Source of the DNA: Eubacteriales bacterium
GTDB lineage: Bacteria; Bacillota; Clostridia; Oscillospirales; CAG-272
Length of the DNA: 40,589 nt
Assembly: GCA_045533845.1 (NCBI GenBank)
Contig: JAZSIN010000028.1
Location: 1-40,589 of the forward strand
Reading direction: 5' to 3'
This document shows, piece after piece, positions 1 to 40,589 of the stretch (position 1 is its first letter; each line of letters begins with the position of its first letter). The position numbers and the translations under genes were made by a program. The notes beneath the pieces are model-generated. The model made no database searches. It was given only the letters and a program-made list of their open reading frames with translations, and was not told the DNA's origin.

Positions 1-1
1 C

Positions 2-505
2 ATCGGCGTCACGGAGGACATCGAAGAAAATGGCGACAGCTTCGCGGAAAATGCGCTGATCAAGGCGCGTTCCGCCGCGGGAAGCACCTATATCGCCTTC
101 GCCGACGACTCGGGACTCGTTGTCCCCGCTCTCGGCGGAGACCCCGGCATCCGCTCGGCACGCTATGCGGGCGGTCACGGTGACGACCGGGCAAACCGAA
201 ACCTTCTCCTCAAAAATCTCGAGGGAAGAACAGACCGCGCGGCGTATTTCGTGTGCTGTATCGCATGCGTCCTTCCAAACGGCGAATCCTTCACCGTCGA
301 GGGTCGCGTCAACGGCGAGATCCTTCACGCCGAAAAGGGCGAGGGGGGCTTCGGCTACGACAATCTCTTTTACTACGCCCCCTACGACCGCTCCTTCGCA
401 GAGCTTTTCCCCGCAGAGAAGAACGCGGTCAGCCACCGAAGAAACGCGCTTCGGGCATTCGCCGAAGCTCTCTCGGATCGTCTTTCGATCCCGCTGAGAT
501 CCTGA
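2..505 (+). CDS. rdgB: RdgB/HAM1-family non-canonical purine NTP pyrophosphatase (5' end outside window)
   Basis: The frame-2 ORF is open from the window edge to TGA at 503-505. The translation (IGVTEDIEENGDSFAENALIKA...GGFGYDNLFYYAPYDRSFAELFPAEKNAVSHRRNALRAF) has the GFGYD and SHR signatures typical of RdgB/HAM1. Confidence 0.9.
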   Translation: MGVTEDIEENGDSFAENALIKARSAAGSTYIAFADDSGLVVPALGGDPGIRSARYAGGHGDDRANRNLLLKNLEGRTDRAAYFVCCIACVLPNGESFTVEGRVNGEILHAEKGEGGFGYDNLFYYAPYDRSFAELFPAEKNAVSHRRNALRAFAEALSDRLSIPLRS

Positions 506-517
506 GATAAAGGAGTA

Positions 518-814
518 ATGAATATGATTACGTCAAAGCAACGCGCATACCTGCGCTCTCTCGCATCCGATATGCCCACCATTATGCAGGTTGGAAAATG
601 CGGAATCAGCGAAAATCTGATCAAAACGGTATCGGACGCCCTTGAGGCACGCGAGCTCATCAAGCTCTCGGTGCTCGACAACAGCGACGAAACGCCCCGC
701 ACAGCAGCTGAAGCCCTCGCGGACGCCATCGGCGCAGAGGTCGTTTCGGTCATCGGAAAGAAATTCGTGCTTTACCGCGAATCGGTCAAGGATAAGCGGA
801 TCGAGCTTCCCTGA
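518..814 (+). CDS. yhbY: YhbY-family (CRM domain) RNA-binding protein
   Basis: 98-aa ORF (SKQRAYLRSLASDMPTIMQVGKCGISENLIKTVSDALEARELIKLSV). Its size and pattern fit YhbY, and it sits in the conserved position upstream of nadD. The AAAGGAG RBS is better spaced for the second ATG at 524, so the start may be 524. Confidence 0.85.
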   Translation: MNMITSKQRAYLRSLASDMPTIMQVGKCGISENLIKTVSDALEARELIKLSVLDNSDETPRTAAEALADAIGAEVVSVIGKKFVLYRESVKDKRIELP

Positions 815-822
815 CGCCGCGT

Positions 823-1446
823 ATGAACCGTCCCGAAATTTTAGGTATCTACGGCGGCACCTTTTCACCCCCGCATCTCGGTCACAGACGAGCGGCGGAG
901 GCCTTCCTTGAAACGGTAAAGCCGGATCGCCTTCTGATCGTTCCGACCTTCCTGCCGCCGCACAAGGAGATTTCGTACGCAGACTCTCCCGTTCACCGTC
1001 TCGAGATGTGCCGTCTCGCCTTCGGCGACCTTCCGGGCACCGAGATCTCCGACGTCGAGATCCGCCGCGCGGGAAAAAGCTACACCTACGATACGGTGTC
1101 GGCACTTTCGCGGGAAGACCGCGAGATCTATTTTCTCTGCGGCACCGATATGCTCCTCACGCTTGACCGTTGGTATCGCGCACCCGAGCTTTTTTCGCTC
1201 TGCTCCTTCGTGCTTGAGCGCAGAGAGCAGGGCGAGGAAACGCGCCGCGCGATCGACGAACGGATCGCATTTTACCGCTCACGGTACGGTGCGCGCATTC
1301 GGGAGATCACGCTCGATCCGATCGAGCTCTCCTCGACCGACGTGCGAATCGCCGCGAAGGAAGGAGCGTCTCACGCGCTTCTCTCCACAATGGTGCCCGA
1401 ATCGGTCTCGTCGTATATCGAGGCCCACAATCTTTATCGCGAATGA
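823..1446 (+). CDS. nadD: nicotinate-nucleotide adenylyltransferase
   Basis: 207 aa with the N-terminal GIYGGTFSPPHLGHRRAAE (GxFxPxHxGH nucleotidyltransferase motif). It lies in the nadD-yqeK synteny. Confidence 0.92.
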   Translation: MNRPEILGIYGGTFSPPHLGHRRAAEAFLETVKPDRLLIVPTFLPPHKEISYADSPVHRLEMCRLAFGDLPGTEISDVEIRRAGKSYTYDTVSALSREDREIYFLCGTDMLLTLDRWYRAPELFSLCSFVLERREQGEETRRAIDERIAFYRSRYGARIREITLDPIELSSTDVRIAAKEGASHALLSTMVPESVSSYIEAHNLYRE

Positions 1447-1453
1447 GATTTCT

Positions 1454-2107
1454 ATGAACACGACGAATATTGATTTTTCAAGCAATGCGCTCGACGCGCT
1501 CCGCAGCGAGATCCGCGCTTCCCTTTCCGAGCGCCGATTCGCACACGTCGCGGCAGTCGAAGCTATGATCGACCGCCTCGGTGCGCTCTATCTCCCCGAC
1601 AAGAGACCGATGCTCCGAGCCGCCGCGCTTCTTCACGACCTCACGAAGGAATTTTCCAATGAAAGGCACGAAGAAATCTTCGCGTCTCACGGAATAATAG
1701 TAACGGACGAAAAGAGGCTGTCGCCGAAGCTTTACCACGCCGAAACGGCGGCGCTTCTGATCCCCGAACGGTATCCGCACTTCGCAGATCCCGCTCTCCT
1801 CTCTGCCGTACGCTACCACACGACGGGACGAGAGGAAATGACGCTTTTTGATCTCCTGCTCTACCTCGCCGACTACATAGACGAAAACAGGACCTTCCCC
1901 GACTGCGTTTTCCTTCGTGACTACTTCTGGGGAAAGGATCCCGCGTCGATGCCGAAGGAGGAGCGACTCCGTCACCTTTACGACACCGTCGTTCTTTCGG
2001 TCGACCTTTCGGTCGCGGCACTCGCCTCCGACCGCGCTATGGTCAGCGTAGAAAGCGTCCTGATGCGTAACCGCCTCCTCTTCCTTTTAAAAACGCAAAA
2101 CGCGTAA
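1454..2107 (+). CDS. yqeK: HD-domain bis(5'-nucleosyl)-tetraphosphatase YqeK
   Basis: The track ORF 1163..2107 overlaps nadD. The in-frame ATG at 1454 lies just after the nadD stop and gives MNTTNIDF... Motifs AALLHDLTKE and RYHTTGR are typical of YqeK HD hydrolases. Confidence 0.85.
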   Translation: MNTTNIDFSSNALDALRSEIRASLSERRFAHVAAVEAMIDRLGALYLPDKRPMLRAAALLHDLTKEFSNERHEEIFASHGIIVTDEKRLSPKLYHAETAALLIPERYPHFADPALLSAVRYHTTGREEMTLFDLLLYLADYIDENRTFPDCVFLRDYFWGKDPASMPKEERLRHLYDTVVLSVDLSVAALASDRAMVSVESVLMRNRLLFLLKTQNA

Positions 2108-2161
2108 GCTCCCACGCGATTCCCTTCGTACATAACGCCCGTATACGAAAGGAATCCGAAT

Positions 2162-3205
2162 ATGAAGCATACGTCCCCCTATAAGCAGATCCTACTTTCC
2201 GTTTTGACCGTCCTTTTGCTCGTCTTCTCCGCGATGTCCGCCTATTCCCTCTGCGCCCCCGCTACGGAAGAGGCTCCCCCCCGCACACCCGCGCGCGTGC
2301 AGGAGTCAAGCGCATCGGAGGCAGAACTGCAGGAGGTAGCCGCCCTTGCACGGCGGCGCGGTGTACAGAATTTCCTCCTGTGCGGTAAGGACCGCGCCTC
2401 AGGCCTCTCGGACGTCATCGTCGTCGCACAGATCGACAGCCTGCGCCATACGGCTTCTCTCGTGCAGATCCCACGTGACACCTACTCGGCATATTCGGAG
2501 GGCAATTACCGCAAGCTGAACGGCGCACCTGCATCGCTCGGCGGAATGGATGCGTTTTCAGACTTTTTGTCCAAATCGCTCGGCATTCCGATCGATCACT
2601 ACGCGCTCGTCGACCTCGACTGCATCGGGGATATCGTCGACGCGGTCGGAGGCGTGACGCTGACCGTCCCGACCGATATGGACTACGAGGACCTGTCACA
2701 GGGGCTTTCGATCCACCTGAAGGCGGGAAAGCAAACGCTGAACGGAGACGAGGCAGAGGAGTTTCTCCGCTTCCGCTCAGGCTACGCGACCGCCGATCTC
2801 GGTCGGCTTGACGCGCAAAAGCTGTTTCTGTCGGCATTTCTCCGAAGCATCAAGGAAAACTGCACCCTTCCCACGCTCGTTCGGATCGTGCGTACCCTAT
2901 ACGGACGCGTCGAGACCGACCTGTCGCTCGGAGAATGCATCCGCCTTTCCGGAACGGGTATGAAGCTCTCCCCCGATCGACTCACGGCTGAGACCCTCCC
3001 GGGAGAAGCCGCCCGTGAAAACGGCGACAGCGGCACTTCGTATTATATCGTTTCCCGCGCGGATGCATACGATACGGTCAACCGTATGCTGAACCCCTTC
3101 GACACCCCGCTCCCCTTTGCATCCTTTGATCCCGAGGAGCGCTTCACGAGCCGCGAGCACCCGCATTTCGATCGGATCTACCGCGGCACCTACCCCGACA
3201 CGTAA
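2162..3205 (+). CDS. LCP (LytR-CpsA-Psr) family cell-envelope glycopolymer transferase
   Basis: 347 aa with an N-terminal TM segment. It has an LCP-like core (FLLCGKDRASGLSDVIVVAQID...LVQIPRDTY...FLRFRSGYATADLGRLDAQ). RBS GAAAGGAA lies upstream. Confidence 0.85.
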   Translation: MKHTSPYKQILLSVLTVLLLVFSAMSAYSLCAPATEEAPPRTPARVQESSASEAELQEVAALARRRGVQNFLLCGKDRASGLSDVIVVAQIDSLRHTASLVQIPRDTYSAYSEGNYRKLNGAPASLGGMDAFSDFLSKSLGIPIDHYALVDLDCIGDIVDAVGGVTLTVPTDMDYEDLSQGLSIHLKAGKQTLNGDEAEEFLRFRSGYATADLGRLDAQKLFLSAFLRSIKENCTLPTLVRIVRTLYGRVETDLSLGECIRLSGTGMKLSPDRLTAETLPGEAARENGDSGTSYYIVSRADAYDTVNRMLNPFDTPLPFASFDPEERFTSREHPHFDRIYRGTYPDT

Positions 3206-3231
3206 TTCACATATTCTGAAAGGAACCCCAT

Positions 3232-3654
3232 ATGGAACAGACTACGAACAAGTATCCCACCCTCCTCCCGAAGGAGCCCACCGAGACCGCGTCAGCAGAG
3301 GTCTCCCCCACCGAGCTGAAGGACGCCGAGCCCGACGTGCTCGCACGCGCGATAGAGGGCTTTCTGGACGCGAAGAAGGGTATGGACATCTCTGTGCTCG
3401 ACGTAGCGGAAAAGACCTCCCTGACCTCCTTTTACGTCATCTGCACGGCAACCTCCTCGACGCACGCGAAGGCGCTCGGAGACGAGCTCGATTTCCAGAC
3501 CTCGAGACGCGGCTTTGCCCCCATCCACGTCGAGGGACGCGCGGGCGGCGCTTGGGTGCTTCTCGACTACGGACCCGTCATCGTGCACGTCTTCACCCGC
3601 GAGGCGCGCGAGTTTTACCGCGTCGAGCGACTGTACGAGGGTGGTACGGAATAA
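3232..3654 (+). CDS. rsfS: ribosome silencing factor RsfS (with ~35-aa N-terminal extension)
   Basis: 140 aa. The core DISVLDVAEKTSLTSFYVICTATSSTHAKALGDEL...WVLLDYGPVIVHVFTREAREFY matches the RsfS/YqeL pattern. It occupies the conserved position after yqeK. Confidence 0.88.
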   Translation: MEQTTNKYPTLLPKEPTETASAEVSPTELKDAEPDVLARAIEGFLDAKKGMDISVLDVAEKTSLTSFYVICTATSSTHAKALGDELDFQTSRRGFAPIHVEGRAGGAWVLLDYGPVIVHVFTREAREFYRVERLYEGGTE

Positions 3655-3682
3655 GATTTTTGCACTTTTTTCAAAAAAACCC

Positions 3683-3711
3683 TTGACAAATTGCCGCCTT
3701 TGCGGTATAAT
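3683..3711 (+). promoter_or_regulatory. consensus sigma-A promoter for tRNA-Thr
   Basis: TTGACA (3683-3688), a 17-nt spacer, then TATAAT (3706-3711). It lies ~33 nt upstream of the tRNA 5' end. Confidence 0.6.
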
Positions 3712-3743
3712 AGTCGAGGTTCTGCAAAGAGCCTCGCAAATAA

Positions 3744-3815
3744 GCTGGTGTAGCACAGGGGTAGTGCAGCTGATTCGTAATCAGCAGGTCGTGAGTTCGA
3801 ATCTCACCACCAGCT
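3744..3815 (+). tRNA. tRNA-Thr (anticodon CGU)
   Basis: Manual cloverleaf: acceptor GCTGGTG/CACCAGC, D stem GCAC/GTGC, anticodon stem GCTGA/TCAGC with loop TTCGTAA, T arm GTGAG-TTCGAAT-CTCAC, discriminator T. No encoded CCA. A T-run follows. Confidence 0.9.
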
Positions 3816-3878
3816 TTTTTGTTTTACCTAAAAATCGGCCCTACACAAAAATTCCCGTGCAAAACTTTCCGAAACCCA

Positions 3879-3907
3879 TTGACATTGAAGCGAAAATACG
3901 ATACAAT
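3879..3907 (+). promoter_or_regulatory. sigma-A-type promoter for the DUF1292 gene
   Basis: TTGACA (3879-3884), a 17-nt spacer, then TACAAT (3902-3907). Confidence 0.55.
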
Positions 3908-3954
3908 GTTAATGTAGAGACCAACGTTACAAGAAAAGAAAGGCATATGAAGCT

Positions 3955-4269
3955 ATGGATAACGCAACCTTCGAAAGCGAATACTATACCCTGACCGACG
4001 AGGACGGCAATGAGCTCGAATTCGAGGTCATCGGAAAATGTGAATATAAGGGTGTTGAATATTTCGCCATGATCCCCTCCGACGTCGACGCTGACGCGAC
4101 CGAATGCGAATACGTCATTCTGAAGAAGGTCATCGACAACGGCGAGGATATGCTCGTCACCCTCGACGACGACAATGAGTTCGACGACGTCGCCGACATC
4201 TTCGACGATATGTTCATTTCCGATCTGGATTACGACCTGAATCCCCCCACGGAAAAGGGCAAGAAGTAA
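3955..4269 (+). CDS. DUF1292 domain-containing protein (small acidic protein)
   Basis: 104 aa (YTLTDEDGNELEFEVIGKCEYKGVEYFAMIP...EYVILKKV...LVTLDDDNEFDDVADIFDD). This is the characteristic DUF1292 pattern of Firmicutes. Confidence 0.8.
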   Translation: MDNATFESEYYTLTDEDGNELEFEVIGKCEYKGVEYFAMIPSDVDADATECEYVILKKVIDNGEDMLVTLDDDNEFDDVADIFDDMFISDLDYDLNPPTEKGKK

Positions 4270-4284
4270 TCCATCTCACAACGT

Positions 4285-4552
4285 AAACATCCTGCCGGGT
4301 GCGTGATAGCCGGTTTTAGAACCTACAGTTAAGAAAAGGATCCCGAAATAATGAGATTCTGTTTCGGTTTGCAAACCTCCCGTCTGCTCCCGCATCGGTG
4401 ACTTGTCCCGACCGGAGCAACACGGACGTTGGGAGCAGTAAAGAAACGGATAGGGAGCCGCCCTCGTTTAGCGGGTTTTCTCATCATCGGTTACACGGCC
4501 AGGTGGGGCACACATACCGAAAAAGAGTCACTCGTTTGTGGCTCTTTTTTCA
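4285..4552 (+). ncRNA. candidate structured RNA of unknown class (free-standing, or a 3' UTR of the DUF1292 mRNA), ending in an intrinsic terminator
   Basis: No credible ORF. Perfect internal helices: CTGCTCCC 4385-4392 with GGGAGCAG 4432-4439, and CCGAAA 4344-4349 with TTTCGG 4363-4368. A possible closing helix pairs 4292-4298 with 4497-4504. A terminator lies at 4521-4552, and no + strand gene follows. Confidence 0.35.
4521..4552 (+). terminator. Rho-independent terminator
   Basis: AAAAGAGTCAC-TCGTT-TGTGGCTCTTTTTT. The stem includes one G-U pair and is followed by a T6 run. Confidence 0.6.
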
Positions 4553-4565
4553 TTTATCGTTCTTC

Positions 4566-4594
4566 TTGACAGGAGGGGCTTCGGATGCTATAAT
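4566..4594 (+). promoter_or_regulatory. consensus sigma-A promoter with extended -10 and no downstream CDS
   Basis: TTGACA (4566-4571), a 17-nt spacer, then TGc-TATAAT (4586-4594). Confidence 0.55.
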
Positions 4595-4599
4595 GAACG

Positions 4600-4725
4600 G
4601 AAGGAGCTTCCCCTCATCAAGACAAGCTCACCGCAGCGGAGATCCGTATCGCTTACGAAAACTAATCCGGCATAACAAAAGAACAAACGGGCTGTCTCAC
4701 CGAGGTGAGACAGCCCGTATTCTTA
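4600..4725 (+). ncRNA. candidate small RNA (~120 nt) bounded by a consensus promoter and a strong terminator
   Basis: It runs from the predicted TSS just after TATAAT (4594) to the 14-bp hairpin at 4687-4718. It contains no ATG-initiated ORF. Local helices include GAGCTT/AAGCTC. Confidence 0.35.
4687..4718. terminator. bidirectional intrinsic terminator (rny on the minus strand, candidate sRNA on the plus strand)
   Basis: Perfect 14-bp stem ACGGGCTGTCTCAC-CGAG-GTGAGACAGCCCGT. It is flanked by an A-rich 5' side and a T-rich 3' side, and lies 23 nt beyond the rny stop. Confidence 0.75.
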
Positions 4726-4740
4726 TTCGCTCTGATAAAA

Positions 4741-6282
4741 TTACTTTGCGTAATCCACCGCGCGGCTCTCGCGGATGACGTGAATCTTGATCTGTCCCGG
4801 ATACTTCATATCCGACTTGATCTTTGCCGCCATATCGCGCGCGATCAGCTTCATTCCGTCGTCGTTTACGTCCTCGGGTCTCACAAGCACGCGAAGTTCT
4901 CTGCCCGCCTGGATCGCGTACGCCTTTTCAACACCCGTGAATCCGAGTGCGATCTCCTCGAGCTTTTCGAGACGCTTGATGTAATTCTCCATATCCTCGC
5001 GACGTGCGCCCGGTCTTGCCGCAGAAATTGCGTCAGCCGCCTGCACGAGCACTGCGATGATCGTCTTCGCCTCCACGTCGCCGTGGTGCGCCTCGATCGC
5101 ATGGATCACGTCCTTGTTTTCCTTGTACTTCTTGACGGCGTTGACACCGATCTCTACGTGCGAGCCCTCAACGTCGTGCGGGAACGCCTTACCGATGTCG
5201 TGCAGAAGTCCCGCACGTCTTGCAAGCGTGCTGTCCACGCCAAGCTCGTCTGCCATCATACCCGCGAGGAATGCAACCTCGATCGAGTGCTGAAGCACGT
5301 TCTGCCCGTAGCTCGTACGGTAACGGAGTCTGCCAAGGAGTCTGACGAGATCGGGGTTGATCCCGCGCACGCCAACCTCAAAGACCGCCTTCTCGCCTGC
5401 TTGCTTCACCGAGGTATCAACCTCACGCTGTGCCTTCTCTACCATCTCCTCGATGCGAGCGGGATGGATACGGCCATCGGTGATCAGCTTTTCAAGCGCC
5501 AGCCGCGCGACCTCTCTTCTGACGGGGTCAAAGCCCGACAGGGTGATCGCCTCGGGAGTATCGTCGATGATCAGCTCGACGCCCGTGAGCGTTTCAAGCT
5601 TCTGAATGTTTCGGCCCTCACGACCGATGATGCGACCCTTCATATCCTCACTCGGAATCTGAACGACCGAGATCGTTGCCTCCGAAACGTGGTCTGCCGC
5701 GTAGCGCTGGATCGCAAGCGAGAGGATGTTCTTCGCCTTTTGATCCGCCTCGTCCTTGAACTGCTCCTCAAGCTCGGCAAGACGCTGTGCAAGCTCGTGA
5801 CGCGCATCCACCTCGACTCTGCTGATCAGCTCGTCCTTTGCCTCCGCCGCGGTGTAGCCTGAGATCTTTTCCAGCTTCTCGAGATGCTGCTGAAGAACTG
5901 CGCTGACCTCCTCGCGGACGGCATCACACGCCTTCATCTTTTCCTCAAGCTGCTCACCCTTCCGCTCCATAGCTTCAGACTTCTTGTCGAGCGCCTCTTC
6001 CTTCTGCGTGATCCTCCGCTCCTGACGGGTGATCTCACTTCTGCGCTCCTTCAGCTCACGGTCCACCTCGTTGCGCTGACGAAGGATCTCCTCCTTCGCG
6101 CTGAGGACTGCTTCTTTTCTCAGGGTCTCCGCCGACTTCACGGCTTCTTCCCGAACACGCTTTGCTTCCTGCTCTGCGGATCCGATCTTATTCTCGCCGA
6201 TATACTTGCGGATCAAAACGCCGATGACGACGCCGACGGCAAGCGCGAGTGCTCCGATCAGGATCCCTGCCCAAATAGGCAT
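4741..6282 (-). CDS. rny: ribonuclease Y
   Basis: 513 aa with an N-terminal TM helix and a charged coiled-coil region. It has a KH domain ([12 protein letters not shown]) and an HD domain (LLHDIGKA...EAHHGD). An AGGAGG RBS is present. Confidence 0.95.
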
Positions 6283-6373
6283 ATAGCACCTCCTGATTTT
6301 TCTTCTATAAATGAAAGATTATTTATTTTATCCTGCATCACACAAACAATGAGGCATCATAAAACATACTATT

Positions 6374-6402
6374 ATTTTATCCGAAAATTGCCATTTTGTC
6401 AA
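6374..6402 (-). promoter_or_regulatory. sigma-A-type promoter for rny
   Basis: On the minus strand: TTGACA (6402-6397), a 17-nt spacer, then TAAAAT (6379-6374). Confidence 0.5.
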
Positions 6403-6473
6403 GTGCCACACGGGTGAATTATGAATTTTTTTCCGAAAAATCCCCGCTTTTTTATAAAAATATTCGGTTTCCG

Positions 6474-6521
6474 AAAAAAACCACCTGCACGTACGGCGTG
6501 AAAAGCCGCAAATGCAGGTGG
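6474..6521 (-). terminator. Rho-independent terminator after the AraC-family gene
   Basis: The minus strand reads CCACCTGCA...TGCAGGTGG followed by T7. It lies ~30 nt after the stop at 6553. Confidence 0.7.
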
Positions 6522-6552
6522 CTGTCCTTGTGTTTGAAAACGGCGCAACCGT

Positions 6553-7371
6553 TTATCTGTCGCCCTTTCTGTAATCATTCGGAAGCACACCTGTGTGCCG
6601 AAGAAAGGTCTTCGTGAAGTACGACTGATTCTCAAAGCCGCACGCCCGCGCGATCTCTCCGATCCGCATCTGTCCCTCGGAGAGAAGCGTCTTTGCCTTT
6701 TCGCATCGAATCAAATTGACGTACGAAATGAAGGTATATCCGGTCACGCGCCGAAATTCCCTCGCGAAATGAAACTTGCTCATTCCGACGAAATCCGCTA
6801 TTCCGTCAAGCGTGAACGGCTCCTCACTGTGCGCGTGGATACGCCCGAGCGCCTGCTTGATGCAGACGAGGCAGTGGGAGTCCTTCACCTCGGTCTCCTC
6901 CTTCCGAACGTGGCGTCTGCAGAGGAGCGCAAGAATGCGGAGAACGGTCGAGCGGATCATCTGTACCCGATACGGCGCATCCTGCACCTCGGCAAATTCC
7001 TCGGCGAGTCGACAGAACAGTGCGCCGATCTCCCCATCCCGAACGATCGGCAGAAACTCGATCCGCCCCGTGTCGAAGTGATTTGCAAGACAAAAACTGC
7101 GGTCGACGATCAGGCAGTAGTAGTGCACCCCCGTGTCCCCGGTCGAGATCGTATGCAGGCGGTTCGTATTGAGAACAGCAGTCTCCCCCTCGGAAAGCAA
7201 AAGCCGCGTCTCGTTGCTCGTGACCATTGCACTCCCCTCGGTAAAATAGAGCAGCTCGAGGTTCTCGTGCCAATTCCCGCGCCCCACGGGGCGATTCGGG
7301 GCCATATGGGTGGAATGAAAAATAAACGGAAGGCGCGGGTCCTTCATACGGTGATTTTCATATATACTCAT
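6553..7371 (-). CDS. AraC-family transcriptional regulator (cupin sensor plus HTH)
   Basis: C-terminal AraC HTH (FTLDGIADFVGMSKFHFAREFRRVTGYTFISYVNLIRCEKAKTLL...IARACGFENQSYFTKTFLRHTGVLPNDYR). The start is moved to the ATG at 7371 (MSIYENH), which is preceded by GGAGGTGTGT. Confidence 0.85.
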   Translation of the reverse strand: MSIYENHRMKDPRLPFIFHSTHMAPNRPVGRGNWHENLELLYFTEGSAMVTSNETRLLLSEGETAVLNTNRLHTISTGDTGVHYYCLIVDRSFCLANHFDTGRIEFLPIVRDGEIGALFCRLAEEFAEVQDAPYRVQMIRSTVLRILALLCRRHVRKEETEVKDSHCLVCIKQALGRIHAHSEEPFTLDGIADFVGMSKFHFAREFRRVTGYTFISYVNLIRCEKAKTLLSEGQMRIGEIARACGFENQSYFTKTFLRHTGVLPNDYRKGDR

Positions 7372-7423
7372 ACACACCTCCGAAAACAGCAAGATCGTAC
7401 TAAAAAAGTGCAAAAATTTTGGA

Positions 7424-7452
7424 TTGACAATTCCTTTTTCTTATTATACAAT
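7424..7452 (+). promoter_or_regulatory. sigma-A-type promoter for the isomerase/oxidoreductase operon
   Basis: TTGACA (7424-7429), a 17-nt spacer, then TACAAT (7447-7452). It sits in the region divergent from the AraC gene. Confidence 0.5.
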
Positions 7453-7533
7453 AGAGATAAGGAAAAATCAACCCCCTTTTCAGAGCATTCGCTCACGGAA
7501 TACAAAAATCCACTTCAGAAAGGAATTACGGTT

Positions 7534-8394
7534 ATGTATCAGTTTCCCATCGGTGTAATGCTGGAATCCTTCAAGCTTCCCACCGTCGAGGCAATCGAAA
7601 AGGCGCGCGAGATCGGCGCGAAGGGCATTCAGATGTATGCCACGAAGGGCGCGCACGCCCCCGAAAATATGCCTGCTGAGGCACGAAAGGAGCTGCTCGA
7701 CGTAATGAAGTCGAACGGGCTCGTCTTCTCGGCTCTCTGCGGCGACCTCGGCAAAGGCTTCTGGAATCCCGAGCTCAATCCCGAGCTCATCGAAAAGTCG
7801 AAGCGCATCGTCGAGCTCGCGCTTGACCTCGAAACGAATATCGTGACCACGCACATCGGTGTTGTCCCGACCGATCCTACGAATCCCCGCTACGCCATTA
7901 TGCAGGACGCCTGCGGCGAGCTCGCGGAATTTGCCGATAGTGTCGGCGCACACTTTGCAATCGAAACGGGGCCTGAGACCTCTGCGGTCCTGAAGACCTT
8001 CCTCGACGGACTGCACTCAAAGGGCGTCAGCGTCAACCTCGACCCCGCAAACCTCGTAATGGTGACGGGCGACGATCCCGTAAAGGCGGTACACACGCTG
8101 AAGGATTACATCGTCCACACGCACGCAAAGGACGGCATCAAGCTGAAGGATACGAACCCCGAGATCATCTACCGCGTGATCCCGAAGCCCGAGGATCCGA
8201 TGCTGCAGGGCCCGTACTTCAAGGAGGTCGCGCTCGGAACGGGCTCGGTTCCCTTCCCTGCATATCTCGCGGCGCTCGAGGAGATCGGCTACCGCGGATT
8301 CCTCACGATCGAGCGCGAATGCGGCGAGGACCGCGTCGGCGACATCACGATCGCAAAGAACTTCCTTACCTCGGTCATGGATTCGAGCAATTAA
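7534..8394 (+). CDS. sugar phosphate isomerase/epimerase (xylose-isomerase-like TIM barrel)
   Basis: The track ORF 6595..8394 is a read-through antisense to the AraC gene. The credible start is the ATG at 7534 (MYQFPIGVMLESFKL...), preceded by GAAAGGAA. The AP-endonuclease-2/XylA-like TIM pattern includes HIGVVP, FAIETG, VNLDPANL and HTHAKD. Confidence 0.85.
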   Translation: MYQFPIGVMLESFKLPTVEAIEKAREIGAKGIQMYATKGAHAPENMPAEARKELLDVMKSNGLVFSALCGDLGKGFWNPELNPELIEKSKRIVELALDLETNIVTTHIGVVPTDPTNPRYAIMQDACGELAEFADSVGAHFAIETGPETSAVLKTFLDGLHSKGVSVNLDPANLVMVTGDDPVKAVHTLKDYIVHTHAKDGIKLKDTNPEIIYRVIPKPEDPMLQGPYFKEVALGTGSVPFPAYLAALEEIGYRGFLTIERECGEDRVGDITIAKNFLTSVMDSSN

Positions 8395-8418
8395 CAAAAA
8401 AGAAAGAGAGCAAAAATC

Positions 8419-9477
8419 ATGGAAAAGATCAAAGCAGCCGTCGTCGGCGTTGGAAGTATTTCGTCCTACCACATCAAGGGCTACCTTGCAAACCCCGACG
8501 TAGAGCTTTACGCATTTTGCGACATCAACGCAGATCGCCTTAAAATGATGGGCGAAAAGTACGGCGTGACCCGCCTTTACACCGACGAAGCGGAAATGCT
8601 CCGCGAGCTCCCCGAGATCGACGTCGTCAGCGTCTGCACCTGGAACAGCGCACACGCGCCCTGCACCATTATGGCGCTCGACGCGGGCAAGCACGTTCTG
8701 TGCGAGAAGCCGATGGCTTCGACCCTTGAAGAGGCAGAGGCAATGCAGGAGGCAGCCGAGCGGAACGGAAAGCTTCTGATGATCGGATTCGTCCGCCGCT
8801 TCGGCCGCGACTGCGATCTTGCAACGAAGCTGATCTGTGAAGGAAAGCTCGGCGAGATCTACTACGCGAAAGCGCAGTACCTCCGCCGCAACGGTCACCC
8901 GGGCGGCTGGTTCGGCAAGAAGGAATTCTCGGGAGGAGGTCCTCTCATCGACCTCGGCGTTCACTCGATCGACCTCGTCCGCTATCTGATGGGCAAGCCG
9001 AAGGCGGTCTCGGTCTACGGCTCGACCTTTATGAAGCTCGGAGAGCGCTCGAACATCAAGTCCAAGAAGGACTATACCTCCTCCACGGAGAGCAAGGGCA
9101 CCTCCGACTGTGAGGATCTCGCCGCCGCAACGATCCGCTTCGATAACGGCGCGGTGATGACCGCAGAAATGAGCTTCAGCCTGAACCTCGCGGGCGACCG
9201 CAACAACGTCGAGCTCTTCGGCACGGGCGCGGGACTGCTGATCGACAAAGAGGTCCAGATGTTCGGCGAGGAAAACGACGAACTCAAGGACTTCACCTTC
9301 GAGGGGCCGACGGGACTGAGCGTCCGCGAGGCGTTCGGCAAGGAGCTCGCGCACTTCATCGATGCAGTGCAGGGCAAGGTCGAGTGCCGCAACCCCGCTG
9401 AGGACGGTGTCGAGCTAATGCGTATCCTCACGGCGATCTATCGCTCCGCAGAATGCGGCCACGAGGTCACGCTCTAA
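8419..9477 (+). CDS. Gfo/Idh/MocA-family NAD(P)-dependent oxidoreductase
   Basis: 352 aa with an N-terminal Rossmann motif (KAAVVGVGSISSYH). It also has the EKPMA motif (HVLCEKPMASTLEEAEAM) and a C-terminal alpha/beta domain. Confidence 0.9.
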   Translation: MEKIKAAVVGVGSISSYHIKGYLANPDVELYAFCDINADRLKMMGEKYGVTRLYTDEAEMLRELPEIDVVSVCTWNSAHAPCTIMALDAGKHVLCEKPMASTLEEAEAMQEAAERNGKLLMIGFVRRFGRDCDLATKLICEGKLGEIYYAKAQYLRRNGHPGGWFGKKEFSGGGPLIDLGVHSIDLVRYLMGKPKAVSVYGSTFMKLGERSNIKSKKDYTSSTESKGTSDCEDLAAATIRFDNGAVMTAEMSFSLNLAGDRNNVELFGTGAGLLIDKEVQMFGEENDELKDFTFEGPTGLSVREAFGKELAHFIDAVQGKVECRNPAEDGVELMRILTAIYRSAECGHEVTL

Positions 9478-9490
9478 GCAAGCACACGAG

Positions 9491-9528
9491 AAAAGTGGAT
9501 TTTGAGTTAGGCTCAGAATCCACTTTTG
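9491..9528 (+). terminator. Rho-independent terminator
   Basis: AAAGTGGATTTTGAG-loop-CTCAGAATCCACTTTT, right after the oxidoreductase stop. Confidence 0.7.
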
Positions 9529-9556
9529 TATCTTATAACGGAAAGGAACGACAAAA

Positions 9557-10270
9557 ATGGAAAAGATCATAACCTACGATACCTTACGCAGCTTCGCATA
9601 TTCAAACGACCGCCTCATCAAGGGCGGGATCAAGGGCATCGTCCTGCATTTCAACGGGCTTAACAACACAACGATGCTGAGCACCGATCCCGGAGACGCG
9701 CTTGAATTTGCGGAAAACGGGATCATTTACGTCATTCCCTACTGCGCCCCCTGGTCGTGGATGAATCGTCGGGCGGTTGCATACACGGATGAGATCGTAT
9801 CAGTCCTGTGCGAAAAATACGGGCTTGGAAGTACGGTTCGGGTCGCCTCTACGGGCGGCTCAATGGGCGGACTTGCCGCACTTGTATACACCGCTTACGC
9901 AAGGATCACCCCCACGATCTGCGTTGCAAATTGCCCCGTATGCGATCTTCCCTATCACTATACCGAGCGCCCCGACCTTCCCCGTACCCTGTACAGCGCC
10001 TTCGCGGAATACGACGGAGATCTCGAAACGGCAATGCGCACCTGCTCCCCCTTGCACCTCGTAGACAAAATGCCCGATATTCCCTATACCGTGTTCCACT
10101 GCACGGAAGACAGATCAGTGAATCTCGAAAAGCATTCCGCACGCTTCGTGGAGAAAATGAAGGTGTCCCACAAAATTGACTTTACCGTCGTTCCCTTCCG
10201 CGGACATTGCGATCTCTCCGCAGAAGCGAAGGTGCAGTATAAAAACACGATCCTGTCCGCATTTCTGTGA
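9557..10270 (+). CDS. alpha/beta-fold hydrolase (esterase/peptidase S9-like)
   Basis: 237 aa. The nucleophile elbow is GGSMGG. Candidate acid and His residues lie in CTEDRSV and FRGHCD, in the order Ser-Asp-His. Confidence 0.75.
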   Translation: MEKIITYDTLRSFAYSNDRLIKGGIKGIVLHFNGLNNTTMLSTDPGDALEFAENGIIYVIPYCAPWSWMNRRAVAYTDEIVSVLCEKYGLGSTVRVASTGGSMGGLAALVYTAYARITPTICVANCPVCDLPYHYTERPDLPRTLYSAFAEYDGDLETAMRTCSPLHLVDKMPDIPYTVFHCTEDRSVNLEKHSARFVEKMKVSHKIDFTVVPFRGHCDLSAEAKVQYKNTILSAFL

Positions 10271-10338
10271 TACGCAAGATCTGCTGCGAACAAATGCACC
10301 ACCTACCCGAAAAATTTCCACAACATACGTTCTGCCAC

Positions 10339-10367
10339 TTGACAATCCTTCTGAAATATGGTATACT
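10339..10367 (+). promoter_or_regulatory. sigma-A promoter with extended -10
   Basis: TTGACA (10339-10344), a 17-nt spacer, then TGg-TATACT (10359-10367). Confidence 0.55.
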
Positions 10368-10373
10368 GCAAGT

Positions 10374-10546
10374 ACAGAGTAAGATCTATATCTATAGACT
10401 GACAGCCCCGACAACAATGCGACGAAAGAATTGTTGCCGAGTTGATCTCCCCGAGAGGTGACCCTGCACGGGGGATCAGAACTTCGAAAATACAATAAGC
10501 GCATAAGGACGTCGGGAAAGCCCGCTCGGTCTTTGTGCGCTTTTTT
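10374..10546 (+). promoter_or_regulatory. ~170-nt structured 5' leader ending in an intrinsic terminator (candidate riboswitch or attenuator, class unknown)
   Basis: Helices: CAACAAT 10412-10418 with ATTGTTG 10430-10436, and GATCTCCCC 10444-10452 with GGGGGATC 10470-10477. A terminator at 10499-10546 lies directly upstream of the RBS and ATG of the next gene. Confidence 0.4.
10499..10546 (+). terminator. leader terminator
   Basis: GCGCATAAGG (10499-10508) pairs with CTTTGTGCGC (10531-10540), including two G-U pairs. It encloses a CGGG-AAAG-CCCG sub-hairpin and is followed by T6. The RBS AAAGGAGG starts 9 nt later. Confidence 0.6.
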
Positions 10547-10567
10547 AGCCTTGAAAGGAGGAACAAT

Positions 10568-11137
10568 ATGAAAATACTGACTTTTATCGCCGCACTTGTA
10601 GCCGTTCTGCTCTGCTTTTCCTCTTGCACCCCGGCGAATACGCCCTCCGAAACAACTGACGAGATTACGACGGACGAAATTACAACAGACGAGATCACCA
10701 CCGAAGAAGATCCCCCTACGACCGAGGTGTTTTCTACTATACCGAACGCGGGGCCGGAAACGCTGAAATACTTTGACGTGACCTTGTCTCATAAGCCGAC
10801 AGAACACGATCTTCTGAGCTTGCTTTTAGACAAGGATCTCGTGGATTTAATGCGAGAAGATGTTCGTGAAAAGGAGATCCCCATTTCCGAAATCGTTGCA
10901 CGGCTTGGGAAGCCTCATTGTTATGGTCTTCCCGTTGACATCGGTCCTTGGTTTGTTTGGTATACGGAGAACGGGCTGTATGTAGCCGCTCATTATTTCC
11001 TGCCGGACGATGCTCCCACCCCCACAGACGTTGAAGAACCTCAGCGAACGATCGAATATGCTCTCGTTTGGAAAATGTGGTTTTGTAAACAGGAAAACTC
11101 TCCCCAACCAATTCCCTTGTATTTATTCGAGAAATGA
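10568..11137 (+). CDS. small secreted lipoprotein of unknown function, with TTDEI tandem repeats
   Basis: The start is taken at MKILTFIAALVAVLLCFSSC (signal peptide plus lipobox FSSC), with RBS AAAGGAGG 5-6 nt upstream. The mature part begins with an acidic Thr-rich linker. I recognise no family. Confidence 0.7.
   Translation: MKILTFIAALVAVLLCFSSCTPANTPSETTDEITTDEITTDEITTEEDPPTTEVFSTIPNAGPETLKYFDVTLSHKPTEHDLLSLLLDKDLVDLMREDVREKEIPISEIVARLGKPHCYGLPVDIGPWFVWYTENGLYVAAHYFLPDDAPTPTDVEEPQRTIEYALVWKMWFCKQENSPQPIPLYLFEK
10652..10711 (+). repeat. in-frame 15-bp tandem repeat (4 units, encoding TTDEI x3 plus TTEED)
   Basis: acaactgacgagatt / acgacggacgaaatt / acaacagacgagatc / accaccgaagaagat. The units differ mostly at synonymous positions. 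Confidence 0.8.
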
Positions 11138-11194
11138 TGTAATAACGGGGGACACGGCGTTGCCGTTAAGTATATACCCCCACAAATAAAACCC

Positions 11195-11222
11195 GCCCTC
11201 GGGGACGAGCGTCCCCGAGGGC
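11195..11222. terminator. bidirectional terminator between convergent genes
   Basis: GCCCTCGGGGAC-GAGC-GTCCCCGAGGGC (12-bp perfect stem). It is flanked by AAAA on the 5' side and TTCTTTGTTG on the 3' side. Confidence 0.75.
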
Positions 11223-11250
11223 TTCTTTGTTGTTCGTTTTTGGTGGAATT

Positions 11251-13239
11251 TTACTTTCTTACGCAGATGACGTCGTGTGCGGGGACCGTAACGGTCTGTC
11301 CGTAAACGCGGACCTCCGTGTCCTCGTCGGTGGCATTCGAGAACGCCATCATATACTTGCCGTCCGCCGAAATATGCTCGCCGAAGAAGATCTTCTTTCC
11401 CTTCTCGATCTCCGGAACGGTATCGTAAATGTAGTGACCGTCTCCGAAGAAGAATTCCGCATACTGATCCTTCAAAGCATTCAGCTTACCGACGTGCGCA
11501 GCATACTCGGGCATATCGCTGATGATGCACTTTCTGCCGCGGTAGATCGAAACGTCAAAGCGGTAGCCGTTTACGAAGGTGTAGTTGAGCTCGTCGATAA
11601 AGCCGTCGCGGCAGTCGTGCTGGAAGCGGTTCGTCGCCGGGATCTCGGGGAAGGTGTGACGGAACAGCGCGTGGAAGCCCGTCTTCGTTCTGTCCGAGTC
11701 GTTCTTCTTGTAGTAAACGCCTCTCTCACAACCGTGGAGGAAGTCGACGTAGGTAACGGCAAAGTCATTTGCACATTCGGTTCCGATCGCCTTGTCACCG
11801 TAGAGCTCTGCGCGGCACGCCTCGGTGTTCTCCACGCGGTAGATCGCCTCCGAGTCGGCTCTGTTGCCGTGTCTGTGCTTCGGATTGAAGCAGGGTGCGA
11901 TGTTCTGACCGAGCTGGTCGTAGAAGATCGCGTCACAGCCATAGGACAGCTTCTGACGTGCGTTGTTTACCATAACGTCCTTCCAACGCGGTGCGGCGTG
12001 GCAGGCACGGACAAAGGTCTTGTAGCCGTAGTTGCGGAGCACGGTTCCGTTGTTTTCAAACTTGTAGTGGTCCATATGCATATTGCCGTCGATGTCGATC
12101 TTTGCAACCTCGTCGCCGTAGTCACGGAAGAAGTCGCTCTTCGTATCGATCAGAATGCCGTTGTTATAGAGGATCACGCGTCCGCCGAGGCGCTGGACCT
12201 CTGCGATCGCGTCCTTCAGTGCCTGCTCGCCGCCCATCTCCTCGTCGATCTCGTAAAGCGGATAGCCGTTGTCGAAGCGTCCCTTCCACCAGCCGAATAC
12301 CATCAGGGTGTCGAGTCCGCTCTTCTTACCCTCGAGGTAGATGCGGGGAAGATCCTCGTACTTCCAGAACATCTCACCGTACTGATGACGGAGGATGATT
12401 CTCTGCCAGCCATGCATATCCTTGATCCACTGCGGTCTCGGATGGGGCTTGTAGAAGGTCTCGTCAGCAAAGCGGCGGTAACGCTCCGAGCCCTCTCTCC
12501 AGTCACCCTCGGAAAGGGAAACGAAGCAAGGAGCGATCGAAACGGTCTCACCTTCCTTTGCGAAAGGATAGTGGCAAAGCGCGAGCGACATACGGTCGTC
12601 AGATGCTTCGCGGGGTGCAACTGCGGTGAGAAGCGAGCACGCGCGGAACTCCACGTCGTGTCTGCCGATGTAGAGGAAATGACCTGCGCTCTCAAGGCCC
12701 ATCCACGCCATCGTCGCAGGGCGGGGATACGCGAGGACCGACTTGATGTCCTCGTAGTCTGCACTCATATACTCGGTGTGGCTCTTTGCAAGCGCCGCGC
12801 GGGGGTTCTCGATCCTTTCACCCATTGCGTTGGGGCGGTAGAGAACGTCCTTCCTGTACGCGGGGTCTGCAACCACCTCGAGGTCAACGAAGGGATACTC
12901 GAGCTCGTTGACACGAGCCGCGTCGCGGTTCTCGACCGTAGCGTTGAATGCGAGCATATCACCCTCGTCCTTTACGGTCAGGGTCAGAACAACGTCAAAG
13001 TGACGACCGTCGCGACCGACGATGCCATTATACACGATGGTCGTCATACCCTTCTCGAAGGTGATCGACTCAGCGATCTGATCACGCGAGTAGACCGGCA
13101 TCTCGCGGTAGTACTCGTCGTCCATCATGATACGCCAGAAGTCGCCTCCCTCGCGTGCCTTTGTGGGGAGTCCCGCCGCCGACCAAATTGCGGCGTTACC
13201 CTTCTTGTTTACGGAAAATCTGATTTTATTCTGCGTCAT
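11251..13239 (-). CDS. DUF6259-like putative glycoside hydrolase (no signal peptide)
   Basis: ~662 aa from MTQNKIRFSV, with a GGAGG RBS 8 nt upstream. The ATG at 13257 lacks an RBS. The central segment LDTLMVFGWWKGRFDNGYP...GGRVILYNNG...IFYDQLG resembles a TIM-barrel glycosidase-like family that I recall as DUF6259. Aromatic-rich composition supports this strand over the antisense ORF. Confidence 0.7.
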   Translation of the reverse strand: MTQNKIRFSVNKKGNAAIWSAAGLPTKAREGGDFWRIMMDDEYYREMPVYSRDQIAESITFEKGMTTIVYNGIVGRDGRHFDVVLTLTVKDEGDMLAFNATVENRDAARVNELEYPFVDLEVVADPAYRKDVLYRPNAMGERIENPRAALAKSHTEYMSADYEDIKSVLAYPRPATMAWMGLESAGHFLYIGRHDVEFRACSLLTAVAPREASDDRMSLALCHYPFAKEGETVSIAPCFVSLSEGDWREGSERYRRFADETFYKPHPRPQWIKDMHGWQRIILRHQYGEMFWKYEDLPRIYLEGKKSGLDTLMVFGWWKGRFDNGYPLYEIDEEMGGEQALKDAIAEVQRLGGRVILYNNGILIDTKSDFFRDYGDEVAKIDIDGNMHMDHYKFENNGTVLRNYGYKTFVRACHAAPRWKDVMVNNARQKLSYGCDAIFYDQLGQNIAPCFNPKHRHGNRADSEAIYRVENTEACRAELYGDKAIGTECANDFAVTYVDFLHGCERGVYYKKNDSDRTKTGFHALFRHTFPEIPATNRFQHDCRDGFIDELNYTFVNGYRFDVSIYRGRKCIISDMPEYAAHVGKLNALKDQYAEFFFGDGHYIYDTVPEIEKGKKIFFGEHISADGKYMMAFSNATDEDTEVRVYGQTVTVPAHDVICVRK

Positions 13240-13343
13240 TGTAGGATATACCTCCATATTGTAATTCTACATTTCAGTATAGCATATATTCCGTCTCTTT
13301 TCCATTGTCGAACCCTGCCTTTTCTTGCATTTTTCGAAACCTC

Positions 13344-13372
13344 TTGACTTTTCCTCCCATCCATGCTACAAT
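13344..13372 (+). promoter_or_regulatory. sigma-A-type promoter for the second AraC-family gene
   Basis: TTGACT (13344-13349), a 17-nt spacer, then TACAAT (13367-13372). Confidence 0.5.
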
Positions 13373-13398
13373 GAAAGAAAAACGAAAGGAGCATCGGG

Positions 13399-14262
13399 AT
13401 GCCGTACTTTTCTCTCGATACCCTTCCCTCTACCGCCGTTGCGGGACGAATGAAATACGAAACGGGCTGGCAGCGCTACGGCAGACGCCTCCGTCGGACC
13501 GTGCTCTACTACTCATTCAGCGGCTCTCTCCGCTTTACGATCGACAAAAAGGCAATCCTGCTCCCACCGCAGACTGCGCTTCTGCTCGACAAGGGAACCA
13601 CCTATTCGGTCTATGCCGAGGAGGACTGCGACTATTGCTATTTCCACTTCGACCTGAAGGAGACCACGGAGAAGGAGCTATATTTTACAAAACCCGAGAA
13701 GGTTGGTACGGTCGGCAGACTTCCTGCTCGGGAATCGGGCTTTTCCCTTCCCGTCGCCACGCCCCTCTCCGCGCCACGCGAGCAGCTCGAGCACCTCGCC
13801 GTCTCCGCGCTCCGTCACGCGCCGTGTACGCGCATCTTTGATAAAACGCGGCTCGACGTCGCCCTCCTTCGCCTTCTGCTCCTGCTCGGAGAAAGCTATG
13901 TACTCCCGAGGACCGATTCCCCCGCTTCGAAGAGCAGGAGCACCTATCTCGCGATCCGAGATTACATCGAGGCGCACTATCCCGAGCCTCTCTCGCTCTC
14001 CTCAGTCAGCACGGAAATGAACGTTTCTCCGCAGTACGCGGCGCGCATCTTCCGTAAGCACGCCGGAGAGAGCGTGACCGCCTATATCCAGAGTGTTCGG
14101 ATCAGCAAGGCGCAGGAGCTTCTGCGCTACACGCCGCTGTCGATCTCCGAGATCTCCTTCGCGGTCGGCTTTTCCTCGCCATACTATTTCGCGCGCAGCT
14201 TCCAACGTCACACGGGAGTCTCCCCCTCTAATTTCCGCCGCTCCGCGCGCGAGGAGCTCTGA
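13399..14262 (+). CDS. AraC-family transcriptional regulator
   Basis: 287 aa with a C-terminal dual HTH (LSLSSVSTEMNVSPQYAARIFRKHAGESVTAYIQSVRISKAQELLRYTPLSISEISFAVGFSSPYYFARSFQRHTGVSPSNFRR). RBS GAAAGGAG. It is divergent from the DUF6259-like gene. Confidence 0.85.
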   Translation: MPYFSLDTLPSTAVAGRMKYETGWQRYGRRLRRTVLYYSFSGSLRFTIDKKAILLPPQTALLLDKGTTYSVYAEEDCDYCYFHFDLKETTEKELYFTKPEKVGTVGRLPARESGFSLPVATPLSAPREQLEHLAVSALRHAPCTRIFDKTRLDVALLRLLLLLGESYVLPRTDSPASKSRSTYLAIRDYIEAHYPEPLSLSSVSTEMNVSPQYAARIFRKHAGESVTAYIQSVRISKAQELLRYTPLSISEISFAVGFSSPYYFARSFQRHTGVSPSNFRRSAREEL

Positions 14263-14406
14263 AATCAAAAAATCGGCAGCATAAAGATATTTGGCGCGGG
14301 CAGGAACCTCATCTTCTCGGGCGTACACAATCTCCCCGCGGATATGCCGCCGCATCACATAAAAGCGATGATGGATGCATACTTTGATGCCCGTTCGTAT
14401 GAATAA
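14263..14406 (+). pseudogene. possible C-terminal gene remnant (URO-D/methyltransferase-like tail), with no start codon
   Basis: Open frame directly after the AraC stop: NQKIGSIKIFGAGRNLIFSGVHNLPADMPPHHIKAMMDAYFDARSYE*. The text is protein-like and resembles C-termini of URO-D-family enzymes. There is no ATG or RBS for a full gene. Confidence 0.25.
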
Positions 14407-14407
14407 G

Positions 14408-14441
14408 CAAAAACACGCACGACCGAAATCGGTCGTGCGTG
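14408..14441 (-). terminator. Rho-independent terminator downstream of the Zn-ribbon gene
   Basis: Minus strand: CACGCACGACCG-ATTT-CGGTCGTGCGTG followed by TTTTTGC. Confidence 0.65.
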
Positions 14442-14533
14442 CTCTCGATTGGAGCTCTATCAAAAAAATCAGTCCGAAACGAGGAGTATCTCCTTGATAC
14501 AGTCCTGAGTAAATGCGCCTATCGCGCCCCTAC

Positions 14534-14842
14534 TCACTTTGCCTTAGAAGCCTCGAAGCACTCCTTGCAGTAGACAGGTCTGTCTGCGGAGGGCTGGAAC
14601 GTAACGCGTGCTACGCCGCCGCACTGTGCGCAGGTAGTCTCGAAGTACTGACGAGCAGCGCGCTCACCATTCTTCTTTGCGTCACGGCACGCCTTGCAGC
14701 ACTTCGGCTTGTTCATAAAGCCCTTTTCCTTGTAGAACTGCTTTTCTCCTGCGGTGAAAACGAATTCGTTGCCGCAGTCTCTGCAGACCAAGGTCTCATC
14801 TTCGAATACTTCAACCTCTGCGTTGACTTCCTCGTTGAACAT
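14534..14842 (-). CDS. zinc-ribbon (double CxxC...CxxC) domain protein
   Basis: 102 aa with two Cys4 modules: CRDCGNEF...CCKACRD and CAQCGG...YCKECFE. This is the common small zinc-ribbon-domain-containing protein family. Confidence 0.8.
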   Translation of the reverse strand: MFNEEVNAEVEVFEDETLVCRDCGNEFVFTAGEKQFYKEKGFMNKPKCCKACRDAKKNGERAARQYFETTCAQCGGVARVTFQPSADRPVYCKECFEASKAK

Positions 14843-14939
14843 GGTGTTACCTCACTTTAATGGTTAATATTCTACCCCGCACGGCTGCGAACCGAACACC
14901 GCTATACGGTTGGGGGCAAAAATCTTGCGAATAGCAAGA

Positions 14940-15647
14940 TCAAAAATCAAATTCTGCACGCGCGTCGCGAAGCTTTTTGCGAATCCGCGTGATCGCATTC
15001 GACACGGACTTTTCGCTTTTTCCAACCGCCTGCGCGATCTCCCGAACACTCGCGGCGCCGACATAGTGGCACCAGATCGTGTACTCAAACGGAGACAGGA
15101 GACGGCGGATCACCTCATACGTACAGCGTATGCGCTCCTCCTCGAGAAAGGCAGGGACGGTCTCGTCCGAGCAAAGCTCTTCGGGAACCTCCCGAAGCTC
15201 CGCCTCCTTACGCTTATTGTACGCACGCATATACGACACCATTCGGTTGGTCATACAGATCTGCGCGTAAAGCCCAAAGCTGACCTTGTCCTGTGAGAGA
15301 TCGAAGGACAGCGCTGCGCGGTAAAGGCCCATCAGAGCCTCCTGACGAACATCGTCTCGGTCGGTATCCGAACCAAGCTCGGCGGAAAATAGCTCCACGG
15401 TCCTCTCGTTCAGCTGAAGATAAAGCTCCATGAGTGCATCAAAGCCGCTGTGCTCGCTTCCCTCGGCGCTTCGGATCTGCAAAAGAAGCGTACGAACGGC
15501 GTCCGAGGTCTCGCTCGTCGGCACCTCACTTCTCTTCTCGCGATCCATCATGCTTCCACTCTCCCGGGTACTTGCATCATACACAATCCCCTTTGGAATT
15601 GTGCGGTCTCTCCTCGCATAAACGCTTTCGTCTACGAAAGTGGACAT
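14940..15647 (-). CDS. sigma-70-family RNA polymerase sigma factor (divergent, SigH/ECF-sized)
   Basis: Region 2 reads DDVRQEALMGLYRAALSFD...FGLYAQICMTNRMVSYMR. Region 4 HTH reads LSPFEYTIWCHYVGAASVREIAQAVGKSEKSVSNAITRIRKKL. The start is uncertain. The ATG at 15647 abuts the promoter -10. The ATG at 15551 (MMDREK) has a GGGAGAG RBS. Confidence 0.8.
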   Translation of the reverse strand: MSTFVDESVYARRDRTIPKGIVYDASTRESGSMMDREKRSEVPTSETSDAVRTLLLQIRSAEGSEHSGFDALMELYLQLNERTVELFSAELGSDTDRDDVRQEALMGLYRAALSFDLSQDKVSFGLYAQICMTNRMVSYMRAYNKRKEAELREVPEELCSDETVPAFLEEERIRCTYEVIRRLLSPFEYTIWCHYVGAASVREIAQAVGKSEKSVSNAITRIRKKLRDARAEFDF

Positions 15648-15651
15648 CCTA

Positions 15652-15680
15652 ATTATAATATTAAAATTATATAATGTCAA
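15652..15680 (-). promoter_or_regulatory. perfect consensus sigma-A promoter for the sigma-factor gene
   Basis: Minus strand: TTGACA (15680-15675), a 17-nt spacer, then TATAAT (15657-15652). Only 4 nt (TAGG) separate it from the ATG at 15647. Confidence 0.55.
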
Positions 15681-15910
15681 GGGGGTTTTCAAAAATATTT
15701 TTGTTGAAGCAGTACACATTTTTCCCTTTTTGTACATTTCGTCCAAATTCGAAACATTCGTTCTGTGGATTTTTCTGTTTTACCCCTTTTTTCGCCGTTG
15801 TTTTCTACTGAAAGGAGTCGAAAACTTTGGTACTTATACCAATATAAGCACTACCTTTTTGCCCCCAAAAATCGATGAAATAGTCCTTTTTTTCGCCTAC
15901 ATCACCCCTC

Positions 15911-15935
15911 AAAAAAGCGGCCGATGACGGACCGC
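15911..15935 (-). terminator. Rho-independent terminator after the DUF4364-like gene
   Basis: Minus strand: GCGGTC-CGTCATC-GGCCGC followed by T6. Confidence 0.5.
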
Positions 15936-15980
15936 ACGAGGGCGTCCGAAATCGACCGCAAGGGATCAAAAAATATAACG

Positions 15981-16517
15981 TCAAAGCAAATAATTCACAT
16001 TTCCCGAGAGAAGTGCGACGGTTCCGCGATAGATCGCCTCGGGGCGTTTGCGGAAATTCTGCTCCATCTGGATCGCACGGGCACGGCTGTCGACAAGGAT
16101 GCGATTCTCAACGAGCAGAACGCCCTTTTCGGTCACACCGCAAATAAACCAGAATCGTCCATCCTCGGTATCCTCAATGCGGCTATGCAGAGTAATATCG
16201 CGCTTTTGGAAATCAAGGAAGCGAAGCGCCGCGGCAAGTGCATTTTCGAGAACGGTCGGCGTGCGGGATCTTCCGAGCTCCTCGCAAACGACGCACCCCT
16301 TCTCGGTGACGACATAAAGCGGCTCGCCCCGTTCGTTCTTCCCCTCCTCGCGCACCATATCGGTATCGACAAGCTCGGCAAACGCCTCGGCAAAATCAAG
16401 ATAGATCACGTAATCGGTTTGGAGGATCATATCGCTGATCGAAATATAATCAAGCGGATACCCCACGTTCTGCATCAGATACAGAACGAAAATACGAACC
16501 GTCTCACTGCTTTTCAT
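15981..16517 (-). CDS. DUF4364-like protein
   Basis: ~178 aa from MKSSETVRIFVLYLMQNVGYPLDYISISDMILQTDYVIYLDFAEAFAELVDTDMV. The pattern resembles the Clostridial DUF4364 family. RBS AAGAGAGG lies 9 nt upstream of the ATG at 16517. Confidence 0.65.
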   Translation of the reverse strand: MKSSETVRIFVLYLMQNVGYPLDYISISDMILQTDYVIYLDFAEAFAELVDTDMVREEGKNERGEPLYVVTEKGCVVCEELGRSRTPTVLENALAAALRFLDFQKRDITLHSRIEDTEDGRFWFICGVTEKGVLLVENRILVDSRARAIQMEQNFRKRPEAIYRGTVALLSGNVNYLL

Positions 16518-16584
16518 CGGACAACGCCTCTCTTTCATAGGAAAACAACAATTCACACATAAATAAATATCTATTATTGAAAAT

Positions 16585-16613
16585 ATTCTACCACATTCCG
16601 AAAAAAAATGCAA
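16585..16613 (-). promoter_or_regulatory. sigma-A-type promoter (extended -10) for the DUF4364-like gene
   Basis: Minus strand: TTGCAT (16613-16608), a 17-nt spacer, then TGg-TAGAAT (-10 at 16590-16585). Confidence 0.45.
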
Positions 16614-16621
16614 TAGAAAAC

Positions 16622-16650
16622 TTGCTTTTTACGCTAAAATGTGGTAAAAT
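16622..16650 (+). promoter_or_regulatory. sigma-A-type promoter (extended -10) for hom
   Basis: TTGCTT (16622-16627), a 17-nt spacer, then TGg-TAAAAT (-10 at 16645-16650). Confidence 0.5.
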
Positions 16651-16718
16651 ATAAGAGAAAGACAATACGCCGCACATCCTCGTCGCGGCAAAATCCAAAG
16701 AAAGTAAGGGTCCCCACT

Positions 16719-17942
16719 ATGGCAATCAATCTCGCGATCCTCGGCTTCGGCGTCATCGGCAGCGGTGTCGCAGAGGTCCTCACCGAAAATAAAAAGCTCA
16801 TCGAATCCCGCATCGGCAAGGAGATCAACATCAAATACATCCTCGACCTGCGCGAATTCAAGGGGCATCCGCTCGAGCACCTCGTCGTGCACGATTTTAG
16901 TGTGATCCTGAATGACCCCGAGGTGTCGGTCGTTGCAGAGATGATGGGCGGCTCGCACCCCGCGTACGACTTCTCGAAGGCGTGCATCGAAGCGGGCAAG
17001 AGCGTCGTTACGTCCAACAAAGAGGTCGTCGCCCGCTTTGGCGCAGAGCTTCAGCATCTCGCAAAGAAGCACGGCGTACGCTATCTCTTCGAGGCGAGCG
17101 TTGGCGGCGGCATTCCGATCATCCGCCCGATGATGCACGACCTGCAATCGAACGAGATCGTTTCGGTCAGCGGCATTCTGAACGGAACGACGAACTATAT
17201 CCTTACCCAAATGATCGAGAACGGCGTTTCCTTTGAAAGCGCACTTCGTGACGCGCAAGCAAAGGGCTATGCCGAGAAGGACCCCACCGCCGACGTCGAG
17301 GGACTTGACGCCGCGCGTAAGATCGTCATTCTCGCGGCACTCGCATTCGGCGAGATCCTCCGCCCCGAGGACATTCACGTCGAGGGCATCACCCATCTGA
17401 CGCTTGACGACGTCAAGGTCGCAGAGGCGTTCGGCGCTTCGCTGAAGCTCATCGGACACACCGAGAAGATCGACGGCAGGGTGCTTTGTATGGTCTCCCC
17501 CCGCATCGTACCGAGACAGAATCCCCTGTCGGGCGTTTCGGACGTGTTCAACGGCGTGCTCGTCGACGCGAATATGGTAGACAAGGTCATGTTCTACGGC
17601 AGAGGCGCGGGCAAGCTTCCCACGGCATCCGCAGTTGTCGCCGATCTGATCGATGTCTGGCAGACCGACGCTCGGGACGTACGCGAGGTCGTATGGATGC
17701 CCGTAGAGAAGGACGCGACCGCATCCTTCAAGGACTACGCCTGCCGCAACGTCGTGATCTGCTCGGGCTCTGCTGAAAACGCCTCCGCAGCTTCCGCACA
17801 CTTCGGCGGCGCTGAGGTAAAGGCGTTCCCCTCCCTCGGACTTCTCGCAGTTATGACCGAAAAGCAAACCGAGGAAACGGCAGACGCGTTCATCGCATCC
17901 GCTCCCCTCACGGTCGTAAAGCGCATCCGCGTACTCGATTGA
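16719..17942 (+). CDS. hom: homoserine dehydrogenase
   Basis: The start is taken at MAINLAILGFGVIGSGVAEVL (Rossmann GxGxxG). The catalytic-domain pattern includes GILNGTTNYILT and YAEKDPTADVEGLDAARKI. The C-terminal part is ACT-like. Confidence 0.9.
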   Translation: MAINLAILGFGVIGSGVAEVLTENKKLIESRIGKEINIKYILDLREFKGHPLEHLVVHDFSVILNDPEVSVVAEMMGGSHPAYDFSKACIEAGKSVVTSNKEVVARFGAELQHLAKKHGVRYLFEASVGGGIPIIRPMMHDLQSNEIVSVSGILNGTTNYILTQMIENGVSFESALRDAQAKGYAEKDPTADVEGLDAARKIVILAALAFGEILRPEDIHVEGITHLTLDDVKVAEAFGASLKLIGHTEKIDGRVLCMVSPRIVPRQNPLSGVSDVFNGVLVDANMVDKVMFYGRGAGKLPTASAVVADLIDVWQTDARDVREVVWMPVEKDATASFKDYACRNVVICSGSAENASAASAHFGGAEVKAFPSLGLLAVMTEKQTEETADAFIASAPLTVVKRIRVLD

Positions 17943-17960
17943 TCCTTTTCAGCGAAACAA

Positions 17961-17994
17961 AGCCGGTCGGCTCCCCTGTCGACCGGCTTTTTAC
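17961..17994 (+). terminator. Rho-independent terminator after hom
   Basis: AAGCCGGTCG-loop-CGACCGGCTT followed by TTTT. Confidence 0.7.
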
Positions 17995-18049
17995 GGAATC
18001 CCCCTCTCTCCTCCCCGAATCAAAATACACACGAAAATAAGGAGTTCGA

Positions 18050-19654
18050 ATGATTACAGTATCGAATCTGAGCTTTCAGTATGACAGTCACGTTCTCTTC
18101 AAGAACGTCGACCTGAAGTTCACCCCCGGAAACTGCTACGGCATCATTGGCGCAAACGGCGCGGGAAAGACCACCTTCTTCAAGCTTCTCGCAGGCGAGC
18201 TCGAGCCGACGAAGGGCGACATCTCCATTCCCGAAAACCTCCGTATGTCGGTCCTGAAGCAGGACCACTTCGCCTTCGACGAATATTCCGTCCTTGACAC
18301 GGTCATTATGGGCAATGAGAAGCTCTACGCCATTATGAAGGAGAAGGACGCGATCTACGAGAAGGAGGACTTCTCGGATGAGGACGGCGTTCGCGCATCC
18401 GAGCTCGAGGCGGAATTTGCCGAAATGGGCGGATGGGAGGCAGAAACCGATGCCTCGCGCCTCATTCAGGGCCTCGGGCTCCCGATCGACCTGCTTTACG
18501 CGCAGATGAGCGACCTCAAGGAAAGTGAAAAGGTCAAGGTCCTGCTCGCTCAGGCACTCTTTGGAAACCCCGCCGTGATCCTCCTCGACGAGCCGACGAA
18601 CGGTCTTGACATCAACGCCGTGATGTGGCTCGAGGACTTCCTCGCCGATTATTTCGGCACCGTCCTCGTGATCTCGCACGACCGTCACTTTCTGAACGAC
18701 GTCTGCACGAACATCGTCGACATCGACTTTAATGCGATCAAGATGTACGTCGGAAACTACGAGTTCTGGTACGAATCGAGCCAGCTCGTTCAGCGTATGA
18801 TGAAGCAGCAGAACAAGAAGAACGAGGAGAAGAGCCGCGAGCTGCAGGAATTCATCTCCCGCTTCTCCGCAAACAAATCGAAATCCCGTCAGGCGACCTC
18901 TCGCCGCAAGCTGCTTGACAAGCTCACGGTCGAGGAGATCCCCGCATCGAGCCGTCGCTATCCCTTCATCGGCTTCGATATGGATCGCGCCCCCGGCAAG
19001 GACATTCTATTCGTACGCGGCATCTCGAAATCGCAGAACGGAACACCTCTGATCAAGGATCTATCCTTCACCGTAAACAAGGACGAGAAGATCGCGTTCG
19101 TCGGAAACGAGCCCGCGATCACGGCACTCTTCCGCATTCTGATGGAGGAGGATACCCCCGACGAGGGCGACTTCAAGTGGGGCATCAGCATCACAAAGTC
19201 CTATTTTCCGCACGATAACAGCGAATACTTCAACGGTCACAAGGAGACGATCCTCGATTGGCTCCGCCCCTACTCGAAGGATCAGACCGAGAGCTACCTG
19301 CGCGGCTTCCTCGGTCGTATGCTCTTCTCGGGCGACGCGGTCTATAAGCCCGTCGACGTCCTCTCGGGCGGTGAGAAGGTACGGTGTATGTTCTCGCGTA
19401 TGATGCTCTTCGGCTCGAACATGCTGGTCGTCGATCAGCCGACCGACCACCTCGACCTCGAGTCGATCTCGGCAGTCAACCACGGACTTGCGAATTTTAA
19501 GGGCAACATCCTCTTCTCCTCGCATGACTACGAGCTCGTGAACACGGTCGCGAACCGCATTATCGAGATCCTGCCCGGCGGCGAATGGAGAGATTTCCTC
19601 GGCACCTACGACGAATACGTCGAGCGCAAAAAGGCGGAAGCCGAAGCCGAATAA
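18050..19654 (+). CDS. ABC-F family ATPase (two fused ABC domains, no TMD; YbiT/Uup-like translation factor)
   Basis: 534 aa with two Walker A motifs (GANGAGKTT and a degenerate second one). There are two signature/Walker B pairs (SEKVKV...ILLDEPTNGLD and SGGEKVR...LVVDQPTDHLD). A basic inter-domain linker reads QQNKKNEEKSRELQEFISRF. Confidence 0.9.
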   Translation: MITVSNLSFQYDSHVLFKNVDLKFTPGNCYGIIGANGAGKTTFFKLLAGELEPTKGDISIPENLRMSVLKQDHFAFDEYSVLDTVIMGNEKLYAIMKEKDAIYEKEDFSDEDGVRASELEAEFAEMGGWEAETDASRLIQGLGLPIDLLYAQMSDLKESEKVKVLLAQALFGNPAVILLDEPTNGLDINAVMWLEDFLADYFGTVLVISHDRHFLNDVCTNIVDIDFNAIKMYVGNYEFWYESSQLVQRMMKQQNKKNEEKSRELQEFISRFSANKSKSRQATSRRKLLDKLTVEEIPASSRRYPFIGFDMDRAPGKDILFVRGISKSQNGTPLIKDLSFTVNKDEKIAFVGNEPAITALFRILMEEDTPDEGDFKWGISITKSYFPHDNSEYFNGHKETILDWLRPYSKDQTESYLRGFLGRMLFSGDAVYKPVDVLSGGEKVRCMFSRMMLFGSNMLVVDQPTDHLDLESISAVNHGLANFKGNILFSSHDYELVNTVANRIIEILPGGEWRDFLGTYDEYVERKKAEAEAE

Positions 19655-19703
19655 AAAAAAAAGAGCGGCGCATCTGCAAAACGCAGATGCGCCGCTCTTT
19701 TTA
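19653..19703. terminator. bidirectional terminator between convergent genes
   Basis: A10-AAGAGCGGCGCATCTGC-AAAAC-GCAGATGCGCCGCTCTT-TTTTA (17-bp perfect stem). Confidence 0.8.
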
Positions 19704-19728
19704 TGTAAGAAACGCGTAAGAACTCCGG

Positions 19729-20586
19729 TTACGGAGCAAGGGTGAGGACGCCATCCGTGCAGGAGACCTCCGCAAGCGCTGAATCGGACCTCCAATCCGA
19801 GAAGCACAGAACGCGCGAGAATTCCTCCTTCGTGCCGCCGTAATCCAACGATCTGAGCTCCGCACACCCCTTAAACGACCACTCGGAAAAGCAAACCACA
19901 TTTTTCGGGACGTTCACTTTCGTAAGCGCACGGCAGTCCTCGAAGGTGTTCGGCATAACGCGCGAAAGCCTGCTCGGGAGCGTGATCTCCGACAGCGACC
20001 AGCACGCCTTGAAGGCGCACTTCCCGAGCGACGAAAGCTCCTTACCAAAGGTGGCTCTCGTGACGTTGTAGCAACCCGCAAACGCCTCCTCGCCGACCAT
20101 CTTCACGTTGTCGGGAAGAAGGATCTCGGAAAGCGCGCGACAGGACTGAAACGCCTTCGAGCCAATACTCGTCAGCGTCGAGGGAAGCTTGATCTCGCGA
20201 AGACGCTCGCATCCGCTAAACGCGCCCGACGAGATCACCGTAAGCCCCTCGGGAAGCTCTACGGTCCTGAGCTCCTTGCAGTTCTTGAATGCCCAGATCC
20301 CGACGCCCTTCACGCTTTCGGGCAGGACGACAGACTTGATCGATTCTCCGTAAAAGGCAGATGCCTCCACCTCCGTAACGGGAAGCTCCCCGTACGTGCT
20401 CGGGACAACGACGCGGGAATCCTTGCACGTTCCAAGTCCGCTGACCGAGTAGGACGCCTGATCCGCTCGCAGCGTGAACTCAAGTCCCTCGCTCGGCTTC
20501 TCCTTCCCGTCACACGCCGCGAAATATGAAATTGATGTCAACAAAAGAAGGAGGAGTATGATCCCCGCTACGATCCGTTTCACCAT
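19729..20586 (-). CDS. BspA-type leucine-rich-repeat surface lipoprotein
   Basis: 285 aa with a signal peptide and lipobox (LLLLLTSISYFAAC). Repeats of ~23 aa follow the pattern I.LP..V..IG..AF..C..L..I. Confidence 0.8.
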   Translation of the reverse strand: MVKRIVAGIILLLLLLTSISYFAACDGKEKPSEGLEFTLRADQASYSVSGLGTCKDSRVVVPSTYGELPVTEVEASAFYGESIKSVVLPESVKGVGIWAFKNCKELRTVELPEGLTVISSGAFSGCERLREIKLPSTLTSIGSKAFQSCRALSEILLPDNVKMVGEEAFAGCYNVTRATFGKELSSLGKCAFKACWSLSEITLPSRLSRVMPNTFEDCRALTKVNVPKNVVCFSEWSFKGCAELRSLDYGGTKEEFSRVLCFSDWRSDSALAEVSCTDGVLTLAP

Positions 20587-20661
20587 TTCCCTATCCTCTC
20601 GGAAATTTAATAAAAAGCCGAGAGGGACGCTCGTAAGCCCCCCTCGTGTCGGTTCTGCCCG

Positions 20662-21096
20662 TTATTCTGCGTTTCCGCTTACCCGATTGTAATTCGAGCG
20701 CGGATTGACGTAAGCTCTCCAATCGAGATCTCCGCGGTCGAGCGCGCAAACGAGCACCTCTGCCGTCGCGATATTCGTCGCAACGGGAATGTTATACATA
20801 TCACACATACGGAGAAGCTCCATATCCGATTCCTTCAGAACGGAGTCTGCGCGGGTGTCGCGAAAATACAGAAGAAGGTCGATCTCGTTATAGGAGATGC
20901 GCGATGCGATCTGCGCTTCGCCGCCCTGCTCGCCCGTCATCAGGCGCTCGATCTCGAGTCCCGTTGCTTCGGAAATATACTTTGCCGTAATATTCGTCGC
21001 GCACAGGCTGTGCTTACTGAGAATGCCGCAGTATGCGATGCAAAACTGCGTCATCAGCTCCTTTTTCATATCGTGCGCAATGATTGCGATCTCCAT
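20662..21096 (-). CDS. mgsA: methylglyoxal synthase-like (MGS-like domain) protein
   Basis: 144 aa. IAIIAHDMKKELM, GGEAQIASRI, LLLYFRD and NIPVATNIATAE are collinear with MgsA. The expected ATGTTG phosphate-binding motif reads CATNITA. RBS AGGAGG. Confidence 0.7.
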   Translation of the reverse strand: MEIAIIAHDMKKELMTQFCIAYCGILSKHSLCATNITAKYISEATGLEIERLMTGEQGGEAQIASRISYNEIDLLLYFRDTRADSVLKESDMELLRMCDMYNIPVATNIATAEVLVCALDRGDLDWRAYVNPRSNYNRVSGNAE

Positions 21097-21165
21097 TTAT
21101 GATATCCTCCTTACCGCCGTACGTTGCGTCCTGGGAAATTCGTATTCCCCGTCCATTGTGCGACT

Positions 21166-21195
21166 ATTATACCATACCCTGAACGGATTTGTCAA
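21166..21195 (-). promoter_or_regulatory. sigma-A promoter (extended -10) for the MGS-like gene
   Basis: Minus strand: TTGACA (21195-21190), an 18-nt spacer, then TGg-TATAAT (-10 at 21171-21166). Confidence 0.5.
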
Positions 21196-21304
21196 GAGCT
21201 TTTGAACTTTTTTACGAAAAATTCCCCATTTTCTCTCGAAAATTTAGTGAATATTTCTTCTTCCGTGCTTTTTTGATCGTTTTATCACGACCGGACGCCG
21301 AAGA

Positions 21305-23098
21305 TTACGAGTCGATCGGCTCGAAATCGGAAGCGCCGTGCTTGCAAAGCGGACAGACAAAATCTTCGGGAAGCGGCTCTCCCTCGTAGACATAGCCGCA
21401 GATCTTGCAGACGTATCCCTTCCGTCCCTCGGTCTCGGGACGGGGCTTGACGTTCTCGTGATAGTAGGCGTACGTCATCGTTTCGGCGTTATTGATCACG
21501 CGGCTCTCCTCGACCGAACAGATAAACATTCCGTGGGTGTCGAGATCGACGTACTGCTCAACCTTAAGCGACATAAAGGAATTGATATAGCGCGGCAGAA
21601 AAACGAGACCGTTGTCCGAGCGGAGCGTCTCGTAATCCGCAAACTTATCCTCGCTTCTTCCGCTTCGGAAGCCAAACTGCCGGAACACGTGGAAGGGTGC
21701 ATCGACCGTAAGACAGTTAACGTTCATTTTTCCGCTTTGACGGATGATGTGATGCGAATAATTATCCTTGTTGATCGTAACGGCGATCCTGTTCGGCGCG
21801 TTCGTCACCTGCGTCACCGTATTTACGATCAGCCCGTTGTCCTTTTTTCCGTCATTCGAGGTGACGACGTAAAGACCGTATCCGATGTTAAACAGCGCCG
21901 TAGGGTCGTTCTTATTCGCCGTCGCACCCTGCTGTGCGAGATATTCCTGTGAAAGCTCACTTGCAAGTGCCGTAAGAGCCTCCTTGCTCTCGTCGCTGAG
22001 CGCAGAGAGAAGCTTCACACCCGTCTCGGCAAACGTAAGATTCTTACAGCCCTCCAGCATCCCCCGCATCACCTTTGCGGCAAGGGGTGCCCAGCTACCG
22101 TTTTCGATGAGGGCGACCGTTCTGTTCGAGAAATTCCGCTCCGTGAGATGCTCGATAAAATCGCGCATATAGGGGAAGATCCCCGCATTATACGTCGTGG
22201 TCGCAAGGACGAGCTTCGAGTAGCAGAAGGCGTCCGATACCGCCTCGGCAAGATCACAGCGTGCGAGATCGTGGACGATCACCTCAGGGCAGCCGTTTGC
22301 TCTCAGCTGATCCGCGAGCTGCAGCACCGCGCGGCGCGTGTTTCCGTACACCGACGTGTACGCGATTACGATGCCCTCGCGTTCGGGACGGTAGCTCGAC
22401 CAGATGTTGTAAAGGTTCAGATAATATCCGAGATTCTCGGAAAGCACGGGGCCGTGGAGGGGGCAGATCGTCCTGATGTCGAGCTTCGTCGCCTTCCGAA
22501 GAAGGCCCTGCACCTGTGCGCCGTATTTTCCGACGATGCCGATATAGTAGCGTCTCGCCTCGTCCGCCCAATCCTCCACCACGTCGAGGGCACCGAATTT
22601 TCCGAATCCGTCTGCCGAGAACAGGATCTTATCGGTGCTGTCGTAGGTCACGATGACCTCGGGCCAATGCACCATCGGGGCAGTCACAAAGGTGAGCTCG
22701 TGGCGTCCGAGCGAAAGGGTATCGCCCTCTCCGACGACAAGCTGTCTGTCCTCGAACGCGCTTCCGAAGAAGTTCTTCATCATCGCAAACGCCTTCGCGG
22801 AGGAAACGATCCTTGCGCCCGGATAGTTCTTCACAAAATTCACGATATTTGCCGAATGATCGGGCTCCATATGCTGAACCACAAGATAATCGGGCTGTCT
22901 GCCGTCAAGGGCATCGCGGATGTTATCGAGCCACTCGTGCGTAAAGCGCTGATCGACCGTGTCGAATATCGCGATCTTTTCGTCGATGATCGCGTAAGAA
23001 TTATACGAGATCCCGTTCGGGACTGCGTACTGACCCTCAAAAAGATCGATCGCGTGATCGTTCACGCCAATATATTTCACATCATTTGTAATATACAC
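21305..23098 (-). CDS. multidomain flavodiiron protein (metallo-beta-lactamase-like diiron, flavodoxin-like, flavin-reductase-like and rubredoxin modules)
   Basis: 597 aa with a GTG start and an AGGAGG RBS. The diiron motif is [10 protein letters not shown]. The flavodoxin-like part starts [14 protein letters not shown]. The flavin-reductase-like part includes [24 protein letters not shown]. The C-terminal rubredoxin reads [13 protein letters not shown]...FVCPLCKHG. Confidence 0.88.
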
Positions 23099-23179
23099 GG
23101 TATTCCTCCTTGGGTTGTTTTCCCTTCAATACTAGACAAACTCCCTACGTATTATTCCGACTAAACGGAGAAACTCGAA

Positions 23180-23530
23180 TTATTCGTTCGGTTCAGCACA
23201 AAAATACTCCTCAAGTGCAAGCAGGAGTGCCGATTCGAAATCCTCCGCAGCTCCCCAATCGATCCCAAGAAGCCCGCCGCTCGCACCTGCGGCGACGAAA
23301 AAGACCTCGCTCCGTCCCTTTCCTGCGGGACTGCACAGCACCGTCATCGTCATTCTGTTGGAATTACGCCACGAATATTTCTCGAATACGCCGACGATCG
23401 TTTCGCTTTTATCCGAATTTCGCACGGTGTGCGAGGTGATTTCCTCCGAAGAAAAGAACCGCTCGGTGAGACCGCTGTATATCTTATCGTACGCCTCGCG
23501 AGGCGATAAACGGACGTATCGAACTGCCAT
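23180..23530 (-). CDS. hypothetical protein (116 aa)
   Basis: It has a good RBS (GAAAGGGAG) and a protein-like composition. It is co-directional and tightly spaced with its neighbours. I recognise no motif. Confidence 0.6.
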   Translation of the reverse strand: MAVRYVRLSPREAYDKIYSGLTERFFSSEEITSHTVRNSDKSETIVGVFEKYSWRNSNRMTMTVLCSPAGKGRSEVFFVAAGASGGLLGIDWGAAEDFESALLLALEEYFCAEPNE

Positions 23531-23564
23531 ATGCTTCTCCCTTTCTCAGCTTTGAACGAGTAAC

Positions 23565-24776
23565 TTATTCCTTGGTGCTGCCCGCTTCACCCTCGGGGGT
23601 CTCCTCGGGCGCTTCACCGCTCTCCTCACGAATCTTGCGAAGCTCCTCCTCGATCTCATTCTCGGGGATCACCGCGACGAACGCCTTGATCGCGCATTCG
23701 ATCATTCCGTCATCGGGCTCACGCACCGTGATGCGCTGAAGCCACATACCGGGCGCGGAAATGATACGGGTAAACACGTTTTCGTGTCTTCCCGCGAATT
23801 TCAGGACCTCGTAGCCGAGACCCATAATAAAGGGGACGAGGATCAATCTCACGACCGTGCGAAGCCAGCCGGCAAGCGGTGCTCCCGAAACGAGGATTGC
23901 GATGGGATCGATGAAAAAGCACACGAAAATGCTAACGAGCACCATCAGAATGAGGAAGGAGGTGCCGCATCGCGGATGGAAGCGGCGTTCGTTCCGTACG
24001 TTTTCGACCGTAAGTGCTTTTCCGTGCTCGTAGCAGAAGATCGTCTTATGCTCGGCACCGTGATATTCAAAGGTCCGCCTGATGTCCTTCATCAGAGATA
24101 CGAGTGCCATATAGCCAACCAGCAGGATCACCTTAAAGAGTCCCTCGAAGACCGACTTCAGAAGGGATGCAAGCGCGGGAACATCGGGGAACAGAAGGAC
24201 GGGAAACGCCTTCGTCAGAAGTCCGAACAGGGTGGTCGGAAGCCAGATGAACAGGACGACCATCAGAAGAACGGCAAGCACGATCGAGACGACCATAATG
24301 CCGACGGTAAAGGCAGACGTACCCTTCTTTTCGTCCGTAGCATTCCCCTTTTCTTCAGTCGCTGCGGCTTCCTTTTCCGCGTTCTCCGCTAAGATCTCGT
24401 CGACGCTCCGCCCGCTGCGCTTTGCTTCTTTCTCTGCCGCTTTCTTTGCCTTTTTCGCCGCCTTTTCGGCTTCGAGCTCACGTTCTGCCTCCTCAAGCCC
24501 CGAAAGCTCTGCCGAGCGCATCAGGCCCTTGTAACCCGTTACCATCGAATCAACGAAGGCGACGACGCCGCGCACGATCGGGATCTTCTTGACGGCGGTG
24601 GTGGCCGACGCCTTGTTCTCCCATTCCTCGAATACGACCTCGCCGTTCGGATCGCGTACTGCCATCGCGGTCTTCTTCGGGCCGCGCATCATAATTCCTT
24701 CGATCAGAGCTTGCCCGCCGATCGAGGTCTTCCGCTTCAGCGCGCACTCTGCTTCTTTATTCTTGTCTTTTTTCAT
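23565..24776 (-). CDS. DUF1385 (YqhQ-like) membrane protein with a Lys/Glu/Ala-rich insertion
   Basis: 403 aa. The N-terminal IGGQALIEGIMMRGP and later YHGAEHK and HPRCGTSF are hallmarks of DUF1385. Residues ~95-160 are a low-complexity charged insertion. Confidence 0.8.
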   Translation of the reverse strand: MKKDKNKEAECALKRKTSIGGQALIEGIMMRGPKKTAMAVRDPNGEVVFEEWENKASATTAVKKIPIVRGVVAFVDSMVTGYKGLMRSAELSGLEEAERELEAEKAAKKAKKAAEKEAKRSGRSVDEILAENAEKEAAATEEKGNATDEKKGTSAFTVGIMVVSIVLAVLLMVVLFIWLPTTLFGLLTKAFPVLLFPDVPALASLLKSVFEGLFKVILLVGYMALVSLMKDIRRTFEYHGAEHKTIFCYEHGKALTVENVRNERRFHPRCGTSFLILMVLVSIFVCFFIDPIAILVSGAPLAGWLRTVVRLILVPFIMGLGYEVLKFAGRHENVFTRIISAPGMWLQRITVREPDDGMIECAIKAFVAVIPENEIEEELRKIREESGEAPEETPEGEAGSTKE

Positions 24777-24923
24777 AGCCTTAACGCCTCTCCTTCCGCC
24801 GCGCCTCCGCGCGGCAGCCCATATAGAGTTATTATATAAAAAATATATGAACGCTATATGAATTCTCGCGCGTTATTTCAAAAAATTCGCCGCACAAAAC
24901 CATTTTTGCGCACGTCTTTCGCC

Positions 24924-24952
24924 TTGACAGCGCCTGCGATTTATGCTATACT
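24924..24952 (+). promoter_or_regulatory. sigma-A promoter for the 770-aa membrane protein gene
   Basis: TTGACA (24924-24929), a 17-nt spacer, then TGc-TATACT (-10 at 24947-24952). The 5' UTR then carries the hairpin TGCTTCCGT...ACGGAAGCA. Confidence 0.5.
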
Positions 24953-25018
24953 GTCCTTGTATCCCTGCTTCCGTTTCGGATCTCTTGACGGAAGCAAAAA
25001 AGGAAGGAGACGCCGCAC

Positions 25019-27331
25019 TTGAATTTCCCGATCCTGAAGTATAATCGAACCCGTGCCCGACTGATTGCGGTCACGGTCATTTGTCTCGTCGCGGCTCTTG
25101 CCTTCGAGCTTCTTTTTGCGAATTTTAATCTCTTTTTCCGTTTTGATAAGACGAACGAGGAGCGCGCGCTCCTCCCCTATCACAGCGGCGCGTTTGCGAA
25201 AGAGGACGGGCGTTTCGTTTTACCTCCGTCGAACTCGGGCACGGGCGTCCTCTATTTTGAGAACGTTCCGGGCGGGATCTCGTCGATCACCTTTGACATC
25301 CGCTACACCGACAAGTCCGTGAAGGACATCCTTCCCGCGCCGAGCGTCACCGTCACGGCGACCGATCCGCGCACGACCTGGTCGGGCGGCGGCTTTATCA
25401 CCGTTATAACCGAAACCTTCGCAGTAGGAGAAAACGGACGCTACGAATCGGTAGCCCTGTATCCGTCGATCGTAAACGACGCGAGCGGGGATCTGCGTCT
25501 GTCCTTCTCGAACCTCAAGGGCATCGTCGAGCTGCAAAACGTAAGGATCAACGTTCCACCCGCATTCTCGTTCTCCCTTCTCCGCTTTGCGGTGGTTTTT
25601 CTCCTTCTTCTAACCCCTGCCTTCCTTTCGATCAGAGGGCTCTTCTTCGGCGTCTACGATCCGTCGAGCAGGGCGCACCGCTACGGCGTAAAAACCGCCG
25701 TACTCTTCACACTTCTCCTTTCTCTTTTCTTCGTATCGGCATTTCTGAATAAAAACGAGGCGATCCCCTACCCGCTTGAGGGTGCGGTGCGCTACTATCA
25801 GCCCTACGTTCAGCAGTTTGATGCGCTGATGAAGGGACAGCTTCACCTTGACGTGCCCGTCTCCGACGAGCTTCTCGCGCTTGAAAACCCCTACGATTAT
25901 CTTTCCCGCGTTGATGCCGATCCCCTCTGGGACCGCGCCTTTTTCGAAGGAAAATATTACTCGTATTTCGGAGTCACGCCCCTTCTCGTCGTCTACTTCC
26001 CCTATTATCTCCTGACGGGTGCGCTCCCGTCCGACGCCTTCGTCCTTTCGTTCTTTCTCTTCATCACGGCGGTCTTTATCCCGCTCTGCGTCTTGAAGTG
26101 GGTCGACCTGCACGAAAAGCGCCGTCTCCCACTCTCGGTCGTATACCTCGGTGCAATCACCGCCTTCGTCGGCTCAATGATGCTTCTGATCGCGCGCAGT
26201 GTGACGCCCTTCTATTATATTGCAACGCTTTCCGCAAACGCCTTCCTCTCGATCTTCCTTTACCTCATTCTGAAGGCGGTCGAATGCAAGCGGCTTCGTG
26301 ACCGCGCCATTCTGTACGCGCTTGCGGGTCTTGCCTATGCGCTCGTGCTCCATTCCCGTCTGAACGTCGCGCTTCTCGGTGCGTTTATCGTGATCCCCTA
26401 CCTCATCTTCCGCGTGCTGAAGCGGAGAGAGTCCGAGGACGCGGCAGAAGCGTCAGAGGACACGGTAGAAACGTCAGAGGGCACGGTAGAAACGTCAGAG
26501 GGCACGGCAGAAATCGAGGGCACGCGCCCCGGGCGGCGAGAAGCCGTCCCCTCGCGTCTTTTGAGATCTCTGTCGCGTCTCCGCTCGTTCTTCGCGCCCT
26601 TGCGGGAGCTTCTCATCTCTTCCCTTGCGCTCGGGCTTCCCGTGCTCGTCGGACTGATCGCACTTCTCTCGCTAAATCACCTGCGCTTCGGTTCGATCCT
26701 TGAGTTCGGAACCTCCTATCAACTGACTGTCAGCGACGTCCGCTACAATGTGGTCACCCTCAGCGATCTCTTCCCCGCAGTCTACCATTATTTCTTCCAG
26801 GATCTTGAAACGTCGGCATTCTTCCCCTTCTTCTCGATCGGGCGGGAGTCCTTGTCGGATTACGGTCGGTACGTCTATACCGACTCGAGCTTCGGACTCT
26901 TCTCACTCCCCCTCTTCTGTTCCCTTTTTGCCTCCCCCGCGCTCCTGTTCCTGAAGGACCGGACACGCTACGAAAAGCTATTGCTCATCTTTCTGATCCT
27001 TGGACTGTTCACGGTCGCCCTCTTCAACTTCTCGCTCGGCGGAGTCATCTTCCGCTACGTTGCCGATCTTACGCTTCTCGCGTCTCTCGGCTCGGTCTTC
27101 CTGTGCTTCGCGCTTCTCTCGGACGCACCGCCCGCCAAAGGGGACGGCATTGACGGGGGACTTTCTGCTGTAGACAGAACGAAAAAACGTGCTCTTACCG
27201 TAGCCGTTCTCCTTTTCTTCGTGGCTTCCTGTACGGTCGCGCTCCTGCTGTCGATCTCTTATAACGGAAATCTCACGAAATACGCGTCGGGAGTCTTTAT
27301 CTCGGTCAAGCGCTTCTTCTCTCACGGATAA
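25019..27331 (+). CDS. large polytopic membrane protein (possible GT-C/ArnT-like glycosyltransferase), TTG start
   Basis: 770 aa. The TTG start is preceded by GGAAGGAG at an 8-nt spacing. There are at least 12 hydrophobic segments, an extracytoplasmic segment after TM1, and the loop motif NPYDY...WDRAFFEGKYYSYFGVTP. The functional call is tentative. Confidence 0.55.
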   Translation: MNFPILKYNRTRARLIAVTVICLVAALAFELLFANFNLFFRFDKTNEERALLPYHSGAFAKEDGRFVLPPSNSGTGVLYFENVPGGISSITFDIRYTDKSVKDILPAPSVTVTATDPRTTWSGGGFITVITETFAVGENGRYESVALYPSIVNDASGDLRLSFSNLKGIVELQNVRINVPPAFSFSLLRFAVVFLLLLTPAFLSIRGLFFGVYDPSSRAHRYGVKTAVLFTLLLSLFFVSAFLNKNEAIPYPLEGAVRYYQPYVQQFDALMKGQLHLDVPVSDELLALENPYDYLSRVDADPLWDRAFFEGKYYSYFGVTPLLVVYFPYYLLTGALPSDAFVLSFFLFITAVFIPLCVLKWVDLHEKRRLPLSVVYLGAITAFVGSMMLLIARSVTPFYYIATLSANAFLSIFLYLILKAVECKRLRDRAILYALAGLAYALVLHSRLNVALLGAFIVIPYLIFRVLKRRESEDAAEASEDTVETSEGTVETSEGTAEIEGTRPGRREAVPSRLLRSLSRLRSFFAPLRELLISSLALGLPVLVGLIALLSLNHLRFGSILEFGTSYQLTVSDVRYNVVTLSDLFPAVYHYFFQDLETSAFFPFFSIGRESLSDYGRYVYTDSSFGLFSLPLFCSLFASPALLFLKDRTRYEKLLLIFLILGLFTVALFNFSLGGVIFRYVADLTLLASLGSVFLCFALLSDAPPAKGDGIDGGLSAVDRTKKRALTVAVLLFFVASCTVALLLSISYNGNLTKYASGVFISVKRFFSHG
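26444..26524 (+). repeat. in-frame 21-bp tandem repeat (about 3.9 units, encoding AEASEDT/VETSEGT/VETSEGT/AEIEGT)
   Basis: gcagaagcgtcagaggacacg / gtagaaacgtcagagggcacg / gtagaaacgtcagagggcacg / gcagaaatcgagggcacg. Units 2 and 3 are identical. Confidence 0.85.
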
Positions 27332-27371
27332 GAGACTTCATCCGCACAAATCCCACACGGAGGGGCTATTT

Positions 27372-27710
27372 ATGGAACTCGAAAGCAAACGCTTTACTAT
27401 GCTCGACGAATCCTTCGTCTGCCATCACTGCGGCAAAACGGTCGAGCCGCTCGGATATTCCGCGCGGAATCACTGTCCCTTTTGCCTTTGGTCTCTGCAT
27501 CTCGACGTCAACCCCGGCGATCGCGCCGCTGATTGCGGCGGGGATCTCGAGCCGATCCGCGTTGAGATCGACTCGAAAAAGGGCTATATGATCGTACACA
27601 AATGCAAAAAGTGCGGTGCGATCCGAAGAAACCGCACGGCACACGAGGCAAAAAATCAGCCTGACGATCTCCGTTTGATCATCAAGCTGACCGCTGCTGA
27701 AATAAGATAA
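27372..27710 (+). CDS. RNHCP domain-containing protein
   Basis: 112 aa containing the eponymous ARNHCPFCLWSLH motif and additional CxxC pairs (CHHCG, CKKCG). Confidence 0.85.
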   Translation: MELESKRFTMLDESFVCHHCGKTVEPLGYSARNHCPFCLWSLHLDVNPGDRAADCGGDLEPIRVEIDSKKGYMIVHKCKKCGAIRRNRTAHEAKNQPDDLRLIIKLTAAEIR

Positions 27711-27740
27711 ACGCATCAATATTCATTCGGGAGGTTCACT

Positions 27741-28463
27741 ATGGATACTATTCGTCTTCAAAAAAAGGGAAAAACACTCCTCGTCGCGCATCGCGGCTGC
27801 AGCGGACTCGAAAAGGAAAACACAATGGCTTCATTCATCGCGGCAGGAAATCGCTCCTACTACGGCATCGAGACCGACATTCACAGAACGAGGGACGGTA
27901 AATATATCGTCATTCACGACAGCTCGACTGCACGCGTGGCAGGAAAGGATCTCACGGTCGAGGAGACCGACTACGACGTACTCCGTTCGCTTCCCCTCTG
28001 CGACATCGCGGGAAATTTCGGCCGCATCGATCTCCGTATGCCCGATCTCTCCGAATATATCTCGGTCTGCAAGCATTACGGGAAATACGCGGTGCTTGAA
28101 CTCAAGAACGCCTTTGCGGAGGAGGATATCTACGAGATCTGCGCAATCATCGACGGGCTTGGCTATCTCGACAGAACGATCTTTATCTCCTTCTGCTTTG
28201 AAAATCTCGTTTTTCTCCGCAAAAAATATCCGACGCAGGCGGCACAGTTCCTCACGAAGAAATTCACGGACGATCTCCTCGACCGCCTCAAGGCGTATGG
28301 CCTCGACCTCGATATCCACTATAAGGCTCTTGACAGCGAAAGGATCGCGCTTTGCCACGAGAACGGCATTCTCGTCAACTGCTGGACGGTCAACGACATA
28401 GAAACAGCAGACAGGCTGATCTTGTACGGCATCGATTTTATCACGACGAACATTCTTGAGTGA
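27741..28463 (+). CDS. glycerophosphodiester phosphodiesterase family protein
   Basis: 240 aa. VAHRGCSGLEKENTMASF...GIETDIHRTRDGKYIVIHD is the GDPD catalytic signature (HRG...EN...E.D...HD). Confidence 0.88.
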   Translation: MDTIRLQKKGKTLLVAHRGCSGLEKENTMASFIAAGNRSYYGIETDIHRTRDGKYIVIHDSSTARVAGKDLTVEETDYDVLRSLPLCDIAGNFGRIDLRMPDLSEYISVCKHYGKYAVLELKNAFAEEDIYEICAIIDGLGYLDRTIFISFCFENLVFLRKKYPTQAAQFLTKKFTDDLLDRLKAYGLDLDIHYKALDSERIALCHENGILVNCWTVNDIETADRLILYGIDFITTNILE

Positions 28464-28494
28464 ATCCCCCCCCTATTCGTCCACATAACAGAAA

Positions 28495-28530
28495 ACACGC
28501 CACCGAACATCGGTGGGGCGTTTCTTTTTC
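28495..28530. terminator. bidirectional terminator between the GDPD gene and the 12-kb operon
   Basis: ACGCCACCG-loop-CGGTGGGGCGT, flanked by GAAAAC on the 5' side and TTCTTTTT on the 3' side. Confidence 0.7.
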
Positions 28531-28548
28531 GCATTCTGACCGCGGGGA

Positions 28549-29664
28549 TCAGTTTGCAAGGCCGGAGCTTTCGATACCCTGTACGAGGAACTTCTGTCCC
28601 GCGCAGTAGAGGATCAGGAGCGGTGCAAGCACCATAAGTCCTGCCGTATTGTTGATGACCGTCTTCAGGTCGGGGTTCTCCGAAACGTCAAGAGACATCG
28701 TGATCGGGACCTGAATGACGTCGTCCATAAACAGACTCTTATTCGTCGGGTTGAAGGACTGCGTGTAGAAGTTATCCGTCCACTGCCAGCAGAATGCAAA
28801 GATGAAGACCGTGATCATCATCGGGATCGACAGAGGAAGAATGATCTGTAAGAAGGTACGGAAGGTACCCGAGCCGTCCATGTACGCCGACTCCTCGAGC
28901 TCATCCGGAACACCGTGGTAGAACTGACGAAGCATAAAGATATACAGGCCGTTCTTGAACGCGAGGCCGGTGAGGGAGAGGAGATAGATCGGAATATCGG
29001 TTCCGAGGAGGTTGATGCCGTTCTTCGTAAACATCTGGAAGGCCTCGGAGTCGGGGAAGATATCGATCATCTCGAAGAAGCTGTTGTTGATCGTCGTGAT
29101 GCCGAACAGGTTGATGCCGCCTCCGTTCAGGAACTGGAAGATCCCCAGCACGTCGAAGGAGGAGAAGTTGATGTACATCGAGCTGTACAGCGTCTGGTGC
29201 GGCACGATCATCGTGAAGATAACAGCCATAAAGACGAGCTTATTACCCTTGAACTTGAACTTCGCAAGTCCGTATCCGATCAGACAGCAGATGAAGACCT
29301 GGATCAGCGCCGTGCTTGCTGAAAGGATAAAGGTATTGACGAAGGCCTCAAGGTAGCCGTTCTGCATCCAGACTTCCTTATAGATCCTGACGTTCCAATG
29401 CTTCGGGATCAGCATAACCGTGGGGTCTGCCAGGTCGTCGAGGCTCATGAAGGATCTCATCAGCATCGTAAGGAAGGGGGAAAGGATTACGTACGTAATA
29501 CCGATCAGAAGGACGAGACGGAAGATAAACCATACGACCTTCTTCAGGAAGAAAAGGCTGAGGAATTTCGACATCAGACGCTCTTTCAGAGGCGTTCTGT
29601 CGAATTCAATACGAATCTTATTTTTCGTTTCCTTTTTTACCTTAGGCATGGATTCTTGATTCAT
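28549..29664 (-). CDS. carbohydrate ABC transporter permease (enlarged, 371 aa; last gene of the operon)
   Basis: The EAA loop reads EESAYMDGSGTFRTFLQIILPLSIP. There are six or more TM segments, a basic ~35-aa N-terminal extension, and an enlarged extracytoplasmic loop. RBS GGAAAGGAGG. Confidence 0.88.
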   Translation of the reverse strand: MNQESMPKVKKETKNKIRIEFDRTPLKERLMSKFLSLFFLKKVVWFIFRLVLLIGITYVILSPFLTMLMRSFMSLDDLADPTVMLIPKHWNVRIYKEVWMQNGYLEAFVNTFILSASTALIQVFICCLIGYGLAKFKFKGNKLVFMAVIFTMIVPHQTLYSSMYINFSSFDVLGIFQFLNGGGINLFGITTINNSFFEMIDIFPDSEAFQMFTKNGINLLGTDIPIYLLSLTGLAFKNGLYIFMLRQFYHGVPDELEESAYMDGSGTFRTFLQIILPLSIPMMITVFIFAFCWQWTDNFYTQSFNPTNKSLFMDDVIQVPITMSLDVSENPDLKTVINNTAGLMVLAPLLILYCAGQKFLVQGIESSGLAN

Positions 29665-29682
29665 ATTCTTTTCCTCCTTTCC

Positions 29683-30648
29683 TTAAGCATCCTTCTTCTG
29701 ATAGAAGACGAAGCCGCTAAGCAGAAGTGCTACGATTCCGATGATACCGATAACGATCGATACGTAGATCCAGCCCATTGCTGCGGATACACCGTCGGTC
29801 GGAAGCGCACTGTAATTCAGCACGTAATCCATGACGACGTTGTTGACTGTAAAGCTATCGATGACGGTATAGACCGCGTTAACGAGGATCATCGGCGAGA
29901 TCATAGGCAGGGTGATCTTCCAGAAGGTCTCCCAAGAGGTCGCACCGTCGATCTGACACGATTCGTAGATCGCGGGAGAGATCGACTGCAGACCGGTAAG
30001 GAAGATCAGGAACTGAACACCCGAGCGGCTGATGATCTCCTGAACGCTGTTGATCGCGCTGACGACGATGTCTACGAGCTGTTCGCCGATCTTCATGCTC
30101 GAGAAGAGCATCTGAAGGTCGAATGCGGATACCAGCTCGTTCGTCGCGTTCTCGCCCGAGCCGTCCGAGATACCGTCGGCACCGGGGTCGAAGTTCGGGT
30201 CGAGATTCTCAAGAATACCGACCGAAAGAACGACGGGGATGAAGAAGACTGCGCGGAAGAAGGTTCTTCCGACCATCTTCTGGTTCAGAATGACCGCCAT
30301 AAAGAGCGAGAAGATAACGATCATCGGGATATTCAGCGCAAGCGTCCTAAGACCCGTGATCAGAGTGGGAACGAAGTTTACGTCCTTAAACAGTGCTGCC
30401 TGATAGTTTTCGAATCCAACGAACGTGGATTCAAACACACCGTTTCCGAGAGGCTCGACCACACAGAAGGTGTAGGTGATCGAGTCAACGAGGATCGGCA
30501 GATAGATCAGGATAAAGCCAATGATGAACGGGGCTACGAACCACCATCCCGAGCGCGCCTTCCGGGCGTTCAGGGAAGAAGCCCTTTTCTTCTTCTTCCC
30601 CGCCTTCGGAGCAACAGTGGTATTTTGAAGATTCATTTCACTGGTCAT
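29683..30648 (-). CDS. sugar ABC transporter permease (MalF/LplB-like)
   Basis: 321 aa. The EAA loop reads YESCQIDGATSWETFWKITLPMISP. Its ATG overlaps the stop of the upstream 1572-aa gene by 11 nt. Confidence 0.88.
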   Translation of the reverse strand: MTSEMNLQNTTVAPKAGKKKKRASSLNARKARSGWWFVAPFIIGFILIYLPILVDSITYTFCVVEPLGNGVFESTFVGFENYQAALFKDVNFVPTLITGLRTLALNIPMIVIFSLFMAVILNQKMVGRTFFRAVFFIPVVLSVGILENLDPNFDPGADGISDGSGENATNELVSAFDLQMLFSSMKIGEQLVDIVVSAINSVQEIISRSGVQFLIFLTGLQSISPAIYESCQIDGATSWETFWKITLPMISPMILVNAVYTVIDSFTVNNVVMDYVLNYSALPTDGVSAAMGWIYVSIVIGIIGIVALLLSGFVFYQKKDA

Positions 30649-33600
30649 TGTCTTCTACCTCACTTTCCGCCGCAGGAATCTTCTGATAGCTCTGAGATTC
30701 CACGCGGTAAGAAACTCCGTCGATCTCCACCACGACTGCGTAGTTGCAGTAATTCAAGAGGAATCTGGTTCCGTTCGAATAGGTTACAACAACGATGCTG
30801 TTCTTATCAGCACTATACTTGTTATAAACCTCTTCCTCTTCCTCAAGGACCTCGTCCTCCTCCTTCTCTACGATCTCGTCGTAGCGGTAAAGGAGCTCGG
30901 TGAACTTGGGAGCAACGTCAAGCAGACGCTCATCCTCCTCTGCGAGGCTGTTGACCTCTTCGATCGCCGCGAGGTATCTCTTGACCTCATCAAGCGCGAT
31001 CGCCTTTTCGTATGCAGCCTCTGCAAGGGTGACGACCTTTTCGGCGTCATCGACGACTGCCTCGTAGTTTTCCTTGGTGTACTGAGCGTACGCCTCGGCA
31101 GCTGCGAGAGCGGCCTGACGCTCTATATAACCCTCCTCGCCCTCGGCAATGGGCTGCTTCTGCAGCGTCTCATAGACCGAAGCCGCGGTGTTCATTGCCA
31201 GTTCGAGAACGTTCTTGTGCTTCTGTGCATTCTTCGCGTAAGCGTTGATGCCGGTCGAGGAATCACTCGGAACGATCGCGTAGAGGCTAGAGAGCGTATC
31301 AAAGGTTGCGGAGAGTGCTTCAGCTGCCGCCGCAAGTGCGTTCAGCTGTGCCGCAGAGGGTGTCTCTGCGTTGAAGCAAGCTGCAAATGCCGACGAGAAG
31401 CCTACCGCCTGTTCAGTGAACTCGGGCGTGTTCTCGTAGAACGTAATGATCGTGTTCGTCGACTGAGGCGATGCCTCGAAGAGGTCGCCGAAGTAGCCGA
31501 ACTCGGTGTTGAGAAGAATCGCCGCGTTCATCAGAGGCGTGAGCGCTGCAGAGAGCTCTGCGGAGGTCGCCTTCTTTGCCTTGTAGCGCGTGTAGATCTC
31601 CTGGTAGGTCGTCCAACGCTCCGCGAAGGTGTTGTAACGCCCGTTGAAGCCGACCTGGTTCTTCTTATTTAAGTAGGAGTTGAAGATCTCTGCGTACTTC
31701 GGTTCCTCGGTCACAGCCTGAATACCAAGCGTATTGAGGATCTGATCGAGTGCCGCCTTTGCGGTGAGGTCGTTCTTTTCAAGACCGATCTCGTAGGCAC
31801 GGAGCACATTCTTCGTCTCGAACTTAACGGTAGGCTGTACGGTGAGATAACCGCACGCCGCGTAGAGATAGAACTGATATGCGCTGATCTCACAAACTGC
31901 GTTGCCCTTCGCGTCGGTCAGCGTTGCATTTCCGTTGACGGTGTACTCGTATGCGCCCTGTGCCATTTCATAGACACTCGGTGCGATCGAACCGATGGTT
32001 GCGACTGCCTCAGCCGTATCCTCGATCAGACCCCATGCGAGCTCACGGATATACTCCGAAACGCCGTCGGTGGTTGCGAGGATCTCGTAAGCTGCGATCG
32101 CATTCTCATATGCAGTACGAGCTGCAAGCTCGGAACTGTACGCCTGATGTGCGATGTAGTTGACCGAGCCGTTCTGTGCCTGGTCGAAGAACTTCTGAAG
32201 CTCTGCCGCAGCGGAGTTGAGGGATCGTGCCGCATCACCGAGGATGGAAGACGTGCCCGTAATCTCGTTCGCGCCGCAGTCGCCGCCGTTGTAGACCTTG
32301 ATGTAGTTCTGAACGGCCTTGTTGAAGTTCTGGATCGCCTCTCTAAGCTCGCCGCTCTTATATTCCCCGCCCTCGGTGTAACCGAGCTTCAGGATCATAG
32401 CGGTCTTATAGCCCTCGAGCTTCGAAATCTCTGCCTTTACGGCAGCGCTGTTGATGCGGATCAGCTGACGCGCATTCAGAATGGTCTGAATGTTTTCGAG
32501 TGCCTGAAGGTTCAATGCCTCGCGCTCTGCCTCGATCGACTCAAGGATCGCTGCGTCGAGGTCTCTGATCGCCTCGTCAAGATCGGGCACACGAAGTGCA
32601 TCAATGAATTCGTGGTTTACGATCGTTTCAAGCTGAACGTCCGAGAGGAGCGAATTCAGCTCGTTGTAAGTCGAAACGACGTCGTCGAACCAGATATCGT
32701 AGCGGATCGAATAGTACTGGCTGAGTCTCTGATGGTTCTTCAGCGTGGTCGTATTCTGATACGACAGGAGGAAGTTGATGGACGCGCCATTCTCGATCGC
32801 CTTCAGGAAGGCGTAGTTCAGGTTACCCTCCATATTGATGGGAGTGCCTGCGAACTGCACGTAGCCGTGGAGCACGATTCCCATGAACGGAACCGATGCG
32901 CTCGATCTGATGAAACGGCTCGAGTCGAGCGGAACGTCGAGAATGTAATCGACGTACTTCCAGGTATACGCGTTACCACCGCTCGTCATTACGTAATCGT
33001 AATTCTCGTCGAAGTAACGGAATGCCTTGATGGTATGCGACTTCGAGTCCTCGCGGTTGTACGGATCTTCCTCGTCAAAGTCCGAGTTAAGCTCAGAGCC
33101 CAGCGTTCCGACCGAGATCGAGGTCTTGTAGTCGGTATCCTTGAAGTGCTTCATGTAGTTCGTAGTCAGCTTCGTGTAGAAGTGCTCGTAATATGCCGGA
33201 GAGAGGCAGAGCTCGAAGTAGCTGACAAACGCCTGCTTCGTCGCAGAATATTCACGACGGCTGGTATAACGGTTATCGATACTCTTTACAACGTGCTTAC
33301 GAAGCGAGAGTCCATCGACCATACCCGTTTCGGATACGAAGACGAAATCGAAGTCCGGGAATACCTTATAGCCCTTCTCGTTTGCATCCTTGAGAAGCTC
33401 GTTAAAGCCCTTCTTGCCGCCGACTGCCTTTTCCCAATCGAGCTTATACGGAACGGTCGACGACATACCGCCGTTCGAGTAGCCGGTCAGCTTGAAGTTT
33501 ACATTCGTAATGCCGATGTTTGCAAGATCCGCGTACATCTTCGAAACGTCGTCAAACGAGGTGAGTGCGACGGTTACGTCAACGGGGATCGACATGATCT

Positions 33601-35356
33601 TCTGCGTCGTATCGACCGCACCGAAGGTGTTGATGTAAAGCGGGATATCCTCCTCGACGTCCTCCTCGGTAAGAGGCGTCAGGACCTCGATGGATTCGAG
33701 GTAATCGCGGTATGCCGAAGCCATACCCATGTAGGTGCACTCGTAGTAGTCGAAGGTCTGACCCTCGCCCATGTCGTGCTGGATCTGCTCTGCGACATCG
33801 TCGTCGGTCAGCATCACGTACTTAATGGTATAGTTTCCGGTATACTTTCTCGAGGAAACGACCTCCCACATAGCGCCACTGCTGTTCGACGTGGAGGAGA
33901 TTGCATCCTTCAGGTTGTAGGTGTCCTTCGGACGCGGGAAGTAGGTCATCTGGACCGAGTGATACTCGTGCGTCGTCTTACCGCCGTGCGAGCTGGTAAG
34001 CTTCGCCATCGAGTCACCCTCCGTGATGATCGCAACGAAGCCGCGATCCTGCTCATATTCACGGACCGTCTGGTCGGGAGCAAGCTTGGTCAGATGCTGC
34101 GTCTCGACGATACCGAATACGGGATAACGAATGGTTTCCTGGTGGGTTGCCGTAATGGTCTGGTACGCGTAGTCAACGCCGTATACCTGACCGCTGATGC
34201 TGGTCGAGGAAAGCTTACGCAGCTCCTCGAAATCAAACAGCGCACCCGATCCGTCCGGGAAGAAGGTATAGCCCTCGTTCGGGGACATACCCGATCCCAT
34301 ATAGGGGAGGACGGTGATGTTTTCGAGCGTGTAACGGGACTCGTCGAAGCGGAGACCGTTTGCGGGAAGCGTTACGCTCAGACCTTCACTACCGAGGATA
34401 TACTCGAGCGCCATCTTGAAGAGCGGAGGATTCTGCTCCTCGCCCTCGTATTCGGTGAGCTCGTGGTCATAATCCAGATCCTCGTAGGTGTACGAGGGAA
34501 TGTAGGTCTTGATAAGCATCTCGAGTGCCGCAAGCTGTACCGAGGTGATCTTTTCGTCGATGGCGTATACGTCCATCTTCTTTACGATCGGAAGCGTTGC
34601 GACCATCGAGTCGTAAATGACGTCGGTGTCGGCCATATCAAGGTCGTACAGCACGTACCACTTGATGACCTTATTGATCTTCAGCTTGCCGACCTCACCC
34701 TCGGACTTGAGGGCTTCCTCGATAACTGCCTTGATCTTGGTCTCGAAACGGGTTCTCTCGATCAGTCTCGGAACGAGCATCTTCGCTTCCTCTCGGCCGA
34801 TGGTATACTCGACACGGAGACCGTTCTTGATGTTCTTAACCTTGATCTGACCTCTCAGAGAGGTCTCCTCGAAGCTTGAGAAGGTCGTCGTAACACCGGT
34901 GGACTTATCGGTGTATTCGACGAGGATCTGGGACATCAGCTGGCTGAGCTGCTTACCCTTTGCCGTCGAGGCTCCAATGTTATAGGGGTTCGTAAAGAGG
35001 ATCTCCTCGGTGGTGAGGTTCTTACAAGCCACCTCGCCCGAGTACTCGTCGACGTAGAGCTGATAGCCGTTCTGCTGGAGACGAAGGTCCATCGTCGCGA
35101 GCTTCTCGGACGGCGTATCGAATACGTCAGCCTCAAGCCATTCAAGGTCCTTGTTTACGAAATAGTTTACGGTAGCATCGGCAGGATCCGCGCTACTGAT
35201 GGTGTAATAGGTATACGACACCTTCTCGGCAACCGTGCCGGAGGTGGGCGTATCCGTTGTTCCTGTGGACGCATCCGCCGCAGCGATCGTCACCGAGCAC
35301 GCACTGATCACAAACAATACGGCCAGGAACATTGATATTATTCTGCTGAATTTCAT
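30638..35356 (-). CDS. 1572-aa surface lipoprotein: DUF5696-like putative glycan-processing N-terminal part plus a long Ala-rich alpha-helical C-terminal region
   Basis: Signal peptide plus lipobox (MKFSRIISMFLAVLFVISAC). RBS GGAGGAAAGGG. Residues ~40-925 have a globular composition, with segments YPVFGIV...GFVAIITEGD, GITNVNFKLTGYSNGGM and VPFMGIVLHGY that I recall from DUF5696-type proteins. Residues ~930-1500 are Ala/Glu/Leu/Tyr-rich and predicted helical. The last ~55 aa are beta-like. Confidence 0.85.
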   Translation of the reverse strand: MKFSRIISMFLAVLFVISACSVTIAAADASTGTTDTPTSGTVAEKVSYTYYTISSADPADATVNYFVNKDLEWLEADVFDTPSEKLATMDLRLQQNGYQLYVDEYSGEVACKNLTTEEILFTNPYNIGASTAKGKQLSQLMSQILVEYTDKSTGVTTTFSSFEETSLRGQIKVKNIKNGLRVEYTIGREEAKMLVPRLIERTRFETKIKAVIEEALKSEGEVGKLKINKVIKWYVLYDLDMADTDVIYDSMVATLPIVKKMDVYAIDEKITSVQLAALEMLIKTYIPSYTYEDLDYDHELTEYEGEEQNPPLFKMALEYILGSEGLSVTLPANGLRFDESRYTLENITVLPYMGSGMSPNEGYTFFPDGSGALFDFEELRKLSSTSISGQVYGVDYAYQTITATHQETIRYPVFGIVETQHLTKLAPDQTVREYEQDRGFVAIITEGDSMAKLTSSHGGKTTHEYHSVQMTYFPRPKDTYNLKDAISSTSNSSGAMWEVVSSRKYTGNYTIKYVMLTDDDVAEQIQHDMGEGQTFDYYECTYMGMASAYRDYLESIEVLTPLTEEDVEEDIPLYINTFGAVDTTQKIMSIPVDVTVALTSFDDVSKMYADLANIGITNVNFKLTGYSNGGMSSTVPYKLDWEKAVGGKKGFNELLKDANEKGYKVFPDFDFVFVSETGMVDGLSLRKHVVKSIDNRYTSRREYSATKQAFVSYFELCLSPAYYEHFYTKLTTNYMKHFKDTDYKTSISVGTLGSELNSDFDEEDPYNREDSKSHTIKAFRYFDENYDYVMTSGGNAYTWKYVDYILDVPLDSSRFIRSSASVPFMGIVLHGYVQFAGTPINMEGNLNYAFLKAIENGASINFLLSYQNTTTLKNHQRLSQYYSIRYDIWFDDVVSTYNELNSLLSDVQLETIVNHEFIDALRVPDLDEAIRDLDAAILESIEAEREALNLQALENIQTILNARQLIRINSAAVKAEISKLEGYKTAMILKLGYTEGGEYKSGELREAIQNFNKAVQNYIKVYNGGDCGANEITGTSSILGDAARSLNSAAAELQKFFDQAQNGSVNYIAHQAYSSELAARTAYENAIAAYEILATTDGVSEYIRELAWGLIEDTAEAVATIGSIAPSVYEMAQGAYEYTVNGNATLTDAKGNAVCEISAYQFYLYAACGYLTVQPTVKFETKNVLRAYEIGLEKNDLTAKAALDQILNTLGIQAVTEEPKYAEIFNSYLNKKNQVGFNGRYNTFAERWTTYQEIYTRYKAKKATSAELSAALTPLMNAAILLNTEFGYFGDLFEASPQSTNTIITFYENTPEFTEQAVGFSSAFAACFNAETPSAAQLNALAAAAEALSATFDTLSSLYAIVPSDSSTGINAYAKNAQKHKNVLELAMNTAASVYETLQKQPIAEGEEGYIERQAALAAAEAYAQYTKENYEAVVDDAEKVVTLAEAAYEKAIALDEVKRYLAAIEEVNSLAEEDERLLDVAPKFTELLYRYDEIVEKEEDEVLEEEEEVYNKYSADKNSIVVVTYSNGTRFLLNYCNYAVVVEIDGVSYRVESQSYQKIPAAESEVEDNDQ

Positions 35357-35380
35357 AATATTTCCCTTTCCTCCGGTTTG

Positions 35381-37516
35381 TTACATACGATAGCTGACTT
35401 CGGTGATGATATTGGAAACAAGACCGATGACCTTACTGAGAAGCGTCGTGAACAGGAGCGCAATGAACATAATGAAGACCATTGCGGCAAGCGTTCCGAT
35501 GATCGTCAGAACGTTCTTTCCGAGCGAGTAATCGTGAATCGTCATGACGCCGAAGAAGAGCAGCATTCCGACCCAGATAAACGCGACGGTAATGAGCATA
35601 TTGATCATATCGATCTCTGCCTTCAGCGCTACATTCGAGAAAATCGTCGAAAGAACGATGAAGAGCGGAAGCGGTGCGAGCGAGTACGAGGTCGCAATGA
35701 AGATATCCTTCATATTACCCTCGCCCTCGAACAGTGTGGTAAGGCACCAGTTGCCGATGACGAACAGGGCGAGCGGGAGAAGAACACCCGTGATCTGTGC
35801 CATAAAGGACGAATAGGTCTCTCTCGGATTACTGATGTAGCCGGTTCCGATATTCTGATAGTAGAAAGCAAGGATCGTAATACCGATATAGACGAGTGAC
35901 GCCCGTATCGATCCGCGTTTTTCGTGCTTCATATCCCAGTATCCGTCGAACGGATGGAACATCGTATGGAAGCAGAAAAGCACTTCCTCCTTGAAGGTAC
36001 GCTTTCCGGCAGTGACTGCCGCCTTCGCGTTGACCTTGTTTGCGTACTTCATAACGACCACGAGGATCACGATCGCCGCAACCACGATAACGGGAAGCAG
36101 GAGGATCCAATCAGCGATCCACTGCTTACGGATCTCCTGATAGGATTTCGAGTAGTTCGAGGTATCGTATGCTGCTCTGAAATATGCGAGGGAGTCCTCA
36201 AATGCACCGTCACGGTACAGCGCGTTACCGATTCCGACGTATGCCGCGTCGAAGTTCGAGTTACGCTTCAGAATCTCCGTCCAGTCCGCGATCGCATCGT
36301 CGTAAAGCTGCGCGTTCTGGTTTTTGATCGCCTCGATCAGAATATCTCCGTACTCGGTTCTTTCGTACACCGTAATGGTTGCATTCGATTTGTCGAGCAC
36401 GAGGAAGGTATCACCCTGATAGACCACCGACGTGATACTCATAAGGCTACCGATCTGCTGACCGGTGTCGCCGAATGCGTACAGCAGGTTGCCGTTGAAA
36501 TCGTAGGTAAAGATTTTATTTCGTTTGGAGTCTGCGATCGTCCAGGTCTTTTCGGGACCGACCGCAACGTCGATGACGGTTGAGGGACCGCTGATCGCGT
36601 CAGCTGAGTGTGCTCTCGTCATATCGACTTCACCCGCCGGAGGCCAGAAGCCGTTACGCTTCATGATCTCATCGCCCTTTGCATTCAAAAGCTTTACGGG
36701 CGAGTACTTACCGCTGCTTGACTTACTGCGGATAAAGGACTGGACGTCCTCCTCCTTGATGTAAGACGTGGTCGCGTACACGAAGCCGTCGGGCGTGACT
36801 GCGATGTTGTTGTAGGAGACCGAGACGTTCAGAACGCTCTGCGATCTCTGCTCGTCGGTCTGGAAGCGACGGATCAGGATCTGCCAGAAGGAGAGCGAGA
36901 CCGCCTGTGCACCGATGAAGCCGGTAAAGGTACCGTCATCGGTCATAACGATGATACCTTGATAGGTATCACGCGATACGACGAAGAGTCTGTCGTACTT
37001 ATCGACCGCGATCGCAATCGGCGAGTAGATCGCATCCTCATCGAAAAGCGAGCTCTCGGGAGCGGGGATGACCGAGCGGAAGTTACCCTCGAGGTCGAAG
37101 GTGACGATTCTGCCCGCGTCGGTATCGCAGACGTAGATGGTATCCTCGGTGACGTAAAGTCCCTGAGGGGAGGAGAGCTCATCCGGAACGCCATCCTCGT
37201 TGACAAAGGTCTCGATCAGGAATTTTACCTTTCCATATCGGTCGTTTACAACGATTCGGTTGTTCGCTCTGTCCGCGATGTAGATGTTCATATCCGCATC
37301 GACGACGAGGTCGGTCGGTGCATTCATCGGCACCAAAAGTCCCATCGTATCCGAATCCATTACCTTGATCGGGGTATATGCATCCGGGGAATACAGCGGC
37401 GTGCCGCTGATCGAATACGTATAGGTCTGATACGGGGAAGCTGCGCTTGCGGGGACAATGAGCACGCCCGCCATCAGTACGACTGCAAACAGGAGCGCAA
37501 ATATTTTCTTTTTCAT
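35381..37516 (-). CDS. secreted NHL-repeat beta-propeller / TPR-like / Yip1-domain polytopic membrane fusion protein
   Basis: 711 aa with signal peptide MKKKIFALLFAVVLMAGVLIVPASA. NHL-type blades include IYIADRANNRIVV, IYVCDTDAGRIVTFD and LFVVSRD. A TPR-like segment reads YDDAIADWTEILKRNSNFDAAYVGIGNALYRDGAFEDSLAYF. A TM helix follows, then a 5-TM Yip1-like C-terminal domain. Confidence 0.85.
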   Translation of the reverse strand: MKKKIFALLFAVVLMAGVLIVPASAASPYQTYTYSISGTPLYSPDAYTPIKVMDSDTMGLLVPMNAPTDLVVDADMNIYIADRANNRIVVNDRYGKVKFLIETFVNEDGVPDELSSPQGLYVTEDTIYVCDTDAGRIVTFDLEGNFRSVIPAPESSLFDEDAIYSPIAIAVDKYDRLFVVSRDTYQGIIVMTDDGTFTGFIGAQAVSLSFWQILIRRFQTDEQRSQSVLNVSVSYNNIAVTPDGFVYATTSYIKEEDVQSFIRSKSSSGKYSPVKLLNAKGDEIMKRNGFWPPAGEVDMTRAHSADAISGPSTVIDVAVGPEKTWTIADSKRNKIFTYDFNGNLLYAFGDTGQQIGSLMSITSVVYQGDTFLVLDKSNATITVYERTEYGDILIEAIKNQNAQLYDDAIADWTEILKRNSNFDAAYVGIGNALYRDGAFEDSLAYFRAAYDTSNYSKSYQEIRKQWIADWILLLPVIVVAAIVILVVVMKYANKVNAKAAVTAGKRTFKEEVLFCFHTMFHPFDGYWDMKHEKRGSIRASLVYIGITILAFYYQNIGTGYISNPRETYSSFMAQITGVLLPLALFVIGNWCLTTLFEGEGNMKDIFIATSYSLAPLPLFIVLSTIFSNVALKAEIDMINMLITVAFIWVGMLLFFGVMTIHDYSLGKNVLTIIGTLAAMVFIMFIALLFTTLLSKVIGLVSNIITEVSYRM

Positions 37517-37535
37517 ATAAATCTTGCCTCCTTTT

Positions 37536-38408
37536 TTAGTCTTTCATACCCGAAGAGCCCATCGTTTCGATGATGTTCGACTGGGAGATGACGAATACCG
37601 CAATCGGCACGAGCATCATAATAACCGTGGATGCCGCGTGAGCACCTGCACGCTTGATACCGCCTGCCATGATCTGACCAATCGCGTAGTTGAACGACTT
37701 CAGCTGCTCGGAGTGGATGTAAGTCGAAGAGCCTCTGTTCCACAGATCCTCGAAGCAGTAGATGATCAGCGTGAGCCAAGCGGGCTTAACCATCGGCATC
37801 GCGATAATCCAGAAGGTACGGAGCTCACCCGCGCCGTCAAGACGGGCACTTTCAAGGACTGCATTCGTAACGTTGGTGTCCATGAACTGCTTCATCAGGT
37901 AAAGACCAAGCTTATAACCGAGAGCGGGGATGATCAGCGCCCAATAGGTATCGACCATGTGAAGCTTCGACATGATCATGAAGGACGTAATACCCGTAAC
38001 GGTAGAGTGGAACATCAGCGAGGTACGAACGAGCTTAAATGCAAATTTGCGACCCGGGAACTTGATCTTCGAGATCGCGTACGCTGCAAGAGACGCCGAG
38101 AAGAGGTTACCGAAGGTTCCTACGAGCGAGGTCAGTACGGTATTGAAGATGTAACGGGAAAACGGGACCCACGAGGTACTCATCAGAGTAAAGAGGTCGG
38201 TATAGTTTTTACCCGTAGGATTGATAACGTAGAATCGGGGCGGGAACATCCACAGCTCGTCAAGGGGCTTGAAGGACTGGATCACGACGTAGTACATCGG
38301 GAGGAACATGAATGCGCCCAGAATCACAAGGATTATCGAAATCATCGCGTCACCGCCGCGTGAACGGGCGAGGACGACTTTGTGTCTTCTAGTTCTTAAT
38401 TTTGCCAT
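37536..38408 (-). CDS. carbohydrate ABC transporter permease (MalG-like)
   Basis: 290 aa. The EAA loop reads LESARLDGAGELRTFWIIAMPMVKP. There is a 1-nt gap from the upstream permease gene. Confidence 0.9.
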   Translation of the reverse strand: MAKLRTRRHKVVLARSRGGDAMISIILVILGAFMFLPMYYVVIQSFKPLDELWMFPPRFYVINPTGKNYTDLFTLMSTSWVPFSRYIFNTVLTSLVGTFGNLFSASLAAYAISKIKFPGRKFAFKLVRTSLMFHSTVTGITSFMIMSKLHMVDTYWALIIPALGYKLGLYLMKQFMDTNVTNAVLESARLDGAGELRTFWIIAMPMVKPAWLTLIIYCFEDLWNRGSSTYIHSEQLKSFNYAIGQIMAGGIKRAGAHAASTVIMMLVPIAVFVISQSNIIETMGSSGMKD

Positions 38409-38409
38409 A

Positions 38410-39357
38410 TTATCTACCCACCTTAGAAATGACCTTCTTGACGAGCGCGTTCGCGCCGATCATGATAACGAACAGCACGACGGCAATGGTGGAAGAGTAT
38501 CCGATCTCAAATCGTTGTCCGCCGTAGTCCTCCAGATGGTGCATGATCGTATGCGCACAGTAGTTAACCGACGGGAAGCCGCAGAGTGCGGTAACGATTC
38601 CGCCAAAGCCGAAGGAGTTCGTGATTGCCATAATAGCACCGAACATCAGCTGCGGCTTCATCGTAGGAAGGGTGATGTACCAAAGCTCCTGCCAACGGTT
38701 CTTGACACCGTCGACGGCGCCCGCCTCGTAAAGCGAATGGTCGACGCCCTGAAGACCTGCGATAAACGAAAGAAACGCTGTACCGAGCGAGGTCCAAAGG
38801 GATACCACGATACAAAGGGGCATGACATAGTCCTCGTTCTCGAAGAACGCAATCGGTTCTCCGATCATACCCATATTGATCAGCGTCGCGTTGACCCATC
38901 CGTAGGAGTCACTCGAGAAGAGTGTACCCCAGATCAGGTAGACCTGACCTGCGATGGACGGTGCGTAGAAGATCAGCGTAACGAACGAACGGACGAGCGG
39001 TGAAAGCTCGTTGATAAACCATGCAACGAGGAAGGATATCAGATAGGACGCAGGACCTACGACCACTGCGAACATAAAGGTGTTTTTAACACAGATGAGA
39101 AAGATATCGTCGTCGAGGAAGAGACGGATATAGTTTTCAATACCCATCCAGGACGGAGTCTCAAGCAGGTTAAAGTCTGTAAAGCTGAAATAGATGGACA
39201 GCGCGACGGGAACGACGGTAAACAGGGTGAAAACGAGCATAAAGGGTGCGATCATTGCATAACCGACCTTATTGCGCTTCATTTCCTTCCAGATCCATTG
39301 AGCCTTCGTCATGTCCTTTCTGGAAACAGCTTTTTTCTGTTTCACTTTTGTAGGCAT
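38410..39357 (-). CDS. sugar ABC transporter permease (MalF-like)
   Basis: 315 aa. The EAA loop reads YEAGAVDGVKNRWQELWYITLPTMKP. RBS AAGGAG. Confidence 0.9.
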   Translation of the reverse strand: MPTKVKQKKAVSRKDMTKAQWIWKEMKRNKVGYAMIAPFMLVFTLFTVVPVALSIYFSFTDFNLLETPSWMGIENYIRLFLDDDIFLICVKNTFMFAVVVGPASYLISFLVAWFINELSPLVRSFVTLIFYAPSIAGQVYLIWGTLFSSDSYGWVNATLINMGMIGEPIAFFENEDYVMPLCIVVSLWTSLGTAFLSFIAGLQGVDHSLYEAGAVDGVKNRWQELWYITLPTMKPQLMFGAIMAITNSFGFGGIVTALCGFPSVNYCAHTIMHHLEDYGGQRFEIGYSSTIAVVLFVIMIGANALVKKVISKVGR

Positions 39358-39414
39358 ATGCTCTTTATCTCCTTAACTAAATTTTCGAGCGAAGGATTTA
39401 CGGGACCTCCCCAT

Positions 39415-39441
39415 CGGAGCCTCCCTTATGGGAAAGCCCCG
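39415..39441 (-). promoter_or_regulatory. intercistronic mRNA hairpin between the SBP and permease genes
   Basis: Minus-strand RNA: CGGGGCUUUCC(C)-loop-GGGAGGCUCCG. The stem needs three G-U pairs, so it forms only in the sense transcript. On the plus strand these positions would be A-C mismatches. No U-tract follows. Confidence 0.4.
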
Positions 39442-39499
39442 ACAACGGAGTACACCGTATCGTTATATAATAATGTAACTTATTATGTTTTTCGGTGAC

Positions 39500-40589
39500 T
39501 TATTTGTAAGTCTCGTAAATCTCAAGCGCCGTAGCGGCCTCATTGATATACTCAACGACTTCCTCGAACAGAGTCGCGTTTGCGGTCTTAAGGTCGGAAG
39601 CAAGGGCAAAGAGTGCGGCGTAGTCTTCTTGACTCTTGTAGAGAAGTCCGGTGTCTCCGGCTGCTCTTTCATAGAGGTCGTCATAGCTTGCATTCCAGGA
39701 GCCCGAGCTCTTAAGCTCTGCAAGGGCCTCCTTCGCCTGATCCATACGCTTTTCAGCGAGGGTCTGGTCGAGTGCAAGTGTTTCAAGGTCAAATTCCTCG
39801 CGCTTACGCGTGATCTCCTTATTGATCGTGATGATGTAGGAGAGGAGCTCCTCGGAGGGGTCTGCGGATTTGTTGTACGCTGCAAGGAATGCGAAGTTGG
39901 TGTATCTGCCGATGATGTACGATCCGGGATAGTTCGGGATCGATGCAAGGCTGTTGAACTGTGCCTGGAGCTGCTCAAGCTCGTCGGACGTCCAGGGCAT
40001 ATCCGCAAGCGCGTGGAGATTTGCGGTCGAGTGCTTTGCGGACGGACCGATGATCGCGCACATTTCCTCGGAGTAGGTCGACTGACATTCAGCACCGACG
40101 TGCCACTTCATAAACTGCCAAGCGTTGTACTCGTTCTTGCAGCCGACGATCATAACGATCGCGGAGCAGGAGGAAACTGCCACGTTGTTGATCACGGGGT
40201 TACCGTTTGCATCCATGATCTCATTTCCCTTCGCATCGGTCTCAATGATACCGGGAAGCGGGTAGAAGCTCCAGAGGCCCTCAATCTCGGTCGCGAAGAC
40301 CTTGAGGTGGTTGTAGGTTGCCGTGTAGCTTGCAAAGCCGATCGGCATCTCACCCGTTCTGAATCGGTTCGCGAAGTCGTACTTGTAGGGGAAGCCGTAC
40401 TGCGTGAACAGGTTACACATCATATCGAAGGACTTGAGCGCAATGTTGGAATCGAGGTTGATTCTCATTCCGTTATCGGCGAAAAGCTCGCCGCCCTTCT
40501 GATAGAGGAAGACCTTATAGTCGTTGTGCATACCGATCGCCATGTTGTTCGCCTGAAGCGTCGGGATCGCCGCAAGGACGTCGTCCCAC
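39500..40589 (-). CDS. extracellular solute-binding protein of a carbohydrate ABC transporter (5' end outside window), with a C-terminal helical extension
   Basis: The frame stays open to the window edge (...WDDVLAAIPTLQANNMAIGMHNDY...). SBP family-1-like text includes YKVFLYQKGGELF, LKVFATEIEGLWSFYPLPG and WQFMKWHV. The last ~100 aa are helical and Ala/Glu/Leu-rich. Confidence 0.88.
   Translation of the reverse strand, partial: WDDVLAAIPTLQANNMAIGMHNDYKVFLYQKGGELFADNGMRINLDSNIALKSFDMMCNLFTQYGFPYKYDFANRFRTGEMPIGFASYTATYNHLKVFATEIEGLWSFYPLPGIIETDAKGNEIMDANGNPVINNVAVSSCSAIVMIVGCKNEYNAWQFMKWHVGAECQSTYSEEMCAIIGPSAKHSTANLHALADMPWTSDELEQLQAQFNSLASIPNYPGSYIIGRYTNFAFLAAYNKSADPSEELLSYIITINKEITRKREEFDLETLALDQTLAEKRMDQAKEALAELKSSGSWNASYDDLYERAAGDTGLLYKSQEDYAALFALASDLKTANATLFEEVVEYINEAATALEIYETYK

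Follow-up and report, generated by a model that had tools for sequence, protein, structure and literature searches.

A fixed seven-gene cassette of Bacillota with two CUT1-type permease pairs, a giant SBP, and a protein of predicted glycosidase-like fold

The ABC importers of the CUT1 family (TC 3.A.1.1), such as MalEFGK2, UgpBAEC, and MsmEFGK, combine a family-1 SBP fold with MalF/UgpA and MalG/UgpE permease heterodimers, whose EAA loops are the sites at which the permeases couple to the ATPase. The gene cassette described here has all of these features and, in two Paenibacillus loci and one Neobacillus locus (L087 to L089), an operon headed by a MalK-type ATPase gene (annotated UgpC in L087; with ABC_tran, OB_MalK, and TOBE_2 domains in L088 and L089). 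Its other loci carry no ATPase gene, as in systems that share an MsmX or MsmK ATPase. Unlike CUT1 importers, however, the cassette has a fixed operon in which two permease pairs of ancient divergence (~25% identity) stand together. Its SBP, at 990 to 1,320 aa, includes CBM35-like and helical modules, the genes of an NHL/TPR/Yip1 membrane protein and of a glycosidase-like protein lie between the two pairs, and the second MalG-like subunit is systematically enlarged. A bacterial Yip1-family membrane protein is also encoded in the ABC transporter operon YknWXYZ of Bacillus subtilis and Bacillus amyloliquefaciens, where YknW modulates the assembly of YknXYZ (PMC4887032). YknYZ, however, is a MacB-type exporter with a membrane-fusion protein and not a type I importer, and YknW has neither an NHL propeller nor a TPR ectodomain. 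With an ABC importer encoded alongside a CBM and a glycan-active protein of the cell exterior, the cassette is redolent of Gram-positive polysaccharide utilization loci and of the alginate "pit" importer of Sphingomonas A1 (AlgM1M2SS-AlgQ1/Q2). Polysaccharide utilization loci are mosaic and variable, whereas the cassette is a rigid seven-gene unit, and we know of no Yip1/NHL component or dual translocon described for either. An earlier note on this DNA, made from the sequence alone, knew of no characterized system of this architecture; we likewise found no account of the seven-gene system in the literature that we searched, and it is apparently unstudied so far.

The window (the whole 40,589-nt stretch of DNA analyzed) holds the 3' six-and-a-third genes of the cassette, the SBP gene being cut by the contig end (Table 1). 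The seven minus-strand open reading frames listed in the earlier note were all reproduced, and its spacings (142, 1, 19, and 24 nt, an 11-nt overlap, and 18 nt) were matched exactly when recomputed from the coordinates; the 1-nt gap separates P1 from P2, and the overlap is that of the P3 start with the DUF5696 stop. Domain searches returned BPD_transp_1 in all four permeases, DUF5696, NHL with TPR_16 and Yip1, and SBP_bac_8. The block had also been said to contain a single terminator, and this holds: one terminator-like hairpin closes the operon and is common to a convergent GDPD gene (27741-28463), and promoter-like and terminator-like matches within the block are no more frequent than shuffled sequence would give.

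Table 1. Features of the cassette in the window
Feature	Coordinates	Strand	Evidence or remark
SBP gene, 3' part	39500..40589	-	reading frame open to base 40589 (contig end)
SBP-P1 spacer, 142 nt	39358..39499	-	strong GC-rich hairpin, no U-tract
P1 permease, 315 aa, UgpA/MalF-like, first translocon	38410..39357	-	BPD_transp_1; UgpA 2e-16
P2 permease, 290 aa, UgpE/MalG-like, first translocon	37536..38408	-	UgpE 6e-21
NHL/Yip1 membrane protein, 711 aa	35381..37516	-	Yip1 53.6 bits, NHL 42.7 bits, TPR_16
DUF5696 protein, 1572 aa, secreted or membrane-tethered	30638..35356	-	DUF5696 E=3e-134
DUF5696 core (residues 292-918), beta-sandwich then (beta/alpha)8 barrel	32603..34483	-	AlphaFold2 model
Ala/Glu-rich helical region of DUF5696 protein (residues ~926-1500)	30857..32581	-	helix from 926 to model end
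C-terminal beta mini-domain of DUF5696 protein (residues ~1503-1557)	30686..30850	-	family-wide conservation
P3 permease, 321 aa, UgpA/MalF-like, second translocon	29683..30648	-	BPD_transp_1; UgpA 2e-15
P4 permease, 371 aa, enlarged UgpE/MalG-like, second translocon	28549..29664	-	MalG, UgpE, GlcU matches
Bidirectional intrinsic-terminator-like hairpin	28500..28516	both strands	7-bp stem, 5 GC pairs, T-rich tails after

A neighborhood search clearly indicates that this arrangement is not unique to one genome and not fortuitous, because the order giant SBP, P1, P2, NHL/Yip1, DUF5696, P3, P4 is unbroken in all 85 related loci (63 complete and 22 cut by contig ends) and in all 8 distant loci, across Clostridia and Bacilli. 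Median intergenic gaps in the related loci are 41, 1, 16, 23, 18, and 15 nt. The order persists in seven loci whose DUF5696 proteins are only 19 to 25% identical, namely those of Butyrivibrio fibrisolvens pNP243, Paenibacillus cellulosilyticus, Paenibacillus L088 (whose protein cluster is named for P. mucilaginosus), Neobacillus kokaensis, Cohnella luojiensis, and two MAGs, and in an eighth distant locus (L093, a MAG) at 44% identity. The DUF5696 family comprises 3984 clusters at 50% identity, with more than 1289 homologues among the matches listed. By sequence comparison, the seven genes are a fixed, ancient cassette of Gram-positive bacteria (Bacillota).

This conservation bears directly on whether the operon is one system or a loosely co-regulated set, in which a secreted enzyme would share an operon with two ordinary CUT1 importers independent of each other and the Yip1/NHL protein would have an unrelated envelope role. 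Operons of that kind would normally be shuffled over such distances; here, none of the 93 loci has a gene lost, moved, or inverted although the flanking genes are completely different, the DUF5696 gene lies inside the cassette in 93 of the 93 neighborhoods examined, and NHL and Yip1 switch between a single fused gene and separate genes (in L086, L090, L091, and L092) yet stay adjacent. We therefore regard loose co-regulation as unlikely, even though every part comes from a common family, P3P4 is a separate evolutionary module, additional SBPs occur in some lineages, and several ABC systems are often present in Gram-positive sugar loci. We think it reasonably probable that the cassette is a single system for glycan capture, cleavage, and import, inherited as a unit and equipped with two ABC translocons of the CUT1 type. 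The earlier note had gone further, to a single machine as opposed to two independent importers. Co-inheritance in a fixed order stands; one physical machine is unproven, given that the second permease pair is a separate rate module and that five of the eight distant loci have extra SBPs.

The SBP fragment in the window is the C-terminal 362 residues, which span the rear lobe of a CUT1-type SBP domain matching SBP_bac_8 and a helical tail, and it is 83% identical to residues 853-1214 of a 1214-aa homologue (L006:2216-5857). The SBP domain of full-length homologues lies at about 595-1036, and the complete window protein is expected to reach ~1214 aa, with a beta-sandwich module and a CBM35-like module at its N-terminus and a helical bundle. 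Because this SBP is truncated by the contig end and its homologues are so long, the description of the block as one SBP with two giant accessory proteins is right as to the single SBP in the window and wrong as to the giants, of which there are three. The best PDB match of the SBP profile is Lin1841, CBM_35 matches occur in 17 of 30 N-terminal regions, and the 5x7g CBM35 is matched at E=2e-6. On these profile matches, the SBP joins a CBM35-like module to an oligosaccharide-binding fold of the CUT1 type. Both this SBP and the DUF5696 protein are inferred to be membrane-tethered, on the evidence solely of hydrophobic segments at their N-termini. The CBM35-like module would let the SBP bind a glycan, either polymeric or a large oligomer, whose fragments the SBP would then pass to P1P2; the evolutionary rate of the SBP tracks that of P1P2.

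Each of the four permeases does carry its own EAA loop, as had been claimed: EAGAVDG in P1 (at residue 211), ESARLDG in P2 (186), ESCQIDG in P3 (229), and ESAYMDG in P4 (258). The loop is kept across loci in 71 of 71, 73 of 73, 80 of 81, and 76 of 76 sequences, respectively. The claim that the window encodes no ATPase also survives for transporter-type ATPases, the ABC protein at 18050-19654 being of the ABC-F type; both translocons would draw on one shared ATPase of the MsmX/MalK type, whose gene would lie in trans in the window organism. P1 is 54% and 44% identical to the first permeases of the Butyrivibrio and Paenibacillus cassettes, and P3 is 38% and 34% identical to the third permeases of the same cassettes and 25% identical to P1. 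More generally, the distant permeases, labeled A to D by position, match P1 to P4 in turn at 27 to 57% identity, versus ~24% across pairs. This position-specific orthology implies that both permease pairs are ancestral.

Partial-Mantel covariation of evolutionary rates, which is inflated by shared phylogeny, resolves three modules: the SBP with the first pair (partial r of 0.40 to 0.49 with P1 and P2), Yip1 with DUF5696 (0.50), and the second pair alone (P3-P4, 0.71; SBP-P3, -0.29; SBP-P4, 0.02). On the same inflated measure, the rate of P2, the slowest-evolving of the seven components, covaries with those of P1 and the SBP and also with that of Yip1, Yip1-P4 covariation is weak (r = 0.16, p = 0.03), and neither P3 nor P4 is significantly coupled to DUF5696 (r = 0.10 and 0.11). 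Recombination at the operon's 3' end could also account for the separateness of P3P4. Hydropathy and the EAA position place the extra residues of P4 in the TM3-TM4 and TM5-TM6 loops, which are predicted to face outward. In each of the eight distant loci listed, the P4 orthologue is longer than the P2 of that locus (314 to 353 versus 267 to 305 aa), and in close loci P4 spans 341 to 413 aa, almost entirely above the P2 range of 219 to 329 aa.

One could read these data as a single physical supercomplex in which the Yip1/NHL protein scaffolds both translocons and DUF5696, and in which either the enzyme or the NHL propeller docks on the enlarged P4 loops and feeds P3P4 directly, with no SBP, or else both pairs are served by the one giant SBP. 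The interleaved order is indeed invariant over very deep divergence, the short P1-P2 gap and the DUF5696-P3 overlap suggest translational coupling, and a Yip1 protein modulates ABC transporter assembly in Bacillus. The enlarged outward segments of P4 and the covariation of Yip1 with DUF5696, with P2, and weakly with P4 point the same way, as does the SBP count: neither the window nor the annotated flanks of L001 to L005 contain a second SBP (the rest of the clade was covered by searches of limited sensitivity only), so P3P4 has no visible partner in the window's clade. Yet P3P4 has neither rate coupling to the SBP nor significant coupling to DUF5696, ordinary SBPs adjoin the cassette in five of the eight distant loci, and we know of no type I ABC importer that functions without an SBP or SBP domain. 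We consider such a supercomplex quite unlikely. The extra SBPs fit a second conventional importer, and within a co-inherited capture-and-import system P3P4 would be that importer, for a second product. The enlarged P4 loops may form a docking surface for its partner, probably one of these ordinary SBPs, which would be encoded elsewhere or missing in the window's lineage.

The DUF5696 protein had been called a 1572-aa lipoprotein. Its length is correct (the range across loci is 969 to 2016 aa); its lipoprotein status is doubtful, as the Cys of the putative lipobox is not conserved and homologues have signal-peptidase-I-like or uncleaved anchor sequences in its place. An AlphaFold2 model of residues 1-989 (pLDDT 77, pTM 0.72) predicts an N-terminal beta-sandwich, a (beta/alpha)8 barrel, and C-terminal beta strands, and in Foldseek it matches the fold of retaining glycosidases of families GH129 (5opq, E=1e-25; NagBb, 5wzp, E=8e-18; target-normalized TM-scores of 0.63 to 0.68), GH101, GH31, and GH36, in that order and at E values of 1e-25 to 1e-9. 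These families include the alpha-N-acetylgalactosaminidase NagBb and the 3,6-anhydro-D-galactosidase ZgGH129 (GH129), endo-alpha-GalNAc-ases (GH101), and retaining alpha-glycosidases (GH31 and GH36). Unlike them, DUF5696 is embedded in the ABC cassette in every neighborhood examined and has a helical insertion of up to ~1000 aa in the window's clade; identity to them is only ~10%, and sequence profile searches gave no link to any CAZy family or solved structure.

Residues P367, G369, and G371 of a PDGSG motif, D395, E855, and H915 are invariant in the family, and D368 and D759 are present in at least 90% of sequences. The spacing of the invariant acids is not obviously that of the GH101/GH129 nucleophile and acid/base, so DUF5696 could be a non-catalytic binder or could perform different chemistry. 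If it is an enzyme, it would cleave or trim the captured glycan outside the cell. The predicted fold, together with the CBM35-like module of the full-length SBP, supports the earlier suggestion of capture or processing of an extracellular polymer. The Ala/Glu-rich helical region is a length-hypervariable insertion (~0 to 1000 aa among homologues) that gave only coiled-coil noise in a PDB profile search. It is absent from the homologues of L063, L067, and L086 to L092, and in short homologues a C-terminal beta mini-domain directly follows the barrel. Residues 1503-1549 of the window protein align locally with the C-termini of P0020, P0024, and P0089, and the mini-domain also matches Butyrivibrio residues 803-835; the aligned motif V.VTY.NG....VNYN is family-wide.

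The 711-aa protein consists, in order, of a signal peptide, an extracellular NHL beta-propeller, TPR, a TM helix, and a C-terminal multi-pass Yip1 domain, with hydropathy peaks at 5-23, 471-489, and 570-687. By comparison with YknW, and given the covariation of Yip1 and DUF5696 rates, it may hold or organize the enzyme at the membrane.

As in Gram-positive polysaccharide utilization loci, the distant cassettes lie beside glycoside hydrolase and regulatory genes (GH43, GH26/GH113/GH9, GH30/GH35, GH2/GH38, LacI, and a histidine kinase with a response regulator). The substrate probably differs between lineages, because the neighboring CAZymes differ and because evolution is much faster in the SBP and DUF5696 than in P1P2. 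In the window's clade, which is widespread (473 species-level genomes), the cassette lies instead among the housekeeping genes SufCD, enolase, AlaRS, and AddAB; the five loci with Pfam tables show no regulator and no further CAZyme within 10 kb, which is unusual for a polysaccharide utilization locus. Such surroundings would suit a role other than nutrient uptake: the cassette would remodel, recycle, or sense a glycopolymer, either from a host or from the envelope of the cell itself, and one of the two permease pairs would be a sensor or a channel for recycling. The helical insertions, which can be very long, resemble envelope-spanning structures, and a LytR-CpsA-Psr gene is present in the window at 2162-3205, though 25 kb from the cassette. 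The plant-glycan CAZymes and sugar regulators (LacI or two-component) that adjoin distant cassettes, the match of the SBP fold to oligosaccharide-uptake SBPs, and the CBM35-like module, which suggests an exogenous polysaccharide, make this role very improbable in our view.

The spacer between the SBP and P1 genes is much longer in the window than in most related loci (142 nt versus a median of 41 nt). Its RNA folds with a dG of -45.4 kcal/mol (z = -3.53), and none of 200 shuffles folds as well. The lack of a U-tract suits an mRNA-stabilizing or attenuating element rather than a terminator, and the hairpin probably raises expression of the SBP over that of the permeases.

Every DUF5696 neighborhood that we examined (93/93) carries the same seven-gene cassette, in the invariant order giant SBP, P1, P2, NHL/Yip1 protein, DUF5696 protein, P3, P4, where P1 and P2 are the permeases of a first translocon (P1P2) and P3 and P4 those of a second (P3P4). 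For the synteny count, ORFs were called in 85 loci related to the window and assigned by BLASTP to the seven window references: the full set is present in 63, contig ends truncate the other 22, and no locus breaks this order, which eight distant loci share. A fortuitous junction unique to this genome, the outcome that the earlier note had set against its own proposal of one composite glycan ABC machine rather than two importers side by side, is ruled out by the absence of any rearrangement in the 85 close and 8 distant loci. Median intergenic gaps in the related loci are 41, 1, 16, 23, 18, and 15 nt, and the flanks differ among the first three of these loci, with SufCD or a proton-antiporter gene upstream and enolase, AlaRS, AddAB, or YgjP downstream. 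That the genes are independent parts brought together merely by co-regulation is hard to square with zero rearrangements in 93 loci while all flanks changed, and we regard this explanation as unlikely. On balance, the seven genes were probably inherited together as one system for glycan capture, cleavage, and import through two translocons. The DUF5696 protein of the window has more than 1289 homologues among the matches listed, and a full HMMER scan resolves the family into 3984 clusters at 50% identity. When one genome was scanned for each GTDB species, at least 473 species proved to encode a close relative, all of them uncultured Clostridia, Eubacteriales, or Oscillospiraceae from gut or rumen.

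In the window, the seven ORFs form a co-directional minus-strand block whose coordinates we reproduced as the earlier note had reported them, together with the spacings (142, 1, 19, and 24 nt, an 11-nt overlap, and 18 nt). Pfam and NCBIfam bore out its domain calls of four permeases, DUF5696, an NHL/Yip1 fusion, and an SBP, and an EAA-type loop was found in each permease. All four permeases match BPD_transp_1 (Pfam); those of 315 and 321 aa are UgpA/MalF-like and those of 290 and 371 aa UgpE/MalG-like (Pfam, NCBIfam). With UgpA- or UgpE-type best matches for all four (NCBIfam), the permease heterodimer typical of CUT1 occurs twice. Among the related loci, EAA motifs are present in 71/71, 73/73, 80/81, and 76/76 copies of P1 to P4, respectively. 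P4 is consistently larger than P2, and its added residues, which lie between TM3 and TM4 and between TM5 and TM6, should face outward, judging from the position of the EAA loop.

The bidirectional terminator reported downstream of the block was recovered as a terminator-like hairpin, and inside the block promoter-like and terminator-like matches show no excess over shuffled expectation. The spacer between the SBP and P1 genes contains a strong GC-rich hairpin that lacks a U-tract (dG −45 kcal/mol, z = −3.5) and is not a terminator; in other ABC operons, hairpins of this kind boost expression of the SBP over that of the permeases. A spacer of ~140 nt is found only in the window's nearest relatives (L005 and L006), the median elsewhere being 41 nt. 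Rfam searches of three homologous loci returned no riboswitch or leader 5' of the cassette. One related locus, L001, has cobalamin and ZMP/ZTP riboswitches downstream of the cassette and unrelated to it, the latter preceding purine-biosynthesis genes. Two antisense ORFs opposite the DUF5696 and permease genes (910 and 501 aa) are not genes; given their low-complexity, Arg/Asp-rich translations, we read them as by-products of codon bias (52 to 55% GC). As had been claimed, no transporter ATPase is encoded in the window: its sole ABC ATPase has the ABC-F architecture (two ABC_tran domains and ABC_tran_Xtn), which rules it out as the missing subunit.

Coordinates of the cassette, of other features of the window, and of features in related and distant loci
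Sequence	Feature	Coordinates	Strand
Window	Giant SBP gene, cut by the contig end	39500-40589	-
Window	SBP-P1 spacer (142 nt) with hairpin	39358-39499	-
Window	P1, UgpA/MalF-like permease	38410-39357	-
Window	P2, UgpE/MalG-like permease	37536-38408	-
Window	NHL/Yip1 protein (711 aa)	35381-37516	-
Window	DUF5696 protein (1572 aa)	30638-35356	-
Window	P3, UgpA/MalF-like permease	29683-30648	-
Window	P4, UgpE/MalG-like permease	28549-29664	-
Window	Bidirectional terminator-like hairpin	28500-28516	
Window	Antisense ORF, 910 aa, rejected as a gene	32147-34879	+
Window	Antisense ORF, 501 aa, rejected as a gene	29398-30903	+
Window	ORF without Pfam match (770 aa)	25019-27331	+
Window	BspA-type leucine-rich-repeat surface protein	19729-20586	-
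Window	ABC-F type protein	18050-19654	+
Window	AraC-type regulator	13399-14262	+
Window	DUF6259 protein (668 aa)	11251-13257	-
Window	GFO_IDH_MocA oxidoreductase	8419-9477	+
Window	AP_endonuc_2 (sugar isomerase-like) fusion	6595-8394	+
Window	LytR-CpsA-Psr family protein	2162-3205	+
L001 (related locus)	Cobalamin riboswitch	17844-18038	
L001 (related locus)	ZMP/ZTP riboswitch	19190-19271	
L086 (Butyrivibrio fibrisolvens)	Split NHL/Yip1 gene pair	9246-11341	
L090 (distant locus)	Split NHL/Yip1 gene pair	7916-9986	
L091 (distant locus)	Split NHL/Yip1 gene pair	7814-9984	
L092 (distant locus)	Split NHL/Yip1 gene pair	2986-5133	

A tblastn search of plasmids with the DUF5696 core returned two cultured organisms, at 23 to 25% identity, both with the same architecture. 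Plasmid pNP243 of Butyrivibrio fibrisolvens D1 encodes GH43, a 977-aa SBP, two permeases, NHL (498 aa) and YIP1 (206 aa) proteins, an 839-aa DUF5696 protein (WP_073386913.1), two permeases, and two ordinary SBPs, with a divergent histidine kinase and response regulator upstream. Paenibacillus cellulosilyticus encodes a UgpC/MalK-type ATPase, a 986-aa SBP, two permeases, a fused 719-aa YIP1 protein, a 757-aa DUF5696 protein (WP_110042929.1), and two permeases. Six more distant loci, identical in order in 6/6 cases, emerged from a search seeded with the Paenibacillus protein: Paenibacillus locus L088 (its protein cluster is named for P. mucilaginosus), Neobacillus kokaensis, Cohnella luojiensis, and three MAGs. 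By BLASTP, the first-pair permeases of Butyrivibrio and Paenibacillus are 35 to 57% identical to P1/P2 and the second-pair permeases 27 to 38% identical to P3/P4, with cross-pair identity of ~24%. Recent duplication of one permease pair is ruled out, as P1 and P3, like P2 and P4, are ~25% identical and each permease is nearer to its positional orthologue in Bacilli. This position-specific orthology indicates that both pairs, the Yip1/NHL protein, and the DUF5696 protein were already together in the ancestor of the Bacilli and Clostridia versions.

A MalK-type ATPase gene (ABC_tran, OB_MalK, TOBE_2) is the first gene of the operon in P. cellulosilyticus (L087), L088, and Neobacillus (L089), and an ordinary-sized extra SBP lies directly beside the cassette in 5/8 distant loci. 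When these ordinary SBPs served as phmmer queries, neither the window nor any of the 85 close loci yielded a second SBP; the search was of low sensitivity, as the same queries also missed the ordinary SBPs of other loci. Neighboring CAZymes vary by lineage (GH43; GH26/GH113/GH9; GH30/GH35; GH2/GH38). Regulators are present at L086, L090, and L091, and none occurs within 10 kb of the cassette in the related loci L001 to L005 or in the window flank. In the window's clade, the cassette's housekeeping neighborhoods and missing regulators hint that it might act in the turnover or sensing of an envelope glycan; set beside the CAZymes of the distant loci, this role seems to us very improbable.

The DUF5696 domain (PF18952) covers residues 292 to 918 of the 1572-aa protein (449.3 bits against a cut-off of 25.6, E = 3e-134). 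An AlphaFold2 model of residues 1 to 989, built on 76 sequences (pLDDT 77, pTM 0.72), has the overall fold of GH129 and GH101, a beta-sandwich plus a (beta/alpha)8 barrel. Its top Foldseek matches are two full-length GH129 enzymes, ZgGH129 (5opq; E = 1.4e-25) and NagBb (5wzp/5wzn; E ~1e-16 to 1e-18); target-normalized TM-scores of the GH129 matches are 0.63 to 0.68, and GH101 (~1e-10), GH31, and GH36 rank after GH129. Families listed for 32 members scanned at E <= 10 include no Pfam glycoside-hydrolase family, and the core profile retrieved no PDB chain at E <= 10; counting these two, three attempts to connect the protein by sequence to solved structures or GH Pfam families gave coiled-coil noise or nothing. 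NCBIfam has no named family for either the DUF5696 protein or the giant SBP. Since HMM profiles show no link, the kinship with GH129 is visible at the level of the predicted fold only; the fold is shared but sequence-level membership is lacking, so the protein should not be filed in GH129 or GH101, and we prefer to call it a candidate new GH family.

A family-wide alignment, in which most of the distant members are only 19 to 25% identical to the window protein, shows PDGSG (D368), YGxD395, D759, E855, and H915 to be invariant or nearly so. Among the acids, D395 and E855 are invariant and D368 and D759 occur in at least 90% of sequences, a pattern that suits an enzyme with these residues as candidate catalytic acids. 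The label of lipoprotein given to this protein is doubtful, the lipobox Cys being missing from most homologues, whose N-termini resemble signal-peptidase-I substrates or uncleaved anchors. The Ala/Glu-rich helices form an insertion. In short homologues the H915 segment leads directly into C-terminal beta strands that are conserved at residues ~1503 to 1557 of the window protein. Insertion length ranges from ~0 to 1000 aa, with the insertion absent in L063 and L067 and genes of 1850 to 2017 aa in L036 to L043, L049, L054, L057, L061, and others. The lengths of the DUF5696 protein and the SBP are weakly correlated across 63 loci (Spearman 0.39, p = 0.002, uncorrected for phylogeny), which hints at a shared length constraint, e.g., envelope thickness.

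The earlier note counted one SBP and two giant accessory proteins. A single SBP is indeed present in the window, but it is itself a third giant. Its reading frame is still open at the window's final base, and the fragment (C-terminal 362 aa) is 83% identical to residues 853 to 1214 of a 1214-aa homologue, so that the contig end removes ~70% of the protein. Matches to SBP_bac_8 and SBP_bac_1 (Pfam) identify the family-1 SBP of CUT1; the PDB profile match is Lin1841 (E = 5e-12), and Foldseek aligns the model (pLDDT 83.5) to oligosaccharide SBPs at target-normalized TM-scores of 0.7 to 0.8. The giant SBP comprises, in order, two beta-rich regions, a four-helix bundle, the CUT1 oligosaccharide-SBP fold, and a helical tail. 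In Foldseek searches of the full model the SBP domain alone was matched, with nothing for the first beta domain (~residues 65 to 300). The second beta region, which lies beyond the window end, appears to be CBM35-like: 17/30 N-terminal regions of homologues match CBM_35, with a best E of 3.5e-8, and a further match, at E = 2e-6, is to the CBM35 of CITase (5x7g).

The 711-aa protein has a bona fide Pfam Yip1 domain (PF04893) at residues 517 to 684 (53.6 bits against a cut-off of 28.6), with the multi-pass topology expected of it (hydropathy peaks between 570 and 687). Hydropathy further delineates a signal peptide, an external propeller plus TPR region, one TM helix, and the Yip1 membrane domain. 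The NHL and Yip1 parts are fused in the window and some lineages and are separate, adjacent, sometimes overlapping genes in four distant loci; in an alignment to the window protein, where a TM helix comes after the TPR region, the split Yip1 gene starts immediately past that helix. Such fusion or adjacency is a classic sign of functional linkage. YknW, a Yip1 protein, modulates assembly of the YknXYZ ABC transporter (PMC4887032). By analogy, a YknW-like accessory role may be proposed for the 711-aa protein, on the basis of its invariant operon position and its covariation with the DUF5696 protein, P2, and the SBP.

To measure covariation of rates, the seven proteins were aligned from 61 complete loci and their pairwise distances correlated once the mean of the other five had been regressed out. 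Partial r was 0.40 to 0.49 for SBP-P1, SBP-P2, and P1-P2, 0.50 for Yip1-DUF5696, 0.36 for SBP-DUF5696, 0.32 for SBP-Yip1, and 0.35 for P2-Yip1; it was 0.71 for P3-P4, −0.29 for SBP-P3, 0.02 for SBP-P4, and 0.10 to 0.11 (not significant) for DUF5696-P3 and DUF5696-P4. We treat these values as suggestive only, because shared ancestry inflates partial-Mantel statistics and an appearance of decoupling could arise from recombination. The decoupling of P3P4 agrees with the extra ordinary SBP found beside distant cassettes. A true supercomplex, in which the second translocon is fed by the enzyme and independent of the SBP, would draw on the covariation of Yip1 with DUF5696 and P2; given the values for DUF5696 with P3 and P4, we consider it quite unlikely. 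Still less probable is a version in which a Yip1/NHL scaffold links a surface glycosidase, itself the founder of a new GH family, with two type I translocons, and P3P4 takes its substrate directly from the enzyme or propeller via the enlarged extracellular loops of P4; if true, this would be a new class of importer assembly, an ABC importer that is fed by an enzyme, needs no SBP, and takes up a polymer processively.

From the anatomy, folds, conservation, and orthology shown here we infer the following division of labor, tethering, and substrate class. The giant SBP, with its CBM35-like module, would capture a glycan and supply P1P2, and the glycosidase-like DUF5696 protein would process it at the cell surface. 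The NHL/TPR/Yip1 protein, after the example of YknW, may retain or organize the enzyme and perhaps the translocons too. P3P4 would be a second importer with a different partner, and a MalK/MsmX-type ATPase would drive both translocons, in cis in L087 to L089 and in trans in the window's organism. P1 and P2 are the slowest-evolving of the seven proteins (mean distances 0.25 to 0.29, 61 loci) and the SBP and DUF5696 protein the fastest (~0.68 to 0.69); this contrast in rates and the lineage-specific CAZymes are consistent with a transport chassis that is conserved while its receptor and enzyme shift in specificity.

The permeases, the SBP domain, and the ATPase of L087 to L089 show the defining features of CUT1 (TC 3.A.1.1), and, of the components of a Gram-positive PUL, the window cassette encodes a transporter and a putative enzyme; it differs from CUT1 and Gram-positive PUL-type systems in its fixed dual-translocon, Yip1, and GH-like architecture. 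A literature search of incomplete coverage found no paper that mentions DUF5696 or DUF6259, none on sugar ABC operons that encode a Yip1/NHL protein, and nothing relevant for Yip1 with ABC or SBP, GH129-DUF, or CBM-fused SBPs. The cassette is a rigid carbohydrate system, widespread in Clostridia of the rumen and gut and in Paenibacillaceae of soil, which annotation pipelines at present divide among generic "sugar ABC permease" and "hypothetical" calls. To students of ABC transporters it presents a natural example in which two translocons, an oversized receptor with a CBM-like module, and a putative accessory protein with a Yip1 domain are inherited as a set, and the DUF5696 fold assignment proposes a candidate for a new GH family. 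Whether the cassette forms one complex is directly testable, and cultured hosts are at hand in B. fibrisolvens D1, P. cellulosilyticus KACC 14175, C. luojiensis, and N. kokaensis.

Elsewhere in the window is a second, distant relative of the DUF5696 family, a 668-aa protein that lacks a signal peptide. It matches DUF6259 at E = 9e-21, its match to DUF5696 is weak (E = 3e-4), and it has no PDB relative by sequence. Its gene is divergent from an AraC-type regulator, with an AP_endonuc_2 fusion and a GFO_IDH_MocA oxidoreductase nearby; one possibility is that the protein acts inside the cell as a glycosidase-like enzyme in a related pathway. The 770-aa ORF without a Pfam match has a counterpart in L005, an 81%-identical locus, where a 765-aa gene, also without a Pfam match, occupies the equivalent place downstream of the cassette. 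The window also encodes a BspA-type leucine-rich-repeat surface protein and a member of the LytR-CpsA-Psr family, whose proteins attach cell-wall glycopolymers.

Follow-up and report, generated by a model that had tools for sequence, protein, structure and literature searches.

The structurally closest described proteins to the one considered here are two GH129 or GH129-like enzymes. In ZgGH129 a beta-sandwich precedes a TIM barrel, and the chain closes with an Ig-like domain of 72 residues; its essential acidic residues come from the N-terminal domain as well as from the barrel. In the dimer, the subunits exchange their last strand and an Asp of the N-domain reaches the active site of the partner (PMC5698469). 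NagBb, the GH129 alpha-N-acetylgalactosaminidase of Bifidobacterium bifidum (PDB 5wzn, 5wzp, 5wzq and 5wzr), has a GH101/GH13-like barrel and Ca2+-assisted sugar recognition (PMC8106489). Reference nucleophiles are D435 in NagBb, for which the acid residue Glu478 is also named, and D486 in ZgGH129. The alpha-glycosidases and transglycosidases of GH36, GH31, GH13 and GH101 likewise act on alpha-linked sugars and place a beta-sandwich ahead of a (beta/alpha)8 barrel. On the transport side, CUT1-type importers of Gram-positive bacteria combine an SBP with MalF/MalG-like permeases and have their ATPase encoded elsewhere. A glycosidase-fold ectodomain tied to a membrane transporter is found in the rBAT heavy chain of heteromeric (SLC7) amino-acid transporters, which is eukaryotic, GH13-derived, single-pass anchored and non-catalytic.

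A seven-gene importer cassette

The window, i.e. the whole stretch of 40,589 nucleotides that was analysed, contains a cassette with the gene order SBP, two permeases, NHL-TPR-Yip1 membrane protein, DUF5696 protein and two permeases. This seven-gene order was complete in 65 of 82 loci, and the remaining 17 were cut by contig ends. The original prediction had considered a protein of this kind unusual for an ABC operon. As a combination it is unusual, but it forms a fixed, conserved cassette rather than a one-off. No description of it was found in the searchable literature. The source of the 1572-aa protein is an uncultured gut Clostridia bacterium. The genes and signals are:

39500-40589, minus strand: C-terminal 362 residues of the large SBP (frame open to the window edge; Pfam SBP_bac_8)
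38410-39357, minus strand: permease 1 (Pfam BPD_transp_1, EAA motif, synteny)
37536-38408, minus strand: permease 2 (Pfam BPD_transp_1, EAA motif, synteny)
35381-37516, minus strand: 711-aa membrane protein with signal peptide, NHL beta-propeller, TPR and multi-pass Yip1 part (Pfam NHL, TPR_16, Yip1; synteny)
35370-35374, minus strand: ribosome-binding site GGAGG, 13 nt upstream of the ATG at 35356 (direct reading)
30638-35356, minus strand: DUF5696-family gene, 1572 aa (ATG ORF in the ORF list and translation)
30638-30648, minus strand: 11-nt overlap of the gene's stop with the next permease start, ATGACCAGTGA (sequence)
29683-30648, minus strand: permease 3, MalF-like (Pfam BPD_transp_1; EAA loop by eye; conserved position in related loci)
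28549-29664, minus strand: permease 4, MalG-like (Pfam BPD_transp_1, EAA motif, synteny)

The 1572-aa reading frame originally called is borne out by the ORF list and the translation, and the position of the GGAGG supports its start over that of the recorded 1564-aa product (P0001). At the other end of the gene, the stop TGA (30638-30640) falls within the first codons of permease 3. The overlap noted earlier is therefore present in the window, but it recurs only in L043, the sole locus of its clade; in the other loci, mostly 11-21 nt separate the two genes, counted to the first ATG of the permease ORF.

An SBP accompanied by MalF/MalG-like permeases with EAA loops is the composition of a CUT1-type importer, and it is the composition found here. 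The EAA-loop pattern was matched in three of the four permeases; in permease 3 the motif search gave no flag, and ESCQIDGATSWETFWKITLP is a near-match by eye. As in CUT1-type systems, no ABC ATPase gene is present in the cassette (window, L001 and L002). A single ABC_tran protein is encoded in the window (18050-19654); its tandem ABC_tran and ABC_tran_Xtn layout is presumably that of the ABC-F type. Unlike CUT1-type systems, the cassette has two permease pairs per single SBP, an NHL-TPR-Yip1 membrane protein and a GH-like protein embedded between these pairs, and SBPs of about 1060-1290 aa, most of which are devoid of a lipobox. The SBP gene runs off the end of the window. Its orthologue in L043 is 1214 aa long, and the orthologue that was read carries an SBP_bac_1/8 domain, is extended by 700 residues at the N-terminus, where Pfam gives no hit, and has a helical tail. 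The SBP of the window also ends in a helical tail, of ~100 residues, and the tail is conserved in 68 sequences. The cassette is strictly conserved and surrounded by housekeeping genes, which is not typical of loci for niche glycan utilisation.

A GH129-like fold in the DUF5696 family

The protein had been described as DUF5696-like in its N-terminal part, and Pfam DUF5696 (PF18952) does match residues 292-918 over profile positions 2-576 of 612, with 449.3 bits against a gathering cutoff of 25.6 (E 2.9e-134) and 452.9 bits for the domain alone. No mention of this family was found in the searchable literature. At least 1289 database proteins match at E <= 0.001 among the candidates scored, an exhaustive search gave 4175 matching clusters at 50% identity, and a relative is encoded by 441 species-level genomes. 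Given these numbers of matching proteins and clusters, the feature is far beyond chance. From the N-terminus onwards, the protein is divided as follows:

35276-35356, minus strand: signal peptide, residues 1-27 (ISAC lipobox-like sequence with Cys20 and AAA/D type-I-like cleavage site; translation)
35222-35275, minus strand: Thr/Ser/Gly-rich linker, residues 28-45 (translation)
34484-35221, minus strand: conserved N-terminal domain of mixed strands and helices, residues 46-291, outside the Pfam model (family alignments, homologue model)
33737-34483, minus strand: beta-sandwich domain, residues ~292-540, with invariant D368 (PDGSG), D395 and D478 (model secondary structure, conservation in 265 sequences)
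32642-33736, minus strand: (beta/alpha)8 barrel, residues ~541-905 (AlphaFold2 model of window residues 540-1572; Foldseek)
32582-32641, minus strand: post-barrel beta hairpin, residues ~906-925 (strands at model positions 373-378 and 381-382)
30917-32581, minus strand: helical arm, residues 926-1480, 555 residues (AlphaFold2 model, composition, dN/dS, length variation)
30800-30916, minus strand: disordered acidic linker with EKEEDEVLEEEEEVY, residues 1481-1519 (modelled without regular secondary structure, with pLDDT < 50 at positions 960-970 of the model)
30671-30799, minus strand: C-terminal five-strand beta module, residues 1520-1562 (model, pLDDT about 92; aligns to the C-termini of homologues)

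The AlphaFold2 models comprise a beta-sandwich and a (beta/alpha)8 barrel. The model of a full-length 1167-aa homologue (P0021) reached pLDDT 86 and pTM 0.77, with pLDDT < 50 at residues 1-16, the counterpart of the Thr/Ser/Gly-rich linker; the pTM of the window model (residues 540-1572) was only 0.49. In a Foldseek search the homologue model matched ZgGH129 best (E 2e-23, TM 0.65 on the target; 0.64-0.69 for the GH129 comparison), followed by NagBb (E about 1e-17 to 1e-14) and then by GH36, GH31, GH66 and GH13. The window's own barrel matched NagBb best (E 4e-11, 13-14% identity), followed by ZgGH129, GH13 and GH101. The N-terminal part thus has a glycoside-hydrolase fold in the models, which in this respect supports the earlier proposal of a glycan-active or glycan-binding enzyme of an uncharacterised family. 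The TIM-barrel-like motifs picked out at the outset are consistent with it: GITNVNFKLTGYSNGGM (residues 615-631) and KVFPDFDF (664-671) lie on the predicted strands beta2 and beta3, and VPFMGIVLHGY (822-832) is modelled as a short helix ahead of a strand. Further barrel motifs are NVNFKL (beta2), SDFDEED in the loop after beta4, R768, N795, H830 and N841.

As in ZgGH129, a sandwich, a barrel and a small C-terminal beta domain follow each other in the same order, which is the plan of the GH129 fold. Significant sequence similarity to characterised GH129 members was not detected. The GH129 matches share only 10-14% identity with the DUF5696 models (10-13% for ZgGH129, with no sequence-level relationship); phmmer and family profiles gave no match to any solved structure at E <= 10, NagBb and ZgGH129 included, and no GH129 Pfam model was reported for the DUF5696 domain at the same threshold. 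There are also differences in architecture and context. ZgGH129 (DagB) has neither the extra 250-residue N-terminal domain nor the helical insertion, and is a predicted periplasmic protein from a carrageenan locus of marine Bacteroidetes, whereas the DUF5696 protein is encoded in an ABC cassette. NagBb is likewise a gut-bacterial enzyme, but its chains have about 600-630 residues and lack the helical insertion. The matches to GH36, GH31, GH13 and GH101 (Foldseek E 1e-9 to 1e-5) are weaker than those to GH129 and come without sequence similarity, and the signature catalytic motifs of these families were not identified in the DUF5696 protein.

Candidate active site and proposed function

The strictly invariant Asp residues of 265 aligned sequences (D368, D395 and D478) are all located in the sandwich domain and parallel the essential acidic residues that ZgGH129 draws from its N-terminal domain. 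Conserved polar or acidic positions along the barrel strands are D668/D670, D759/D761, R768, D770, N795, D803, D811, H830 and N841. The candidate barrel carboxylates D759, D761 and D770 are Asp in 92-94% of sequences (D770 is Asp or Glu in 98%). None of the barrel carboxylates is strictly invariant among the 265 sequences, and no catalytic pair is assignable: D759 is replaced by Asn or Ser in 13, D761 by Asn in 14, D770 by Glu in 11 and D807 by Asn in 94. The invariant N795 is located after strand beta5, the place of the acid/base in GH13-type barrels. The acidic SDFDEED loop could have a metal-binding role by analogy with NagBb. Many polar pocket residues are 97-100% conserved, as would suit a catalytic site or, at the minimum, one that binds a specific sugar.

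The reading preferred here, to which about an even chance is given, is that the DUF5696 protein works outside the cell as an alpha-glycosidase-like enzyme and supplies a dedicated ABC importer. The gene product would be a secreted, enzyme-like protein of the cell surface, the body of which comprises the N-terminal domain, the beta-sandwich, the barrel and the C-terminal beta domain, the last three following the plan of GH129 and GH129-like retaining alpha-glycosidases. Close to the membrane, this body may cleave an alpha-linked sugar off a glycan outside the cell, or possibly transfer it. The giant SBP of the cassette would then capture the product for import via the two MalF/MalG-type permease pairs, energised by an ATPase encoded elsewhere.

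The same residues can be read differently. A glycosidase-like ectodomain that has no catalytic activity could serve as a ligand-binding or structural subunit of a complex with the permeases and the NHL-TPR-Yip1 protein, as in rBAT, and the arm would then be an interaction element. This would agree with a barrel lacking a strictly invariant carboxylate, with the Asn residues at D759, D761 and D807 and the invariant Asn after beta5, with the position of the gene between permease genes in fixed order at 11-21 nt spacing, and with the housekeeping rather than niche-specific appearance of the cassette. Structures of rBAT (6li9, 7nf7, 7nf6 and 8wk6) are also among the Foldseek matches of the homologue model, at E about 3e-5 to 6e-5. 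However, active enzymes give the best structural matches, with scores far above those of rBAT, and the likeness to rBAT is a functional analogy only. The whole acidic set is retained in the window protein and most relatives (the commonest pattern is common to 90 of the 265 sequences), and the conservation of many polar pocket residues also counts against this reading. A non-catalytic role is considered unlikely.

The helical arm and the C-terminal module

The protein was initially described as a lipoprotein in which the enzyme-like part is fused to a helical stalk and a small C-terminal domain. The N-terminus, MKFSRIISMFLAVLFVISAC, does contain a canonical I-S-A-C lipobox. When family N-termini were compared with the pattern [LVI][ASTVI][GAS]C, however, a lipobox-like motif was present in just 3 of 81 relatives. 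Outside the closest orthologues the Cys is missing, and most of these orthologues have a non-canonical residue ahead of it (T, M or V at position -1, as in IGTC, ISMC and LSVC). In the family consensus, the signal peptide has SAF at the lipobox site, and an AxA-type cleavage site follows throughout. A lipobox is similarly rare in the cassette SBP. The lipoprotein assignment of the 1572-aa protein is therefore weak.

The arm model consists of ~15 helices broken by loops, with four low-confidence segments and one beta hairpin at 1143-1158. The longest helix spans residues 926-991 (66 residues, about 100 Angstrom), followed by 1037-1095, 1101-1141 and 1410-1453. As predicted, the region is rich in Ala (16.9% in residues 926-1500, with 11.0% Glu, 9.0% Leu and 6.4% Tyr, against 5.3% Ala in residues 40-925), but the depletion of Gly and Pro is only mild (4.9% and 1.7% against 5.9% and 3.0%). 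That it might be disposable low-complexity sequence had been raised as an alternative. A comparison with one 80%-identical orthologue gave a dN/dS of 0.14 in the arm, against 0.09 in the core, so that the arm is under purifying selection and is not disposable filler.

Both the acidic stretch (residues 1497-1511) and the beta-like terminal module (residues 1520-1552) of the original prediction are real. The ~45-residue module ends 145 of 147 family representatives according to an HMM, is matched in all complete genes from 80 species genomes and aligns at the extreme C-terminus of nearly all homologues. The spacer ahead of it was measured from the conserved H..F....RVP motif that terminates the post-barrel hairpin. 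It ranges from 16 to 1225 residues across the 147 representatives (588 in the window protein; 105-997 in complete genes from species genomes) and is shorter than 100 residues in about a quarter of them. Since the module is present even behind a 16-residue spacer, the alignments identify the helical region as a length-variable insertion ahead of a near-universal terminal module rather than as a linker or fused tail. The post-barrel hairpin is proposed to be the first part of the C-terminal beta domain, and the terminal module would pack onto the enzyme body as part of this domain. A coiled-coil stalk, i.e. one long unbroken rod joining two parts, was rejected in view of the ~15 helices with loops, the beta hairpin and the insertion behaviour.

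The same observations make the complete first version, a lipid-anchored enzyme on a rigid wall-spanning stalk with the C-terminal beta domain as a separate surface binding module, distinctly improbable. The canonical lipobox of the window protein, the very long predicted helices, weak matches of the tail to elongated helical-bundle profiles such as F-BAR (E 0.005) and the disordered linker between arm and terminal module would all be compatible with it. Yet the lipobox is hardly conserved, and an arm of such variable length in an otherwise constant cassette is not what would be expected of a fixed ruler. With spacers as short as 16 residues, the terminal module behaves like a component of the enzyme body, comparable to the Ig-like domain of ZgGH129, and not like a distal module. 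With this insertion topology, the helices cannot tether the enzyme to an N-terminal anchor.

In the preferred reading of an importer-feeding enzyme, the arm would be inserted between the barrel-proximal hairpin and the remainder of the C-terminal beta domain. It would exit the body as the 66-residue helix, and the chain would come back via the flexible acidic linker, so that the arm would protrude from the enzyme rather than carry it. Its likeliest role is to hold the enzyme in place, because the family consensus retains the base of the arm and the rest is variable, because the lipid anchor is missing in most family members and because the gene always adjoins that of the NHL-TPR-Yip1 membrane protein. 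This might be achieved by docking to a membrane scaffold, by pairing of two enzyme copies or by both. No partner for the arm was identified. A resemblance to the SBP tail had also been suggested; it holds for composition, but no sequence similarity was detected between arm and tail, and the lengths of SBP and arm do not vary together (Spearman 0.34).

Very improbable, finally, is a transglycosylase that remodels or synthesises the cell's own wall or capsular polymer, with permeases that recycle or export units: the presence of the cassette in 441 species-level genomes in fixed order beside housekeeping genes, transglycosylating GH13 isomerases and synthases among the structural neighbours, and a LytR-CpsA-Psr gene elsewhere in the window could be cited for it, but type-I importer permeases with EAA loops together with an SBP point to uptake, the cassette contains no glycosyltransferase or polymerase genes, and the LytR gene lies about 27 kb away and is unlinked.

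Gene model and fold of the DUF5696 protein

The DUF5696 gene was delimited from the ORF list and its translation as follows:

30638..35356, (-), DUF5696 gene, a single ATG-initiated ORF of 1572 codons

A GGAGG motif was read from the sequence 13 nt 5' of this ATG, and the start of the 1572-aa ORF is therefore preferred over the 1564-residue product on record (P0001, the database copy of the protein). Residues 292-918 match Pfam DUF5696 (PF18952) with 449 bits (E 2.9e-134), and on the strength of this match the protein is a member of that family. Its two parts differ sharply in composition, residues 926-1500 consisting of 16.9% Ala, 11.0% Glu, 4.9% Gly and 1.7% Pro as against 5.3%, 7.7%, 5.9% and 3.0%, respectively, in residues 40-925. 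The acidic stretch and subsequent beta-like module claimed by the original prediction could be located at residues 1497-1511 and 1520-1552. The reported 11-nt overlap with the next permease gene is equally real, since the DUF5696 stop codon falls within ATGACCAGTGA; among the loci compared it is limited to the window and L043, a related contig with a close orthologue. At other loci, the next permease ORF usually has its first ATG 11-21 nt beyond the DUF5696 stop codon. An ORF of 910 codons on the opposite strand (32147-34879, (+)) was rejected as a gene. It lies in the codon-aligned antisense frame of the DUF5696 gene and is open because only 3 of the 1573 codons of that gene are TTA, CTA or TCA, which makes it a shadow ORF arising from codon bias. 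Comparable long antisense ORFs also overlap other large ORFs of the window.

Searches of the PDB by sequence with the whole protein, a 120-sequence family profile or a 48-sequence profile of the catalytic region reached no solved structure and returned only spurious or compositional matches (interferon gamma, F-BAR, coiled coils). Three pieces of the protein compared with Pfam at E <= 10 retrieved DUF5696 only, an NCBIfam search of the protein gave no match, and a literature search for DUF5696 or PF18952 found no paper mentioning either. Two AlphaFold2 models were built, one of a short homologue (P0021, full length, 1167 aa, 49% identical to the window protein) from a 120-sequence alignment (mean pLDDT 86, pTM 0.77) and one of window residues 540-1572 (pLDDT 79, pTM 0.49). 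The P0021 model consists of a mixed N-terminal domain, a beta-sandwich of ~200 residues, a (beta/alpha)8 barrel and a hairpin, which are followed by long helices, a disordered linker and a five-strand terminal module (pLDDT ~95). Foldseek was run against the PDB with this model and with the window's own barrel.

Foldseek matches of the P0021 model in the PDB
ZgGH129 / DagB (5opq, 8rzk): E 2e-23, TM 0.65 on the target
NagBb, GH129 alpha-N-acetylgalactosaminidase of Bifidobacterium bifidum: E ~1e-17 to 1e-14, TM 0.63-0.69
GH36 alpha-galactosidases and GH31: E ~1e-9 to 1e-7
GH66: E ~1e-6
GH13: E ~1e-5

With the window's own barrel, NagBb was the best match (E 4e-11), followed by ZgGH129, GH13 and GH101; identity is 10-14% throughout all these matches. 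At the level of the predicted fold, the matches to GH129 support the earlier proposal of a TIM-barrel-like and possibly glycan-active part. The published domain description of ZgGH129 corresponds to the predicted body plan (PMC5698469). This enzyme forms a homodimer with a swapped C-terminal strand, and the active site of one monomer is completed by Asp202 from the N-domain of the other (PMC5698469). The catalytic domains of GH129 and GH101 have been described as alike, and the GH101 barrel as GH13-like (PMC8106489). The length of the Foldseek alignment (~887 columns for a 659-residue target) might suggest that the terminal module is aligned to the GH129 Ig-like domain; this argument was rejected, because an N-terminal extension of the alignment would produce an equal length. 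Set against CAZy GH129, the window protein has the predicted fold and lacks the sequence similarity; by sequence it is not a member, and by analogy it would resemble the family in its way of working.

Residue conservation was derived from 265 family members, all with a core identity of 41% or more. The polar residues that never or almost never vary are D368 (in PDGSG), D395 and D478 in the sandwich domain and R768, N795, H830, N841 and E855 in the barrel. The three sandwich-domain aspartates echo the essential Asp202 of ZgGH129. Conservation of the barrel carboxylates from D668 to D811 is high and falls short of absolute.

Barrel carboxylates among the 265 sequences
D668, after beta3: 237 Asp, 26 Glu
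D670, after beta3: 237 Asp, 18 Glu, 9 Asn
D759, SDFDEED loop after beta4: 250 Asp, 10 Asn, 3 Ser
D761, SDFDEED loop after beta4: 245 Asp, 14 Asn
D770, after beta4: 248 Asp, 11 Glu
D803, near beta6: 239 Asp
D807, near beta6: 135 Asp, 94 Asn
D811, near beta6: 231 Asp

The nucleophile and acid-base pairs are D435/E478 in NagBb and D486/E517 in ZgGH129. In the DUF5696 family, catalytic candidates are only partly identified from this conservation pattern. The imperfect conservation of the barrel carboxylates keeps alive a non-catalytic reading, according to which the protein would be a catalytically dead, glycosidase-like accessory subunit of the rBAT type. The full acidic set is present in the window protein, and we consider such a subunit unlikely.

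Helical arm, terminal module and anchoring

The AlphaFold2 model of the window protein divides the region beyond the globular part, comprising the helical arm and its linker to the terminal module, as follows:

926-991 (66 residues), 1003-1023, 1037-1095 and 1101-1141, arm helices
1143-1158, arm beta hairpin
up to residue 1480, about ten more arm helices
1481-1519, disordered acidic linker

When residues 926-1572 were compared by BLAST with 120 homologues, the whole tail aligned in the nine closest orthologues only; in nearly all others the alignment was restricted to the last ~45 residues, always at the extreme C-terminus. An HMM of the terminal module (residues 1520-1562) matched all complete genes of the species genomes, at a distance of 0-20 residues from the end. 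Of the 147 representatives chosen at 50% identity it matched 145; the two without a match (595 and 901 residues) are among the shortest of the 147 and may be incomplete sequences. The terminal module is a near-universal part of the DUF5696 family.

The spacer is measured from the end of the catalytic part (H..F....RVP motif) to the terminal module. In the species genomes it spans 105-997 residues and falls into rough classes of ~105, 200-330, 415-510, 540-630 and 830-1000; among the representatives it spans 16-1225 residues, with about a quarter of them below 100. With 588 residues, the window protein is neither typical nor extreme. Since the spacer varies and the module is constant, the minimal architecture is a catalytic domain followed directly by the terminal module, and the helices that had been taken for a stalk turn out to be a length-variable insertion between the two. 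Two strands come from the hairpin before the insertion and five from the terminal module. Their combined size is close to that of the Ig-like C-terminal domain in GH129-like enzymes, and we infer that hairpin and module make up a single domain, packed against the barrel.

The first ~45 residues of the arm are conserved in the family consensus. Beyond them, BLAST detected neither internal repeats within the arm nor any resemblance among arms that belong to different length classes. In comparison with the 80% identical L043 orthologue, the arm has a dN/dS of 0.14, the DUF5696 core one of 0.09 and the terminal module one of 0.12, values that are approximate because dS is near saturation. Purifying selection together with the lack of similarity across classes indicates that the arm is constrained within a clade and remodelled between clades. 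The architecture is unusual in that an insertion of 16 to more than 1200 residues sits in an otherwise conserved enzyme, clearly illustrating how a single element can evolve freely while its scaffold stays fixed. Used by itself as a database query, the arm retrieved a single fragment and not even the known orthologues, most likely because compositionally similar candidates filled the scored set; this outcome carries no weight.

The N-terminus of the window protein does contain the predicted lipobox, with a canonical I-S-A-C in MKFSRIISMFLAVLFVISAC. Its cysteine is limited to the closest orthologues, most of which carry T, M or V at position -1. The N-terminal consensus of the family ('...LSAF...SA|EE') is a signal peptide with an AxA-type cleavage site, and a permissive lipobox pattern was found in 3 of 81 DUF5696 genes. 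The designation as lipoprotein is thus wrong for the family and uncertain for the window protein. With the lipobox confined in this way and the helices forming an insertion, the original model of an anchored stalk appears improbable.

The conserved cassette and its proposed function

The DUF5696 gene is part of a fixed seven-gene cassette on the (-) strand:

39500-40589, (-), position 1, giant solute-binding protein (SBP), only the last 362 residues in the window, gene runs off the end
37536-39357, (-), positions 2 and 3, MalF-like and MalG-like permease
35381-37516, (-), position 4, 711-aa protein with signal peptide, NHL beta-propeller, TPR and C-terminal Yip1 multi-pass domain
30638..35356, (-), position 5, DUF5696 protein
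28549-30648, (-), positions 6 and 7, second MalF-like/MalG-like permease pair

The EAA-loop pattern was matched in three of the four permeases, and a near-match (ESC..G...ITLP) was read by eye in permease 3. The cassette holds two complete MalF-like/MalG-like pairs for one SBP; an ATPase gene was sought in it and not found. The DUF5696 family comprises 4175 clusters (50% identity), and when one genome per species was scanned, relatives turned up in 441 species-level genomes. The 80 loci kept belong to uncultured Clostridia (Eubacteriales, Oscillospiraceae), mostly from ruminant, horse and human gut samples. All seven genes occur in the same order in 65 of 82 loci, the other 17 being cut by contig ends and none truly deviating, and the genes flanking the cassette are housekeeping genes.

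The SBP orthologue of L043 (1994-5638) has 1214 aa, with a beta-rich N-terminal extension of ~700 residues, an SBP_bac_1 domain and a helical tail of ~100 residues; Pfam and PDB sequence searches with the N-terminal ~700 residues gave no match. The tail ends in SYExYK; across 68 loci its length is conserved and so, in part, is its sequence. The arm had been said to mirror this tail, and a test for homology found no similarity between them. A co-variation of SBP length (1063-1288 aa) with arm length was dropped, as the correlation with DUF5696 length (1175-2016 aa) is weak (Spearman 0.34) and confounded by phylogeny. The permissive lipobox pattern occurs in ~11 of 65 cassette SBP genes. For a monoderm bacterium it is unusual to have an SBP that lacks a lipid anchor, and alternative tethering is therefore plausible. 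The gene for the NHL-TPR-Yip1 protein always lies immediately upstream of the DUF5696 gene. This protein may be the membrane scaffold of the system; a literature search on Yip1, NHL and ABC transporters together found nothing relevant.

The likeliest reading, to which we give roughly even chances, makes the window protein a GH129-like enzyme that acts outside the cell and, by analogy, a retaining alpha-glycosidase. It would release sugar from an extracellular glycan, the SBP would capture the sugar and the permeases would import it. The arm, as a protruding insertion, would serve to dock the enzyme to the membrane scaffold, to dimerise it, or both. That the protein remodels envelope glycans is improbable beside the permeases and SBP of the cassette; other, unnamed readings take up the small remainder.

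A wider and rather doubtful reading is that the products of all seven genes work as a single surface machine, so far unrecognised, in uncultured gut Clostridia. Such a machine would be the monoderm equivalent of the Bacteroidetes 'utilisome'. Its parts would be a GH129-like enzyme of a new GH family, a giant non-lipid-anchored SBP and two ABC permease pairs, held together by the NHL-TPR-Yip1 membrane protein. Helical extensions, i.e. the variable enzyme arm and the conserved SBP tail, would replace lipid anchors as tethers, and arm length would be tuned to the envelope of each lineage.

Three findings appear to be new, namely the position of DUF5696 among known structures, the helical insertion of variable length and the conserved cassette with four permeases, NHL-TPR-Yip1 protein and giant SBP. 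Placement beside GH129 and GH101 gives DUF5696 a testable function, that of an alpha-glycosidase, perhaps acting on host or dietary glycans. The family may be a candidate for a new CAZy family, carried by uncultured Clostridia that are abundant in gut and rumen. The gene context, too, is unusual, and the invariant cassette suggests an unrecognised way to assemble extracellular enzymes and binding proteins on ABC importers in monoderms.

Other genes in the window

Three further genes were recorded:

21305-23098, (-), 597-aa fusion of a flavorubredoxin-like part (flavodiiron and flavodoxin), flavin reductase and a C-terminal rubredoxin-like motif (NCBIfam)
25019-27331, (+), 770-aa ORF, no Pfam or NCBIfam match
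27741-28463, (+), glycerophosphodiester phosphodiesterase (GDPD) gene, convergent with the cassette end

The flavorubredoxin-like fusion has no relation to the DUF5696 finding. L043 has a 772-aa ORF (19070-21388, no Pfam match) beyond its GDPD gene, in a position equivalent to that of the 770-aa ORF. The GDPD gene is present in L043 and does not adjoin the cassette in L001, another related locus, and is therefore probably outside the system.
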